From: Nemertoderma westbladi
Lineage: Eukaryota > Animalia > Xenacoelomorpha
Direction of reading: 5' to 3'
Length of the DNA stretch: 59,989 bases
NCBI GenBank assembly: GCA_032718475.1
Contig: JAUCBJ010000755.1
Span: 1 to 59,989 of the forward strand
Numbering within the stretch: position 1 is the first letter of the stretch; each line of letters opens with the position of its first letter. This document shows positions 1-59,989 of the stretch, one piece after another. A program made the position numbers and the translations under genes. The notes under the pieces are model-generated. The model made no database searches, had not been told where the DNA came from, and saw nothing but the letters and a program-made list of their open reading frames with translations.

Positions 1-1386
1 CCCAGAACTTTAGGTGACCCATCTAAATCACATGTCATGTACCAGTACACATATGGAGATCCCATCATTGTAGAGGACGTGGTTGATGACTTTGAAAGTA
101 ACGGCTTCAATCCTGATGACCTTGTTGCCAGAGGGAAAGTTAAAGAAAGAGAACTTAAGTGGTGGGGTAGATTCTTTTGGATATTGTCATGGAAAGCTAA
201 GATACTGATAACTCTGTACAATAACTTAATCAAAAGGAATATATTGAAGATAAACAGGATCATAACATATGGAAAGACAGAATCAGAAATAGATAGAGAC
301 ACTTCAGAGTTCGCAAAACTAGCAGGACAAGAAGGTAAAGAATTGTTCCTAGTTTCAGTCCATTTGGACTTGTCCAGCTGGAATGAGTTAATGAGAGCTA
401 TATTGACCAGCGAGATAGGCAGACAATTTGACAAGTTATTTGGATATAAATCGTACGCTTCGAAGTTGTTTACTTTTTTCCAGACGGCAAAAAAACTATC
501 AGCAGCTCAGTTGGCAAACTTAGCCCCAGCAGATCTATTGGGGGATGGCGAGCCAAAGAGTCTGGGAAATTGGAAATTTCATGAAGGGGGTGGACAGGGG
601 ATTCTCCAATCCATATGGACATACATCACTGTTTTAACAATAGATGCTGCTAAAGACGTACTAGATGCTCCTCTCCTTCACAACGGACAGGGAGACAACC
701 AGAGGATAATGATAAAATTTATGGTTAGTAAAAACCCGTTTTTAGCTAATGATGACAAATTACAATGTATGAAGAAAGTCGATTCATTTGTCAAAGACCT
801 TAAACTAAGATTTGCAAGAATAGGGCAAAAATTAAAACCAGAAGAAACGTTCGTTTCAACTTCCGTTTCAGTTTATGGGAAAGCAACCTTATACAAAGGC
901 GCTAAACTTAATATGCTCATGAAGAAGGTTGGTTCTATAAGAGATTATGGTGATGTTATGGAATTCTCTGCCTCCGCACTTACTGGAGCCGTCATAGCCA
1001 ATGTGGACGCTGCCACTGCCCAAACGTCTCTTGGGGTCACCCCCAGGTTCTTTTACCATTACTACATGAGAAGGATAATGGATCTGATCTCAGACAAGCA
1101 TCCAATGTTTCCTAACGGAGGATTGGTGGATTCCGTCAATCGACTAAAAAAAGTGTCATTGCAGGGAGCTTCGAAATTCTATCACTTTGACCTAAAATCT
1201 AATTTGGAATCACTAACAGTGGATGAACTCCGATGTGCTCTGAAAACAGTTGTCCCCTTCATTGGATCTTTGTATGGTATTCCAAATCAATCCTATACTT
1301 CCTCAATTATCAGGAACTTTCCGGATGCTCTTGGAACCTCAATGTACTTCCTTTTAAGCTCCTCTCAGATACCTCAGTTCCATTAA
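1..1386 (+). pseudogene. L: Endogenous viral element: Mononegavirales-like L protein, RdRp domain (frame open from position 1, so 5'-incomplete)
   Basis: Pre-motif A KERELKWWGRFF, motif A DLSSWNELMR, motif B EGGGQGILQSIWT, motif C GQGDNQ, then LKPEETFVSTSVSVYGK and RNFPD; no introns. Confidence 0.95.
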
Positions 1387-4300
1387 TAAGCAAGACCATA
1401 ATCCATTTACGCGGATTGATACCAGCCATATTCAAACCCCACATGATGCCTGAAGTTCATTCAAGAATGCTCATTTTAGATCCTGAATGTATAAACTCTT
1501 GGAAAGTTAACTCGATAGAGGGCTTTGTTCAAAACGAGTCCATGAGTTATCTCAGAAGCAACAAAGATAAAGTAAAACCCTCCTTATTAATAGATGCACT
1601 AGAGTACAACCCAGACTCAACCATGCGAGATCTGGCTGATGAATTGGTCAGTTTTAAACCATGTTTTCCCCGTGCGTTGAAGTTAATAACGAATGTGGCA
1701 ATTCCAGACTTGATTTTGAAATTTATAAGAAGGATAGCCAGTTGCAAAACACTGGTAGATATAGCCAGAATGACTAGGGGAGATAATGTCTATGACAAGT
1801 TAAGAACCAGAGAATCTTATATAACAGGTATAATATTCGAATCCATAGAAAATATTCCAGATGAAGTAGAAGTAGAACATGAAGACGATCCTTCTGAATC
1901 CAGCTCTGAATTACTCCAAAGACTGAGAGCTTCTTCTTTTAGATTAGATGTTGAGGATCTATTGGGGGTAACCACTCCAGACCCACAAGAACAATTTGAT
2001 TTGTTTGAAGTTTCTGGTAATGGTTGTCCTAAATGTCCAAAAATTGAATCCCATGAGAAGTCTATGTACATATGGGGATCAGTAGCTGCAAAAGGAAAGA
2101 CTTTAAGAGATCTTGTCTCCACCAAAGGACCATATCCCCATTATTTGGGATATGTTGTACATAGCAAGACTGTCAAGGCCAAATTCGAAAAACATGAACA
2201 GTTGGAAATTATAGGAGATGTTGTGGCGGTTATGAAACTCATAGGCCCTGTGTACCCAGAAGACTCATCGGTTGGTAAATTGATTTTGGGCTTGGTCTCT
2301 CAACTAATAGAGGATGTTCCTGGATTAATGGAAGTCCTATCCAACAAGTTCGCAGGAAATCCTGTCCATCGAGTGGACGACCCTCATAATCGCAGGGGAG
2401 GTCAGAACAACCTTAACATCAACTTCACTTCCCATGTCACAACTAGCTCAAATCCAATGAGTCACTCAGCTCGAGGAGGGGAAGATTACAACATCAACTA
2501 CCCGGCTACATTCTTAATGATGACTGATGAAATTCTAGATGATTTGATAAAGAAAACAGATGATCCCGACAAGCCTTTCACTCATGACTTCCATTACCAT
2601 TATCACCCTAAGGAGAAGGCTTTGGTTCCTCTACCCACGGTTGTGACCCCAACTGACTGTGATCCCGACCAGGCTGCCAGGATAGTAAAGATTCTGGACA
2701 ACATCAAGCCTCTAACTCAGAGAAAAGTTAAAGCTACTGAATATCTCAGATCAGTGTTACCTCCGGTTCTATACAATGTAGAGATTGAATATAATGACTT
2801 AACACCCATGGACCAATGGCATTCAGTTAGTTTCACACTAGGAGTGCTAAATGGACTATGGTCAACTCAAGTACTTAGACACGGGACAGATAATTGTGCG
2901 GGAGAGGCAGGGGGAAAACTCACTATAGGAGCATCCTTCAAAATACAACCCTACTATTACTTGATCGGGTTATTAGGGACTATTGTTGTGGATCTGGAAG
3001 CATCATCTTCCAAATCCAGGTGGTCAAAGGCTTGGGAGGAATTTTCATTGGAATTAAAGGAGCACATACTTCGGAAAAGTAATTACTCTGAGTCTTCCTT
3101 TCTACTGATGTTTGAAAACCAAATAAGACGCATATCAGAAATGTTACCAAACTTTTCTCCTCCCAAGACTCCACTGATGGGGTCTAATGATGGGCACGAA
3201 ATGATACAACAGGCTCTAACAAGTATAGTATCTAGCGTTGGATCTTATTCTAAGCTTGGGAATCTGATCAATAAGCGAATCATAAGATTTAATCAAGTTC
3301 AGTTAGGAGGAGGCTTATTCTTTCTGAGATTTGGGTTCGTCTCTCTGTGCCATTGGGATCAATACAAAGACAACCAAAAATTCCTTACTTCTAGAATCTT
3401 GTCGGAAGGTTGCCCAGGATTCAACCAGAGCTCATCCACATGCATGTGGACAGAATCAGAAGTCTTAGAGCATACGTGCGCTCGAATCTTTTCAGATCCG
3501 GTGATATCTAAGGAACTGCCAATAAATGCTATAAGGGGATTCATAGGGACTGATTCTCTAATAGATTCTCTAATGTCAGATGTTACTGTGATTCCTCCGC
3601 AGTCCCAAAGTCAAGCTCATTATTCACCACCTCCATTCCCTGAACTAAATAACTTCTTGTCTACCTGCATAGATATTACGAATGAGAAAGATATAACCAC
3701 TAGAAGGAAAGACATAGGATCTAACAAAACCACAGATAACTTGGGAAGTATCAACAGATTCAAGTACGACATGGAAAACACGAGAGTTTGGGTGGATAAG
3801 TTAGTCTGTCCCACGAGCAGCTATATGAAATTTGACGACATACTGAATATGCCAGAGTTAGTTAAAGTTTGTAGATCATTTAATAGTGTAGTCGTTTCTT
3901 CCTACGGAGACGGCATGGGGGGAGTGTTCTTTTATGTAGCAGCTAGATTTCACTCCAAATTCCTCATGGGTCGCCTGTCAACTCTAGCATTGGCTCATGA
4001 TTTTCCTAGACAAATGGGTTGTGAAATTAACTTTACCGGACTTAAAATGTGTGCCGAGAGGCTCAATTGGAGAGAAATGAGAAAGTTATTGGAACTCAGT
4101 GAGAAAATGCTCCGACTTAATGGTGGAGATATAGTCAATCCCGGAGTGACAGCATCCCAGGAAGCATCGTTTGATTGTACGAGTGACTTGGAAATACTAA
4201 CTTTGGATGCTGACTTGAAAGATCTTCATTGGGGATCTTCAGGAGGATGGTTTCAGAGAGTCCTTGTGGAAGTATCAAGCATAAGAAAGTCGAAAAATTA

Positions 4301-5210
4301 CTTAGTAATAAATAAAGTTTACAAGGAAGAAGGAGAATTGTTTTTTAGATTAGTAACTAGTGTCAATGACTCATATTTCTCTAGCTCAGTCGTGTCGCAT
4401 TTAGTGAAGCCTATCTCTTCAAACGGAGGGAGCCAAGAGTATTACAATGTCACGTTGGTGCCTCTCTTGGTGTTAGACTCCTTTGTATCATGGCTAGAGG
4501 AAAACTTCAACTTTCTCCATTTACCTAGCACTGATAATATTAATAGCCTAGTCCAGCACAACATAAGAGTATCTATTCTTAGTAAGCAAAGATACATCCC
4601 ATTTCGTGAAAGAGCTAAAAGAGTCAGAGATTGGTACTCCCTGTATCTAACTCCAATTTTAGGTCATCCTGAAACCATAGCAGCACAAGGGCTGTTTTCA
4701 TTTGCAGAAGGATGGCAATTGGAAGAACTGTCGATATTGGCTGCTAAACAGGAGCCTAAAAGTATCATAAGGAAAACAGTCACCCGTCCAACTGGTCGTT
4801 CTATTATGACAGATGCCAAGGCTTTCAGATATGCATTCTTATTGCTTAAAGGGATGCTCCCCAATGCAAAAGAGGATGTCTTGGAATTTTTGATAACCAA
4901 AGTAGTGGTTGAAGGGGGATTAATCTTCTTCAAAGGAAAACAACTTGACAAGAAACCCCAAAAATATGTCCTACCTATCTTCTCGAAACCTTGTTGGAAT
5001 GAGCACTTGTCATCATCGATAATAGGTCCTGTGTCTTCCACCTTCTTCTTTCGTATTGACCCTGACAGGATTCTAGATAAGACTATGAAGCTCTCGAGAA
5101 GAGAAATAGGGGAATGTTCACCTCCTGATGGATCTACATGGGTTGTACATCCGGTGGATATTAGGGTTATCAAAGTGCCAATCCACCAAATTAGTAATGG
5201 AATATTATAA
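1350..5210 (+). pseudogene. L: L protein C-terminal part (PRNTase capping domain, connector, methyltransferase, CTD), after a frameshift near 1350-1380
   Basis: ORF 1233..5210: GPYPHYLG, GNPVHR (HR motif), DYNINY, MTase motif YGDGMGG with a K-D-K-E-like tetrad (YMKF, DAD, NKV, SQEYY). Confidence 0.92.
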
Positions 5211-5217
5211 AGAAAAA
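5205..5217 (+). terminator. Putative viral gene-end/polyadenylation signal overlapping the L stop codon
   Basis: TTATAAAGAAAAA, similar to TAAGAAAAA-type gene-end signals of mononegaviruses. Confidence 0.55.
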
Positions 5218-5323
5218 TCACTAACTATATCTGTCTTGCGAGATATCAAATCAACCTCCGACCAGTTAGAACAACTTAAAGGCTTGTTTATAAGATACCT
5301 ACTGGAGAATTACAATGAGACAT

Positions 5324-5700
5324 TGTAAAGTAAAATGGTGGATAATAGGGTGTTAGTCTACTCGCAGGTAGCCCCGCCATAATCTGATTTAATCTCCTTG
5401 CCTTCACCTTCCTGCAAATGAAACACCTAGAAATAATTTGTCTACATAGAATTTGTAGATTGTTAATGTGATACGATTCACGTAATTTGATAAGCATTTG
5501 ATTGTAACTCGCATGAAATAATGCTAGGTGTGTACTGAGTATTAAATCACGAACTATGATATGTGACTTATCAATAATGATAGGGTAGGCTGAGTCATAT
5601 GAAATTGGAGCTTTACAAATGCGGCTACCAACCCGTAATAAACCATCTCCTGAAATAAATGGGCACAATTTAGAAATATTACTAGAATGTTCAATGTTGA
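5324..5700 (-). mobile_element. BEL/Pao LTR retrotransposon pol fragment (integrase HHCC zinc-binding region)
   Basis: SSNISKLCPFISGDGLLRVGSR...PIII...H...H...CFICRK...IMAGLPASRL...PPFYFT; homology stops just before the expected GxD of the catalytic core; clearly diverged from the element at 20497-28641. Confidence 0.9.
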
Positions 5701-6679
5701 TCTTTTAAAAATGGATCGCCATGCTCACACACAAGATTTTTTTAACTTTTTTTACTCCTTTAACATACTTGTTAACATACGCGCTAGACCTTTACCGGAC
5801 TCGTTTTATGGGATCAAAGATCACCCTTATTACGTCAATTTAACCCAATATTACATGGTAAAACCGGAAGATCCTACCCATAGTCTGAGGTTTCTACCAC
5901 TAATAAATCCTCTCGATCTTGTCGAACTCGAACAACTGCAGAAACATCTGGATCAGTTAGTTAAAGTAAACTCATTTCGAAAACCATATAATGTTTCCAG
6001 AATAGAGAAAGAAATAATACCTCCGTATAATCTTGATGGATTCATCAAAACTCGATTAGTACACTGGAATCTTGACGTGTTATTCGAGGAGGAAAGAATA
6101 CAACGATATGGAGATGTGGAAACATATACTACCCAATACTTAAAGTATAGAGATCTACCTAATGCTAGCGAATGCGCTACCTTGTGGCATCCAGTGGGAA
6201 TGACTCTCGAAAACGCCACTAAAGAGTGGAATGAGACTCTTAACGTTATCGAGATGTATGGAGTTGTCACTTACGATAACGAAGGTAGCGTTCCTGTTGG
6301 AGAACTGGGAACTACGCGAATGATACACATACGAGGACTCGCTGGTTCTACCCACGTATTTACTCGAGCGTGTTCCGATGTGATTGATTATTCTTTTGAG
6401 ACTCTTACGGAGACACAAAAGAAACTCCGACATGGACAATTCGAACTCGCGCAGCGTTACGTCACCGACACCGAGCGCAAACCAGCCATGGGTATCGATG
6501 GATCGATGTTACCCCAGCCCGTGCTCGAGATGCTGTTTAACGAAAGAATCCTTAAAATCGGCTCAGCTGTTTATGGAGACCTCCAAAACGACTTTCGGAA
6601 CATGGAAAACATTCCAATAGGGAAACGTCCAATAGAAGACACTAAAATAACCAAAGAAAGTGACGACAGTGTTCTGTGA
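5687..6679 (+). CDS. Intronless ORF with a C-terminal, truncated DEDDy 3'-5' exonuclease-like domain (WRN/EXD2/RNase D-like)
   Basis: ExoI-like VVTYDNEG; LPQPVLEMLFNERILKIGSAVYGDL resembles the ExoII region; no ExoIII YxxxD before the stop. Confidence 0.6.
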   Translation: MFNVDLLKMDRHAHTQDFFNFFYSFNILVNIRARPLPDSFYGIKDHPYYVNLTQYYMVKPEDPTHSLRFLPLINPLDLVELEQLQKHLDQLVKVNSFRKPYNVSRIEKEIIPPYNLDGFIKTRLVHWNLDVLFEEERIQRYGDVETYTTQYLKYRDLPNASECATLWHPVGMTLENATKEWNETLNVIEMYGVVTYDNEGSVPVGELGTTRMIHIRGLAGSTHVFTRACSDVIDYSFETLTETQKKLRHGQFELAQRYVTDTERKPAMGIDGSMLPQPVLEMLFNERILKIGSAVYGDLQNDFRNMENIPIGKRPIEDTKITKESDDSVL

Positions 6680-6930
6680 AACTGAACGGACACAGACGGT
6701 GAATAAGTTTGCTTCAGTCGACTATAGTCAGGATGGATTAATGATTTATCACATCCAAGCAGGAGATAACTTCCAATAAAATGTAAATGTATAATTAATA
6801 CTGTGTACCTGTTGATAAATTTCACTTATATTCGATATAGTACATGATTAAAATGTATAAATGAGTATCCATAAAATCCTTTCTTCACATATCAAACGCT
6901 AATAAGTTGACATCATGTAACAAAATGACA

Positions 6931-7071
6931 TACATCATTGCTTGCAAAGGTCACTTTTCAGCGTTAAAGACCATTGTTTATTGATGTAAACCTCCCTCGC
7001 TGCGCTCGCTCGGTACATAAATAAACTCGGGTCATAACGCTGCAAAGTGCTACTTTGCACACAATGATGTA
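6931..7071. repeat. Imperfect palindromic MITE-like element
   Basis: Arms of about 42 bp (tacatcattgcttgcaaagg...aagacc / ggtcataacgctgcaaag...caatgatgta) around a central cctcgctgcgctcgctcgg. Confidence 0.65.
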
Positions 7072-8199
7072 AATAGTTATTAGATTTAATTAATACGGGA
7101 TAAAATTCACATTATATTTAATAGGCCTATACATAATTGTTACATTAGGGTAAGAGGCAAAACGTCTACATTTATGTCTCCAATATTTGAATTACTGGTG
7201 GGGGATGGAATTCGTAGGGGTCGTAAGATGTATTTAGGCTAGTCTATAAACTAATCCCCCACCAATGACAAAATGTTGATAATGAAGTGTATAGTACGTG
7301 AAATAGTGATAAGTTATCCTTCCTAGAGGTACCGAACGGTCATACATTATTTCTTAAAAAAGCATAAACTTTAATCGCTTGTCAGTGAGAATTTATTAAA
7401 ACCTGTTGTTATTTACAGTATTGTTATTTACAATTTAACATATTTTGTTTGCACAAGTTTCGATCTTCAAACGGCTGAGACATCCAAATAGTGGCGCAAA
7501 TTGACCATTAGTGAAAAGGTATTGTTTAATGTTTTGGGTAGAAAACACCGCCACTAATGTTTGAAATTTAAATAAATTCATTTTTTAAATCATCTAAAAA
7601 ACACATATTTTGTATTTCCGGTCACTTTGCGCCATTAACTCGAGAAATCACATCCGCGTTTTTGACTGTCGGTCATAAGTGATAATAATTATCTATAACG
7701 AAAGCCTTAAAATCGTCTAAAAACTACTTATTGTACAACTCATAATCAGAAATTACACAAAAGTGAATTGTATGCGTTATTGTAGATATATATATTTTTT
7801 AAAATATCTGCAGTCGGACTGGCCCCAGGGGTGGTGGAAACACGTCCGCCTCGTGGGTGTGCTTCCGGGAGGAGCCCAGAAGGACGAAAGCGGTGATGCA
7901 GATAGATCGACAGTAGACGACCCAAGAAGGAGGACTCGCGATTCTACCGATGTCACACCATGTGCATTGCCAGTACCGCGAACGGAAATACCGGAAGTCA
8001 TAGCGCGTGGCGACAGTAGAACCGAAGACTTCCTTACCATCCCGTAAACCAGATCGCGGGAACTGGACATGGTAAGTTTGGCTGGAAGCCATGAGAACAA
8101 TATTAGGAGTATAGGAGGACACATAACTCGATTACCCCAGATTACTTGAAATATCGGAGAAGGTTTTCGCATTATGCGCGAGTTAACTGCCCCGATTGA

Positions 8200-8237
8200 C
8201 CCCCCCCCCCCCCCCCCCCTGGGTTTAATAGGGTTAA
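8200..8237. mobile_element. Possible piggyBac-like element terminus
   Basis: C20 tract then tgggtttaataGGG-TTAA; no partner end recognised. Confidence 0.3.
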
Positions 8238-8330
8238 GTCATTTTTAAGGCAGGAGCTACAATACCAGAAAATAACTCATATCAAAGATGAAGATTTGAA
8301 GTAAAAAGTTACCTATACAAAGTCAACTTA

Positions 8331-8777
8331 ATGTTAGTCAACTTAATGGCGGAAAATCTTATAATTATGATTGGTGATGATTGTGGCAGTACATCTAAAA
8401 ATGTCATTGTTTTTCCATGTGAAGATGTAATTATGGAAACACTCCATTGTGAACATAATATTGAACCATTGATTAGGCCTATAGATGAGTCATTTGGAAC
8501 ACAACACCAGCCAAGATATAAATTTCAAACAAACCAATCTGTGGCTGTCATCTGGGATGAAACCAATAATACTAAACAATGGTAAATTTGTTTTTATATT
8601 GATGAAAACGAAAATGGTTCTATTCGTGTTGATCATTTAACTCGATCAGCTGCTTCTCATGACTGTTGGCAATGGCCAAAGGTTGATGACATCCAAGATG
8701 TTATTGATCTTCAAGTATTACCAGTTGTTATAGATGGTTTCTGGAACTTAAAAAGCATAAAATTAGAAATTTCATAG
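8331..8777 (+). pseudogene. Degraded coding remnant, probably from a DNA transposon protein
   Basis: Protein-like frame continues past the TAA at 8583-8585: VAVIWDE..W*..VDHLTR..WQWPKVDDIQDV..QVLPVVIDGFW. Confidence 0.35.
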
Positions 8778-9254
8778 AAATTGAAAATGTTTTTAGAGAA
8801 ATCTGTTGAAATATTTCAATGCTGTTGTTTTTTTCTAAAAGAAGTTTGTAAGCCCTGATTTCAATAAAGAAGGTCCTCTAAAGCTTTCAAAAGTTTTTTT
8901 CCATTTTTCAACAACTTACTATCTATAAGCTCTGCAATACAAAGACTTCCAGGGACCAGGATATATGATCAACCAAATAAGACTCCTTCACATCTGTATT
9001 ATCAAGACTAACTAACAATTGGCCAAATTAATCGATTATACCTGCAGGGTGAAGCTGGGTTTTGAAAAAACATATTACTAAGGTTGCGTGCAATGCTTTA
9101 TTTGTGTAATATTTGTTAAATGAATTATTAATTATTAATATTAACTTTATAATCTACTATATATATCTACTTTAACTAAATAAATTATTAAAAACACTCC
9201 CACGTATTATAATCTGCGGTACTGCTACTGCTACTGCAGTACTGCGGTATAAAC

Positions 9255-10097
9255 GTGTACCTGTCTGCATGTCTGCATGTGTACTGCTACATGGCCAAAG
9301 AAAGAAACTATTATCGTTGCCTAGGTGTAACGCCGGAACTAGTGAATGAGATGTCGGATGATGAGGCTCCTGTGACAATTGGCGCACTGCGCCAACTCAC
9401 GAAAACTAGGCTACGCACGATTACGAAAGATAAACTCATTGAGATAATCTCGGGAGATGATTCTTTGCCGGCAACTCGATCCGATATAGTGGATGTACTT
9501 AAGCTTAACAATGATGTAATTATTGAAGCAGTAAAAAGGGAAATCATGTCGGATGTTGAAAAAATCGTAGATAATGCCAAGGATGACATGAGACAGGAAC
9601 TCGATGATAAACTCTCTGATATGCAAACCAAGGTACCAGTACATATTATGGCCTTTGGAGCTAAGTTCGAGGTTGGCGAGGATACGCTCAAGGTGGCAAA
9701 ATCAATTGTCTCGACTACTGGCTACACAGGAGATTGTGTTATTAGCGCACAACGTGTAGGTGCAATGGCAAATCCACCAATCCGCATCCAGATTAAGAAA
9801 AGTGAAGATGCTACCGCTATACTAAAGGTGCGAACGAAGCTCCGCGGATCGGCATTCAAGTCAGTGTACTTGAATCCGGAAAAGAGCAAGGATCGACTTC
9901 TGATGGAAGCGAACTTCAGAAAGCTCATTGGTAGGGACAATCAGGAGCAGTTGTCTATGTCTCCAAACAGTAGACTGGTGGATAAAAGGGTCGTCGGAAC
10001 CATGCGTAACCAGGGGCAACAATCAGGACCAACCGGCGATGGACGAGGAGGTGGACGCAGCTGCGGGGCCCGCGGTGGACCTAATGTTCAGAATTAG
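9255..10097 (+). CDS. Non-LTR retrotransposon ORF1
   Basis: Coiled-coil segment, then RVG..PPIRI..LRGSAFKSVYLNPE (LINE ORF1 RRM/CTD-like); lies directly upstream of an APE-RT ORF. Confidence 0.75.
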   Translation: MYLSACLHVYCYMAKERNYYRCLGVTPELVNEMSDDEAPVTIGALRQLTKTRLRTITKDKLIEIISGDDSLPATRSDIVDVLKLNNDVIIEAVKREIMSDVEKIVDNAKDDMRQELDDKLSDMQTKVPVHIMAFGAKFEVGEDTLKVAKSIVSTTGYTGDCVISAQRVGAMANPPIRIQIKKSEDATAILKVRTKLRGSAFKSVYLNPEKSKDRLLMEANFRKLIGRDNQEQLSMSPNSRLVDKRVVGTMRNQGQQSGPTGDGRGGGRSCGARGGPNVQN

Positions 10098-12200
10098 GAC
10101 TGCGGCCTCCAGCCGAACATTAGTGAAACTCTACGACTCGGCAGCTGGAACTGCAATGGATGGACGACAGCAAACTCAAACTTACGTGAAACAATCATAT
10201 CCGGTATAAATCCGGACATATTAGTTATGTGTGAAACTTTCCACAACAGGTCGGATGATCTCGCCTTCAGGGAGTTCGTCTGGTTTGGAAATGCACGACA
10301 AACTGTGAACAAGCGTGCAAAACGGGGATCGGGTGGAGTCGGTTTCTTCGTAAATAGATCTTTGCTCAAAAACTATAAAGTTTCGGTTGTTGATACTTCT
10401 CCCGAGGGAATAATATGTGCAATATTTAGGTCTCTAGATACGGATCACTCTATGTTGCTTTGTGGGTGTTACCTGCCACCTGAGTCGTCTGTTTATGGAC
10501 GTGATTCCATCGACTTCTACGCCCATTTACTATCCCAGATTTATCTGTACGGTAACTCGGTGGAGCAAGTTATAGTTCTAGGAGATCTAAACGGAAGAAC
10601 CGGGAATCTAGCTGACACTGTGTTTGATTTAGACCCTGACATTCCTACCCGCTCAAACGTGGATAGTGTGACAAATTCACATGGTAAAGCTCTCGCTGAC
10701 AGCTGATTTTGCACTGACAGCTGCATGTTTATTGCTAACGGTAGAATCCCAGCCGGGCAGTACGGTAGTAATGATGATTTCACTTTAGTAAATGTAAGAG
10801 GGAAATCTGTAGTTGATTATGCACTTGTATCTACAGAAAACTACTCAGATTGCGAGTCATTTTCAGTTTTAGCCAGTACTGATTTAGCGATAAAACATAA
10901 TTGTGTTGAACTCTGTACTGATAGTTGCAGATTACCCATCATTCACTAATACTGCTAGAAATACGCACTCATACCTTAGATAATTATAATGAACGTGGTA
11001 CAAATCTAGGAACTTGGATGGGGGATAATACTGAATCTAAGTTCGACACATATATTCCAAGAAAATACACTTTTTCTAGGCATGCTATACCTACTGATAC
11101 TTTAAATAGTCAAATCTCTTGGGGTGCGATTAATAAATTGTGCGATAACATTATAGTAGCTAGGGGGGAACAAGATACAATTGATCACTTATACACCACT
11201 ATTAGCAAAACTATTTCTAGGGAATTGGAAGTTTATGTTAAACAACAAAACTCTTCTAGCCCCCGAGTTAGAAAGCAGTTTAAATATAAAAAACCTTACT
11301 GGGATGCCGAGTTAACGGCACTCTGGAAGATTTTTCATCAAAAAGAACGTGATTTTCGAAAATGTACTCATGTTAACACCAATTATAAATCTGTACACTC
11401 GGAATTTTTATTAGCGCGTAAAGAATTTGATAAAACATTACGCCGTAAACGTAGAAAGTACCAAACTGATCAGGCCAATAATATTGAAAAATTAAGTTCA
11501 TCCGGTCAAAAAGATTTCTGGGATTGTTTAAATAAACTAGGACCTCGGAAAAATGTAGACATACCATTGGAAGTACATAGGAGTACTGGTGAAATTATTA
11601 ATAATATTCCTGATGTAATTAATGCTTGGAAGGACGATTTTTCTACGTTACTTAACCGAGCCGACTCGGGTAAAGCTGACACAGACTTTATTGAGCGAGC
11701 TTTGGGGCAGAAAACTGAACTCGAGTGGTTTATGGAAAGTTGTTCGTTTGAGACTGACAGTCCGCTTAATGTTCCGTTCACAGCGGATGAAGTACAATCA
11801 GCCGTTAATAAGCTAAAATACGGTAAAGCAGTTGGTTTTGACGGTTTGCCTAATGAATTCCTTAAATTACCTGGACTGTGTAACTTACTTGTTGAACTCT
11901 TCAATTATATTTTTGATACTGGCAAAATTCCGTCGGTTTGGCAGCAGGCTCTTATTAGACCATTTTATAAGGGTAACAGCACAAGTGTTAACGTACCATT
12001 AAATTACAGAGGAATTAGTCTTCTACCGTGCATAAGTAAGTTATTCACTTCTATATTGGATGTTCGTTTATCCAAATTTTGTGAAGTTGATGAATTATTG
12101 TCTAACGAGCAGAATGGTTTTAGAAAAAATCGTAGTTGCTTAGAACACATCTATACAATACATTCCATTACTTCTATTAGGAGAACAAATGGGTCTTCTA
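10098..12200 (+). pseudogene. LINE ORF2 (APE endonuclease plus start of RT), disrupted and 3'-truncated; clade uncertain (RTEX/L2-like)
   Basis: SWNCNG, MCET, GSGGVG, CYLPP, GDLNGR, VVDY; KAVGFDGLP, NYRGISLL, EQNGFRKNRS; stop at 10704-10706, frameshift near 10930. Confidence 0.9.
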
Positions 12201-12201
12201 C

Positions 12202-12490
12202 TTTAGTGTCTGGTTGGAGATGTGTGCATTGTACTTGACACAATGAACCCGGCGTAGCATTCTTGTGAATGTGCCATCCAGGGATTTGGTGTCCTCAGCA
12301 GTTAGAGCCCAGCATGGACTCCCATAGAGGAGTACTGCAACTACTGCTGCTCTAAATAATCGTACCTTAAATTTCTGATTAATTCTCGGTGACTTCCAAA
12401 TCCTGGAAAGCCTATTCAACGCTGCCCATGCCTTTCCCTTACGTATTCGAAGGTCCTCACCTGACTTCCGGATCCATGATCCCAGGTAAC
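12202..12490 (-). mobile_element. RTE-like LINE internal fragment
   Basis: Near-identical reverse complement of about 59315-59600 (LNRLSRIWKSP...LLYGSPCW). Confidence 0.9.
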
Positions 12491-12494
12491 ATAA

Positions 12495-14978
12495 GTCTAT
12501 AGATAGATAGATTTATTTATACATTATGTAAAAACAATAACAAATACACCAAACAATGTACCGGTATAAAGGTATTGTCCAACATAACATATAGGATTAC
12601 CCCTAAAGCTTTGCAGCTTATTTCCAAGGGGGTCCTTTATGTTACTTGGTTACAAATACAATATTACACTACGCTAACCTAAAACCAATATAAAACGTAA
12701 TTACACTATGTACATGTACAACTTTACCGAGAGCGTGACAATGCCCGACTCAACGATAAAGATGTAATGTACAGAACAATTTATTATAAAACGTAATTAC
12801 AGTATAAATAGTAAATAATTAATAAACTAATATCTTACTGTAGGACTATTGTACCTATTTTTACATTGCACACGGAGATGAGATTTAACTGCAGATTTAA
12901 AAGAATGTCGATTATTTAGGTTTTTAATTTCATTAGGCAGAGCGTTCCAATTTTTTATGCCGTTAAAAAAGAAAGTATCAGATTCAAAGGATTTACAATT
13001 CGGGAGGTAGAAGTTTGAAGCACTAGCTCTGGTACTGTAAGAGTGTGTATCGCGTACTCTGTTGAATTTTTGTTTTAGGTAATTGGGACATTTACCATTA
13101 TACACTTTATGCACATGGTTAAGGCGTAGCTGCTTAACTCAACTATCTAAGTTAAGTAGTCCAGATTCAGAAAAGTCATCTGGAGTTAGGTGGTGCCTAG
13201 GTTTGTAGTCTTTAATAAATCGTACTACTTTATTCTGAGCTACTTGTAATTTACATTTAAGCTGTTTGGTTAAGCCTTCATACCAAGAAGAGCACGCATA
13301 GTCCATGTGACACTGTATTAAAGAAGAGCAAAGTAACTTGCGGGAGTCGGTGTTCAAACTATTTTTATTTCTGTATAGAAACCTAAGCCTACTGTTAACT
13401 TTCGAGAAAATATTTTTCACTGTACTTTCTCCTGATAAGCAGTTATCCAATGTGGCGCCTAAATATTTAACTTCCTTTTTATTTTCAATCTTATGTCCAT
13501 TACTAGTGACTTCAAACTTAGTTACCTTCTTTAACTTTCTTTTGGAACCAAACAAAATACTTTCAGTTTTACCGTAGTGAATGGATAGCTTATTATCAAC
13601 CAACCACTCATTACAGGATTCTAGAACTGCACTTAACTTTTGGGAAATATGGATAGGATCTTTATGAGAGAAAATAAGAGCACTGTCGTCGGCATATAAA
13701 ATGAGTTTAAAATCGGGATCTATACTACTTATCATATCATTTACATAGCATACAAAAAGCAGAGGACCTAATATACTACCTTGCGGTACACCACAGGTAA
13801 TCTCTTGTACAGTAGACAGCGATTTGCTAATGACTACAGTTTGACCTCTGTCTGACAGGTAGGACTTGAACCAGTCTATAGAACCTACACCCATCAGGCC
13901 TAACTTACCAAGCAGAATTTCGTGATCTACAGTATCGAAAGCCTTTTGTAGGTCCAACATTACCATACCAGTATATAAACCCTTTGCGTTATTACATCTA
14001 ATTGTATCAGTTAAGTTAATAAGGCAGGTGTCTGTAGAATATGATTTACGAAAACCGGACTGAAGTTCATAGATCAGATTTAGCCTACTAAGATGTGCCT
14101 CCAGCTGTAGAAAAACAGAACGTTCTAGAATTTTAGATACAATACTTAAGATACTAACAGGTCTGTAATTACAGGGTTCTACTTTACTATTCTTTTTATA
14201 CAGAGGAACAACCTTAGCTAATTTCAGTTCGTCTGGTACTACATTATCTACGATAGAGTAATTAATAATAAAAGTAATAGGCACTTTAAGTACTTCAGCA
14301 CCATCCTTAAGAAAACGGGCAGGTATTAGATCTAGACCGGTACTTTTTGAGGCTGATAGGCTAAGTAGATTTTTAAAAACAAATCCTCAGAAACGGGTTT
14401 TAAAAATAACTTTTCTGAATTTTGTAACTTTTCTAAATAAAAATTATTTAGAGTTTCGGACCCTATACTATATTTATTACTTGATAACGGTAATTTCTTA
14501 ACTAAATTAGAGGCAACGTTAGTAAAATAATTATTAAATAAATTACTAACTAGAGTATGATCATGAATCAGCTCACCGTTATCTTGCAGAACAATATTCG
14601 ATTTAGATTTAAGGTTTTTATAACCTAAAGATTTTAGGGTAGACCATAGACTTTTAGGATTATCTTTATTCTCACTTATTTTGTTGTACAAATATTCAGA
14701 TTTAGCTTTTTTTATTTCCCGTTGGACAAGGTTTCTATATTTGCAGTAATTATTATAATCAGCTAAAACACGGTATTTCCTAAATTTATACAAATAGTTA
14801 TCTCTTTCTCTGATATTACTAAGAATACCCGAGGTCATCCAGGGCTCAGTGCGTTGTTTAAGACTAATTTCTTTAATTGGTGCTACAGTATTAAGTGCCT
14901 TTAAAAATATATCTTTAAAAACAGTGTACGCAAGGTTAATGTCAGCGGCCTTAAAACAGGGTTCCCAGTCAGAATTAA
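12495..14978 (-). mobile_element. 5'-truncated CR1/L2-group LINE with 3' UTR and (ATCT)n tail
   Basis: RT ORF 13139..14284 ([38 protein letters not shown]), with adjacent pieces 14332..14994 and 12827..13114; ends AATAAA-(ATCT)n on the minus strand. Confidence 0.92.
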
Positions 14979-15581
14979 CAGTCAGGGAAAACATCCCCGT
15001 GGGGATATGTGAAATTTAGGCTTAATTTCTCAACCTATCCTAGTCAGGATAGATGACATATCCCCACCAGGATAGATGGCACATTTTCCATTTTTTCGGT
15101 TTGCGCAAAAATTGGTTGGATGGCTATGTATTTCTTCGGTATTACAATGATCAATAGGTTACAAAAATTGTAAAATTTCACGCCCTTGTCATTGGTAAGA
15201 TTTATAAGAAGATTATAGGGGTTTTAAATTCACATTGATTTCTATCCTGCTGGGGATATTATCGACATATCCCCAGCAGGATATGTTTTATTTATATCCT
15301 GGTGGGGATATTTTGGATATATCCACAGTAGGATATGTTATAGAATAATATGTGTGTTTCCTATTCAGCATATCCTATTCAGGATATGCTAGGCAGTTGC
15401 TGGTGTGGGTGTTTCTACTGTATAGGATTTTGAGGGTGAAAGACATTTGATTTATCTGTCAGTAATTGTTAGGCAAATTATTACGAAACTGCAGTCTGAA
15501 TACTGGTAGGGCTACCGGTACTTATTAGACCCTATTACGATAGTTTGTTCTGTACCAGAATAATTCTGATTATTAATTATT

Positions 15582-16031
15582 TTGATAATGGCTTCCGGTG
15601 CGGTAAATATAGGGCCTAAAGAACCACGGAAGGGCCGTGTTGAAACTTGCTTCTGTTCCAATTTATCCGATCTATGCTCAACTGAAACTAGTGAAAATTT
15701 TTACACGAGGAATAAAATTTTCGAACTTCTTCTTTGGGTCCAAAATCCCAAAAGCTATGTTGGACCATTACATACCAGGGAGTCTATGGTAATGAATTAT
15801 GTAGATTCGTCCAAGTTTGGTGTCATGGTTAGAGCTGCCACTTCGCCTGCAGCATCTTACCCCACTCAACAGACAATCATACAGGCATCTTCTGTAGACT
15901 TCCCTGAAGTGTCGCCGTCTAAAGATATATGTATTGCGATAGATAACTTTCAATTTGTAGGCAAAACCTACCGCCTTTTCAATAAGGGTGTACCAATAAG
16001 CAAGGTTTGCTCAGTGATCAGCATACCTTAA
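15582..16031 (+). pseudogene. Possible transposase remnant inside the TIR element
   Basis: 149-aa ORF with IAIDNFQFVGKT; position inside the TIRs. Confidence 0.35.
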
Positions 16032-16454
16032 TTGTCAGGATTTATTAATTCAAAGGCACCCAATTCAGTCTGTCAGTTCATTGACCTAACTGGATTGGAT
16101 GTAGCCGAATGAGTGGAGGCCTTTATTGAAATTGAATTGATTGTAACATTGTTTATGTTACATTTAACATAACGTAACTATATTTAAATTATATAATATT
16201 AAGTCTGTACTGGTGTCAAAATATATAATGCAACTATCAGACTATCCCCAAAGGCATAATAATTAAAGAACCCAAAAATAAAGTAAACTGAAACTAAAGG
16301 TGTAGGCCTACTAAGGATTGAACTAAGTTGTCCCTTCTTCTTCCAACGGAAGTTGTGGAGGGCACTCCCCTTCGCCTTCAGTAATGACTGGGGGTGATAA
16401 ACCCGTTTCTTTCTAGCGCTAGCAGTGGCTGATGATTCATCTGGCTGTAGTTCG

Positions 16455-17110
16455 TGTTGTCCACTTACTCCATCTATCTCTGACATCATCTGTCCATCCA
16501 CTCCATCTACCCCCAGCACCTCCTGTCCATCCACTCCATCTACCTCCGATATCGCCTCTCCACTCACTCCATCTATCTCCGACATCCCCTGTCCACCCAC
16601 TCCATCTACCTCCAACATTCCTACACCTCCTGTCCATCCACTCCATCTACCTCCGATATCGCCTCTCCACTAACTCCATCTATCTCCGACATCCCCTGTC
16701 CACCCAATTTCATCTACCTCCAACATATCCTCTCCATCCACTCCATCTACTTCCGATATCGCCTCTCTACCCACTCCATCTATCTCCGACATCCCCTCTC
16801 CACCCACTCCATCTACTTCCAACACCTCCTGTCCATCCACTCCATCTACCTCCGATATCGCCACTCCACCCACTCCATCTATCTCCAACATCCCCTGTCC
16901 ACCCACTCCATCTACCTCCAACACCTCCTGTCTGCCTGTCCACCCACTCCATCTATCTCCGATATCGACTCTCCACCAACCAGCCAACTCCATCTCTCTC
17001 CGACATCACCTGTCCACCCACTCCATCTACCTCCAACACCTCCTGTCCACCCACTCCATCTACCTCCGATATCGCCTCTCCACCCACTCCAACATCCCCT
17101 GTCCATCTAT
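16455..17110. repeat. 36 bp C-rich minisatellite with 108 bp higher-order trimer
   Basis: Recurring cactccatcta(c/t)ctcc core; three alternating unit types. Confidence 0.85.
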
Positions 17111-17168
17111 ATCCATCTATCCAGTTAAGTTCAATCAGTCAATTTGTCTGAAGTTTAGTATGTTTACT

Positions 17169-17420
17169 GTATATACAGTTATAGTTCATATCCGTACCTC
17201 TGGTATTTTCGTATTGCAAAAATAAGACTATACGTATGAAATACCCTATGTTATTTTGAGATATTGTTTATTGTTTTGGTTAGAAAAGCCCACCACTGTA
17301 ACCTGCTCCTTTCCGTTAATTAAGTAATGGAGATTAGTTTATTGTTTTGGTTAGAAAACACCACCACTGTAACCTGCTTCTTTTGCCAGAGGTACGCATA
17401 TGAACGATAACCGTATATAC
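17169..17420. mobile_element. MITE with about 35 bp TIRs, Tc1/mariner-like TA context
   Basis: gtatatacagttatagttcatatccgtacctctgg / ccagaggtacgcatatgaacgataaccgtatatac (3 mismatches); internal ~40 bp direct repeat. Confidence 0.7.
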
Positions 17421-18104
17421 TGTACAACTCTACTGTAGACAGATATACCGGTATCAGTGTACTGTACAGACTGAGTTGTTGAGGGACTACCAGACTACAG
17501 GTCTACCCTTCAGTCAGCCAGGTACCGAAGTAGACTACCTATTATACCGGTTGTTATATTACTTTCGCACAGAAGGCAATACAGCATTAAGGCTACCAAC
17601 TAACATCTACGTGTACGGTACGTGTAAGCTTAGAGGCAATCCTTCTGGGGATATGCCACAAAACTTACATAAAACAAGCTACTGGCTGACTGGCAGACTG
17701 GTACATTATTCTAAAACATAGGCCTATCCTAAGACTGAAGATGTCCAAAATATCCCCACCAGGATATAAATAAACATGAATGAACTTTATCGTGAAACAT
17801 ATCCCGCTGGGGATATGTTGATAATATCCCCAGCAGGATAGAAATCAATGTGAATTTAAAACCCCTATAATCTTCTTATAAATCTTGCCAATGACAAGGG
17901 CGTGAAATTTTACAATTTTTGTAGCCTATTGATCATTGTAATACCGAAGAAATACATAGCCATCCAACCAATTTTTGCGCAAACCGGAAAAATGGAAAAT
18001 GTGCCATCTATCCTGGTGGGGATATGTCATCTATCCTCACTAGGATAGGTTGAGAAATTAAGCCTAAATTTGACATATCCCCACCGGGATGTTTTCCCTG
18101 ACTG

Positions 18105-18608
18105 CATGGGCATGTTAACAGAAAACAACAACTTCAATGGGATTCCATCTGTCCATCAATGTATATTTACATTTACCGTATGTGTTAGGCTTGTTAGCCG
18201 CTAATTCAGTGATTACAGAATTACAACAAAGGAATGAATAAGTTGCATGTCCAATCAGAGTTTCAAAATAATTAATAACAAAATTAATGTAAATCAAGGA
18301 TTAATAAGTAGATAAGTGTATGTTACGGCCGGTACTGCACTTTTGCGTTTTTTATACAGATTGGCCTCAACCGGAAGTTCCGACATTTTTAGTTATGACG
18401 CGGACATCTGCCATAAGGGTAATGCAATCAGTAGTAAAGCAATAGCTGATTGGCTTCCTGCCTTAGCAACTGCCTATCGCTTATTGGACGATTGTATCAG
18501 CATAAATTAGCATAAATGTGTGAGGGATGTTTGAATTTACATACTGTACAGTGTAATCTAAATATCTTTTTTAAAAAATGTGGGCCCGTCAATAATATAA
18601 TTTTATAC
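18105..18608 (-). repeat. Direct repeat copy 1; candidate 3' LTR remnant of the BEL/Pao element
   Basis: Highly similar to 30995-31485; left side cut by the TIR element. Confidence 0.6.
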
Positions 18609-18818
18609 CGCTCCATAAAAACAGGACTAAAGAGACTGTTTTTACAAGAGACTGTAGAGTGACGGAATCCCAATTTTTTATTACAAAAATAGAATGCCTA
18701 AGGCGTACCTACATATTTACAAATACACAAAATATAAATTTTAGAGCGTACTTAATATTACACCTTGCACATAATATACTTTCAGTTCATTTTCAAATAA
18801 TAATTAGGGCCAATACAC

Positions 18819-19087
18819 ATAAATCTTACGGAATATGATAAAGCATTCACTCAAAAAATATATATAATTGAATGACAGTATGCGCCACCGTTTACTGCAA
18901 TATAACCTTCACCAAACACCAAATATAACAAATATCTACATGGATAGGACTACATATAAATCTTACGGAATATGATAAAGCATTCACTCAAAAATTTTTA
19001 TAATTGAATGACAGTATGCGCCACCGTTTACTGCAATATAAACTTCGCCAAACACCAAATATAACAAATATTTACATGGGTAGGACT
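18819..19087. repeat. Tandem duplication of about 137 bp
   Basis: ataaatcttacggaatatgataaagc...taggact occurs twice. Confidence 0.85.
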
Positions 19088-19555
19088 CTAGTAGGAATAC
19101 ATTATTACGTCGCGATTCGAATAGGGCTGCCGATTAAAGTATCGGCCTTCAGAGCTGAGATTTTATTAATAAAAATTAGGGCATTTTATATCGACTAAAA
19201 AGGGGGGGTGCCGCGTTCGCCCAGGACTATTCGAGAGGTTAAAGTCCATCACTGGGGCGAATATTGCGCTATTTCGGGCCGGAGAGAGCTCTAACTCTCC
19301 CCTTTACCCCGCGGCATGATTCTGATGAGAGGTTGTCCTAATGGATCTTGTAGCAAACGTGCCACGCCCTATAGCTCTGGCGCTACGCTCACCGACAGGG
19401 ACGCACACGAGCTGCGACTGATAGAAAATGGTCGTCGGGGAAATATACATTTTGGGTGAGGTCGACTTGGGCGCTCAAGATGCATGGATCCCAGTTGGTC
19501 TGGATTCCCAGGGAGTATTCGTCTGGATGTAGTAGTGCCCCGCTCCTGACCCACG

Positions 19556-19825
19556 CTATCCTCGTTTCAGTTCCTTCGACACGGTCTTAAGTAGTAGAAG
19601 ACCACCTGTGATTGGACCTGCATTCAAGTACCTCCTGATCTTCTGCGCTTTTATGATCGCGATCGCACAGCGGAGATCCTTGTTGGTCAGCTGTAGATTC
19701 TCGTCTGGTTGGCTTGAGCGATATCCCATAGTATCGAGGTGATAGTCAAAATGATTCCCATAGGGAACCTCGTGCGGATTTCCCAAAACATCGTACGCGA
19801 TTCTCGTTTCATCTTGGGAATCCAT
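19556..19825 (-). CDS. Small ORF downstream of BEL pol, function unknown
   Basis: 89 aa, ATG start, same strand as pol, coding-like composition. Confidence 0.3.
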   Translation of the reverse strand: MDSQDETRIAYDVLGNPHEVPYGNHFDYHLDTMGYRSSQPDENLQLTNKDLRCAIAIIKAQKIRRYLNAGPITGGLLLLKTVSKELKRG

Positions 19826-20496
19826 GTTATTTTGGTCAAAAGAGTACCTTTATCTAGGAGAAAAACTCAGAATAGAATAAGAATGGGTTCATAGACTTTC
19901 GGCTCGACTGTGTTCTATACCTCCGACCTGTAGCCTAAGATCAAAGGTGCCTATAGCGACGGTTTTGTTATAAAATAAGTATATAGGCGCTGTTCAAAAA
20001 ATGCTTGAGGGGCAATCTAGCCGCGAGAAAAATACTCGCTTTTTGAACCCAAAACTACATCCCAGAGAAAATATGCAGTAGAGTGTTAGTCATAAGTATC
20101 ACAAAAAATGCTTGTCCCAAGATCTGGGTTACCGTCGCATCGACGTTGAATCTTGGGCGGACTGTCCACCAGTCGGAATCAACCATATCGCCAACATCTG
20201 CCCACCTGTGAGACTGAATTTTCCTATCAGCGTTCACATTCGAATGAATCATCTAAAAAATTGTCAAAATTGTCCGCTTGTGGGTTCAAGTAGAATTCCA
20301 TTGTTCATGTCCAAAACCGCGTAAATAATTTATGTGTAATATATATTTTGAATACCTGTAAGGATACTCTGAAGGGTACACATTTTTAGACAATGGAATT
20401 CTACCTCTGTCTCTATTTCTACTAAAATATAGATCATACTTACGTGTGTTGGGTGATGTGGTGACCCGTTGGTGCCATCGTAATGTCTGAAGTAGT

Positions 20497-23400
20497 TTAG
20501 GATGCTTGCGGAGGACTCCTGGGAGACTTGTAGTCTCCAGTCCTGTGCCGCGCTTCCTCTAGTAGCACTAACCTTTGCACTGGCCTATCTACTTTGCGGT
20601 TATCAATAGTCCTTACTGTTACAGTCCTGATCACGCCGTCTGGTGAAGGGTGTGCTTTCTGGATTACTCCCGTCATCCAGAACCTACGTTTAAGGTTTGC
20701 TTCTGCTAAGAGCACGTGGTCACCCTGTTGGAGATTACGAGTTTGCTGGTACCACTTAGTCCTGGCAGAGATAGAGGGCAAATAATGATCTTGCCATATC
20801 TCCCAGAACTTACACGCCAACAGTTGCGTCACCTTCCAGGCCTTGCGACAATAAAGGTCTCGGTCGTCAGGTATGGACGTTGGCAATAGTGACGTAGGTG
20901 ACTGCATGAGTAGATGGTTTGGAGTCAGTGGGAACTGGTTATCTCCGTCGTCGGGAACGAGTGCGATGGGTCTAGTATTTAAAATGGACTCTATCTCGAC
21001 AAACAAGGTGGTCAGTTCATCGTCTGTTAATACTCTGTTAACTGGCAAGGTCTTAGTCATTGTTGTTTTGACTGATCGGATCAGTCTCTCCCAAACCCCA
21101 CCCCTCCATGGACTGGCTGGAACGTTGAAGTTCCATTCAATCCGCCGGGGTTGGAGTTCTTTAGAGATCTGATCACGGTCTAGTCCATCCAAAGCTCGTG
21201 TGATCTCATTTCGTCCTCCTACAAAGTTCGTCCCACAGTCTGAGTGGAAAGTCTTTACGAGTCCGCGTCTAGCTATAAATCGTCGAAGGGCCAAGATAAA
21301 TGCGTTTGTCGTTAGGTCAGTAACACGCTCAATGTGTATGGCTCGACAGGCCATACACGTAAAGATCAAACCCCACCTTTTTACCATTACTCTACCTCGT
21401 TTGGTGTCGAAAGGACCGAAACAGTCGATTCCTGTCTCGGTGAATGGTGGTTGATATGCCTTTATTCTTGCCACGGGTAATTCGCTCATGATCTGGACAC
21501 CTATCCTGGAATGAACCTTCCGGCACACAATACACCCGCCCATTACTGAGGTTAGAGCCTTACTTGGTCTTATTAGCACAAACCTGTTTCGTAGTTGTGA
21601 GAGGCAGTGATGCCGCCCAGCGTGCTTGAGTTGGAGGTGTGTATCTAATATCATGGCTCGTTGTAACTCTAGCTGTTGTGGAATTATTATAGGGTACCTA
21701 AATGTAGCAGTTAAGTCTGTGGTCTGGAGTCGTGATTTGTGACACAGTAAACCGTGGTGTATGATAGGACTCCAGCTGAGAATGGGTGAGGACTTGATTG
21801 GACGACCCTGGGAGATGGCATTGAACTCACTTGAGAAATATCGCTGTTGGTAGTGGAGAAGAATATTTGTCTCACAGGCGTCCGTCTCTATGGTGGTTAA
21901 TTTCCTTGGGAAGTTACGTTTGCCGCCTAGGTATTGAGTGAAACGGCGTAACCAGGCCGTCTTTCTGCAGGCATCCCTCCAGGAAGCTGTTGTATTTACC
22001 AACTTGTCGTACAGTTGTCGAGTGGCATCATTGGGTGGTTGAGTAGCAATGTTTGGTTTGGAAGGTGAATTAATCAGACCCAAAGGCCTGTTCTGAACAA
22101 GGTTACCTTCTAAAATCTCGCATGTGGCTGAGACCCGCCCGGTATGTCCGTCTGGGTCAACTGGTACTTCTTCCTCCTCGGGTAGTTTACCCCTTTCAAC
22201 GCTATCTCGTGAATCCATCTGTAGTGGAGGTTTAAACTCGTCGATATAGATGGGTGTTACGTGTAGACTTTCGTTTGCAGTAGAAGTTGTTGTTATAGTG
22301 GTTGGTTGTGATGTCGGGATGTTACGTGACCGCAGGGTGATGCATGTTTCCACTTGGGTATTTAGAATACTCCGCTCCAATGGGTTTACCGCAGTGGCTG
22401 GGTCGTTGGTTTTATGGGAGGTTGTTATGAGTGTGCCCGAAGATCCACTTTGGGTGTGTCCTTTCTTTGGTTTGCCAGTCGTCTTTGACTTTGACTTCAC
22501 TTGGGTCACATGTTTAACTTCGGCGTCCTTAGGTAGACTATTTGATTTGGCGTCAAAGAGCGGTGGCCACTGGTCTCTCGGCTTAGTTAGGAAGGCAGGA
22601 CCATATAACCAAAATTTTCTTACCTCTGGGTCGCAGAATTCTGATGGCATCATCCCTCTAGAGGCTATGTCTCCAGGGTTTTGGTCTCCAGGACAGTGTC
22701 GCCAGTCTTCCTTGAGGGAATGATCGAGGATTTCAGCCCTCCGGTTAGCTACAAATGTTTTAAAATTGACTGTCTCACTGTTGAGGTAGAGGAGCACAAG
22801 AGTTGCATCAGTCCAATAGGTCACGTCTAAATTACCATCGAGCTCGCGCTGAATGAGTTTGGAGATATTAATAGCCAGCATTGCTGCTTGAAGTTCTGCC
22901 CGAGGGATGGTCATATATTTCATGGGCATTGTCTTTGCCTTCGAAGTTATAAGTGATGCTTCATAGACGTCTGGTGCCACCTGTCTACGTAGATATGCCA
23001 CTACCCCTAATCCATTCGTACTTGCGTCACTGAAACAGTGCAGTTCGATGTTGAGTGGGTACACTGCTTGTCGAGGGAAATAGACCCGAGGAATGACGTA
23101 GTCGGTGAGGAGTGGGAGCTGGTTCTCCCATTCGTTCCACTGCTTTGCTTGTTCCATGGCTATAGGTTCATCCCAAGTTAGCCCTGCCTGCCAGATGTTG
23201 CGTAAGTAGATGCGGGCTTGTAGTATGACAGGACTAATAAAATTCAAAGGGTCAAACAAGCGGCTCATGGTGGACAAACATATCCGCTTTGTGAGAGGTC
23301 CCGAGTTGGTGTTGACTTTTACGCAGACCCGGAAATTGTCGGAGTTGGGGTCCCATACTAATCCCAGTACCTTTGTCGTTGGCATTGACTCGAACTGCAG

Positions 23401-26400
23401 GTCGATGGACCCGCTCCCACGGTCAGCTATATCAAACGTGTTCACGAGTTCAGCGTTGTTCGAAGCAAATTTTGTGAGGTGAAAGCCTCCTCCTGCCAGG
23501 CACTGTTGCAACTGGTGTGCGACTTTGATCGCTTGTGTGGCAGTATCGCAACTTTTCAAACCATCATCTACATAGAAGTCTCGCTCTACAGTCCGGATAA
23601 CCTCCTCGTCGTAACTGTTTCGCTGGGATTGGGCGGTTCGTTTGAGAGCAAACATCGTACAGTTCGGGCTGTCCCGTGCTCCGAATATGCGTACAAGCAT
23701 TTGGTAGGTGGCTGGTGGTTGTTGTAGGTTGCCGTCTGGGTACCACAAGAACCGTAGGCTATCACAATCCCGCTCAAGTGCCCTCACCTGGTGGAACATC
23801 GCTTCCACATCACAGGTAAAAGCAACGTTCTTCTGTCTGAAGCGCATGATCACACCGATCAAATAGTTATTCATATTGGGTCCATCCAGCAGTTGTGAGT
23901 TGAGTGACATACCCTGATATATGGCGGCGCAGTCATTGACGACGCGCACTCTCCCTGGTTTGTCTGGATGGACGACATAGTGGTGCGGAAGGTAGTACGT
24001 CTGATCGCTGGTGATCTCAGGGTGTTCCATACGGATCGCGTATCCTTTCTGTAGGTATTTGTCAATTTGCGCGCAATATTGCTCGTAGATTGTATCATCA
24101 CGGAGCAGGCGTAGTCGTATGGCCTTTAATCGTCTCAAAGCCAGCGGATAATTATTTATGAGCCTCGGCTGTGGGTTCCGCCACAGCATACCCACCTCAT
24201 AATGTCTGTCGGTTAGTTGGCGAATTGTGCTATCCATGATCTTCAGAGATCGCTTTTCTTCTTCGGACATTGCGACATCGTAACTCCCAGGTTCAGCAGC
24301 ATCTTGTTCCAACCACCTAATCATCGTTTGGGTTAGCTCCCGGTCAAGCTCTACTTGCTCGAGTTGTAAGTTGGTATCCTCCCCAGGAATATCCAATGTC
24401 CGTAAAGCAGGTTCTACAATATGCTTAGGAATTTCTGTTACATAACAGTGTGTTACCTCTACCTGTGGAGTTTGTGGGTGGTCTAGTATTGTCGCCATTC
24501 TTGGTGCCTTACTGGATTCGACTGGTACCTGAATGAATTTATGCATAATGGGTGTATCTAGTGTAGGGTACGTTTGTGGGTCAGGTGTCATACAGCTGGA
24601 AATTAAACTATTTGTTAAGAAACTAAAGGTACTACAGGTGTCGTCGCCCTGCGTGGTCGCGTTTGAGTCTCTCAAAGGTGTTCGTGTGTACCAACCTATT
24701 GGTGTCCGACAAGCATAAGGATTTCCAGCTACTATGACTGCTGGACGTGTTTCCCAAACCTGATGAAGGTTAAACTGATCGGTCCCAATTAGCATTGCCA
24801 CGGGCTTATAATTGACTGGGCATTCTGGAACACCTAGATGTCTGAAATAGTCACGATCTTCCTGACATTGTTCCGGTACCGGACCGAGTAGCTTGGAAAA
24901 GTCCTTGGTTGCGGCGAATGTTAGATCCCTAACTGGAAGTAACTTTCTTTCTGGCGTGCTGTGTAGCTCCTTGGGTAACAGTGTGTCCAATGACAGTTTG
25001 ACACGTGTAACTGGCATTGCCTGTTTACCGTGTATGCTACTTACTGTATATTTTGCTTTCTTACCTTGACTTAGATCAGTCACTACTTCTGCTATGCGCT
25101 CATCTACATAACTGTGTGAAGAAGCAGTATCGAGAATGGCGTATATACGCTTACTAGCCTTACTTCCGGTTACCTTAACTGGAATTATGCTAAAACCCTT
25201 CAATTGTTCTGGGGTCAATAATGTGGTTGAGGTAAGATCTACACCTTTTAGTGCATCAACAAAGTCATCCTCTCTCTGTTCTTCTTCGTCTGAAGATCCA
25301 GATTGTTCAGGGTAGTCCTCACAGTTGGGGGAAATGAAGGTACGAACAGTGTCAACACTGCGTGACTTGTTGGCGGTTATGCACTGCGCAGCCTTCTCAG
25401 AATGCTCCATGGAGAACTTCTTGGTTGGTGTGTGACTGTCCGTGTGGAGCAACGCGTCATGGTTGCGTCCACACATGGGGCAGGTCTTATCGCTAGGGCA
25501 GTTCTTCCTTTCATGTCCATGCATTGTGCAGCGCCAGCAGGCATCCAGTGGGCGAATCTCCATACGTCTTTCAGCAGATACGAGATTTCGGAATAACTTA
25601 CACTGTCGGAGGGTGTGCCCTCCAGATTTCACTCCCTTTATCTCACAATACTGGCAGCCCTTAAAATTACTAGGTAGTTTTTGCCTTAATTGTTTTGGTC
25701 CAATGGGTGCGGCTACCTTTGTGGTGCTGGCATAGGTCACTGTCTTATATGTCGGTTTGGGTCGAAGAGTTGGCGTTGAGGTACTGTCTGAGGTCAAGTA
25801 CTGGTCAGAGTAGTTTGATCGAGTATCAGCCAGGGCTTCTCTGGAGATCAGGCGATGAACATCGTCTAACCTTAAGTAACCTCCATCCTCTTCTCGGTCA
25901 TATTCCAAGAGGCGCCACTTGCGCCGTAACCTACCGTCTAGTCTACTAATGATCTTCTGAAGCACTGTCGGTGCGTTGCCATGTTCCAACTGTCCGATAG
26001 ATCTTAACGTAGAAATAGCATTCTTTATCTCATCCGCAAGTCGCAAGAGTTCTACTGCCTTTGTAATAGTGCCGCCACGACATAAGTCATCAATAACTGA
26101 TCTGGCCATACTTACAGTGCCACCGTATACTGAAAATAGTCTATCATAAGCGAGTTCGAATGCGTGGGGTACACCATTGAAGGTTTCTGCCAGACGTTTT
26201 GGTTCACCCTGTAACATCTGGAGGAAATAGTTAAACTTCTCAGTCGAAGAAAAGTTGCACGTGGCAATCTGAGTGTCAACAAAATCGATAAAGGTTCGCC
26301 AATGTTTTGCGTTTCCAGCAAATCGTGGTGGTTGTTGAGTTGGTAATCCTTGCCGTGCGGCGAACTTTGCAATTTCTTCGGCGACATCTGGTTTACTGAC

Positions 26401-28641
26401 TGTCATACCAGAGATAGCATGTAATCGCTCCTGGCCACACCGTGTGCTTTCACGTGGGTTAAAGCGGATGGCAGTTTCTGTCGGTGGGTCTACTATTGGT
26501 AGGCTAGGGTATTGCCGCGATTCTGATTGTGCTGGTGCAGACTCAGCGTAGGAACGTGAACGTTCTGAGTGTGATCTGTCCAACCTCTCTTCTATCTGTG
26601 ATAGTCGATTGCTCATTGGTCCCAGTACCTCTGTCATCATTGGTTTCATTGCTTCAGTTAATTGTTTCGCTGTGAATGTCTCGACTTTCGGTTGGATGGG
26701 AGTCTCCATTGGACAGAAAGTATATGGATTCTGTGTTCGCTCATGCTCATTTTTGCAGTTGCCGGCCGCTCCATTGCGAAATATTTCCGGTTGTTGGATT
26801 TCCGAGTGACTAGATGACTCACTTCCTTCAAAGTACGGAACACTCCTGGTTCCATAAGTCGTTCCACAAATTGTCTGGACTGCAGGGTCATGATAAAAAG
26901 GCCGTAGGTTCTGCCTTGAGGTTGTCAATCGCGACATATGTTGTTTTGGTTGGTGAGGTGTAGGATCTAATCTTTGTGGAACAGGATTGGATGGTTTCCA
27001 ACAACGCACAAACTTTTGACCTATGGGTTCTACTTCTAACTGGATAGGTGAACTACAATTGTTGGGGGTCTGATTTATAGATGACGATCTGCGGCTGTTC
27101 TGTGGTGGACCACTTACAATTCTCTTTGGTGAAGAGGATGCTTGCGGATCTCCAATCACTACCGGTTGAACTAACCTGCATTCTGGAATGCTGCGGATCG
27201 GTGTCACTTCATTAAAATTCGGTTTTGACCTCATTATACTTACTTGGGTTGTGGGTCTAGTTGAAGGATACTGTCGGTATAATTCCTCCTGTAAGTCCTT
27301 CCTCCGGTCTAGTGCTCCGACACTGCCGGCTATCACTCGCCGATCGTTTTTATCAAACTCCGATTGAAATCTATCTAAAACTAAAACTTTATGTCTTACC
27401 TTAGATTCTAGAGACTGGTCTCTCGCTTCCAGGTCCAATTTCTGTTGTTCCATAGCCAAATCATATGCTCGTTGTCTTAGCTCAAACTTAGCCCTTTCTT
27501 CCTTGGCTCGCCTTTCAGATTCATCTTTGCAGGCTAACATCTTGGCTTCCTCTATCACTAGTTTGGTCTTTATCCGACGCTCCTCAGCTTCTGTTCTCCG
27601 TCGCTCTGCCTCTGCTGCCAGTGTTGCCGCCAATTCGGCCTCCACCTTTCGCATCTGTGCTTCTTCCAGGTCGGCTTGTGCTTTCAGCTGAGCCAACTTT
27701 GTGGCGTTATCAAAGTGCATCTGTTCTGCTTCGAACTCAGCTTGCCGAGCGCGGTATTCTTCCTGCTTATCGACCTCCCTTTGGAGCCTCCTTATCTCTT
27801 GTTGTTGATGCAAAATCTCTGAGGATGTCTTACCATTTAAGGAGGTATCTACCAACTCGCTGCGAGTGCTAACGAGTGATTTCGTTAACAGAGCTCGTTC
27901 ATGGATGTATGCATTTGGGAGTTGATCCGTTAAGGCCACTGCTTGATAGAGTTCGACGGGTTGGACGCCACACTCTATAAGGTAGTCTTCTAGCGACTCC
28001 AGTCGTGCTGCAGCCATACCGAGTTCTTCTTCTTCTCCAGGTTGTAAGGACTCATCTGTGACAGACTCACCTAATAATTGGTTGGCACTTTCTTCCCGGA
28101 TTATACTTACTGTTTTTCTAAACTCAATGAGTTGTCTTCGCGCACTCACTAGCTTATCTATGATGCTTACCTGTAATTTTAAATCCCCCAATTCATCAGC
28201 TTGAATTTTCAACCGTTTTAAGTTATTGATTGATGGATATACTTTACCTTCTATTCCTATCTGGAAGCGGCACAACTCGCTCTTACTCATGGGGTAGGTT
28301 AACTCACGCACAATGCGGAGTCCTTCATTTATGGCTCGGGTTATTTGTGCCATGTGTCCTCCTAAACATCGATTTAGATGGAGATGACTACTGCCGGAGC
28401 TCACTACTTTTGTACTCGTTTTGGACCCTCTGGTCGTCATAGATGGCGGTAATAGAAAGTCCCTAGGTCTTTCAGAAGTCCTCGTCGTCCTGTCTGATGT
28501 CATAGAAACAGGCTGGCTTGGTGACGCCAGTGGGGTCCTTTGAGTAGACTGAAAGGCCCTCTGTCTAGATTCTTCCGCGTCACAAGAACTGTATTCAGTG
28601 GGGGGACCTGTCGTATTGTTTGGGTTGCTGCTCATTGTCAA
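20497..28641 (-). CDS. BEL/Pao LTR retrotransposon Gag-Pol polyprotein, uninterrupted, 2714 aa
   Basis: Gag PPRFAGNAKHWRTF, three zinc knuckles, protease LDTAS, RT YLPHH and YVDD, RNase H FSDAS, integrase HHCC plus GIDCFGP/SDCGTNF/WERLI; order PR-RT-RH-IN. Confidence 0.97.
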   Translation of the reverse strand: MTMSSNPNNTTGPPTEYSSCDAEESRQRAFQSTQRTPLASPSQPVSMTSDRTTRTSERPRDFLLPPSMTTRGSKTSTKVVSSGSSHLHLNRCLGGHMAQITRAINEGLRIVRELTYPMSKSELCRFQIGIEGKVYPSINNLKRLKIQADELGDLKLQVSIIDKLVSARRQLIEFRKTVSIIREESANQLLGESVTDESLQPGEEEELGMAAARLESLEDYLIECGVQPVELYQAVALTDQLPNAYIHERALLTKSLVSTRSELVDTSLNGKTSSEILHQQQEIRRLQREVDKQEEYRARQAEFEAEQMHFDNATKLAQLKAQADLEEAQMRKVEAELAATLAAEAERRRTEAEERRIKTKLVIEEAKMLACKDESERRAKEERAKFELRQRAYDLAMEQQKLDLEARDQSLESKVRHKVLVLDRFQSEFDKNDRRVIAGSVGALDRRKDLQEELYRQYPSTRPTTQVSIMRSKPNFNEVTPIRSIPECRLVQPVVIGDPQASSSPKRIVSGPPQNSRRSSSINQTPNNCSSPIQLEVEPIGQKFVRCWKPSNPVPQRLDPTPHQPKQHMSRLTTSRQNLRPFYHDPAVQTICGTTYGTRSVPYFEGSESSSHSEIQQPEIFRNGAAGNCKNEHERTQNPYTFCPMETPIQPKVETFTAKQLTEAMKPMMTEVLGPMSNRLSQIEERLDRSHSERSRSYAESAPAQSESRQYPSLPIVDPPTETAIRFNPRESTRCGQERLHAISGMTVSKPDVAEEIAKFAARQGLPTQQPPRFAGNAKHWRTFIDFVDTQIATCNFSSTEKFNYFLQMLQGEPKRLAETFNGVPHAFELAYDRLFSVYGGTVSMARSVIDDLCRGGTITKAVELLRLADEIKNAISTLRSIGQLEHGNAPTVLQKIISRLDGRLRRKWRLLEYDREEDGGYLRLDDVHRLISREALADTRSNYSDQYLTSDSTSTPTLRPKPTYKTVTYASTTKVAAPIGPKQLRQKLPSNFKGCQYCEIKGVKSGGHTLRQCKLFRNLVSAERRMEIRPLDACWRCTMHGHERKNCPSDKTCPMCGRNHDALLHTDSHTPTKKFSMEHSEKAAQCITANKSRSVDTVRTFISPNCEDYPEQSGSSDEEEQREDDFVDALKGVDLTSTTLLTPEQLKGFSIIPVKVTGSKASKRIYAILDTASSHSYVDERIAEVVTDLSQGKKAKYTVSSIHGKQAMPVTRVKLSLDTLLPKELHSTPERKLLPVRDLTFAATKDFSKLLGPVPEQCQEDRDYFRHLGVPECPVNYKPVAMLIGTDQFNLHQVWETRPAVIVAGNPYACRTPIGWYTRTPLRDSNATTQGDDTCSTFSFLTNSLISSCMTPDPQTYPTLDTPIMHKFIQVPVESSKAPRMATILDHPQTPQVEVTHCYVTEIPKHIVEPALRTLDIPGEDTNLQLEQVELDRELTQTMIRWLEQDAAEPGSYDVAMSEEEKRSLKIMDSTIRQLTDRHYEVGMLWRNPQPRLINNYPLALRRLKAIRLRLLRDDTIYEQYCAQIDKYLQKGYAIRMEHPEITSDQTYYLPHHYVVHPDKPGRVRVVNDCAAIYQGMSLNSQLLDGPNMNNYLIGVIMRFRQKNVAFTCDVEAMFHQVRALERDCDSLRFLWYPDGNLQQPPATYQMLVRIFGARDSPNCTMFALKRTAQSQRNSYDEEVIRTVERDFYVDDGLKSCDTATQAIKVAHQLQQCLAGGGFHLTKFASNNAELVNTFDIADRGSGSIDLQFESMPTTKVLGLVWDPNSDNFRVCVKVNTNSGPLTKRICLSTMSRLFDPLNFISPVILQARIYLRNIWQAGLTWDEPIAMEQAKQWNEWENQLPLLTDYVIPRVYFPRQAVYPLNIELHCFSDASTNGLGVVAYLRRQVAPDVYEASLITSKAKTMPMKYMTIPRAELQAAMLAINISKLIQRELDGNLDVTYWTDATLVLLYLNSETVNFKTFVANRRAEILDHSLKEDWRHCPGDQNPGDIASRGMMPSEFCDPEVRKFWLYGPAFLTKPRDQWPPLFDAKSNSLPKDAEVKHVTQVKSKSKTTGKPKKGHTQSGSSGTLITTSHKTNDPATAVNPLERSILNTQVETCITLRSRNIPTSQPTTITTTSTANESLHVTPIYIDEFKPPLQMDSRDSVERGKLPEEEEVPVDPDGHTGRVSATCEILEGNLVQNRPLGLINSPSKPNIATQPPNDATRQLYDKLVNTTASWRDACRKTAWLRRFTQYLGGKRNFPRKLTTIETDACETNILLHYQQRYFSSEFNAISQGRPIKSSPILSWSPIIHHGLLCHKSRLQTTDLTATFRYPIIIPQQLELQRAMILDTHLQLKHAGRHHCLSQLRNRFVLIRPSKALTSVMGGCIVCRKVHSRIGVQIMSELPVARIKAYQPPFTETGIDCFGPFDTKRGRVMVKRWGLIFTCMACRAIHIERVTDLTTNAFILALRRFIARRGLVKTFHSDCGTNFVGGRNEITRALDGLDRDQISKELQPRRIEWNFNVPASPWRGGVWERLIRSVKTTMTKTLPVNRVLTDDELTTLFVEIESILNTRPIALVPDDGDNQFPLTPNHLLMQSPTSLLPTSIPDDRDLYCRKAWKVTQLLACKFWEIWQDHYLPSISARTKWYQQTRNLQQGDHVLLAEANLKRRFWMTGVIQKAHPSPDGVIRTVTVRTIDNRKVDRPVQRLVLLEEARHRTGDYKSPRSPPQAS

Positions 28642-28715
28642 TAAATGTATGTGGGTAGGTGATAGTGGTCTGTAGCTAACTGCTACACTTACCTTTTCCT
28701 ATTGTAGTATAATGT

Positions 28716-29180
28716 ATACCCAAATAATACCGGTATTTAAAATAAAACAGCTGCCGTAGCAACTTACAAAGTACCGTATATAATTAGCTTCTAAATTGCT
28801 AATTTTATAATAATAATATGTATATGGGGTAACGCTATGCGCTACCAAAAATATTATAAATAAAATATATATAATAAATTATATATAGGTATTTACTATA
28901 TATATATATATAAATATATATATATGATAAATGGACAGAATGCGCGGTGGAAACCGCGGTTTGGCGAATACCCAAATATTACCGGTATTTAAAATAAAAC
29001 AGCTGCCGTAGCAACTTACAAAGTACCGTATATAATTAGCTACTAAATTGCTAATTTTATAATAATAATATGTATATGGGGTAACGCTATGCGCTACCAA
29101 AAATATTATTAATAAAATATATATAATAATTATATATAGGTATATACTATATATATATATATATGATAAATGGACAGAAT
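28716..29180. repeat. About 250 bp tandem duplication in the BEL 5' leader
   Basis: atacccaaata(a/t)taccggtatttaaaataaaacagctgcc...ggacagaatg occurs twice. Confidence 0.85.
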
Positions 29181-30994
29181 GGATACAGGATGAAGAGAGC
29201 AAAATACATAAGAAATCAGAGACAGCGGAACCAATATTTTTCTGCCAAAATGCAAATTTTCCTAAAAATATTTTAGCTGTAAATACCCTCCCCCAGTCTC
29301 ACAAATACACAGATACCGACAATACAACTAACCCCGAGAGATGAAACAGATCCACATCGCGTGCGAATGGGAGACTCAACGTCGATGCCCTTTTTGTCAC
29401 CAACCGTGAGCTCGTTTGTCCACCAAACTTGCGAATCAGCCCAGATCTCAGCGTCAGCAGAAAAGTCGTCCTGTGAACCTGTAGTAATGTGAATGGAGAA
29501 TAAATCCTGCTGCCCAAAAAGTATTTACAAAAACCCAAATTTATTAGTACCGGTACAGTTGGACTGTAGCCTTAAATGTACCTTTTTCAGTACTACGGCC
29601 AACCCTAATGTAACCTGCTGTAACCTTAGCAAAAAAAAATGAAACTTTTCCTCAAATAATTTCTGCGTATGTGCAGTCAAATTTTGCGTCAGCAACGAAG
29701 AACCAGTAAGATATTACTGATAAAAGCGCACAGTCTACTAGCGTCTCAAGTAGATATGCACTCGGCCCGTTGAGGGGGAAATCTAAAGTACTTTACAGAC
29801 CAGTTGTTCTAGAACACAAAAATACCCGCGATAGCGCAACCAAACTGGAATCTAATTTGGCTACCGGGGTTGAATGGTCTGACATTTCCACCGCGGGGTC
29901 GCGGTTGGGGTTTTGTCCCACCAGGTAAAGAACTATCTATCTCCACCAGGCAGCGAATAGGGTTTCGTTTTGTCGCCAAACACACGTTCTACCAAACGTG
30001 TTATTCTATAATTTTTAACCAAAAAATCCGCAGGTACACAGACAACATCTGAGGAAAGTTTGTTTTTCAGTATCAAATTGAAACAATGTGATATAAAAGC
30101 TAATAGAAAAAAAAAATATATGGATCTAAATTTGTGCTATTTTGTAAAATACTGTCATTTATGCGGTCAATGGGTCTGGTCAAAAAATAAATTAGTTCCA
30201 GGATACAAGGAAAACCTGGTAACATTTGTGTGTGTGTGTGTGTCGAAACTTACCCTCCAATCCCACCTAAAGGATACAGGCGACTGCGTACGATTTATGG
30301 GGTTTTGGTCTACGCCCGACAGCACCTGCTAGACTACTGGTAGGAAAGAGAGGATGTTAGTGTACTACTGTAATAAATGAAATAGCCAGTCTAGCTGCGT
30401 TTTATGTTCTGGAAAATCGTATTTCCCACAAAAGTGCTAAAACTTGGCATATTATTTCAAAGCGAGTGGGTCTGAAAAGAATGTTAGTAATTCCCAAATT
30501 AGACCAGGATGATAGTGCTTAACGCTTAAGTACAGTAGTAGGAAACAACCACACTCGGTAGACAAAAAGTGCTAAAGTCTACCAACTGTAATGGGATTGC
30601 GGCACTCAGGCACTACGATACACCAAAATGTCAGGGTCAGCACAACCTGCTGGCCGGATGACCGCTAGACCTACTGGCCGACTGGCGTAATATCTTAGCA
30701 CCGAAACCCGGATTTGGTAGAATCTAGCAATAAATGTCTAGGCCTATATCATGTAGGCCTACTGTATTTAATTTTGTCGGCTTAATTTTGCGTCGCTATA
30801 AGACGCCTTATCTCAAAAACTGACAGAAGTTGGCGTCGAAACACTGTCTTACTTCTTGTCTAGCTAGCCGACCTCCCGAATGTGGCGGTTTCCGAAGTGT
30901 GGTTGGAGGTTTTGGGAGAACTGATTTCCGCTGGGTTTTATGGCATTTTGCTGGCTTCCCCTTCTCCTAGTCTGTCCGGGCCGACCTAATACGC

Positions 30995-31485
30995 CATGGG
31001 CATATTAACAGAAAACAACAACTTCAATCTGTCCATCAATGTATATTTACATTTACCGTATGTGTTAGGCTTGTTAGCCGCTAATTCAGTGATTACAGAA
31101 TTACAACAAAGGAATGAATAAGTTGCATGTCCAATCAGAGTTTCAAGTTCAGTATACAGTTTATAATAAATCAAGGATTAATAAGTAGATAAGTGTATGT
31201 TACGGCCGGTACTGCACTTTTGCGTTTTTTATATAGATTGGCCTCAACCGGAAGTTCCGACATTTTTAGTTATGACGCGGACATCTGCCATAAAGGTAAT
31301 GCAATCAGTAGTAAAGCAATAGCTGATTGGCTTCCTGCCTTAGCAACTGCCTATCGCTTATTGGACGATTGTATCAGCATAAATTAGCATAAATTTGTGA
31401 GGGATGTTTGAATTTACATACTGTACAGTGTAATCTAAAGATCTTTTTTAAAAAATGTGGGCCCGTCAATAATATAATTTTATAC
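30995..31485 (-). repeat. Direct repeat copy 2; candidate 5' LTR remnant
   Basis: Matches 18105-18608; right side abuts the 19 bp satellite. Confidence 0.6.
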
Positions 31486-31830
31486 AGAGATAGTTAGGTA
31501 AACCAGAGATAGTAAGGGAAACCAGAGATAGTAAGGGAAACCAGAGATAGTAAGGGAAACCAGAGATAGTAAGGGAAACCAGAGATAGTAAGGGAAACCA
31601 GAGATAGTAAGGGAAACCAGACATAGTAAGGGAAACCAGAGATAGTAAGGGAAACCAGAGATAGTAAGGGAAACCAGAGATAGTAAGGGAAACCAGAGAT
31701 ACTGTAGTAAGGGACAACAGAGATAGAAATGGAAACCAGAGATAGTAAGGGAAACCAGAGATAGTAAGGGAAACCAGAGATACTGTAGTAAGGGACAACA
31801 GAGATAGAAATGGAAACCAGAGATTAGTAA
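31486..31830. repeat. 19 bp minisatellite (ccagagatagtaagggaaa)n
   Basis: Direct reading, about 17 units. Confidence 0.95.
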
Positions 31831-33277
31831 CATCACTTAACGCTGAAATTGGAAATTATACATGTGTAAAAGTTATACTAAAACGCCCACAAGATGGCGT
31901 TATAACCGTAATTCTTATGAGAAACAATGCTATTGGATTCAGTCCTACTCTACCCTACCCTTGCCTTGGCCTTTGCGATCCCGTTCCTGATTATTTTATT
32001 CCTGTACAAAAGTACGTTTACAATACAATTGTTCCAGTAATTATGATAACTAATAAAGTGGGCCGATTTTGAATACAATACTTTACGTATCTATGACGAT
32101 GAGATGTGTGTTAAGTGTGGAAACTAAAATTTTAGCTAAATTTTAGGATATGTGAAGCAGGAACCTTTTGATGAACAGGATTGGAAGCAGGAACCTTTAC
32201 AGGAACTTTGATTGTTGGTTCTGTTGAGTTTAAATCTCCCACTTCATGGATAAATATTCCGGTACGCAACGGTTTGTTTCAGTACTGCTAAGCAGCCACT
32301 AAATCTTTTTTTAGTTAAATATTTTTTTAATTATATTCTGGGAATTTAATATTAATAAATGAATAACAATTTTGCTATTATATTAATATTATCATTTCTT
32401 TTTATGTAACGAAATTCAGTTGAAATTTTAATTGATTAGTTAACTATTAGTGAAACTGTGTTTTTCGATTTAGTTTAACTATTTAGTTAACTAGTCACCC
32501 ATAAAATAGTTGAACATTACTCGCTATTATTATATTGTTCCTACGGATGAAAACTAAATGCATAGGCCTAAGGCTCACTATTGGTAGGAACATATATGAG
32601 GAACAAATATTTTGATTAAAAGAAGTAAAAAGTCTAACAGCAAAAGCGACCGCAAGGGCCTCGCCTCGCGTTCATATTTGATAATAAACTCGTTTGAAAA
32701 GCTTAGCAGTTGTGTCTGTCCTCTCGTAACTACAGTAACTACAGTAACTACAGTACTGTCAGTTCATGTATCAAAGTGTTATTACGTCTTCTCTGCTTTA
32801 TATTGAATTAGTTGGTTCTTTATTGAGCCACTTTCCGTATTTATTGGTCTCAACTAGTATCCGATGCAACAACGAGATTATAACATGTGATCTGATTTAA
32901 CTGATAGTTTGTGTAATTATAATAAACCGGAACCGAAAGTAGGATCTGGGGAAAATAAATCGAATGAAATTAGCCTGGGGAAAAATAAAGTTAATGTAAC
33001 TTTCCGAGTGAGAAGAATAAGCATTACTAGTAATTACTACTAAAAGTATATAGTGCATTACTAATAATGTGAGTTTGGTCTGGTCAGCAGTATAACACAT
33101 CCGCAGGGTAGAACTGGCGACATTGGTTCTACTAATCGTGTCACCATTCGGATAGGCGAGAGCTCAGGTATTCAGATTGTATCTCTTGGGTTCGTAGTTA
33201 GATTAGTTTCACATTGTTTACCCGGACGGCGTCCGATTCATGCCATAGGAGAAACCTGCACAAGTTGGCGACAGCGG

Positions 33278-34975
33278 ACACATATTCTGGAATGGGCGGC
33301 TGATCTGTTGGGTGGTTGACACATATTTTGGGATTGGGGGCTGATCTGTTGGGTGGTTGACGGTCGGATAATGGGCGGCTGATCTGTTGGGTGGTTGACG
33401 GTCGGATAATGGGCGGCTGATCTGTTGGGTGGTTGATGGTCGGACAATGGGAGGCTGATCTGTTGGGTGGTTGACGGTCGGACAATGGGCGGCTGATCTG
33501 TCAGGTGGTTGACGGTCGGACAATGGGAGGCTGATCTGTTGGGTGGTTGATGGTCGGATAATTGGCGGCTGTTCTGTTGGGTGGTTGACACTTATTCTGG
33601 TATGGGCGGCTGATCTGTTGGGTGGTTGATGGTCGGACAATGGGCGGCTGATATGTTGGGTGGTTGACGGTCGGGCAATGGGCGGCTGATCTGTTGGGTG
33701 GTTGACGGTCGGACAATGGGCGGCTGATCTTTTGGGTGGTTGACGGTCGGACAATGGGCGGCTGATCTGTTGGGTGGTTGATGGTCGGACAATGGGCGGC
33801 TGATATGTTGGGTGGTTGACGGTCGGACAATGGGCGGCTGATCTGTTGGGTGGTTGACGGTCGGACAATGGGCGACTGATCTGTTGGGTGGTTGACGGTC
33901 GGACAATGGGCGGCTGATCTGTTGGGTGGTTGACGGTCGGACAATGGGCGGCTGATCTGTTGGGTGGTTGACGGTCGGACAATGGGCGACTGATCTGTTG
34001 GGTGGTTGACGGTCGGACAATGGGCGGCTGATCTGTTGGGTGGTTGACGGTCGGACAAGCGGCGGCTGATCTGTTGGATGGTTGATGGTCGGACAATGAG
34101 CGGCTGATCTGTTGGGTGGTTGATGGTCGGACAATGGGCGGCTGATCTGTCAGGTGGTTGACGGTCGGACAATGGGAGGCTGATCTGTTGGGTGGTTGAT
34201 GGTCGGACAATGGGAGGCTGATCTGTTGGGTGGTTGACGGTCGGACAATGGGCGGCTGATCTGTTGGGTGGTTGACGGTCGGACAATGGGCGGCTGATCT
34301 TTTGGGTGGTTGACGGTCGGACAATGGGCGGCTGATCTGTTGGGTGGTTGATGGTCGGACAATGGGCGGCTGATATGTTGGGTGGTTGACGGTCGGACAA
34401 TGGGCGGCTGATCTGTTGGGTGGTTGACGGTCGGACAATGGGCGACTGATCTGTTGGGTGGTTGACGGTCGGACAATGGGCGGCTGATCTGTTGGGTGGT
34501 TGACGGTCGGACAAGCGGCGGCTAATCTATTGGATGGTTGATGGTCGGACAATGAGCGGCTGATCTGTTGGGTGGTTGATGGTCGGACAATGGGCGGCTG
34601 ATCTGTTGGGTGGTTGACACATATTCTGGGATTGGCGGCTGTTCTGTTGGGTGGTTGACGGTCGGACAATGGGCGACTGATCTGTTGGGTGGTTGACGGT
34701 CGGACAATGGGCGGCTGAACTGTTGGGTGGTTGACGGTCGGATAATGGGCGACTGATCTGTTGGGTGGTTGACGGTCGGACAATGGGCGGCTGATCTGTT
34801 GGGTAGTTGACGGTCGGACAATGGGCGGCTGATCTTTTGGGTGGTTGACGGTCGGACAATGGGCGGCTGATCTTTTGGGTGGTTGACGGTCGGACAATGG
34901 GCGGCTGATCTGTTGGGTGGTTGACGGTCGGACAATGGGCGGCTGATCTGTTGGGTGGTTGACGGTCGGACAATG
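33278..34975. repeat. 38 bp satellite (gggcggctgatctgttgggtggttgacggtcggacaat)n
   Basis: Direct reading, about 44 units. Confidence 0.97.
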
Positions 34976-35278
34976 TAGTCTTAGTAAATTATATATATTG
35001 GGTGGCAGGTAGTTTATTTGTTGTTCCTATCGTTGAAGGATTCTTGTAAAATATTTGTAATATGATTGAAAAGATGTCAATAAATTACATTTCTGTCTAA
35101 ATTAAAACACCTGAGCCACAGTGACTGTAAGGATACTTCGAGTTACTCCGGGGTATAGGCTCGGTCCATATGTTATCCATGTAAAGATAGGCTCGGTCCA
35201 TATGTTATTCCTGTAAAGAAAATAATTGATATAATTGAACGCAAACCACAATAAAATAAAATATTGACCAAATAATTG

Positions 35279-38200
35279 CAGCTATTACAATGGGTATCAG
35301 CTACTAACTGGGTATCAGCTACTACACTGGGTATCAGCTACTACAATGGGTATCAGCTACTACAATGGGTATCAGCTACTACACTGGGTATCAGCTACTA
35401 CAATGGGTATCACTACTACAATGGGTATCAGCTACTACAATGGGTATCAGCTACTACAATGGGTATCAGCTACTACAATAGGGTATCAGCTACTACACTG
35501 GGTATCAGCTACTACAATGGGTATCAGCTACTACACTGGGTATCAGCTACTACACTGGGTATCAGCTACTACACTGGGTATCAGCTACTACAATGGGTAT
35601 CAGCTACTACACTGGGTATCAGCTACTACACTGGATATCAGCTACTACAATGGGTATCAGCTACTACAATGGGTATCAGCTACTACAGTGGGTATCAGCT
35701 ACTACAATGGGTATCAGCTACTACAATGGGTATCAGCTACTACAATGGGTATCAGCTACTACACTGGGTATCAGCTACTACACTGGGTATCAGCTACTAC
35801 ACTGGGTATCAGCTACTACAATGGGTATCAGCTACTACAATGGGTATCAGCTACTACAATGGGTATCAGCTACTACAATGGGTATCAGCTACTACAATGG
35901 GTATCAGCTACTACAATGGGTATCAGCTACTACAATGGGTATCAGCTACTACAATGGGTATCAGCTACTACAACGGGTATCAGCTACTACAATGGGTATC
36001 AGCTACTACAATGGGTATCAGCTACTACAATGGGTATCAGCTACTACAATAGGGTATCAGCTACTACACTGGGTATCAGCTACTACAATAGGGTATCAGC
36101 TACTACAATGGGTATCAGCTACTACAATGGGTATCAGCTACTACAATGGGTATCAGCTACTACAATGGGTATCAGCTACTACAATGGGTATCAGCTACTA
36201 CGATGGGTATCAGCTACTACAATGGGTATCAGCTACTACAATGGGTATCAGCTACTACAATGGGTATCAGCTACTACAATGGGTATCAGCTACTACAATG
36301 GGTATCAGCTACTACAATGGGTATCAGCTACTACAATGGGTATCAGCTACTACAATGGGTATCAGCTACTACAATGGGTATCAGCTACTACAATGGGTAT
36401 CAGCTACTACAATGGGTATCAGCTACTACAATGGGTATCAGCTACTACACTGGGTATCAGCTACTACAATGGGTATCAGCTACTACACTGGGTATCAGCT
36501 ACTACAATAGGGTATCAGCTACTATAATGGGTATCAGCTACTACAATGGGTATCAGCTACTACAATGGGCATCAGCTACTACAATGGGTATCAGCTACTA
36601 CTCTGGGTATCAGCTACTACAAAAGGGTATCAGCTACTACACTGGGTATCAGCTACTACACTGGGTATCAGCTACTACACTGGGTATCAGCTACTACAAT
36701 GGGTATCAGCTACTACAATGGGTATCAGCTACTACAATGGGTATCAGCTACTACAATGGGTATCAGCTACTACACTGGGTATCAGCTACTACACTGGGTA
36801 TCAGCTACTACACTGGGTATCAGCTACTACACTGGGTATCAGCTACTACAATGGGTATCAGCTACTACACTGGGTATCAGCTACTACAATGGGTATCAGC
36901 TACTACACTGGGTATCAGCTACTACACTGGGTATCAGCTACTACAATGGGTATCAGCTACTACAATGGGTATCAGCTACTACACTGGGTATCAGCTACTA
37001 CACTGGGTATCAGCTACTACAATGGGTATCAGCTACTACAATGGGTATCAGCTACTACAATGGGTATCAGCTACTACAATGGGTATCAGCTACTACAATG
37101 GGTATCAGCTACTACAATGGGTATCAGCTACTACAATGGGTATCAGCTACTACACTGGGTATCAGCTACTACAATGGGTATCAGCTACTACAATGGGTAT
37201 CAGCTACTACAATAGGGTATCAGCTACTACAATGGGTATCAGCTACTACAATGGGTATCAGCTACTACAATGGGTATCAGCTACTACACTGGGTATCTGC
37301 TACTACAATGGGTATCAGCTACTACACTGGGTATCAGCTACTACAATGGGTATCAGCTACTACAATGGGTATCAGCTACTTCAATGGGTATCAGCTACTA
37401 CAATGGGTATCAGCTACTACAATGGGTATCAGCTACTACACTGGGTATCTGCTACTACAATGGGTATCAGCTACTACACTGGGTATCAGCTACTACAATG
37501 GGTATCAGCTACTACAATGGGTATCAGCTACTACAATGGGTATCAGCTACTACAATGGGTATCAGCTACTACAATGGGTATCAGCTACTACACTGGGTAT
37601 CAGCTACTACACTGGGTATCAGCTACTTCAATGGGTATCAGCTACTACACTGGGTATCAGCTACTGCACTGGGTATCAGCTACTACAATGGGTATCAGCT
37701 ACTACAATGGGTATCAGCTACTACAATGGGTATCAGCTACTACGATGGGTATCAACTACTACAATGGGTATCAGCTACTACTCTGGGTATCAGCTACTAC
37801 AATGGGTATCAGCTACTACAATGGGTATCAGCTACTACACTGGGTATCAGCTACTACACTGGGTATCAGCTACTACACTGGGTATCAGCTACTACAATGG
37901 GTATCAGCTACTACAATGGGTATCAGCTACTACAATGGGTATCAGCTACTACAATGGGTATCAGCTACTACACTGGGTATCAGCTACTACACTGGGTATC
38001 AGCTACTACACTGGGTATCAGCTACTACACTGGGTATGAGCTACTACAATGGGTATCAGCTACTACAATGGGTATCAGCTACTACAATGGGTATCAGCTA
38101 CTACAATGGGTATCAGCTACTACAATGGGTATCAGCTACTACAATGGGTATCAGCTACTACACTGGGTATCAGCTACTACACTGGGTATCAGCTACTACA

Positions 38201-39422
38201 ATGGGTATCAGCTACTACAATGGGTATCAGCTACTACAATGGGTATCAGCTACTACAATGGGTATCAGCTACTACACTGGGTATCAGCTACTACACTGGG
38301 TATCAGCTACTACACTGGGTATCAGCTACTACACTGGGTATCAGCTACTACAATGGGTATCAGCTACTACACTGGGTATCAGCTACTACACTGGGTATCA
38401 GCTACTACAATGGGTATCAGCTACTACACTGGGTATCAGCTACTGCAATGGGTATCAGCTACTACAATGGGTATCAGCTACTACAATGGGTATCAGCTAC
38501 TACAATGGGTATCAGCTACTACAATGGGTATCAGCTACTACAATGGGTATCAGCTACTACAATGGGTATCAGCTACTACAATGGGTATCAGCTACTACAA
38601 TGGGTATCAGCTACTACAATGGGTATCAGCTACTACAATGGGTATCAGCTACTACACTGGGTATCAGCTACTACACTGGGTATCAGCTACTACAATGGGT
38701 ATCAGCTACTACAATGGGTATCAGCTACTACAATGGGTATCAGCTACTACAATGGGTATCAGCTACTACAATGGGTATCAGCTACTACAATAGGGTATCA
38801 GCTACTACAATGGGTATCAGCTACTACAATGGGTATCAGCTACTACAATGGGTATCAGCTACTACACTGGGTATCAGCTACTACACTGGGTATCAGCTAC
38901 TACACTGGGTATCAGCTACTACAATGGGTATCAGCTACTACAATGGGTATCAGCTACTACAATGGGTATCAGCTACTACAATGGGTATCAGCTACTACAC
39001 TGGGTATCAGCTACTACACTGGGTATCAGCTACTACACTGGGTATCAGCTACTACAATGGGTATCAGCTACTACAATGGGTATCAGCTACTACAATGGGT
39101 ATCAGCTACTACAATGGGTATCAGCTACTACAATAGGGTATCAGCTACTACTCTGGATATCAGCTACTACAAAAGGGTATCAGCTACTACAATGGGTATC
39201 AGCTACTACAATGGGTATCAGCTACTACAATAGGGTATCAGCTACTACAATGGGTATCAGCTACTACAATAGGGTATCAGCTACTACAATGGGTATCAGC
39301 TACTACAATGGGTATCAGCTACTACACTGTGTATCAGCTACTACACTGGGTATCAGCTACTACACTTGGTATCAGCTACAACAATGGGTATCAGCTACTA
39401 CAATGGGTATCAGCTACAACAA
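35279..39422. repeat. 19 bp satellite (atgggtatcagctactaca)n
   Basis: Direct reading, about 215 units; common A/C variant. Confidence 0.98.
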
Positions 39423-39497
39423 TTGGCATCTTAATCCTACATCTATAACGAGAAGAATATAATTTCCATTCAGCATGTACAATAGACGAATAGAGTT

Positions 39498-39628
39498 TAG
39501 TAGAGCTCATTAGTAGAGCTCATTAGTAGAGCTCATTAGTAGAGCTCATTAGAAGAGCTCATTAGTAGAGCTCATTAGTAGAGCTCATTAGAAGAGCTCA
39601 GTAGTAGAGCTCATTAGTAGAGCTCATT
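39498..39628. repeat. 13 bp minisatellite (tagagctcattag)n
   Basis: About 10 units. Confidence 0.93.
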
Positions 39629-39870
39629 ACAGATGGAAAAATGAGGCTGCATACGAGAATGGCGGTAAATTATATCAACAATGTCACTCGAGGCAATGTA
39701 CTATATAAAATATTTTTATTTGAAATTTATTAGAAGAAGTTGACGAGGTCTATTTACCTTTATATAATATTTTTATTTTGTGCGTAACTCTTAATGATGA
39801 CGACATATACGAACAGATAAGCTACAGAAATGGTTGTTCCTGCAGCAGGCAATCCAATACTGAAGACGTC

Positions 39871-42558
39871 AAGGGTTAAGAGTTTGAGTTTTAAGAGATG
39901 CACAACAGTTACCGGTGGCTCGAGGGTTAGGAGTTTGAGTTTTAAGAGATGCACAACAGTTACCGGTGGCTCGAGGGTTAGGAGTTTGAGTTTTAAGAGA
40001 TGCACAACAGTTACCGGTGGCTCGAGGGTTAGGAATTTGCGTTTTAAGAGATGCACAACAGTTACCGGTGGCTCGAGGGTTAGGAGTTTTGAGTTTTAAG
40101 AGAAGCACAACAGTTACCGGTGGCTCGAGGGTTAAGAGTTTGAGTTTTAAGAGATGCACAACAGTTACCGGTGGCTCGAGGGTTAAGAGTTTGAGTTTTA
40201 AGAGATGCACAACATGTACGTGTGGCTCGAGGGTTAGGAGTTTGAGTTTTAAGAGATGCACAACATTTACGTGTGGCTCGAGGGTTAGGAGTTTGAGTTT
40301 TAAGAGATGCACAACAGTTACCGGTGGTTCGAGGGTTAGGAGTTTGAGTTTTAAGAGATGCACAACATTTACGTGTGGCTCGAGGGTTAGGAGTTTTAAG
40401 AGATGCACAACAGTTACAGGTGGCTCGAGGGTTAGGAGTTTGAGTTTTAAGAGATGCACAACAGTTACCGGAGGCTCGAGGGTTAGGAGTTTGAGTTTTA
40501 AGAGATGCACAACATTTACGTGTGGCTCGAGGGTTAGGAGTTTGAGTTTTAAGAGATGCACAACAGTTACCGGTGGCTCGAGGGTTAAGAGTTTGAGTTT
40601 TAAGAGATGCACTACATTTACGTGTGGCTCGAGGGTTAGGAGTTTTGAGTTTTAAGAGATGCACAACAGTTACAGGTGGCTCGAGGGTTAGGAGTTTGAG
40701 TTTTAAGAGATGCACAACAGTTACCGGTGGCTCGAGGGTTAAGAGTTTGAGTTTTAAGAGATGCACAACATTTACGTGTGGCTCGAGGGTTAGGAGTTTG
40801 AGTTTTAAGAGATGCACAACAGTTACAGGTGGCTCGAGGGTTAGGAGTTTGAGTTTTAAGAGATGCACAACAGTTACCGGTGGCTCGAGGGTTAGGAGTT
40901 TGAGTTCTAAGAGATGCACAACAGTTACCAGTGGCTCGAGGGTTATGAGTTTGAGTTTTAAGAGATGCACAACATTTACGTGTGGCTCGAGGGTTAGGAG
41001 TTTGAGTTTTAAGAGATGCACAACAGTTACCAGTGGTTCGAGGGTTAGGAGTTTGAGCTTTAAGAGATGCACAACTGTTACCGGTGGCTCGAGGGTTAAG
41101 AGTTTGAGTTTTAAGAGATGCACAACATTTACGTGTGGCTCGAGGGTTAGGAGTTTTGAGTTTTAAGAGATGCACAACAGTTACAGGTGGCTCGAGGGTT
41201 AGGAGTTTGAGTTTTAAGAGATGCACAACAGTTACCCGTGGCTCGAGGGTTAGGAGTTTGAGTTTTAAGAGATGCACAACATTTACGTGTGGCTCGAGGG
41301 TTAGGAGTTTGAGTTTTAAGAGATGCACAACATTTACGTGTGGCTCGAGGGTTAGGAGTTTAAGTTTTAAGAGATGCACAACAGTTACCGGTGGCTCGAG
41401 GGTTAGGAGTTTGAGTTTTAAAAGATGCACAACATTTACGTGTGGCTCGAGGGTTAGGACTTTGAGTTTTAAGATATGCACAACACTTACCAGTGGCTCG
41501 AGGGTTAGGAGTTTGAGCTTTAAGAGATGCACAACAGTTACCGGTGGCTCGAGGGTTAAGAGTTTGAGTTTTAAGAGATGCACAACATTTACGTGTAGCT
41601 CGAGGGTTAGGAGTTTGAGTTTTAAGAGATGCACAACAGTTACCGGTGGCTCGAGGGTTAGGAGTTTGAGTTTTAAGAGATGCACAACAGTTACCAGTGG
41701 CTCGAGGGTTAGGAGTTTGAGCTTTAAGAGATGCACAACAGTTACCGGTGGCTCGAGGGTTAAGAGTTTGAGTTTTAAGAGATGCACAACATTTACGTGT
41801 GGCTCGAGGGTTAGGAGTTTGAGTTTTAAGAGATGCACAACAGTTACCAGTGGCTCAAGGGTTATGAGTTTGAGTTTTAAGAGATGCACAACAGTTACAG
41901 GTGGCTCGAGGGTTAGGAGTTTGAGTTTTAAGAGATGCACAACAGTTACCAGTGGCTCGAGGGTTATGAGTTTGAGTTTTAAGAGATGCACAACAGTTAC
42001 AGGTGGCTCGAGGGTTAGGAGTTTGAGTTTTAAGAGATGCACAACAGTTACCGAAGGCTCGAGGGTTAAGAGTTTGAGTTTTAAGAGATGCACAACATTT
42101 ACGTGTGGCTCGAGGGTTAGGAGTTTGAGCTTTAAGAGATGCACAACATTTACGTGTGGCTCGAGGGTTAGGAGTTTGAGTTTTAAGAGATGCACAACAT
42201 TTACGTGTGGCTCGAGGGTTAGGAGTTTGAGTTTTAAGAGATGCACAACATTTACGTGTGGCTCGAGGGTTAGGAGTTTGAGCTTTAAGAGATGCACAAC
42301 AGTTACCGGAGGCTCGAGGGTTAGGAGTTTGAGTTTTAAGAGATGCACAACATTTACGTGTGGCTCGAGGGTTAGGAGTTTGAGCTTTAAGAGATGCACA
42401 ACAGTTACCGGTGGCTCGAGGGTTAGGAGTTTTAGTTTTAAGAGATGCACAACACTTACAGGTGGCTCGAGGGTTAGGAGTTTGAGCTTTAAAAGATGCA
42501 CAACAGTTACCGGAGGCTCGAGGGTTAGGAGTTTGAGTTTTAAGAGATGCACAACATT
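39871..42558. repeat. 51 bp satellite (gagggttaggagtttgagttttaagagatgcacaacagttaccggtggctc)n
   Basis: About 52 units; two main variants (gttaccg / tttacgt). Confidence 0.97.
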
Positions 42559-42559
42559 T

Positions 42560-43162
42560 TTAAGTGTGAGTAACAAATATAATAGTTAGTCGTCCATTAA
42601 GTGTGAGTAACAAATATAATAGTTAGTCGCCCATTAAGTGTGAGTAACAAATATAATAGTTAGTCGCACATTAAGTGTGAGTAACAAATATAATAGTTAG
42701 TCGCACATTAAGTGTGAGTAACAACTATAATAGTTAGTCGGCCATTAAGTGTGAGTAACAAATATAATAGTTAGTCGCACATTAAGTGTGAGTAACAACT
42801 ATAATAGTTAGTCGGCCATTAAGTGTGAGTAACAAATATAATAGTTAGTCGCCCATTCAAAAAAAAAAGCAAGCAAAGCAAACAGTCGGCCGAAGCCGGA
42901 GGCGACCCGAAGGCTCCTCTTTCGATAGCTGCTACCCGAGGGTAGGGGTGGGCGCTACTCCTATCCCAAGATTTGCTCCCAGTTATTTAACTGGTACTCA
43001 TTTCATCGACCCCAGTGGATGAAAGGCTGAGTGGACCCTGGCGGGGCCGAACCTACAACCAATAGATTGCAGGCCCGGCGCTCAACCAACTGAGCTACCC
43101 ATTAACCAATTGCTAACTAACTGAGTCGTCCATTAAGTGTGAGTAACAACTATAATAGTTAG
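42560..43162. repeat. 37 bp minisatellite (ttaagtgtgagtaacaaatataatagttagtcgccca)n, interrupted by a SINE
   Basis: 8 units up to 42857, resuming at about 43124. Confidence 0.92.
42859..43100 (-). mobile_element. tRNA-derived SINE with Deu/Nin-type core and structured tail
   Basis: Minus strand: A-box TAGCTCAGTTGG, degenerate B-box GGTTCG, core ccactcagcctttcatcc..ggggtcgatgaaatgagtacc, tail ending in TTGC repeats and T10. Confidence 0.85.
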
Positions 43163-43319
43163 CTATTAAAGTAGCTTATAAGTAATAATCGAACACCGTA
43201 TTATCTAACTTATTTACTTCATTTAAATTTTTTATTAACTGTTTTAAATAACGGTAACCTTAAAACAACTCAAATCAGATTTTCTCGACAATTTAATTGT
43301 GACAGTACGATTACCTTAT

Positions 43320-43442
43320 TTATTACCTGTGTGTTGTTACTAGACTACCGCTAACACCCTAACACTCGGGTCCCCAATGTCTTTATTACCTGTGTGTTGT
43401 TACTAGACTACCGCTAACACCCTAACACTCGGGTCCCCAATG
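43320..43442. repeat. About 63 bp tandem duplication
   Basis: ttattacctgtgtgttgttactagactaccgctaacaccctaacactcgggtccccaatg occurs twice. Confidence 0.85.
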
Positions 43443-43472
43443 CGACAAAGTCAGCTGACTGCCTTGGCAGAT

Positions 43473-43734
43473 AAGCTATACAATAGAATTCTATTAAATC
43501 GCATCAGGGATCCCATTGAGAGACTGCTCCGTGGAAATCAGAATGGGTTCCGTAAAGGTCGTGGGACCATGGAGCCCATTTTGGCACTTAGAAGGATAAT
43601 TGAAGAATTATCAAAAAAGAAAGACAGGCATCTGGCTGTTATCTTTGTTGACTTCTTCAAGGCCTTTGATTCAGTCTCTCGCTCACGTATGTTCAGCATT
43701 CTTTCATTATATGGGATTCCTGATGAAATTATTG
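43473..43734 (+). mobile_element. RTE-like LINE RT fragment
   Basis: Near-identical to about 58595-58855 (QNGFRKGR, FVDFFKAFDSV). Confidence 0.9.
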
Positions 43735-43986
43735 GATCAAGTCAGATGGATAAGATACAATGAGTGTGCTTGAGCATGTGGGGGACTCATTATGCTTGGT
43801 ATTATGATTCCGTAAGTTATACTTCGAATACTTAGGGGGGAGGCATGGACATCATTGAATGTTTCGTTCCAGGATTTTGAGAATAAGTCACATAAATCTC
43901 AATAATCAGCCTCTCTCCTTATGTGAAAGTCAGAACTGTGCCCTAACTGCATACTGGGGGGGGGGGGGGGGGGCTTTAAGCTGAGC

Positions 43987-44253
43987 CGCCTCCGCTTTGC
44001 AGGACATTGCTTTCGCCGTGAGGACCAACCAGTGCATAATCTTGTACTTTGGCAGCCTCATGGAGTGAATAAGCATGGTGGACAGCCCATGACTTTCTTG
44101 AGACGCATCTTAAAGGACACTGGCCTTGAAGATGCGGATGATCTAGCAAATGTCATGGGTGATAGGGAGTTGTGGCGGCGCATTTTTTTTTCGATAATCC
44201 GGCATAACATTCTTAATGCACGGTGCAATGCAGCCTGTCAATTATAGATAGAT
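43987..44253 (+). mobile_element. RTE-like LINE 3' end fragment
   Basis: Matches about 59656-59905; short tagatagata tail. Confidence 0.85.
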
Positions 44254-44263
44254 ACCCTTAGTT

Positions 44264-47200
44264 ATCTATCCTTCCCCTGTTACCCTAACCCCCCATCCCA
44301 TCTATACTATACTCACCCTCTCTATCTATCCTTCCCCTGTTACCCTAACCCCCCATCCCATCTATACTATACTCACCCTCTCCTTCCTTCCCCTGTTACC
44401 CTAACCCCCCATCCCATCTATACTATACTCACCCTCTCTATCTATCCTTCCCCTGTTACCCTAACCCCCCATCCCATCTATACTATACTCACCCTCTCCT
44501 TCCTTCCCCTGTTACCCTAACCCCCCATCCCATCTATACTATACTCACCCTCTCTATCTATCCTTCCCCTGTTACCCTAACCCCCCATCCCATCTATACT
44601 ATACTCACCCTCTCTATCTATCCTTCCCCTGTTACCCTAACCCCCCATCCCATCTATACTATACTCACCCTCTCTATCTATCCTTCCCCTGTTACCCTAA
44701 CCCCCCATCCCATCTATACTATACTCACCCTCTCCTTCCTTCCCCTGTTACCCTAACCCCCCATCCCATCTATACTATACTCACCCTCTCTATCTATCCT
44801 TCCCCTGTTACCCTAACCCCCCATCCCATCTATACTATACTCACCCTCTCTATCTATCCTTCCCCTGTTACCCTAACCCCCCATCCCATCTATACTATAC
44901 TCACCCTCTCTATCTTCCTTCCCCTGTTACCCTAACCCCCCATCCCATCTATACTATACTCACCCTCTCTATCTATCCTTCCCCTGTTACCCTAACCCCC
45001 CATCCCATCTATACTATACTCACCCTCTCTATCTATCCTTCCCCTGTTACCCTAACCCCCCATCCCATCTATACTATACTCACCCTCTCTATCTATCCTT
45101 CCCCTGTTACCCTAACCCCCCATCCCATCTATACTATACTCACCCTCTCCTTCCTTCCCCTGTTACCCTAACCCCCCATCCCATCTATACTATACTCACC
45201 CTCTCCTTCCTTCCCCTGTTACCCTAACCCCCCATCCCATCTATACTATACTCACCCTCTCTATCTATCCTTCCCCTGTTACCCTAACCCCCCATCCCAT
45301 CTATACTATACTCACCCTCTCTATCTATCCTTCCCCTGTTACCCTAACCCCCCATCCCATCTATACTATACTCACCCTCTCTATCTATCCTTCCCCTGTT
45401 ACCCTAACCCCCCATCCCATCTATACTATACTCACCCTCTCTATCTATCCTTCCCCTGTTACCCTAACCCCCCATCCCATCTATACTATACTCACCCTCT
45501 CTATCTATCCTTCCCCTGTTACCCTAACCCCCCATCCCATCTATACTATACTCACCCTCTCTATCTATCCTTCCCCTGTTACCCTAACCCCCCATCCCAT
45601 CTATACTATACTCACCCTCTCCTTCCTTCCCCTGTTACCCTAACCCCCCATCCCATCTATACTATACTCACCCTATCTATCTATCCTTCCCCTGTTACCC
45701 TAACCCCCCATCCCATCTATACTATACTCACCCTCTCTATCTATCCTTCCCCTGTTACCCTAACCCCCCATCCCATCTATACTATACTCACCCTCTCTAT
45801 CTATCCTTCCCCTGTTACCCTAACCCCCCATCCCATCTATACTATACTCACCCTCTCTATCTATCCTTCCCCTGTTACCCTAACCCCCCATCCCATCTAT
45901 ACTATACTCACCCTCTCTATCTATCCTTCCCCTGTTACCCTAACCCCCCATCCCATCTATACTATACTCACCCTCTCTATCTATCCTTCCCCTGTTACCC
46001 TAACCCCCCATCCCATCTATACTATACTCACCCTCTCCTTCCTTCCCCTGTTACCCTAACCCCCCATCCCATCTATACTATACTCACCCTCTCTATCTAT
46101 CCTTCCCCTGTTACCCTAACCCCCCATCCCATCTATACTATACTCACCCTCTCTATCTATCCTTCCCCTGTTACCCTAACCCCCCATCCCATCTATACTA
46201 TACTCACCCTCTCTATCTATCCTTCCCCTGTTACCCTAACCCCCCATCCCATCTATACTATACTCACCCTCTCTATCTATCCTTCCCCTGTTACCCTAAC
46301 CCCCCATCCCATCTATACTATACTCACCCTCTCTATCTATCCTTCCCCTGTTACCCTAACCCCCCATCCCATCTATACTATACTCACCCTCTCTATCTAT
46401 CCTTCCCCTGTTACCCTAACCCCCCATCCCATCTATACTATACTCACCCTCTCTCTTCCTTCCCCTGTTACCCTAACCCCCCATCCCATCTATACTATAC
46501 TCACCCTCTCTATCTATCCTTCCCCTGTTACCCTAACCCCCCATCCCATCTATACTATACTCACCCTCTCTATCTATCCTTCCCCTGTTACCCTAACCCC
46601 CCATCCCATCTATACTATACTCACCCTCTCCTTCCTTCCCCTGTTACCCTAACCCCCCATCCCATCTATACTATACTCACCCTCTCTATCTATCCTTCCC
46701 CTGTTACCCTAACCCCCCATCCCATCTATACTATACTCACCCTCTCTATCTATCCTTCCCCTGTTACCCTAACCCCCCATCCCATCTATACTATACTCAC
46801 CCTCTCTATCTATCCTTCCCCTGTTACCCTAACCCCCCATCCCATCTATACTATACTCACCCTCTCTATCTATCCTTCCCCTGTTACCCTAACCCCCCAT
46901 CCCATCTATACTATACTCACCCTCTCTATCTATCCTTCCCCTGTTACCCTAACCCCCCATCCCATCTATACTATACTCACCCTCTCCTTCCTTCCCCTGT
47001 TACCCTAACCCCCCATCCCATCTATACTATACTCACCCTCTCTATCTATCCTTCCCCTGTTACCCTAACCCCCCATCCCATCTATACTATACTCACCCTC
47101 TCTATCTATCCTTCCCCTGTTACCCTAACCCCCCATCCCATCTATACTATACTCACCCTCTCCTTCCTTCCCCTGTTACCCTAACCCCCCATCCCATCTA

Positions 47201-50200
47201 TACTATACTCACCCTCTCTATCTATCCTTCCCCTGTTACCCTAACCCCCCATCCCATCTATACTATACTCACCCTCTCTATCTATCCTTCCCCTGTTACC
47301 CTAACCCCCCATCCCATCTATACTATACTCACCCTCTCTATCTATCCTTCCCCTGTTACCCTAACCCCCCATCCCATCTATACTATACTCACCCTCTCTA
47401 TCTATCCTTCCCCTGTTACCCTAACCCCCCATCCCATCTATACTATACTCACCCTCTCCTTCCTTCCCCTGTTACCCTAACCCCCCATCCCATCTATACT
47501 ATACTCACCCTATCTATCTATCCTTCCCCTTTTACCCTAACCCCCCATCCCATCTATACTATACTCACCCTCTCCTTCCTTCCCCTGTTACCCTAACCCC
47601 CCATCCCATCTATACTATACTCACCCTCTCTATCTATCCTTCCCCTGTTACCCTAACCCCCCATCCCATCTATACTATACTCACCCTCTCTATCTATCCT
47701 TCCCCTGTTTCCCTAACCCCCCATCCCATCTATACTATACTCACCCTCTCTATCTATCCTTCCCCTGTTACCCTAACCCCCCATCCCATCTATACTATAC
47801 TCACCCTCTCTATCTATCCTTCCCCTGTTACCCTAACCCCCCATCCCATCTATACTATACTCACCCTCTCCTTCCTTCCCCTGTTACCCTAACCCCCCAT
47901 CCCATCTATACTATACTCACCCTCTCCTTCCTTCCCCTGTTACCCTAACCCCCCATCCCATCTATACTATACTCACCCTCTCTATCTATCCTTCCCCTGT
48001 TACCCTAACCCCCCATCCCATCTATACTATACTCACCCTCTCCTTCCTTCCCCTGTTACCCTAACCCCCCATCCCATCTATACTATACTCACCCTCTCTA
48101 TCTATCCTTCCCCTGTTACCCTAACCCCCCATCCCATCTATACTATACTCACCCTCTCTATCTATCCTTCCCCTGTTACCCTAACCCCCCATCCCATCTA
48201 TACTATACTCACCCTCTCTATCTATCCTTCCCCTGTTACCCTAACCCCCCATCCCATCTATACTATACTCACCCTCTCTATCTATCCTTCCCCTGTTACC
48301 CTAACCCCCCATCCCATCTATACTATACTCACTCACCCTCTCCTTCCTTCCCCTGTTACCCTAACCCCCCATCCCATCTATACTATACTCACCCTATCTA
48401 TCTATCCTTCCCCTTTTACCCTAACCCCCCATCCCATCTATACTATACTCACCCTCTCCTTCCTTCCCCTGTTACCCTAACCCCCCATCCCATCTATACT
48501 ATACTCACCCTCTCTATCTATCCTTCCCCTGTTTCCCTAACCCCCCATCCCATCTATACTATACTCACCCTCTCTATCTATCCTTCCCCTTTTACCCTAA
48601 CCCCCCATCCCATCTATACTATACTCACCCTCTCTATCTATCCTTCCCCTGTTACCCTAACCCCCCATCCCATCTATACTATACTCACCCTCTCTATCTA
48701 TCCTTCCCCTGTTACCCTAACCCCCCATCCCATCTATACTATACTCACCCTCTCTATCTATCCTTCCCCTGTTACCCTAACCCCCCATCCCATCTATACT
48801 ATACTCACCCTCTCCTTCCTTCCCCTGTTACCCTAACCCCCCATCCCATCTATACTATACTCACCCTCTCTATCTATCCTTCCCCTGTTACCCTAACCCC
48901 CCATCCCATCTATACTATACTCACCCTCTCTATCTATCCTTCCCCTGTTACCCTAACCCCCCATCCCATCTATACTATACTCACCCTCTCCTTCCTTCCC
49001 CTGTTACCCTAACCCCCCATCCCATCTATACTATACTCACCCTCTCTATCTATCCTTCCCCTGTTACCCTAACCCCCCATCCCATCTATACTATACTCAC
49101 CCTCTCTATCTATCCTTCCCCTGTTACCCTAACCCCCCATCCCATCTATACTATACTCACCCTCTCTATCTATCCTTCCCCTGTTACCCTAACCCCCCAT
49201 CCCATCTATACTATACTCACCCTCTCTATCTATCCTTCCCCTGTTACCCTAACCCCCCATCCCATCTATACTATACTCACCCTCTCCTTCCTTCCCCTGT
49301 TACCCTAACCCCCCATCCCATCTATACTATACTCACCCTATCTATCTATCCTTCCCCTTTTACCCTAACCCCCCATCCCATCTATACTATACTCACCCTC
49401 TCCTTCCTTCCCCTGTTACCCTAACCCCCCATCCCATCTATACTATACTCACCCTCTCTATCTATCCTTCCCCTGTTACCCTAACCCCCCATCCCATCTA
49501 TACTATACTCACCCTCTCTATCTATCCTTCCCCTGTTTCCCTAACCCCCCATCCCATCTATACTATACTCACCCTCTCTATCTATCCTTCCCCTGTTACC
49601 CTAACCCCCCATCCCATCTATACTATACTCACCCTCTCTATCTATCCTTCCCCTGTTACCCTAACCCCCCATCCCATCTATACTATACTCACCCTCTCCT
49701 TCCTTCCCCTGTTACCCTAACCCCCCATCCCATCTATACTATACTCACCCTCTCCTTCCTTCCCCTGTTACCCTAACCCCCCATCCCATCTATACTATAC
49801 TCACCCTCTCTATCTATCCTTCCCCTGTTACCCTAACCCCCCATCCCATCTATACTATACTCACCCTCTCCTTCCTTCCCCTGTTACCCTAACCCCCCAT
49901 CCCATCTATACTATACTCACCCTCTCTATCTATCCTTCCCCTGTTACCCTAACCCCCCATCCCATCTATACTATACTCACCCTCTCTATCTATCCTTCCC
50001 CTGTTACCCTAACCCCCCATCCCATCTATACTATACTCACCCTCTCTATCTATCCTTCCCCTGTTACCCTAACCCCCCATCCCATCTATACTATACTCAC
50101 CCTCTCTATCTATCCTTCCCCTGTTACCCTAACCCCCCATCCCATCTATACTATACTCACTCACCCTCTCCTTCCTTCCCCTGTTACCCTAACCCCCCAT

Positions 50201-50878
50201 CCCATCTATACTATACTCACCCTATCTATCTATCCTTCCCCTTTTACCCTAACCCCCCATCCCATCTATACTATACTCACCCTCTCCTTCCTTCCCCTGT
50301 TACCCTAACCCCCCATCCCATCTATACTATACTCACCCTCTCTATCTATCCTTCCCCTGTTTCCCTAACCCCCCATCCCATCTATACTATACTCACCCTC
50401 TCTATCTATCCTTCCCCTTTTACCCTAACCCCCCATCCCATCTATACTATACTCACCCTCTCTATCTATCCTTCCCCTGTTACCCTAACCCCCCATCCCA
50501 TCTATACTATACTCACCCTCTCCTTCCTTCCCCTGTTACCCTAACCCCCCATCCCATCTATACTATACTCACCCTCTCTATCTATCCTTCCCCTGTTACC
50601 CTAACCCCCCATCCCATCTATACTATACTCACCCTCTCTATCTATCCTTCCCCTGTTTCCCTAACCCCCCATCCCATCTATACTATACTCACCCTCTCTA
50701 TCTATCCTTCCCCTGTTACCCTAACCCCCCATCCCATCTATACTATACTCACCCTCTCTATCTATCCTTCCCCTGTTACCCTAACCCCCCATCCCATCTA
50801 TACTATACTCACCCTCTCCTTCCTTCCCCTGTTACCCTAACCCCCCATCCCATCTATACTATACTCACTCACCCTCTC
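44264..50878. repeat. 60/56 bp satellite containing CCCTAACCC, extreme C/G strand skew
   Basis: (ctatctatccttcccctgttaccctaaccccccatcccatctatactatactcaccctct)n, about 110 units, one G per unit on the + strand. Confidence 0.98.
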
Positions 50879-51151
50879 ATTCAATTGCTTTCAGCTCCAT
50901 CTCTAGCTGCCGATGTTGTGGGATTCAGCGCTACCAACTACAGGAACAGCGCTTTCGCAAAACAGTTTAGGATGTTATCCCTGGAAGAGGATCAGCAATC
51001 CGACACCAGAGACCAGGAGTATCACTGTAAGGAGACATGTTGTCCTGTTATAAGTAAATTAATTTCTGTATCGTAAAAAACTTATTCAGTTTAGATTAGT
51101 TTTTTGTATATATGTTAACCTGTGGTACCTGTACTTCAGTGAAGAGCTATG

Positions 51152-54100
51152 ACAAAGTTTGTAAGACTGAAAGGACCCCGGTTCGAATCCTTATTGCAGC
51201 ACAAGGTTTGTGAGAGTGAAAGGACCCCGGTTCGAATCCTTGTCGCAGCACAAAGTTTGTGAGACTGAAAGGACCCCGGTTCGAATCCTTGTTGCATCAC
51301 AAAGTTTGTGAGACTGAAAGGACCCCGGTGTTGTATCACAAAGTTTGTGACACTGAAAGGACCCCGGTTCGAATCCTTGTTGCAGCACAAAGTTTGTGAG
51401 ACTGATATCACCCCGGTCCGAATCCTTGTTGCAGCACAAAGTTTGTGAGACTGAAAGGACCCCGGTTCAAATCCTTATTGCAGCACAAAGTTTGTGAGAC
51501 TGAAAGGACCCCGGTTCGAATCCTTGTTGCATCACAAAGTTTGTGAGACGGAAAGGACCCCGGTTCGAATCCTTGTTGCATCACAAAGTTTGTGAGACGG
51601 AAAGGACCCCGGTTCGAATCCTTGTTGCAGCACAAAGTTTGTGACACTGAAAGGACCCCGGTTCGAATCCTTGTTGCATCACAACGTTTGTGAGACTGAA
51701 AGGACCCCGGTTCGAATCCTTGTTGCATCGCAAAGTTTGTGAAACTGAAAGGACCCCGGTTCGAATCCTTGTTGCATCACAAAGTTTGTGAGACTGAAAG
51801 GACCCCGGTTCGAATCCTTGTTGCATCACAAAGTTTGTGAGACTGAAAGGACCCCGGTTCGAATCCTTGTTGCATCACAAAGTTTGTGAGACTGAAAGGA
51901 CCCCGGTTCGAATCCTTGTTGCATCACAAAGTTTGTGAGACTGAAAGGACCCCGGTTCGAATCCTTGTTGCATCGCAAAGTTTGTGAAACTGAAAGGACC
52001 CCGGTTCGAATCCTTGTTGCATCACAAAGTTTGTGAGACTGAAAGGACCCCGGTTCGAATCCTTGTTGCATCACAAAGTTTGTGAGACTGAAAGGACCCC
52101 GGTTCGAATCCTTGTTGCATCACAAAGTTTGTGAGACTGAAAGGACCCCGGTTCGAATCCTTGTTGCAGCACAAAGTTTGTGAGACTGAAAGGACCCCGG
52201 TTCGAATCCTTGTTGCATCACAAAGTTTGTGAGACTGAAAGGACCCCGGTTCGAATCCTTGTTGCATCACAAAGTTTGTGAGACTGAAAGGACCCCGGTG
52301 TTGTATCACAAAGTTTGTGAGCTGAAAGGACCCCGGTTCGAATCCTTGTGGCATCACAAAGTTTGTGAGACTCAAAGGTCCCCGGTTCGAATCCTTGTTG
52401 CAGCACAAAGTTTGTTAGACTGATAGCACCCCGGTCCGAATCCTTGTTGCAGCACAAAGTTTGTGAGACTGAAAGGACCCCGGTTCGAATCCTTGTTGCA
52501 GCACAACGTTTGTGAGACTGAAAGGACCCCGGTTTGAATCCTTATTGCAGCACAAAGTTTGTGAGACTGAAAGAACCCCGGCTCGAATCCTTGTTGCATC
52601 ACAAAGTTTGTGAGATGGAAAGGACCCCGGTTCGAATCCTTGTTGCATCACAAAGTTTGTGAGACGGAAAGGACCCCGGTTCGAATCCTTGTTGCATCAC
52701 AAAGTTTGTGAGACGGAAAGGACCCCGGTTCGAATCCTTGTTGCATCACAAAGTTTGTGAGACGGAAAGGACCCCGGTTCGAATCCTTCTCGCAGCACAA
52801 AGTTTGTGAGACTGAAAGGACCCCGGTTCGAATCCTTGTTGCAGCACAAAGTTTGTGAGACTGAAAGGACCCCGGTTCGAATCCTTGTTGCATCACAAAG
52901 TTTGTGAGACTGAAAGGACCCCGTTTCGAATCCTTGTATCACAAAGTTTGTGAGACGGAAGGGACCCCGGTTCGAATCCATGTCGCAGCACAACGTTTGT
53001 GAGACTGAAAGGACCCCGGTTTGAATCCCTGTTTCATCACAAAGTTTGTGAGACTCAAAGGTCCCCGTTTCGAATCCTTGTTGCATCACAAAGTTTGTGA
53101 GACTCAAAGGTCCCCGGTTCGAATCCTTGTTGCAGCACAAAGTTTGTGAGACTGAAAGGACCCCGGTTCGAATCCTTGTTGCAGCACAAAGTTTGTGACA
53201 CTGAAAGGACCCCGGTTCGAATCCTTGTTGCATCACAAAGTTTGTGAGCTGAAAGGACCCCGGTTCGAATCCATGTCGCAGCATAAAGTTTGTGAGACTG
53301 AAAGGACCCCGGTTCGAATCCTTGTTGCATCACAAAGTTTGTGAGCTGAAAGGACCCCGGTTCGAATCCATGTCGCAGCACAAAGTTTGTGAGACTCAAA
53401 GGTCCCCGGTTCGAATCCTTGTTGTAGCACAAAGTTTGTGAGACTGATAGCACCCCGGTCCGAATCCTTATTGCAGCACAAAGATTGTGAGACTGAAAGG
53501 ACCCCGGTTCGAATCCTTGTTGCATCACAAAGTTTGTGAGACTGAAAGGACCCCGTTCGAATCCTTGTTGCATCACAAAGTTTGTGAGACTGAAAGGACC
53601 ACGTTCGAATCCTTGTTGCATCACAAAGTTTGTGAGCTGAAAGGACCCCGGTGTTGTATCACAAAGTTTGTGAGACTGAAGGGACCCCGGTTCGAATCCA
53701 TGTCGCAGCACAACGTTTGTGAGACTGAAAGGACCCCGGTTCGAATCCATGTCGCAGCATAAAGTTTGTGAGTCTGAAAGGACCCCGGTTCGAATCCTTG
53801 TTGCATCACAAAGTTTGTGAGCTGAAAGGACCCCGGTTCGAATCCATGTCGCAGCACAAAGTTTGTGAGACTCAAAGGTCCCCGGTTCGAATCCTTGTTG
53901 TAGCACAAAGTTTGTGAGACTGATAGCACCCCGGTCCGAATCCTTATTGCAGCACAAAGATTGTGAGACTGAAAGGACCCCGGTTCGAATCCTTGTTGCA
54001 TCACAAAGTTTGTGAGACTGAAAGGACCCCGTTCGAATCCTTGTTGCATCACAAAGTTTGTGAGACTGAAAGGACCACGTTCGAATCCTTGTTGCATCAC

Positions 54101-56093
54101 AAAGTTTGTGAGCTGAAAGGACCCCGGTGTTGTATCACAAAGTTTGTGAGACTGAAGGGACCCCGGTTCGAATCCATGTCGCAGCACAACGTTTGTGAGA
54201 CTGAAAGGACCCCGGTTCGAATCCTTGTTGCATCACAAAGTTTGTGAGACTCAAAGGACCCCGGTTCGGATCCTTGTTGCAGCACAAAGTTTGTGAGACT
54301 GAAAGGACCCGGTTCGAATCCCTGTTGCATCACAAAGTTTGTGAGACTGAAAGGACCCCGGTGTTGTATCACAAAGTTTGTGAGACTGAAGGGACCCCGG
54401 TTCGAATCCATGTCGCAGCACAACGTTTGTGAGACTGAAAGGATCCCGGTTCGAATCCTTGTTTCAGCACAAAGTTTGTGAGACTGAAAGTACCCCGGTT
54501 CGAATCTTTGTTGCAGCACAAAGTTTGTGACACTGAAAGGACCCCGGTTCGAATCCTTGTTGCATCACAAAGTTTGTGAGACTGAAATGACCCCGGTTCG
54601 AATCCTTGTTGCATCACAAAGTTTGTGAGACTGAAAGGACCCCGGTTCGAATCCTTGTTGCATCACAAAGTTTGTTAGACTGAAAGGACCCCGGTGTTGC
54701 ATCACAAAGTTTGTGACCTGAAAGGACCCCGGTTCGAATCCATGTCGCAGCACAAAGTTTGTGAGACTGAAAGGACCCCGGTTCGAATCCTTGTTGCATC
54801 ACAAAGTTTGTGAGCTGAAAGGACCCCGGTTTGAATCCATGTCGCAGCACAAAGTTTGTGAGACTCAAAGGTCCCCGGTTCGAATCCTTGTTGTATCACA
54901 AAGTTTGTGAGACTGAAAGGACCCGGTTCGAATCCTTGTTGCATCACAAAGTTTGTGAGACAGAAAGGACCCCGGTTCGAATCCTTCTCGCAGCACTAAG
55001 TTTGTGAGACTGAAAGGACCACGGTTCGAATCCTCGTTGCAGCACAAAGTTTGTGAGACTGAAAGGACCCCAGTTCGAATCCTTGTTGCAGCACAAAGAT
55101 TGTGAGACTGAAAGGACCTCGGTTCGAATACTTGTTGCAGCACAAAGATTGTGAGACTGAAAGGTCCCCGGTTCGAATCCTTGTTGCATCACAAAGTTTG
55201 TGAGACTCAAAGGTCCCCGGTTCGAATCCCTATTGTTGCACCAAGTTTGTGAGACTGAAAGGACCCCGGTTTGAATCCTTGTTGCAGCACAAAGATTGTG
55301 AGACTGAAAGGACTCCGGTTCGAATCCTTGTTGCAGCACAAAGATTGTGAGACTGAAAGGTCCCTGGTTCGAATCCTTGTTGCATCACAAAGTTTGTGAG
55401 ACTCAAAGGTCCCCGGTTCGAATCCTTATTGTAGCACCAAGTTTGTGAGACTGAAAGGACCCCGGTTCGAATCCTTGTTGCAGCACAAAGATTGTGAGAC
55501 TGAAAGGACCCCGGTTCGAATCCTTGTTGCAGCAAAAAGATTGTGAGACTGAAAGAACCCCGGTTCGAATCCCTATTGTTGCACCAAGTTTGTAAGACTG
55601 AAAGGACCCCGGTTCGAATCCTTGTTGCAGCACAAAGATTGTGAGACTGAAAGGACCCCGGTTCGAATCCTTGTTGCAGCACAAAGATTGTGAGACTGAA
55701 AGGACCCCGGTTCGAATACTTGTTGCAGCACAAAGATTGTGAGACTGAAAGGTCCCCGGTTCGAATCCTTGTTGCATCACAAAGTTTGTGAGACTCAAAG
55801 GTTCCCGATTCGAATCCCTATTGTTGCACCAAGTTTGTGAGACTGAAAGGACCCCGGTTCGAATCCTTGTTGCAGCACAAAGATTGTGAGACTGAAAGGA
55901 CCCCGGTTCGAATCCTTGTTGCAGCACAAAGATTGTGAGAATGAAAGGTCCCCGGTTCGAATCCTTGTTGCAGCACAAAGTTTGTGAGACTGAAAGGACC
56001 CCGGTTCGAATCCTTGTTGCATCACAAAGTTTGTGAGACTCAAAGGTCCCCGGTTCGAATCCTTATTGTAGCACCAAGTTTGTGAGACTGAAA
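51152..56093 (+). repeat. 49 bp tRNA-derived satellite with Pol III B-box
   Basis: (cacaaagtttgtgagactgaaaggaccccGGTTCGAATCCttgttgcat)n, about 100 units. Confidence 0.95.
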
Positions 56094-56463
56094 TGGTTTG
56101 ATTCCTCGTCGAAATTTATCAATAAATAAATATTTTTTAATTAGTTTTCAATGGAAATTGCAAATTTAAAATTGTAAATTTTACTGTAATTTGAAATTCA
56201 AATATTGATATATAAATTCAATTTTTAGTATTATGTTCAATTAATTGTGCAATAATTAAGTATTATTATGGAAGTAACGGAAGCAAATTATAAATCAAAT
56301 CACTTTGTTAGGGCATATCGGTTTATCACACTCTGATCATCACACTTTACAGTGTGATGATCCGAGTAGCTTTGTTACACGAACGAACGTTAGTGAGTGA
56401 GTGGAAATAAAGCCACGAGGATCAGAACACTGTAGAGTACTTTGCAACAAGTATGTATGTAGT

Positions 56464-57064
56464 TTTATTCCAAAATTGTAACATTACGAAAGGATTGTAC
56501 ATATTACATTATAAGTGATAGAAACTGAACAAATTATATTAGTTGCTGTATAAATAAATGTAAAAATGACATAAATTATGTTATAAATAAGTTAGCTTAT
56601 ATTTATGGTGGCGTTAATTATGTTATAAATAAGTTAGCTTATATTTATGGTGGCGTTAATTATGTTATAAATAAGTTAGCTTATATTTATGGTGGCGTTA
56701 ATTATGTTATAAATAAGTTAGCTTATATTTATTGTGGCGTTTGGAGCCATGTTAATAGTTTATAGCTACTGGATACTAATAGCTATACCCCGCCTACCGG
56801 TAAGTAATGCAGTTGGCCTATCTGGCATTCAGGCAAATTTCCACCTATTGTTTACGTGGTATCCAATGACGGCGTTAAGTAATGTACCCGTAGTGGACAT
56901 TACTTAACGCCGTCATGGGTTACCACGTAAACAATAACACCAAATACAATACTAAATGTACAGGCCAATACAATGCTGTAATGTCCTCTAAAGTTGTAAA
57001 GTGCTAAATAACAACTCGCTGTTAATACTAACGGCGTTGAGTAATGTTACAATTTTGGAATAAA
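56464..57064. mobile_element. MITE-like element: 24 bp perfect inverted ends, internal 42 bp tandem repeat and long hairpin
   Basis: tttattccaaaattgtaacattac at 56464-56487, reverse complement at 57041-57064; 4 x 42 bp at 56574-56741; hairpin 56846-56936. Confidence 0.75.
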
Positions 57065-57619
57065 TGTTAATTACCAACGTAAATATACTGATTTAGAATA
57101 TATAATGCGAATTTAACAGAATAAACTTCTAGATCATTGATTGGATAAATATATTATTTATTATCCTCATTTTTGGAAGATTGATTGGTTACATACCGGT
57201 ACATTATTATCCGCAAATGAGGAAAGAAGTTGAACTTATTTTACACCACTAGTGCTCGTTAAATAAAATCCCTCGAGATTATTTAGAAAAATTTTCTATG
57301 TATTTTTTTACCAACATAAAAAAAAGTAACCTTGGTTTACAGTTTACACCAAAAAAAAAGCCGCTGACCTACAGTTTAATACCTTTGTATTAACGTCTAC
57401 TAAAACAACTGACTTGTAATTCCCTGTTTAGCCGCTGTCTCGCCGACCTCCCCCCCGGATGGCTCTCCCCATTCCCGGACGGTTTCCACCAGGGCGGGAT
57501 CCGTGCCTCGCGCACCCCTTCCGGACGCCATCTACCGACCGCAAACAGAATCCGTTACCTCTCCGCTCCGCTGCTCTACATCGGATCCCGGTCACCGTCG
57601 CCAGGGTTACCGGCCGAAA

Positions 57620-57802
57620 GTTAGCCAATCAGAACACGCCATACAATCGGTTAGCCAATCAGAGGTTGCCGTCCCAAAATCAGATGCAAGTTTATCAAAG
57701 CAAAGCCAATCAGAAACTGATGTTCTGAAGTCCATCCAATCAGAGACTAGCGTCCATAATTCAGACCAATCAGAATCCATCTCGAATTCCAGCCAATCAG
57801 CG
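57620..57802 (+). promoter_or_regulatory. Array of CCAAT boxes in a CpG-rich island
   Basis: Six CCAATCAG motifs, mostly about 30 bp apart. Confidence 0.5.
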
Positions 57803-58399
57803 ACGGCCCCCGAGTCTGCGACAGACCGTAGACCCTCCATGATCCTCCGTCTGCACGAACTTAACGAAATGTTTTCGGACGACTCGAAGCCAGCCTATCC
57901 TGGAGTTCCTAAGTCCACCGCTAGTGGCGCTGCTCCCGATAAACCCACCAGAGCGGCCGCTGGAGGCGCTAAGAAGCAGAGCGGCCTCCTTCGTCGTCTA
58001 GACGACCTGAGGTCGGACGCAGACTACGCGGAGGACGTTGCGACGGTGTACGCACGAGCGGCAGAGTCGCGAGCCGCCGATAGGGGGCGTAGGTCGTTCA
58101 GCTTCGCGAGTCCATCGATTCAGCTGATTCCGCAAGAGGGCGACCTGCCCAGGCTGTTTCCAGGGGGACAGAAGTCCAGGTCAGTATGTGTTGTATCAGT
58201 GTAATGGATTTTACGTGTTTAACCTACTACCTATAATCCATTGATAAAGGCCTGTGGCCGAAATATTTGGTAATAACCTTAATTTTTGTATCACCTGACA
58301 AATATCACCATTTCCATTACCCCGATGGACTCGAAACTACCTTCTTAAATTTCATACCGCTGATTATGTACATGTCTCATTGCACATTAACAGTCAGCC

Positions 58400-58590
58400 A
58401 GAGCCGGAGGCGACTAGGCTGGGCGGCGGCGCTACTCCTACCTGCTACCCGAAGGTAGGGGTGGGCGCTACTCCTATCTGCTACCCGAAGGTAGGGGTGG
58501 GCGCTACTCCTATCTGCTACCCGAAGGTAGGGGTGGACGCTACTCCTATCTGCTACCCGAAGGTAGGGGTGGGCGCTACTCATATCTGCT
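58400..58590. repeat. 36 bp minisatellite derived from the SINE tail
   Basis: (tgctacccgaaggtaggggtgggcgctactcctatc)n matches 42930-42965; resumes at 59935. Confidence 0.85.
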
Positions 58591-59934
58591 GCAAAACTAT
58601 ACAATAGAATTCTATTAAATCGCATCAGGGATCCCATTGAGAGACTGCTACGTGGAAATCAGAATGGGTTCCGTAAAGGTCGTGGGACCATGGAGCCCAT
58701 TTTGGCACTTAGAAGGATAATTGAAGAGTTATCAAAAAAGAAAGACAGGCATCTGGCTGTTATCTTTGTTGACTTCTTCAAGGCCTTTGATTCAGTCTCT
58801 CGCTCACGTATGTTCAGCATACTTTCATTATATGGGATTCCTGATGAAATTATTGCAGCAATCAGATCAGTATACGATGGTTCGACAACATTTGTGTCTA
58901 CTGTTGACGGTGACACAGAACCATTTGAAGTGTTATGGGGCGTCCTCCAAGGAGACACACTTGCACCATTCTTGTTCATTATTGTGGTTGACTATGTTCT
59001 ACGCATGTCCTTAGATCATCATAATGATGATGGGGTGATGATAACTCCACCTACTGGCTCCAGAAGTCGAGGAAATCCTGCCAAGTACCTAACTGATCTA
59101 GACTTTGCTGATGACTTAGGAGTACTCTCAGAATCATTAGAGGGAGCCCAGCGGCTCCTCAGCTCATTAGAACATGCTGCTTCTAGTGTTGGTCTTTTTA
59201 TTAACTCCAGAAAGACCAAAATTCTGACAGTTAACTTTGAAAGTCCTCAGCAAGTCTCTGATCGGATGAGCATAAGCTCAAAGGATGGTATACTTGAGCA
59301 TGTGGACGACTTCTGTTACCTGGGATCATGGATCCGGAAGTCAGGTGAGGACCTTCGAATACGTAAGGGAAAGGCATGGGCAGCCTTGAATAGGCTTTCC
59401 AGGATTTGGAAGTCACCTAGAATTAATCGGAAACTTAAGGTCCGATTATTTAGAGCAGCAGTAGTTCCAGTACTCCTCTACGGGAGTCCATGCTGGGCTC
59501 TAACTGCTGAGGACACCAAATCTCTGGATGGCACATTCACAAGAATGCTACGCCGGGTACATTGTGTCAAGTACAATGCACACATCTCCAACCAGACACT
59601 ATATAACATTGGAGGTGTCTCATTGGTTCCCCCAAGCTTGACACTAGAACAAAATCGCCTCCGCTTTGCAGGACATTGCTTTCGCCGTGAGGACCAGCCA
59701 GTGCATAATCTTGTACTTTGGCAGCCTCATGGAGTGAATAAGCATGGTGGACAGCCCATGACTTTCTTGAGACGCATCTTAAAGGACACTGGCCTTAAAG
59801 ATGCGGATGATCTAGCAAATGTCATGGGTGATAGGGAGTTGTGGCGGTGCAATTTTGTTGACAAGCCGGCACAGCATTCTTAAAAATGCAGCTGCAATGC
59901 AGCATGCCGATCCTAGTAGTAGTAGTAGTACTAG
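58588..59934 (+). mobile_element. 5'-truncated RTE-like LINE with open RT C-terminal region (ORF 58690..59883) and (TAG)n tail
   Basis: FVDFFKAFDSV, GVLQGDTLAPFLF, DLDFADD, FCYLGS, LLYGSPCW, RLRFAGHC; tagtagtag tail at about 59914-59934. Confidence 0.93.
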
Positions 59935-59989
59935 TGCTACCCGAAGGTAGGGGTGAGCGCTACTCCTATCTGCTCCCCGAAGGTAGGGG
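59935..59989. repeat. Continuation of the 36 bp SINE-derived minisatellite
   Basis: tgctacccgaaggtaggggtgagcgctactcctatc. Confidence 0.85.

Follow-up and report, generated by a model that had tools for sequence, protein, structure and literature searches.

A Mononegavirales-type L gene, probably of an undescribed rhabdovirus-side lineage, adjoining a Pao/BEL fragment in Nemertoderma westbladi

Introduction

A negative-strand RNA virus polymerase (L) gene in an animal genome is known from bats: eEBLL-1, a long open mononegavirus L gene, derives from a bornavirus (37% identity), bears poly(A) and the target-site duplication that LINE-1 typically leaves when copying mRNA, and has orthologs under purifying selection (PMC4865735, accessible sections). 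Another route into host DNA is known from mosquitoes, in which EVEs and vDNA consist of viral sequence joined to LTR retrotransposon fragments. Such virus-retrotransposon hybrids arise by copy choice (PMC6797480, accessible sections), and BEL-Pao elements are enriched around EVEs (PMC7642597, accessible sections); among these, EVEs derived from RdRp genes form the rarest class and come from known families (accessible sections of both).

In the present study we analysed a stretch of 59,989 nucleotides of Nemertoderma westbladi (GCA_032718475.1, contig JAUCBJ010000755.1, positions 1 to 59,989, forward strand), hereafter the window, whose first 5 kb carry an L gene. Unlike eEBLL-1, this L is without poly(A), adjoins a Pao fragment and is present in several copies; unlike the mosquito EVEs, it spans more than 5 kb of L, belongs to an unplaced lineage and exists as two constrained versions. 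The literature search, with most subscription papers outside its reach, returned no description of this L-Pao element, and the accessible sections of PMC11907880 and PMC11097642 held nothing specific to it.

Results

Extent and domains of the L gene

On the plus strand, positions 1-5210 contain roughly three quarters of an L gene of the Mononegavirales type (Table 1). Two plus-strand frames are free of stops, 1..1386 (open at base 1) and 1227..5210, against 40-118 stops in each of the other five frames over 1407-5207. On an L profile of 1986 positions, built from 143 L proteins, the two pieces are collinear (457-887 and 897-1884) and contribute 451 and 1267 homologous codons, together 1,718 without a stop, which agrees with the over 1700 codons with RdRp, PRNTase and MTase motifs counted in a first-pass annotation. 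Pfam recognises Mononeg_RNA_pol in piece 1 (E 9.1e-39; PF00946, 133 bits against a cut-off of 27) and Mononeg_mRNAcap in piece 2 (E 3.6e-20; PF14318, 72.8 bits). Judged by its sequence, the stretch is a Mononegavirales-type L with polymerase, capping and methylase regions; the same annotation had called it a divergent L of this type in an animal genome, and the Pfam RdRp and cap domains, the profile match and the DNA runs of two samples bear this out. CpG observed/expected is 0.45 in L, compared with 0.65-1.29 in six neighbouring stretches.

The description of the gene as near-intact holds for its long stop-free course, but the N-terminal quarter of L, about 456 profile positions, is missing at the left edge, being either outside the window or lost. 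Likewise, the single frameshift reported is indeed seen near 1.35 kb, but it is specific to the window; every contig listed in the three of three covering runs is unlike the window there. Moreover, a second frame break is likely near 5.18 kb, with another frame open to 5328. The A-rich bases 5211-5217 were weighed as a viral gene-end signal, an idea dropped because they sit within the likely coding tail.

Table 1. Features at the left end of the window
Feature	Position	Strand	Remarks and evidence
L piece 1, RdRp core	1..1353	+	frame open at left edge and continuing past homology to 1386; Pfam, structure search, L profile
RdRp landmarks in L piece 1	premotif KERE; motif A 361-384; motif B 583-621; motif C GQGDNQ 685-702	+	
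Frameshift region	1350..1406	+	present in window, absent from listed contigs of runs X1, X2 and X3
L piece 2: RdRp end, PRNTase, connector, methyltransferase, C-terminal domain	1407..5210	+	Pfam, L profile
PRNTase motif B region, YLGYVV in window	2142..2159	+	conserved Thr missing; motif definition from PMC6636387
PRNTase catalytic HR motif (motif D), intact	2367..2372	+	L profile
Methyltransferase SAM-binding GDGMGG	3906..3923	+	K-D-K-E tetrad also present
Second open frame, likely true C-terminal tail of L	5110..5328	+	stops where Pao homology starts; no profile match of its own
Pao/BEL pol fragment (integrase zinc-finger region), stop-free	5324..5704	-	Pfam; adjoins L 3' end, antisense to L

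Conserved and replaced residues

GQGDNQ, LKPEET, GGGQG and YLGYVV had all been quoted correctly. The motif A Asp and the motif C GDN of the RdRp are the same residues as in 143 of 143 L proteins, while motif B reads GGGQG, with its Glu (143/143) and Lys (138/143) replaced. In the capping domain, the motif A Arg/Gly is retained alongside the catalytic HR. The PRNTase motifs as defined in PMC6636387 include GSxT (motif B), W (motif C) and F/Y-Q (motif E), with C or E naturally lost in some groups; here all three are altered, the replaced Thr, Trp and Gln being conserved in 133, 134 and 141 of the 143 L proteins, respectively. At the GxxT motif the window is one base off from all contigs in the three covering runs. 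The methyltransferase carries both G-x-G-x-G and K-D-K-E.

Relatives and phylogenetic placement

The closest of 1.84 billion representatives is 29% identical to L, and on this evidence L is from a virus without a close known relative, in keeping with the earlier suggestion of a possibly undescribed lineage; high identity to a described virus was not found. Scans of viral and metagenome contigs for close relatives found none, as did a word-index protein search for full-length relatives, a method weak for this purpose. Alignment scans of viral contigs returned 80 and 60 loci with a best identity of 31%, and none of the new loci with enough columns for tree building (58 of 80 and 25 of 32) joined the query L.

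The best solved-structure and database matches are Rhabdoviridae L proteins, the top ones including Sanxia water strider virus 5 and Primula virus 1; in the structure search VSV L (5a22) scored 79 bits and rabies L (6ueb) 77 bits, against at most 39 for L chains of 1711-1756 aa, which we take to be Borna-sized. With these rhabdovirus proteins the window L shares the order RdRp-PRNTase-connector-MTase-CTD, GDNQ, HR, and GDGxGG with K-D-K-E. It differs from them in a core only 24-33% identical, in the replaced motif B Glu/Lys and PRNTase Thr, Trp and Gln, and in branching either outside the sampled group or at its base.

A first FastTree of 149 rows gave L no supported sister. A careful tree paired L with P0004 (99/96), an unnamed public L of 2469 aa from a 13,359-base Logan contig, and kept the pair outside the rhabdo-like (96/93), xinmo and mymona groups sampled; this sister position was the best of 12 placements tested (AU 0.99). 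Placement inside any of seven sampled rhabdovirus subgroups or on the stem of the group was rejected (AU < 0.03; fixed backbone, LG+F+G4, 5000 resamples). With more outgroups both L and P0004 fell on the rhabdovirus side (SH-aLRT 97 in a quick tree; 89 in FastTree), L in an open fork; borna-, nyami-, lispi-, arto- and chuviruses had no named representative in these trees. Within Mononegavirales, the two would form a deep branch on the side of the rhabdoviruses. Uncommon residues link them in RdRp motif A and in motifs A and E of the PRNTase (found in 2, 3 and 1 of 143 L proteins), but they are only 27% identical in the core and 22% in the capping region, and P0004 retains the motif B Glu/Lys, the GxxT Thr and the motif C Trp. 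The P0004 join was flagged for long-branch attraction.

An affinity to the nyami/xinmo/lispi/borna-like branch, proposed initially, was not supported by these comparisons. GQGDNQ is not diagnostic, occurring in 94 of 148 matches, most of them on the rhabdovirus side of the tree, and VSV and rabies L score best. Grouping with Xinmoviridae was rejected (AU p 0.014 and 0.012) on four xinmovirus-clade L proteins, three of them named, which we assume to belong to that family; five unnamed viral contigs (L099, L112, L102-L104), whose motifs resemble those of arto- and lispiviruses, fall with the xinmoviruses and away from the query L. Since the L of Bornaviridae and Nyamiviridae has no MTase domain (PMC6636387, section 12), the full methyltransferase argues against a borna- or nyamivirus identity. 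Over 381 conserved columns, mean identity of L to rhabdo-like groups is 0.30-0.34, and that of xinmoviruses to most of these groups 0.35-0.37. Taken together, L likely records an undescribed virus lineage, distant kin of rhabdoviruses.

Copy number and two versions of L

L is borne by three runs, presumed to be DNA, from two samples of two studies (X2 and X3 being one sample, X1 perhaps the source sample). None of the listed carriers is an RNA run, which speaks neither for nor against expression. Depth over L is even, at 3.1-4.2 times that of the flank (8401-9200) in all three, a genomic depth in host DNA of independent samples, as in an endogenous element. A third sample, X5, is uncovered throughout 1-5200; because its unique flank (8401-8800 and 9201-12000) is uncovered as well, this blank says little on presence/absence polymorphism.

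Each of the two samples contains two versions of L, A and B, about 11.5% apart (in X2, 470 of 4,068 bases differ, and each piece has 0-4 gap letters). Because there are almost no indels between them, we infer that their divergence arose under coding constraint; neutral change on one lineage would be expected to produce 7-12 stops, and none is seen (P <= 1e-3), the frame of version B being deduced from gap counts. Version A shows three different frame-breaking indels across the window and runs, one of them in an X3 contig of depth 345, and five of the six single-base differences listed within it alter a residue; the two B-only differences listed are both silent. The sample-to-sample breaks look like decay after insertion, though some window-only differences may be assembly errors. 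A and B share identical patches and merge at 5217. That they are homeologous haplotypes was rejected, as the listed contigs include no second flank version of like depth. The presence of both versions in both samples, and the identical patches common to both, speak against two independent captures, unless exchange came later.

The Pao fragment and its junction

The antisense Pao fragment is open over 127 codons (381 bases), has 0.70-1.18 of the depth of L and, like L, is uncovered in X5. Depth is unbroken through 5201-5600, across the L-Pao boundary, although none of the listed contigs (the longest pieces) spans the junction; the left junction lies beyond the window. There is no poly(A) at this boundary, and a search of 1-20500 for LTR-like repeat pairs found none. 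The open Pao frame would occur by chance with P 0.07-0.29 at 5.8% divergence, where it is weak evidence of recency, and with P 0.0005-0.03 had 17% neutral divergence accrued. A 341-codon frame at 5654-6679 was rejected as a further viral gene on account of its summed depth of ~1e5 and CpG observed/expected of 1.29; it had no Pfam match, homolog or atlas match at 0.9, and its predicted fold had a pLDDT of 30.

Discussion

The best explanation, to which we give a probability of roughly 60%, is that a Pao element captured genome-sense RNA fairly recently, and that this RNA came from two strains of an undescribed lineage. An undescribed virus of the deep rhabdovirus-side branch would have infected the host germ line, where the reverse transcriptase of a Pao element would have copied viral RNA and switched template to Pao RNA in the integrase region. 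Because L is antisense to Pao, ends there and is without poly(A), the template would be genome-sense RNA near its 5' end rather than L mRNA, a geometry that predicts further viral genes upstream. Two virus strains are the likely source of versions A and B, which would have diverged under selection while still viral; thereafter the copies would have multiplied, exchanged patches by template switching or gene conversion, and started to decay. Transcription from the Pao side would yield RNA antisense to viral mRNA, a candidate and plausible template for small-RNA defence.

Between recent integration and preservation by selection, a choice that the first-pass annotation left open, the evidence leans to recent integration. 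Were L instead one old integration kept by the host, A and B would be paralogs diverged by 11.5% under purifying selection, a domesticated RNA polymerase with bat eEBLL-1 as precedent (PMC4865735, accessible sections); the broken A alleles would be assembly errors or redundant duplicates, and the loss of capping residues would signal a changed function. The constrained divergence and the occurrence of both versions in both samples of two studies fit this reading, as do the silent B-only differences, the absence of the main break from all listed contigs, and the intact GDN and HR amid several other replaced near-invariant residues; the shared patches and the merge at 5217 suit a single genome. 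However, frame-breaking indels segregate among the A copies, even at high depth, and the neighbouring Pao fragment would hardly still be open at 17% neutral divergence. In addition, eEBLL-1 orthologs are > 98% identical after 11.8 My (PMC4865735, accessible sections), so that 11.5% would require long retention, and P0004, an L on a 13.4-kb contig, shows some of the same unusual motifs, which makes a share of the oddities older than the integration. We therefore regard it as unlikely that this invertebrate keeps two anciently diverged open-frame L paralogs of a new Mononegavirales family as host genes whose polymerase centre is still intact and whose capping site has been remodelled.

It is more doubtful still that L is cargo of a still-replicating Pao-derived element, A and B being subfamilies of a mobile L-Pao chimera under the element's own selection. 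The matching multi-copy depth of L and the Pao fragment, and the capture of chuvirus glycoproteins by Pao elements (PMC7642597, accessible sections), would suit such a chimera, but L runs antisense to the Pao frame, no more than 381 bases of Pao are left, with no LTR-like pair in 1-20500, copies number only 3-4 times the flank, and an RdRp would seem of no obvious use to a retroelement. An origin without any host insertion, through chimeric assembly, episomal viral cDNA, or co-sequenced symbiont or parasite DNA, strikes us as very improbable: the junction lies in no listed contig, the runs are only presumed to be DNA and X5 is blank over L, yet in three libraries depth is even and similar in magnitude to that of the unique flank, it passes unbroken over the boundary, the Pao fragment follows L both in depth and in absence, and X5 is without the unique flank as well.

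Under the favoured reading of a Pao-mediated capture, a negative-strand virus lineage about as distant from rhabdoviruses as families are from one another would now be tied to a host genome, and the two versions within one genome would serve as an internal control for the timing of selection. The replaced near-invariant residues, which are needed for capping in VSV, may mean that the enzyme caps RNA by an unusual chemistry or that it has been repurposed. Should L prove to be kept by the host, it would be a second independent domestication of L, outside bats and outside bornaviruses.

The viral gene in the window and in sequencing runs

At base 1 the window is already within a reading frame (1..1386), and this frame shares an overlap with another (1227..5210); neither contains a stop, against 40-118 stops in each of the other five frames over 1407-5207. 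Pfam assigned the first frame to Mononeg_RNA_pol (E 9.1e-39) and the second to Mononeg_mRNAcap (E 3.6e-20). On an L (polymerase) profile of 1986 positions, built from 143 full-length matches, the two pieces fell at positions 457-887 and 897-1884; since these are consecutive, they form a single collinear L gene with a break near 1.35 kb. Pfam, profile and frame scan thus agree with the first-pass annotation on a Mononegavirales-type L without in-frame stops, with one frameshift and open at position 1. Its term "near-intact" holds for the 1,718 homologous codons in two stop-free frames, but not for the N-terminal quarter or so, which is missing, either beyond the window edge or lost.

Three runs, presumed to be DNA and drawn from two samples of two studies (X1; X2 and X3, one further sample), contained 83-85% of the sampled words. 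Compared with 1-12000, they gave even cover of 1-5200; relative to 8401-9200, the depth there was 3.6-fold, 3.1-fold and 4.2-fold. X1, which may be the source sample, showed zero substitutions against the window in the four longest L and flank pieces. X5, a third sample, covered neither L nor the unique flank.

Downstream of the 5.18-kb break a further frame remains open as far as 5328, and from 5324 Pao pol homology (Pfam integrase zinc finger) runs on the strand opposite to L, with 127 codons free of stops. The depth of this Pao fragment is 0.70-1.18 of that of L, and because the depths match and both are blank in X5, the two travel together. No contig among those listed spans the junction, and no run of six A was found in 5201-5770. 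A very high-copy repeat from near 5770 cuts off what follows.

Relatives and catalytic motifs

Searched without a filter, 1.84 billion representatives yielded 696 matches at E 0.001 or better and none at E 1e-30, and the top identity among the best 150 of the 696 was 29%, in keeping with the earlier suggestion of a possibly undescribed lineage. Thirty matches were looked up, the named ones being rhabdoviruses, xinmoviruses and fungal mymona-like viruses, family labels that we partly presume. Among solved structures, VSV L (79 bits) and rabies L (77 bits) came on top, the rest reaching 41 or less.

A careful tree of 50 of the 150 matches, picked to span clades (381 columns), joined the window L to P0004, an unnamed public L protein (99/96), apart from a rhabdo-like group (96/93) and from xinmo plus mymona (98/88). 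When 12 placements were compared with the backbone fixed (simpler model, 5000 resamples), only two survived: sister to P0004 (0.99) and, at 0.056, the stem that unites rhabdo with P0004; grouping with xinmoviruses was rejected (p 0.014). With P0004 and P0010 (another such protein) removed, the query still stood outside the rhabdo-like, xinmo and mymona groups, and with 25 viral-contig rows added, further outgroups included, it fell on the rhabdovirus side at an open fork (97, quick tree). FastTree flagged long-branch attraction, but three rare motif residues are common to P0004 and the query, one of them found in P0004 alone among 143, and odd columns shared by the two (4/57 overall) are no more than in five other rows.

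P0004 (2469 aa) and P0010 (2216 aa) lie on 13-kb contigs, have long branches at the rhabdo-like base and likely represent further undescribed lineages. A 10.4-kb viral contig carries five + strand frames (192-10168), the last a 2117-aa L; this rhabdo-like virus, without a close tree neighbour, has the top combined score to the query, yet is not its sister.

The nyami/xinmo/lispi/borna-like affinity first proposed is not borne out. GQGDNQ occurs in 94/148 aligned matches and is therefore no pointer to the borna/nyami/xinmo side, the xinmovirus grouping fails, and the query has the MTase that borna- and nyamivirus L lack, according to PMC6636387; among the named viruses in the trees, none was from the borna-, nyami-, lispi-, arto- or chuvirus groups.

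By motif definitions from the same source (PMC6636387), L keeps the RdRp motif A Asp and GDNQ, the PRNTase HR and motif A Arg/Gly, and both GDGMGG and K-D-K-E of the MTase. Replaced are the RdRp motif B Glu (conserved in 143/143 L proteins; GGGQG for GGxEG, as originally read) and Lys (138/143), and the PRNTase motif B Thr (133/143), motif C Trp (134/143) and motif E Gln (141/143). The VSV equivalents of these PRNTase residues are described as essential or important for capping, and some groups as naturally without motif C or E (PMC6636387). Over motif B and over motif C, both samples have contigs without any difference from the window, so the changes in these two motifs are not window errors. 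YLGYVV at GxxT is partly window-specific, since one base of the motif in the window departs from all contigs in the three covering runs; at the Thr position no difference is listed.

Two versions of L

Two versions, A (window-like) and B, occur in each of the three runs. A pieces show 0-6 differences from the window, and B is 11.5-11.6% different (470/4,068 bases in X2), its pieces having 0-6 gap letters, mostly common to A or netting to zero. Neutral divergence would predict 7-12 stops on one lineage, against 0 in the window (P 1e-3 to 7e-6), and 16-47 indels (assumed ratios 1:30 to 1:10). The divergence of A from B therefore took place under coding constraint. The A copies carry few changes, three frame-breaking indels among them (table), and 5/6 of their listed single-base differences in L are residue-changing; the listed B-only differences are silent (2/2). 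Another 956 rows, by their depth mostly in repeats, lie outside this list. Differences confined to the window may stem from errors in its assembly, and contigs lose rare variants. Near 2152 and 3252, at distances of 62 and 120 letters from a contig's end, A and B merge into that one contig, whose depth is the sum of theirs; chance would not produce this at 11.5% divergence, so A and B have swapped patches.

Other features of the window

The remainder consists of LINE-type reverse transcriptases, a Pao/BEL element and tandem repeats. This content fits the genome of an animal, likely an invertebrate, although no host gene turned up.

Coordinates of frame-breaking indels in L and of repeats and mobile elements
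Feature	Position	Strand	Remarks
Frame-breaking indel	near 1.35 kb	+	window only
Frame-breaking indel	near 4.94 kb	+	one deep contig, X3
Frame-breaking indel	near 5.18 kb	+	window and X1 vs X2 and X3
Very high-copy repeat	5770-7100 (frame 5654..6679)	+	summed contig depth ~1e5 vs ~30 in unique flank
LINE-type element	9213-12238	+	endonuclease or reverse transcriptase frames
LINE-type element	13139-15015	-	endonuclease or reverse transcriptase frames
Inverted repeats, 310-base, 97% complementary	14979-18104		internal repeated motifs
Pao/BEL gag-pol, uninterrupted 2733-codon frame	20497-28698	-	Peptidase_A17, DUF1759, DUF5641
Long satellite arrays	33291-56093		periods 38, 19, 51, 37, 60 and 49
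LINE-type element	58567-59883	-	putative endonuclease or reverse transcriptase frames

The Pao/BEL element, likely young, is of another family than the fragment adjoining L (36% identity). The very high-copy repeat contains a 300-codon open frame; for this frame neither Pfam nor the homolog and atlas searches at 0.9 gave a match, its single-sequence fold failed, and it is an unexplained coding-like element. The first LINE, at full depth in X1 and thin or uncovered in X2/X3, is perhaps a polymorphic insertion. The inverted repeats flank 2.5 kb, within which lie a tandem array of 33-base units and a frame of 153 codons that Pfam does not match; the whole is likely a DNA transposon of the non-autonomous type. 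Long frames in the satellite arrays are repeat artefacts.

Origin of the element

Window and runs together show an L gene with an opposite-sense Pao fragment at its end, several copies, and two constrained versions. Since the chimera, read in the Pao sense, runs Pao and then viral minus strand, a reverse transcriptase would likely have copied genome-sense viral RNA, and, close to the 5' end of the virus, would have switched to Pao RNA. The same copy-choice route with a retrotransposon is reported for mosquito vDNA (PMC6797480), and BEL-Pao is described as enriched at EVEs (PMC7642597). Bat eEBLL-1 differs from this proposed Pao template jump: there LINE-1 copied an mRNA, and both poly(A) and a target-site duplication are present (PMC4865735).

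We favour a recent capture of two virus strains, at a probability of roughly 60%, because of the constraint between the versions, the apparent decay within A and the unbroken Pao frame. Maintenance of the L copies by the host would fit the presence of A and B in both samples and the patches common to them; however, the decay in A and the intact Pao frame speak against it, and we consider it unlikely.

Recent capture or not, L is best taken as a genuine endogenous viral element whose general kind is already known, and its source lineage has, by database sequence comparison (1.84 billion representatives, best 29%), no described member. It combines unusual catalytic motifs with an internal record of two versions.

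Follow-up and report, generated by a model that had tools for sequence, protein, structure and literature searches.

How does a piece of a negative-strand RNA virus come to lie directly against the interior of an LTR retrotransposon in opposite orientation, and can the enzyme and the viral strand responsible be read from the join? The question is raised by the left end of the stretch of DNA analysed here (59,989 nt in full, hereafter the window), where a viral L gene is continued by a BEL/Pao integrase fragment (Table 1). What is said of the enzyme and the viral strand that make non-retroviral EVEs comes mostly from neighbourhood statistics. A young junction with the continuations of both partners visible in public data offers a usable test case for capture versus later deletion. 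Our verdict is that the locus is a young virus-LTR retrotransposon chimera, derived from a divergent virus and of an already documented kind. In our literature search, outside of which most subscription papers and supplements lay, no paper was found that describes this locus or an L-BEL junction resolved to the base outside insects.

Table 1. Positions of the features around the L-BEL junction.
Feature	Position	Strand	Basis
L polymerase, RdRp core piece	1..1383	+	PF00946 E 9.1e-39; frame switch in codon scan
L capping domain and C-terminal part	1227..5177 (coding from about 1350)	+	PF14318 E 3.6e-20 (1227-5207)
Direct match of L 5153-5167 to BEL 5337-5351, 14 of 15 nt	5153..5351	+	Shuffle P 0.005-0.01 near the junction, 0.11 over all L
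L coding downstream of the frameshift, open over 49 codons up to the junction (former "trailer")	5179..5325	+	Open frame, codon score, variant-B differences
Apparent stop and gene-end motif, out-of-frame by-product of the frameshift	5208..5217	+	TAA 5208-5210 inside TAAAGAAAAA
AT-rich hairpin of 8 bp across the junction	5310..5328		Stems of at least 7 bp absent from L 50-5300; weak, post hoc
Crossover zone, at most 3 nt fitting both virus and BEL	5324..5326		Variant-B contigs fit to 5326, BEL-side contigs from 5324
Internal BEL/Pao integrase fragment (zinc-binding domain), 121 codons, stop-free	5324..5687	-	PF17921 E 2e-6, PF09337
Short piece of a third sequence, with other flanks elsewhere in the genome	5690..5763		Loose ends at 5690 and 5763 in X1-X3
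Very high-copy repeat fragment bearing an ORF	5770..6679	+	Summed depth about 2200-3200x the 8256-8500 baseline

The L fragment and the supposed trailer

Positions 1-5326 of the plus strand are coding sequence for the L protein of a negative-strand RNA virus, the 5' start of which lies before the window. The homology to an RNA virus protein that an EVE assignment calls for is provided by PF00946, PF14318, rhabdovirus L matches, and Atlas clusters of negative-strand RdRp, the latter matching L at 0.95-0.97. The best solved-structure relatives of the core piece are the L proteins of VSV (E 3e-21) and rabies virus (E 9e-21), and the C-terminal part aligns with rabies L 1111-1331, in which alignment the junction falls near the expected end of L. 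The gene is open across 1316 codons and carries two frame breaks, one at about 1330-1385 in the codon scan and one near 5177, which closes the long L frame. No close relative was found in the collections searched (one of these searches being word-limited), only distant rhabdovirus L matches. L is mononegavirus-like and may belong to the Mononegavirales or to the Jingchuvirales or other Monjiviricetes. No viral gene besides L was identified within the window, and no Rfam family matched positions 1-20000.

Of six public runs listed, the four that contained sampled words of the stretch (X1-X4) were compared with it over 3500-8500 and 4950-5765; no RNA run was among those listed, which carries no weight as to expression. 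The contigs of these runs cannot show absence, and their depth does not equal copy number. Two variants of L are present: variant A is near-identical to the window, and variant B, seen in X1-X3 over window positions 3536-5326, is 87.6% identical (208 differences in 1684 nt). Between samples, variant A shows 0 differences in 1661 nt and 4 substitutions plus 2 gap letters in 1684 nt. Variant-B contigs, 1893-1895 nt long, continue for about 1.76 kb past 5326, unbranched and at low depth. No contig was found in which variant A continues past the junction; the run-on contigs have the depth and the differences of variant B only, and contigs show presence only. Relative to the nearby baseline, depth is 1.7-5.4x for variant A and 1.1-1.8x for variant B, a weak hint, depth not being copy number, at several copies of variant A. 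Among the variant-B differences in 4982-5114, 17 of the 22 listed (out of 39 in the record covering this segment) lie at third positions of the long L frame. This bias points to divergence under protein-level selection, so that A and B most likely diverged as replicating viruses, and it suggests two separate captures of related virus strains. L would then record two strains of a virus lineage without a close relative in the collections searched.

The sequence-only reading had let L end at 5210 with a stop and a gene-end-like sequence, followed by about 105 nt of unassigned sequence as the genomic 5' trailer, and concluded that the enzyme had copied the viral genome to its 5' end and run off onto BEL RNA. 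The letters agree with the reading in that the TAA at 5208-5210 is present within TAAAGAAAAA and that there is no poly(A) at the end of L. Both stop and motif are nevertheless frameshift artefacts rather than a gene end. Variant B, as well as variant A in X1 and X2, differs in length from the window at 5176-5177, and variant A in X3 is the same as the window; the frameshift of the window copy is thus derived. No stop interrupts the frame following 5177 before the junction (49 codons, shuffle P 0.018), and the first stop of this frame, 5326-5328, is created by the join itself. A codon-usage model trained on L, which chose the true frame in each of 33 held-out L blocks, gives 5212-5322 a score of 5.9 bits in the open frame versus -15.2 and -18.7 in the other two; when stops are ignored, the scores are 5.9, -2.9, and -0.6 (the best of the three frames has shuffle P 0.008). 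The best-scoring frame switches between 5140 and 5170 and is constant from there to the junction.

The comparison of variants is consistent with this result. Past 5191, 9 of the 13 variant-B differences are listed; those in 5221-5289 fall at codon position 3 (six of the nine), position 1 (three), and position 2 (none), with P 0.04. Over 5191-5326, the 13 differences give an identity of 87.7% once the shared unitig start of 30 nt is set aside, against 87.6% for L overall; the segment is thus viral and has changed at the same rate as L. A5 runs number 10 in 1-5323, that at 5208-5217 included. Each of these tests is modest; all agree with the indel, and together they show 5211-5323 to be L coding sequence downstream of a frameshift. 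A frame without a stop cannot be the end of a genome, and a captured trailer would be non-coding sequence after an authentic L stop, for which the coding 5211-5323 leaves no place. The junction lies inside the L frame, with no authentic stop before it.

The run-off of the enzyme at a genomic trailer is accordingly regarded as refuted on present evidence, with hardly any probability left to it. It would fit a viral segment whose linkage to L is seen in variant A as well as in variant B, and a window copy with a stop and an A5 run at 5208-5217; it is contradicted by the length difference at 5176-5177 among copies, the open downstream frame with L codon usage (P 0.018 and 0.008), the third-position bias (6/9, P 0.04), and a divergence equal to that of L. 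A host-repeat origin of 5218-5323, which the sequence-only reading had named as a threat to its own proposal, was rejected as well: the segment is not high-copy, its depth resembles that of L, it is shared with variant B, and no match of at least 12 nt was found elsewhere in the window. Post-insertion frameshifts can thus mimic viral gene ends, and with the preserved trailer the proof of genomic-RNA run-off is lost.

The junction and its right flank

The direct junction of virus and BEL, with the partners in opposite orientation, is crossed by contigs in three of the four runs, namely X1 and X2 (sample S1) and X3 (sample S2), from two studies, and not in X4. The other mark of an EVE, presence in the DNA of independent samples with host sequence attached, is hence found, the junction-bearing runs being of DNA kind by the guess of the tool ("DNA?"). 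Each junction contig has 30 letters on the BEL side, one fewer than the 31 that the rule of the tool requires; such a length is to be expected where a unitig stops at a branch. Over 1661 and 156 nt, X3 does not differ from the window, of which it may be the source, so that the independent support of the junction comes from one sample (S1). In X4, BEL is present and L was not seen; this run is shallow, and its contigs show presence only. Junction depth follows the depth of variant A in three runs (260/345, 53/55, and 80/86), from which most variant-A copies seem to carry the junction.

The integrase fragment on the opposite strand had been noticed from the letters with a break at about 5324, which proved to be exactly 5324; its right end is 5687, where contigs depart, rather than 5700. 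Other contigs depart from the window at 5324 in X1-X3 and at 5687 in X1-X4, and we infer that they represent the uninterrupted parent BEL, as the branch at 5324 lies where integrase homology stops, just before the T-G-I-D of the full element, and X4 has BEL without L. The fragment is about 99% identical to copies in the runs (3 differences in 312 nt). Its homology to a BEL/Pao polyprotein was established against the full element at 20497-28698 (36% identity, E 2e-17), which carries PF05380, PF03564, and PF18701. In the search for the parent family, this full element was excluded as parent, the protein identity being 36% only. A further branch of the BEL fragment occurs at 5405, 82 nt from the junction, in X1-X3, and leads into a different sequence of at least 255 nt.

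Both partners break internally, at 5324-5326, and neither an LTR end nor a TSD was found at the junction. Since the break lies within the integrase and lacks both, the junction is not an insertion boundary; a plain BEL insertion was rejected on these grounds, and the TSD evidence for an independent BEL insertion, by which the earlier proposal could have fallen, did not turn up. An internal element break without an LTR end or TSD is what a template-switch chimera should have. The mapping of breakpoint and microhomology, recommended by the sequence-only reading, thus yielded a break and a small overlap of at most 3 nt, the chance probability for an overlap of at least 3 nt being 0.06. The overlap shared by virus and BEL is possibly shorter than 3 nt, as 4 of the 13 variant-B differences are unlisted and variant B is not the actual donor. 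The 14-of-15-nt match between L and BEL is a possible docking site, a post hoc and weak observation for which chance may account.

To the right, at least two further joins, 5687/5690 and 5763/5770, bring together unrelated pieces within 450 nt of the junction, making three joins in 450 nt when the L-BEL join is counted. A contig over 5687-5690 exists in X1; the X2 contig continues differently, with a depth that gives no second path. As X2 has the L-BEL join and no contig over 5687-5690, there is a hint that the L-BEL join is the older of the two. The L-BEL join is so the shared core and the right side variable, as far as contigs, which show presence only, can tell.

Other copies of the repeat at 5770-6679 diverge from it at 5770 and at 6616. 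For its ORF of 300+ codons, no homolog was found among 1.84 billion representatives or in Pfam, and the single-sequence predicted fold of the ORF (5711/5771-6676) has a pLDDT of 30. The L-trained codon model scores this ORF in its own frame at 0.096 versus 0.145 bits per codon, a positive value that any AT-rich coding frame might give. There is no support either way for a second viral gene here, and the repeat may carry either a captured gene that became amplified or an unknown transposon protein.

Possible origins of the junction

The explanation to which we lean, at somewhat less than an even chance, is a template switch, by which an endogenous L piece was joined inside its coding sequence to the interior of a BEL/Pao integrase in opposite orientation when the BEL RT moved from genome-sense viral RNA onto BEL RNA. 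Viral RNA would have been co-packaged in a BEL particle, and cDNA synthesis would have proceeded from left to right along the plus strand of the window, with the viral (-) RNA as first template. The RT would then have switched to BEL RNA across the overlap of at most 3 bases and continued towards the 5' end of the BEL RNA, after which the chimera would have integrated into the genome. The BEL cut at 5687, the repeats at 5690 and 5770, and the frameshifts would be secondary and later.

In favour of such a switch are the internal integrase break and the youth of both partners. L is open and near-identical between samples, and the BEL piece is stop-free and about 99% identical to other copies, so that both parts look young and little time is left for two insertions plus a deletion. 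The polarity, from which a genome-sense RNA template had been deduced, holds as an argument only if the enzyme switched while making the minus strand on BEL RNA; the same sequence would result from a later deletion or from a switch onto mRNA in plus-strand synthesis. With the junction inside the L frame and no authentic stop, the only ground on which genomic RNA could be told from mRNA as the template is gone. Furthermore, nucleocapsid-coated genomic RNA is a poor template, which counts against the genome-sense strand. A LINE-mediated mRNA retrocopy would carry a 3' poly(A) and a TSD; here, L is broken off internally at its 3' end and continues into BEL, with no poly(A) and no TSD. Short overlaps at internal switch points together with partial capture are a published signature (PMC5131818), and virus-LTR element hybrids arise in infected mosquito cells without sequence homology (PMC6797480). 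Against the switch stand the overlap of at most 3 nt, which is under the 6-bp median of PMC5131818, and the enrichment of same-orientation pairs among Aedes EVE-LTR elements (10.1101/127498). The further joins at 5687/5690 and 5763/5770 and the branch at 5405 also count against it, as they indicate that deletions or patchwork repair act at the locus. The interpretation of RNA-virus EVEs as mRNA-derived (PMC2987831) counts against a genome-sense template.

A viral insert and a BEL copy might instead have been separate neighbours, until a later deletion, repaired by microhomology-mediated end joining, took away the end of L together with the 3' part of BEL. The patchwork character of the locus, where three joins fall within 450 nt and a branch leaves BEL at 5405, would suit this course of events, end joining fits the short overlap and the junction hairpin equally, the opposite orientation requires no special template, and ectopic recombination has been proposed for EVE regions (PMC5497376). 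As both parts are young and nearly unmutated, and as no contig has variant A past the junction (contigs showing presence only), we hold a deletion to be rather unlikely, if well within reason. The chimera might also be BEL-driven and derive from viral mRNA or antigenome, through a switch in plus-strand synthesis, an antisense BEL transcript, or cDNA recombination. The junction inside the L frame, with no mRNA-excluding sequence present, allows for this, and L mRNA is naked, EVEs usually matching single transcripts (PMC2987831); fragments in both directions inside one EVE also occur (PMC7522710). Such an origin needs a switch that is rarer in LTR element replication than minus-strand copy choice, and appears unlikely to us. 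Least credible of all is that a contaminating virus contig was linked to host DNA by an error of assembly: the bridging contigs are short, X3 is possibly the source of the window, and L was not seen in X4, but the runs are of DNA type by the guess of the tool, the junction occurs in two samples and two studies, and L has frameshifts.

The template-switch reading finds its closest parallels in known RNA-virus fragments that abut LTR retrotransposons, with which the locus shares the adjacency and for which template switching has been proposed. In mosquitoes, the association of EVEs with LTR elements is documented, including Pao with chuvirus (10.1101/127498, PMC5497376, PMC7642597). Compared with the Aedes pairs, in which the same orientation is enriched, the break is here base-resolved, the continuations of both partners are seen as branches, and the orientation is opposite; compared with known EVE-LTR cases in general, L is without a close relative in the collections searched. 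The virus-LTR hybrid vDNA of infected mosquito cells (PMC6797480) likewise involves internal, homology-poor recombination of viral and element RNA, but those hybrids are episomal and combine positive-strand viruses with Ty3 and Ty1, whereas an integrated negative-strand L is joined to BEL here. In LTR-mediated retroposition of host mRNAs (PMC5131818), the captured piece also replaces part of an internal ORF, with a short overlap at the switch point and possible later amplification; the median overlap in that source is 6 bp, whereas one switch point with at most 3 nt is seen here and no LTRs bounding the chimera are in view, the left end of the viral insert lying before the window and BEL being cut at 5687 on the right. 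Anakin Pao elements (PMC7642597) resemble the locus in the combination of BEL/Pao with negative-strand virus sequence. They carry a chuvirus glycoprotein in potentially active elements, whereas here a broken L in antisense replaces the integrase core, so that the product of the chimera cannot be autonomous.

In the fullest form of the account, a BEL/Pao RT captured the genome-sense strand of an unclassified negative-strand virus, in an animal that is perhaps no arthropod, the non-autonomous chimera was copied several times, and a second, 88%-identical strain was captured separately. Taken as a whole, this sequence of events is improbable in our estimate. If true, it would mean that LTR-element capture of RNA viruses, including the normally encapsidated strand, reaches beyond insects at base-level resolution.

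Other features of the window

The eukaryotic DNA of the window is rich in repeats, among them LINE-like RTs, a full BEL/Pao element, and long minisatellites. LINE-like elements with endonuclease and RT matches lie on both strands (9213-15015 and 57413-59883), so that the region does not form a cluster of one orientation; 12204-12497 matches 59308-59601 at 97% identity, the two being inverted relative to each other. A pair of inverted repeats of about 400 nt (14979-15349 and 17705-18104, 89% identical) encloses a 153-codon frame and a 33-nt tandem array and is possibly a DNA transposon. The full-length BEL/Pao element on the minus strand (18105-31485) measures about 13 kb with long non-coding parts, and its 2733-codon frame (20497-28698) lies between direct repeats, 18105-18608 and 30995-31485, that are 94% identical and likely LTRs.

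Minisatellites with the distinct periods 38, 19, 51, 37, 60, and 49 extend over 33291-56093. As a weak hint at a host other than an insect, the 60-nt unit contains CCCTAA and the 51-nt unit AGGGTTAGG, motifs that we take to resemble the TTAGGG telomere repeat and not the insect TTAGG.

Follow-up and report, generated by a model that had tools for sequence, protein, structure and literature searches.

DEDDy exonuclease ORFs borne by transposons are already known, from rotifer retroelements and from two lineages of Dada elements. In bdelloid rotifers, a DEDDy ORF3 has been described in the LTR retrotransposons Juno and Vesta and in the Athena/Terminon retroelements (PMC5408684, PMC6431247, available text), as the earlier note on this locus had also stated for some rotifer retroelements, and the catalytic activity of these proteins had not yet been demonstrated according to the available text of PMC5408684. 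The Dada DNA transposons of Laccaria and Ectocarpus contain a DEDDy domain for which 3'-end processing in transposition has been proposed, not demonstrated (PMC3706591, available text). Among the Crypton elements, the second genes listed in the available text of PMC13465315 are those for a DDE transposase, a C48 peptidase and HTH.

The locus studied here lies in a 59,989-nt stretch of Nemertoderma westbladi DNA (contig JAUCBJ010000755.1; the whole stretch is referred to below as the window) and had been described as an orphan, intronless DEDDy exonuclease-like ORF fused to a chimera of viral and BEL sequence. Our main reading, to which we give a probability of roughly 0.7, is that this ORF is an internal fragment of a multi-copy gene, that the parent gene likely codes for a 3'-5' exonuclease of the DEDDy type and likely belongs to a mobile element, and that the fragment itself is predicted to be inactive. 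The features of the locus are as follows.

1-5325 (+): endogenous mononegavirus L-gene remnant, broken, with frames at 1-1383, 1227-5207 and a short 5110-5325 (candidate L); PF00946, E 9e-39; PF14318, E 4e-20
5303-5704 (-): BEL/Pao integrase (H2C2) fragment; Integrase_H2C2, E 2.5e-6; low depth like the L remnant
5654-6679 (+): open frame, first ATG at 5687, second ATG at 5711
5687-6679 (+): the ORF as called, 330 aa, made up of a borrowed start, a family fragment and a read-through tail
5705-5769 (no strand): T-rich linker, GC 0.29, low depth, containing the second ATG; its 9 nt at 5760-5768 duplicate 5772-5780
5770-6616 (+): piece A, high-copy coding fragment; copies have other sequence before 5770 and after 6606/6616
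5774-6226 (+): conserved N-terminal part, at least 150 aa before the candidate nuclease, without family match; 12 of 14 listed differences synonymous
6209-6382 (+): candidate ExoI region (helix, Asp/Glu strand and two more strands), placed by alignments and the two-block profile
6383-6495 (+): insert of some 38 aa separating ExoI from ExoII, common to the family, no indel listed
6500-6616 (+): candidate ExoII region, identified by the shuffle test, with Asp at 6578-6580; the listed difference in the Asp codon is synonymous
6613-6621 (no strand): A/B junction, loose ends lying behind 6606/6616 and ahead of 6622; the 8 nt at 6613-6620 are repeated at 6628-6635
6622-6930 (+): piece B, multi-copy; a likely coding tail, in another phase than the ORF, reaches to about 6702 and is followed by sequence rich in AT and in indels, with AATAAA at 6775
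6931-7079 (no strand): piece C, imperfect 141-nt hairpin (6931-7071); copies enter varied flanks near 7062-7078
7850-8200 (+): decayed BEL gag N-terminal fragment (tblastn E 1e-4), multi-copy, about tenfold less deep than piece A

The ORF was confirmed at its coordinates and is intronless. The motifs were present as previously described, i.e., YDNE at 6272-6283 (with the ExoI Asp and Glu codons at 6275-6277 and 6281-6283) and KIGSAVYGD, the codon of whose last residue ends at 6580, with an insert between them and no ExoIII Tyr-x3-Asp before the stop, the window copy leaving the family sequence at 6616. PolA exonuclease domains have an insert at the same place, between ExoI and ExoII. An intron acceptor in the T-rich stretch before 5790 was considered but discarded, since both the low depth and the family boundary at 5770 identify this stretch as junction sequence.

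The abundance of the locus was analyzed in public sequencing runs, five of the seven listed containing all or some of the stretch. Of these five, four are labelled organism A and come from three studies; X1 and X2 are one sample, possibly the source of the assembly, and X5, guessed to be RNA, labelled as another organism and with a small share, was left out for expression or range. The summed contig depth over 5798-6595 was 184,411-414,593 in X1, compared with 288-660 over the virus/BEL sequence at 5000-5683, and 78,101-210,794 in X3, compared with 120-308 over the virus/BEL pieces. Single X3 unitigs reached depths of 5,206 and 4,932, compared with 29.5 for an exact flank contig, and relatives of piece A that were 80-99% alike were present on thousands of contigs from the three studies of organism A. 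These data point to a piece A family of hundreds of copies or more, depth itself not being a copy number. The ORF is therefore not an orphan, since 5770-6616 is high-copy with diverged copies.

The differences between copies indicated that this family is coding. Among the 40 differences listed, the best supported of 249, 29 fall within 5774-6616, and 26 of these 29 are synonymous in the frame of the ORF (binomial p 4e-10 versus 0.33), compared with 2 of 29 in each of the other plus frames. The minus-strand frame 6615 was rejected as the coding frame, its 20 synonymous differences out of 29 being as expected for the mirror frame. The synonymous bias was also observed within the insert (5/6 listed differences), and no indel was listed inside piece A. 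Because 26/29 listed differences are synonymous, we conclude that the protein encoded by the family is under purifying selection. At 6400, 6484, 6533 and 6580 the window differs from almost every other copy, and since all four changes are synonymous, the window copy itself appears to have undergone little decay.

Although the window copy is little decayed in sequence, it is incomplete. At 5770 and at 6606/6616 the copies part from the sequence of the window, which identifies the window ORF as an internal fragment; its two ATGs are borrowed junction sequence, and its final 20 codons are read-through. The claim that the ORF begins at the edge of the BEL homology was thus right as far as the BEL similarity is concerned, which reaches 5686 (tblastn with the window's own BEL protein, E 4e-14; the frame is open to 5704), but this edge is not the gene's own start, family similarity being found only from 5770. 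The linker is covered in runs of two studies, with depths at 5690-5731 of 127 (X2), 193 (X3) and 0 (X4 and X5); in X4 the virus, the linker and most of the BEL piece are uncovered, from which nothing can be concluded. Nearby sequence was found duplicated at both junctions (9 nt, 5760/5772; 8 nt, 6613/6628). Short junction duplications of nearby sequence are suggestive of end-joining with templated insertion or of polymerase slippage.

Remote homology of the ORF protein to the DEDD family appears very probable from its motifs and profile scores. The reference set consisted of 23 domains (RNase D, NrnC, PolA and Mollyvirus) kept from 126 matches after a redundancy filter, and the resulting profile is mostly bacterial, since a Mollyvirus-seeded search for eukaryote-like DEDDy proteins found none. 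With an HMM of the 23 domains, the ORF scored 6.8 bits, a value reached by 0/2000 shuffles; without the read-through tail, the score went down to 3.7 bits, which 4/2000 shuffles reached. The score of the ExoII part alone was reached by 0/2000 shuffles, and that of the ExoI part alone by 532 of the 2000, which is not significant. When a two-block profile that tolerates the insert was used, ExoI and ExoII were chosen in order with a score of 18.6 (z 4.8; 0/1000 shuffles), which none of 346 unrelated segments attained, the best of them scoring 8.6; all 23 positives in the leave-one-out control outscored the ORF (37.7-116.7 versus 18.6). In two runs of protein alignment, ExoI was placed correctly in one and misplaced in the other, which was unguided, and the Lys and Asp of ExoII were invariant. 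An HMM match at 'PIEDTK', a position past the family boundary, was taken as chance. The designation of the ORF as DEDDy exonuclease-like therefore stands in that the two motifs, in order, beat the shuffle controls, and it is weakened by the nonsignificant ExoI and by the lack of a match to any exonuclease or other family in Pfam. The assignment to the DEDDy rather than the DEDDh class derives solely from the similarity in ExoI and ExoII, because ExoIII was not seen for intact copies, and the window copy, having no ExoIII with its fourth acidic residue, is predicted to be inactive.

No homolog of the ORF protein was found among PDB sequences, among those of 5.8 billion proteins that were near it in length or shorter, or among 1.84 billion representative proteins, no relative was found when viral and metagenome contigs were searched with it, and tblastn against phages and plasmids gave no match. 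PHROGs gave weak rows only, one of them an exonuclease family at E 0.085, and the N-terminal part of at least 150 aa had no family match in Pfam, PHROGs or PDB sequences. The best matches of the ORF in the ESM Atlas were PF01612 clusters (0.87 with the whole protein as query, 0.90 with residues 170-312), the first of them with 126-138 shared features, which we regard as a lead only. The single-sequence fold model was uninformative (pLDDT 35.5, no fold match). A model seeded with eight DEDDy sequences, and hence partly circular, showed the expected helix-strand order at pLDDT 49.4; the fold comparison that had been proposed as a check gave with this model no Foldseek match at E<=0.001, and its best VIA row was EXD2, with a Z of 6.0, below Z 8 (rmsd 4.5, 95 aligned).

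Downstream of the A/B junction, piece B looks like the tail of a gene followed by a 3' UTR, AATAAA being the putative poly(A) signal; at 6622-6702 the 4/4 listed differences fall on a single codon phase, which is not that of the ORF. The hairpin of piece C gave z values of -7.6 and -7.4, and the centre of its minus strand contains tandem GA/GA and a GCA triloop of the GNA type. A diverged X4 contig over 6689-7018 (33 differences, 21 gaps) joins B to C, and several further joints between B and the hairpin, with differing deletions, were present in other copies. No contig among those listed bridges A and B, and the A:B depth ratio varies by run, B being lower in X2 and X3 and higher in X4. For these two reasons, and because the sequence at 7054-7803 is itself repeated, we only infer that A, B and C belong to one element. 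Piece C need not be the end of that element, since 7054-7803, beyond the hairpin, is repeated in X1 and X3 as well. This repeated unit, represented in X3 by contigs of depth 762 and 712 with 4-6 differences and without X4 cover at 7166-7507, has 18-nt inverted arms at 7489-7506 and 7620-7637. Rfam gave no match in 5200-9200, a search of viral and metagenome contigs for the hairpin motif gave none either, and piece A was not seen in linkage with a recombinase, transposase or RT, the 5' part of the element being missing from the window.

The high copy number, the diverged subfamilies and the purifying selection favour a gene or cargo carried by a mobile element over a retrocopied standard host gene. 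Thus, the earlier suggestion of cargo of a mobile element or virus held for the mobile element and not for a viral or BEL origin, the neighbouring virus and BEL sequences being hundreds-fold less deep. Because of the hairpin end, we tentatively consider a Crypton-type DNA transposon the likeliest carrier. The fuller proposal built on it, of an abundant and recently active hairpin-ended Crypton-type family with its own DEDDy gene and a new N-terminal domain under purifying selection, whose nuclease would trim single-stranded intermediates, is somewhat more speculative. Within our main reading, A, B and C would be the 3' part of one element, the 5' part and an internal stretch having been lost, and in intact elements the exonuclease would trim the 3' ends of single-stranded transposition intermediates, by analogy with Dada and the rotifer retroelements. 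End-joining probably attached the virus-BEL piece to a genomic copy already resident and left the short templated duplications at both junctions. The virus-BEL part itself may have arisen by template switching between virus and LTR RNAs, a process discussed in the available text of bioRxiv 10.1101/127498 and PMC6338049. Provided that the three pieces belong to a single element, a link shown in part, the copy passes the putative poly(A) signal and runs into a terminal hairpin, which points to a genomic DNA copy, and the virus-BEL hybrid would then have been attached to it by repair and not captured with it from RNA; for this reason the idea that the ORF was a third template of the same capture event is disfavoured, and a third RNA template was probably not involved.

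The main competing view of the carrier, which we consider somewhat less likely, is that an LTR or Penelope-like retroelement carried the DEDDy ORF as an additional ORF and that the hairpin is a separate small element inserted into its 3' region; the piece may then have joined the virus-BEL cDNA by template switching. The bdelloid rotifers provide a precedent (PMC5408684, available text), the ORF is intronless, BEL fragments flank the piece on both sides, a small ORF lies downstream in the intact BEL of the window, a lower row of the ESM Atlas search was a rotifer-dominated unnamed cluster (0.85), and virus-LTR hybrids formed by template switching have been discussed (bioRxiv 10.1101/127498, available text). 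Nevertheless, when the position of an ORF3 of the adjacent BEL was considered, piece A was found upstream of the integrase, antisense to it and hundreds of times deeper, and the adjacent low-depth BEL piece is therefore not a carrier in the usual ORF3 sense. Moreover, the gag piece shows the tenfold lower depth given above, nothing in the window's BEL element matches the ORF significantly (best E 0.85), and diverged copies show B joined to the hairpin, all of which argues against the retroelement.

The other explanations appear considerably less probable. An endogenous DNA virus or Polinton-like element present in many copies could have had the ORF as an accessory gene, intronless, multi-copy and far from cellular families, and such domains exist in giant viruses (the Mollyvirus DnaQ-like protein), but this origin is improbable given the absence of relatives in viral contigs, a neighbourhood of A with only a low-depth RNA-virus remnant and no Polinton or other virus gene, and the hairpin with varied flanks close behind. 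Purifying selection would also suit an expanded EXD1/EXD2/Mut-7-like family of host genes to which the ORF belonged, directly or as a retrocopy, and EXD2 was the best structural row, although from a DEDDy-seeded model; a standard EXD gene, however, should match Pfam and the library of 1.84 billion proteins, which the ORF does not, and the depth is hundreds of times that of the flanks, so that we give this possibility little credit. It is likewise quite unlikely that the protein is real but no DEDD nuclease and that its motifs are coincidental: the blank library searches, the uninformative single-sequence model and the weakness of ExoI alone would agree with this, whereas the two ordered motifs surpassed all shuffles and unrelated proteins, and the language-model search independently indicated PF01612.

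The surroundings of the locus are repeat-rich (LINE, BEL and tandem repeats). The BEL piece had depths over 5228-5683 of 288-463 in X1 and 160-308 in X3, and the virus and BEL pieces together (1-5690) had 86-147 per contig in X3, compared with about 30 for an exact flank contig; the virus-BEL chimera may be present in a few copies. A second L-like contig in X1 and X3, with 32 differences over 218 nt, shows that a second related L remnant exists. Further downstream, the window contains a decayed LINE with an ORF1-like frame, endonuclease and RT pieces at 9213-12512 (+), a second LINE at 12827-15015 (-), and, at 14979-18104, a foldback or MITE-like element in which 310-nt inverted repeats, 97% complementary and 2.5 kb apart, surround a 33-nt tandem array. 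An intact BEL/Pao polyprotein of 2712 aa is encoded at 20497-28635 (-), although the 20 largest repeat families, those listed, include no pair of LTRs; behind it, in a GC-richer 3' region, are an 89-aa ORF (19556-19825) and an AATAAA, and on either side of it there is a 99% direct duplication (18143-18589 and 31023-31466, about 12.9 kb apart). Long arrays, built of several different minisatellites and with extreme strand skew, occupy 33200-56100; at 45-51 kb, for instance, the GC skew is close to -0.93.

The copy in the window is no more than a broken passenger, to whose function the virus chimera contributes little. A high-copy family under clear purifying selection suggests that the enzyme matters to the element, and it offers many natural copies for functional tests. 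If the carrier is of the Crypton type, the family would bear on the processing of DNA intermediates by eukaryotic tyrosine-recombinase transposons, and it would represent a recombinase-plus-exonuclease element, a combination absent from the literature searched. What the family may share with Cryptons is a two-gene DNA element (PMC3212892, PMC13465315, available text), but no recombinase was seen here. No Crypton with a DEDDy gene was found in the literature searched, Repbase and subscription papers being outside the search, which included the available text of PMC13465315, PMC3212892 and PMC8869645; the words 'exonuclease' and 'hairpin' do not appear in the available text of PMC13465315, nor 'hairpin' in that of PMC3212892.

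Compared with the cellular DEDDy proteins (EXD2, EXD1, Mut-7/Nibbler, WRN and RNase D; PF01612), the ORF has the same succession of an ExoI D-x-E and an ExoII K-x-G-x5-D, but it is below Pfam detection, multi-copy and, in the window copy, cut before ExoIII. In Dada, the DEDDy domain lies inside the DDE transposase, between the second D and DxxH, and the elements have intron-bearing genes and small-RNA gene targets (PMC3706591, available text), none of which was seen here; the 150 aa before the domain gave no transposase match in Pfam, and 5200-9200 gave no match in the Rfam search mentioned above. The rotifer elements resemble the family in carrying an RNase D-like DEDDy ORF that is mobile-element-borne, divergent from its cellular homologs and proposed to act in 3'-end processing, according to the available text of the papers describing them; they differ in that no RT element is linked to the ORF here, the comparison being one of descriptions and not of sequences. 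The 38-aa insert and the N-terminal domain of at least 150 aa without family match further distinguish the family described here from the rotifer ORFs. Finally, the clear synonymous bias of this family contrasts with the rotifer extra ORFs, for which no significant departure from neutrality is reported in the available text of PMC5408684.
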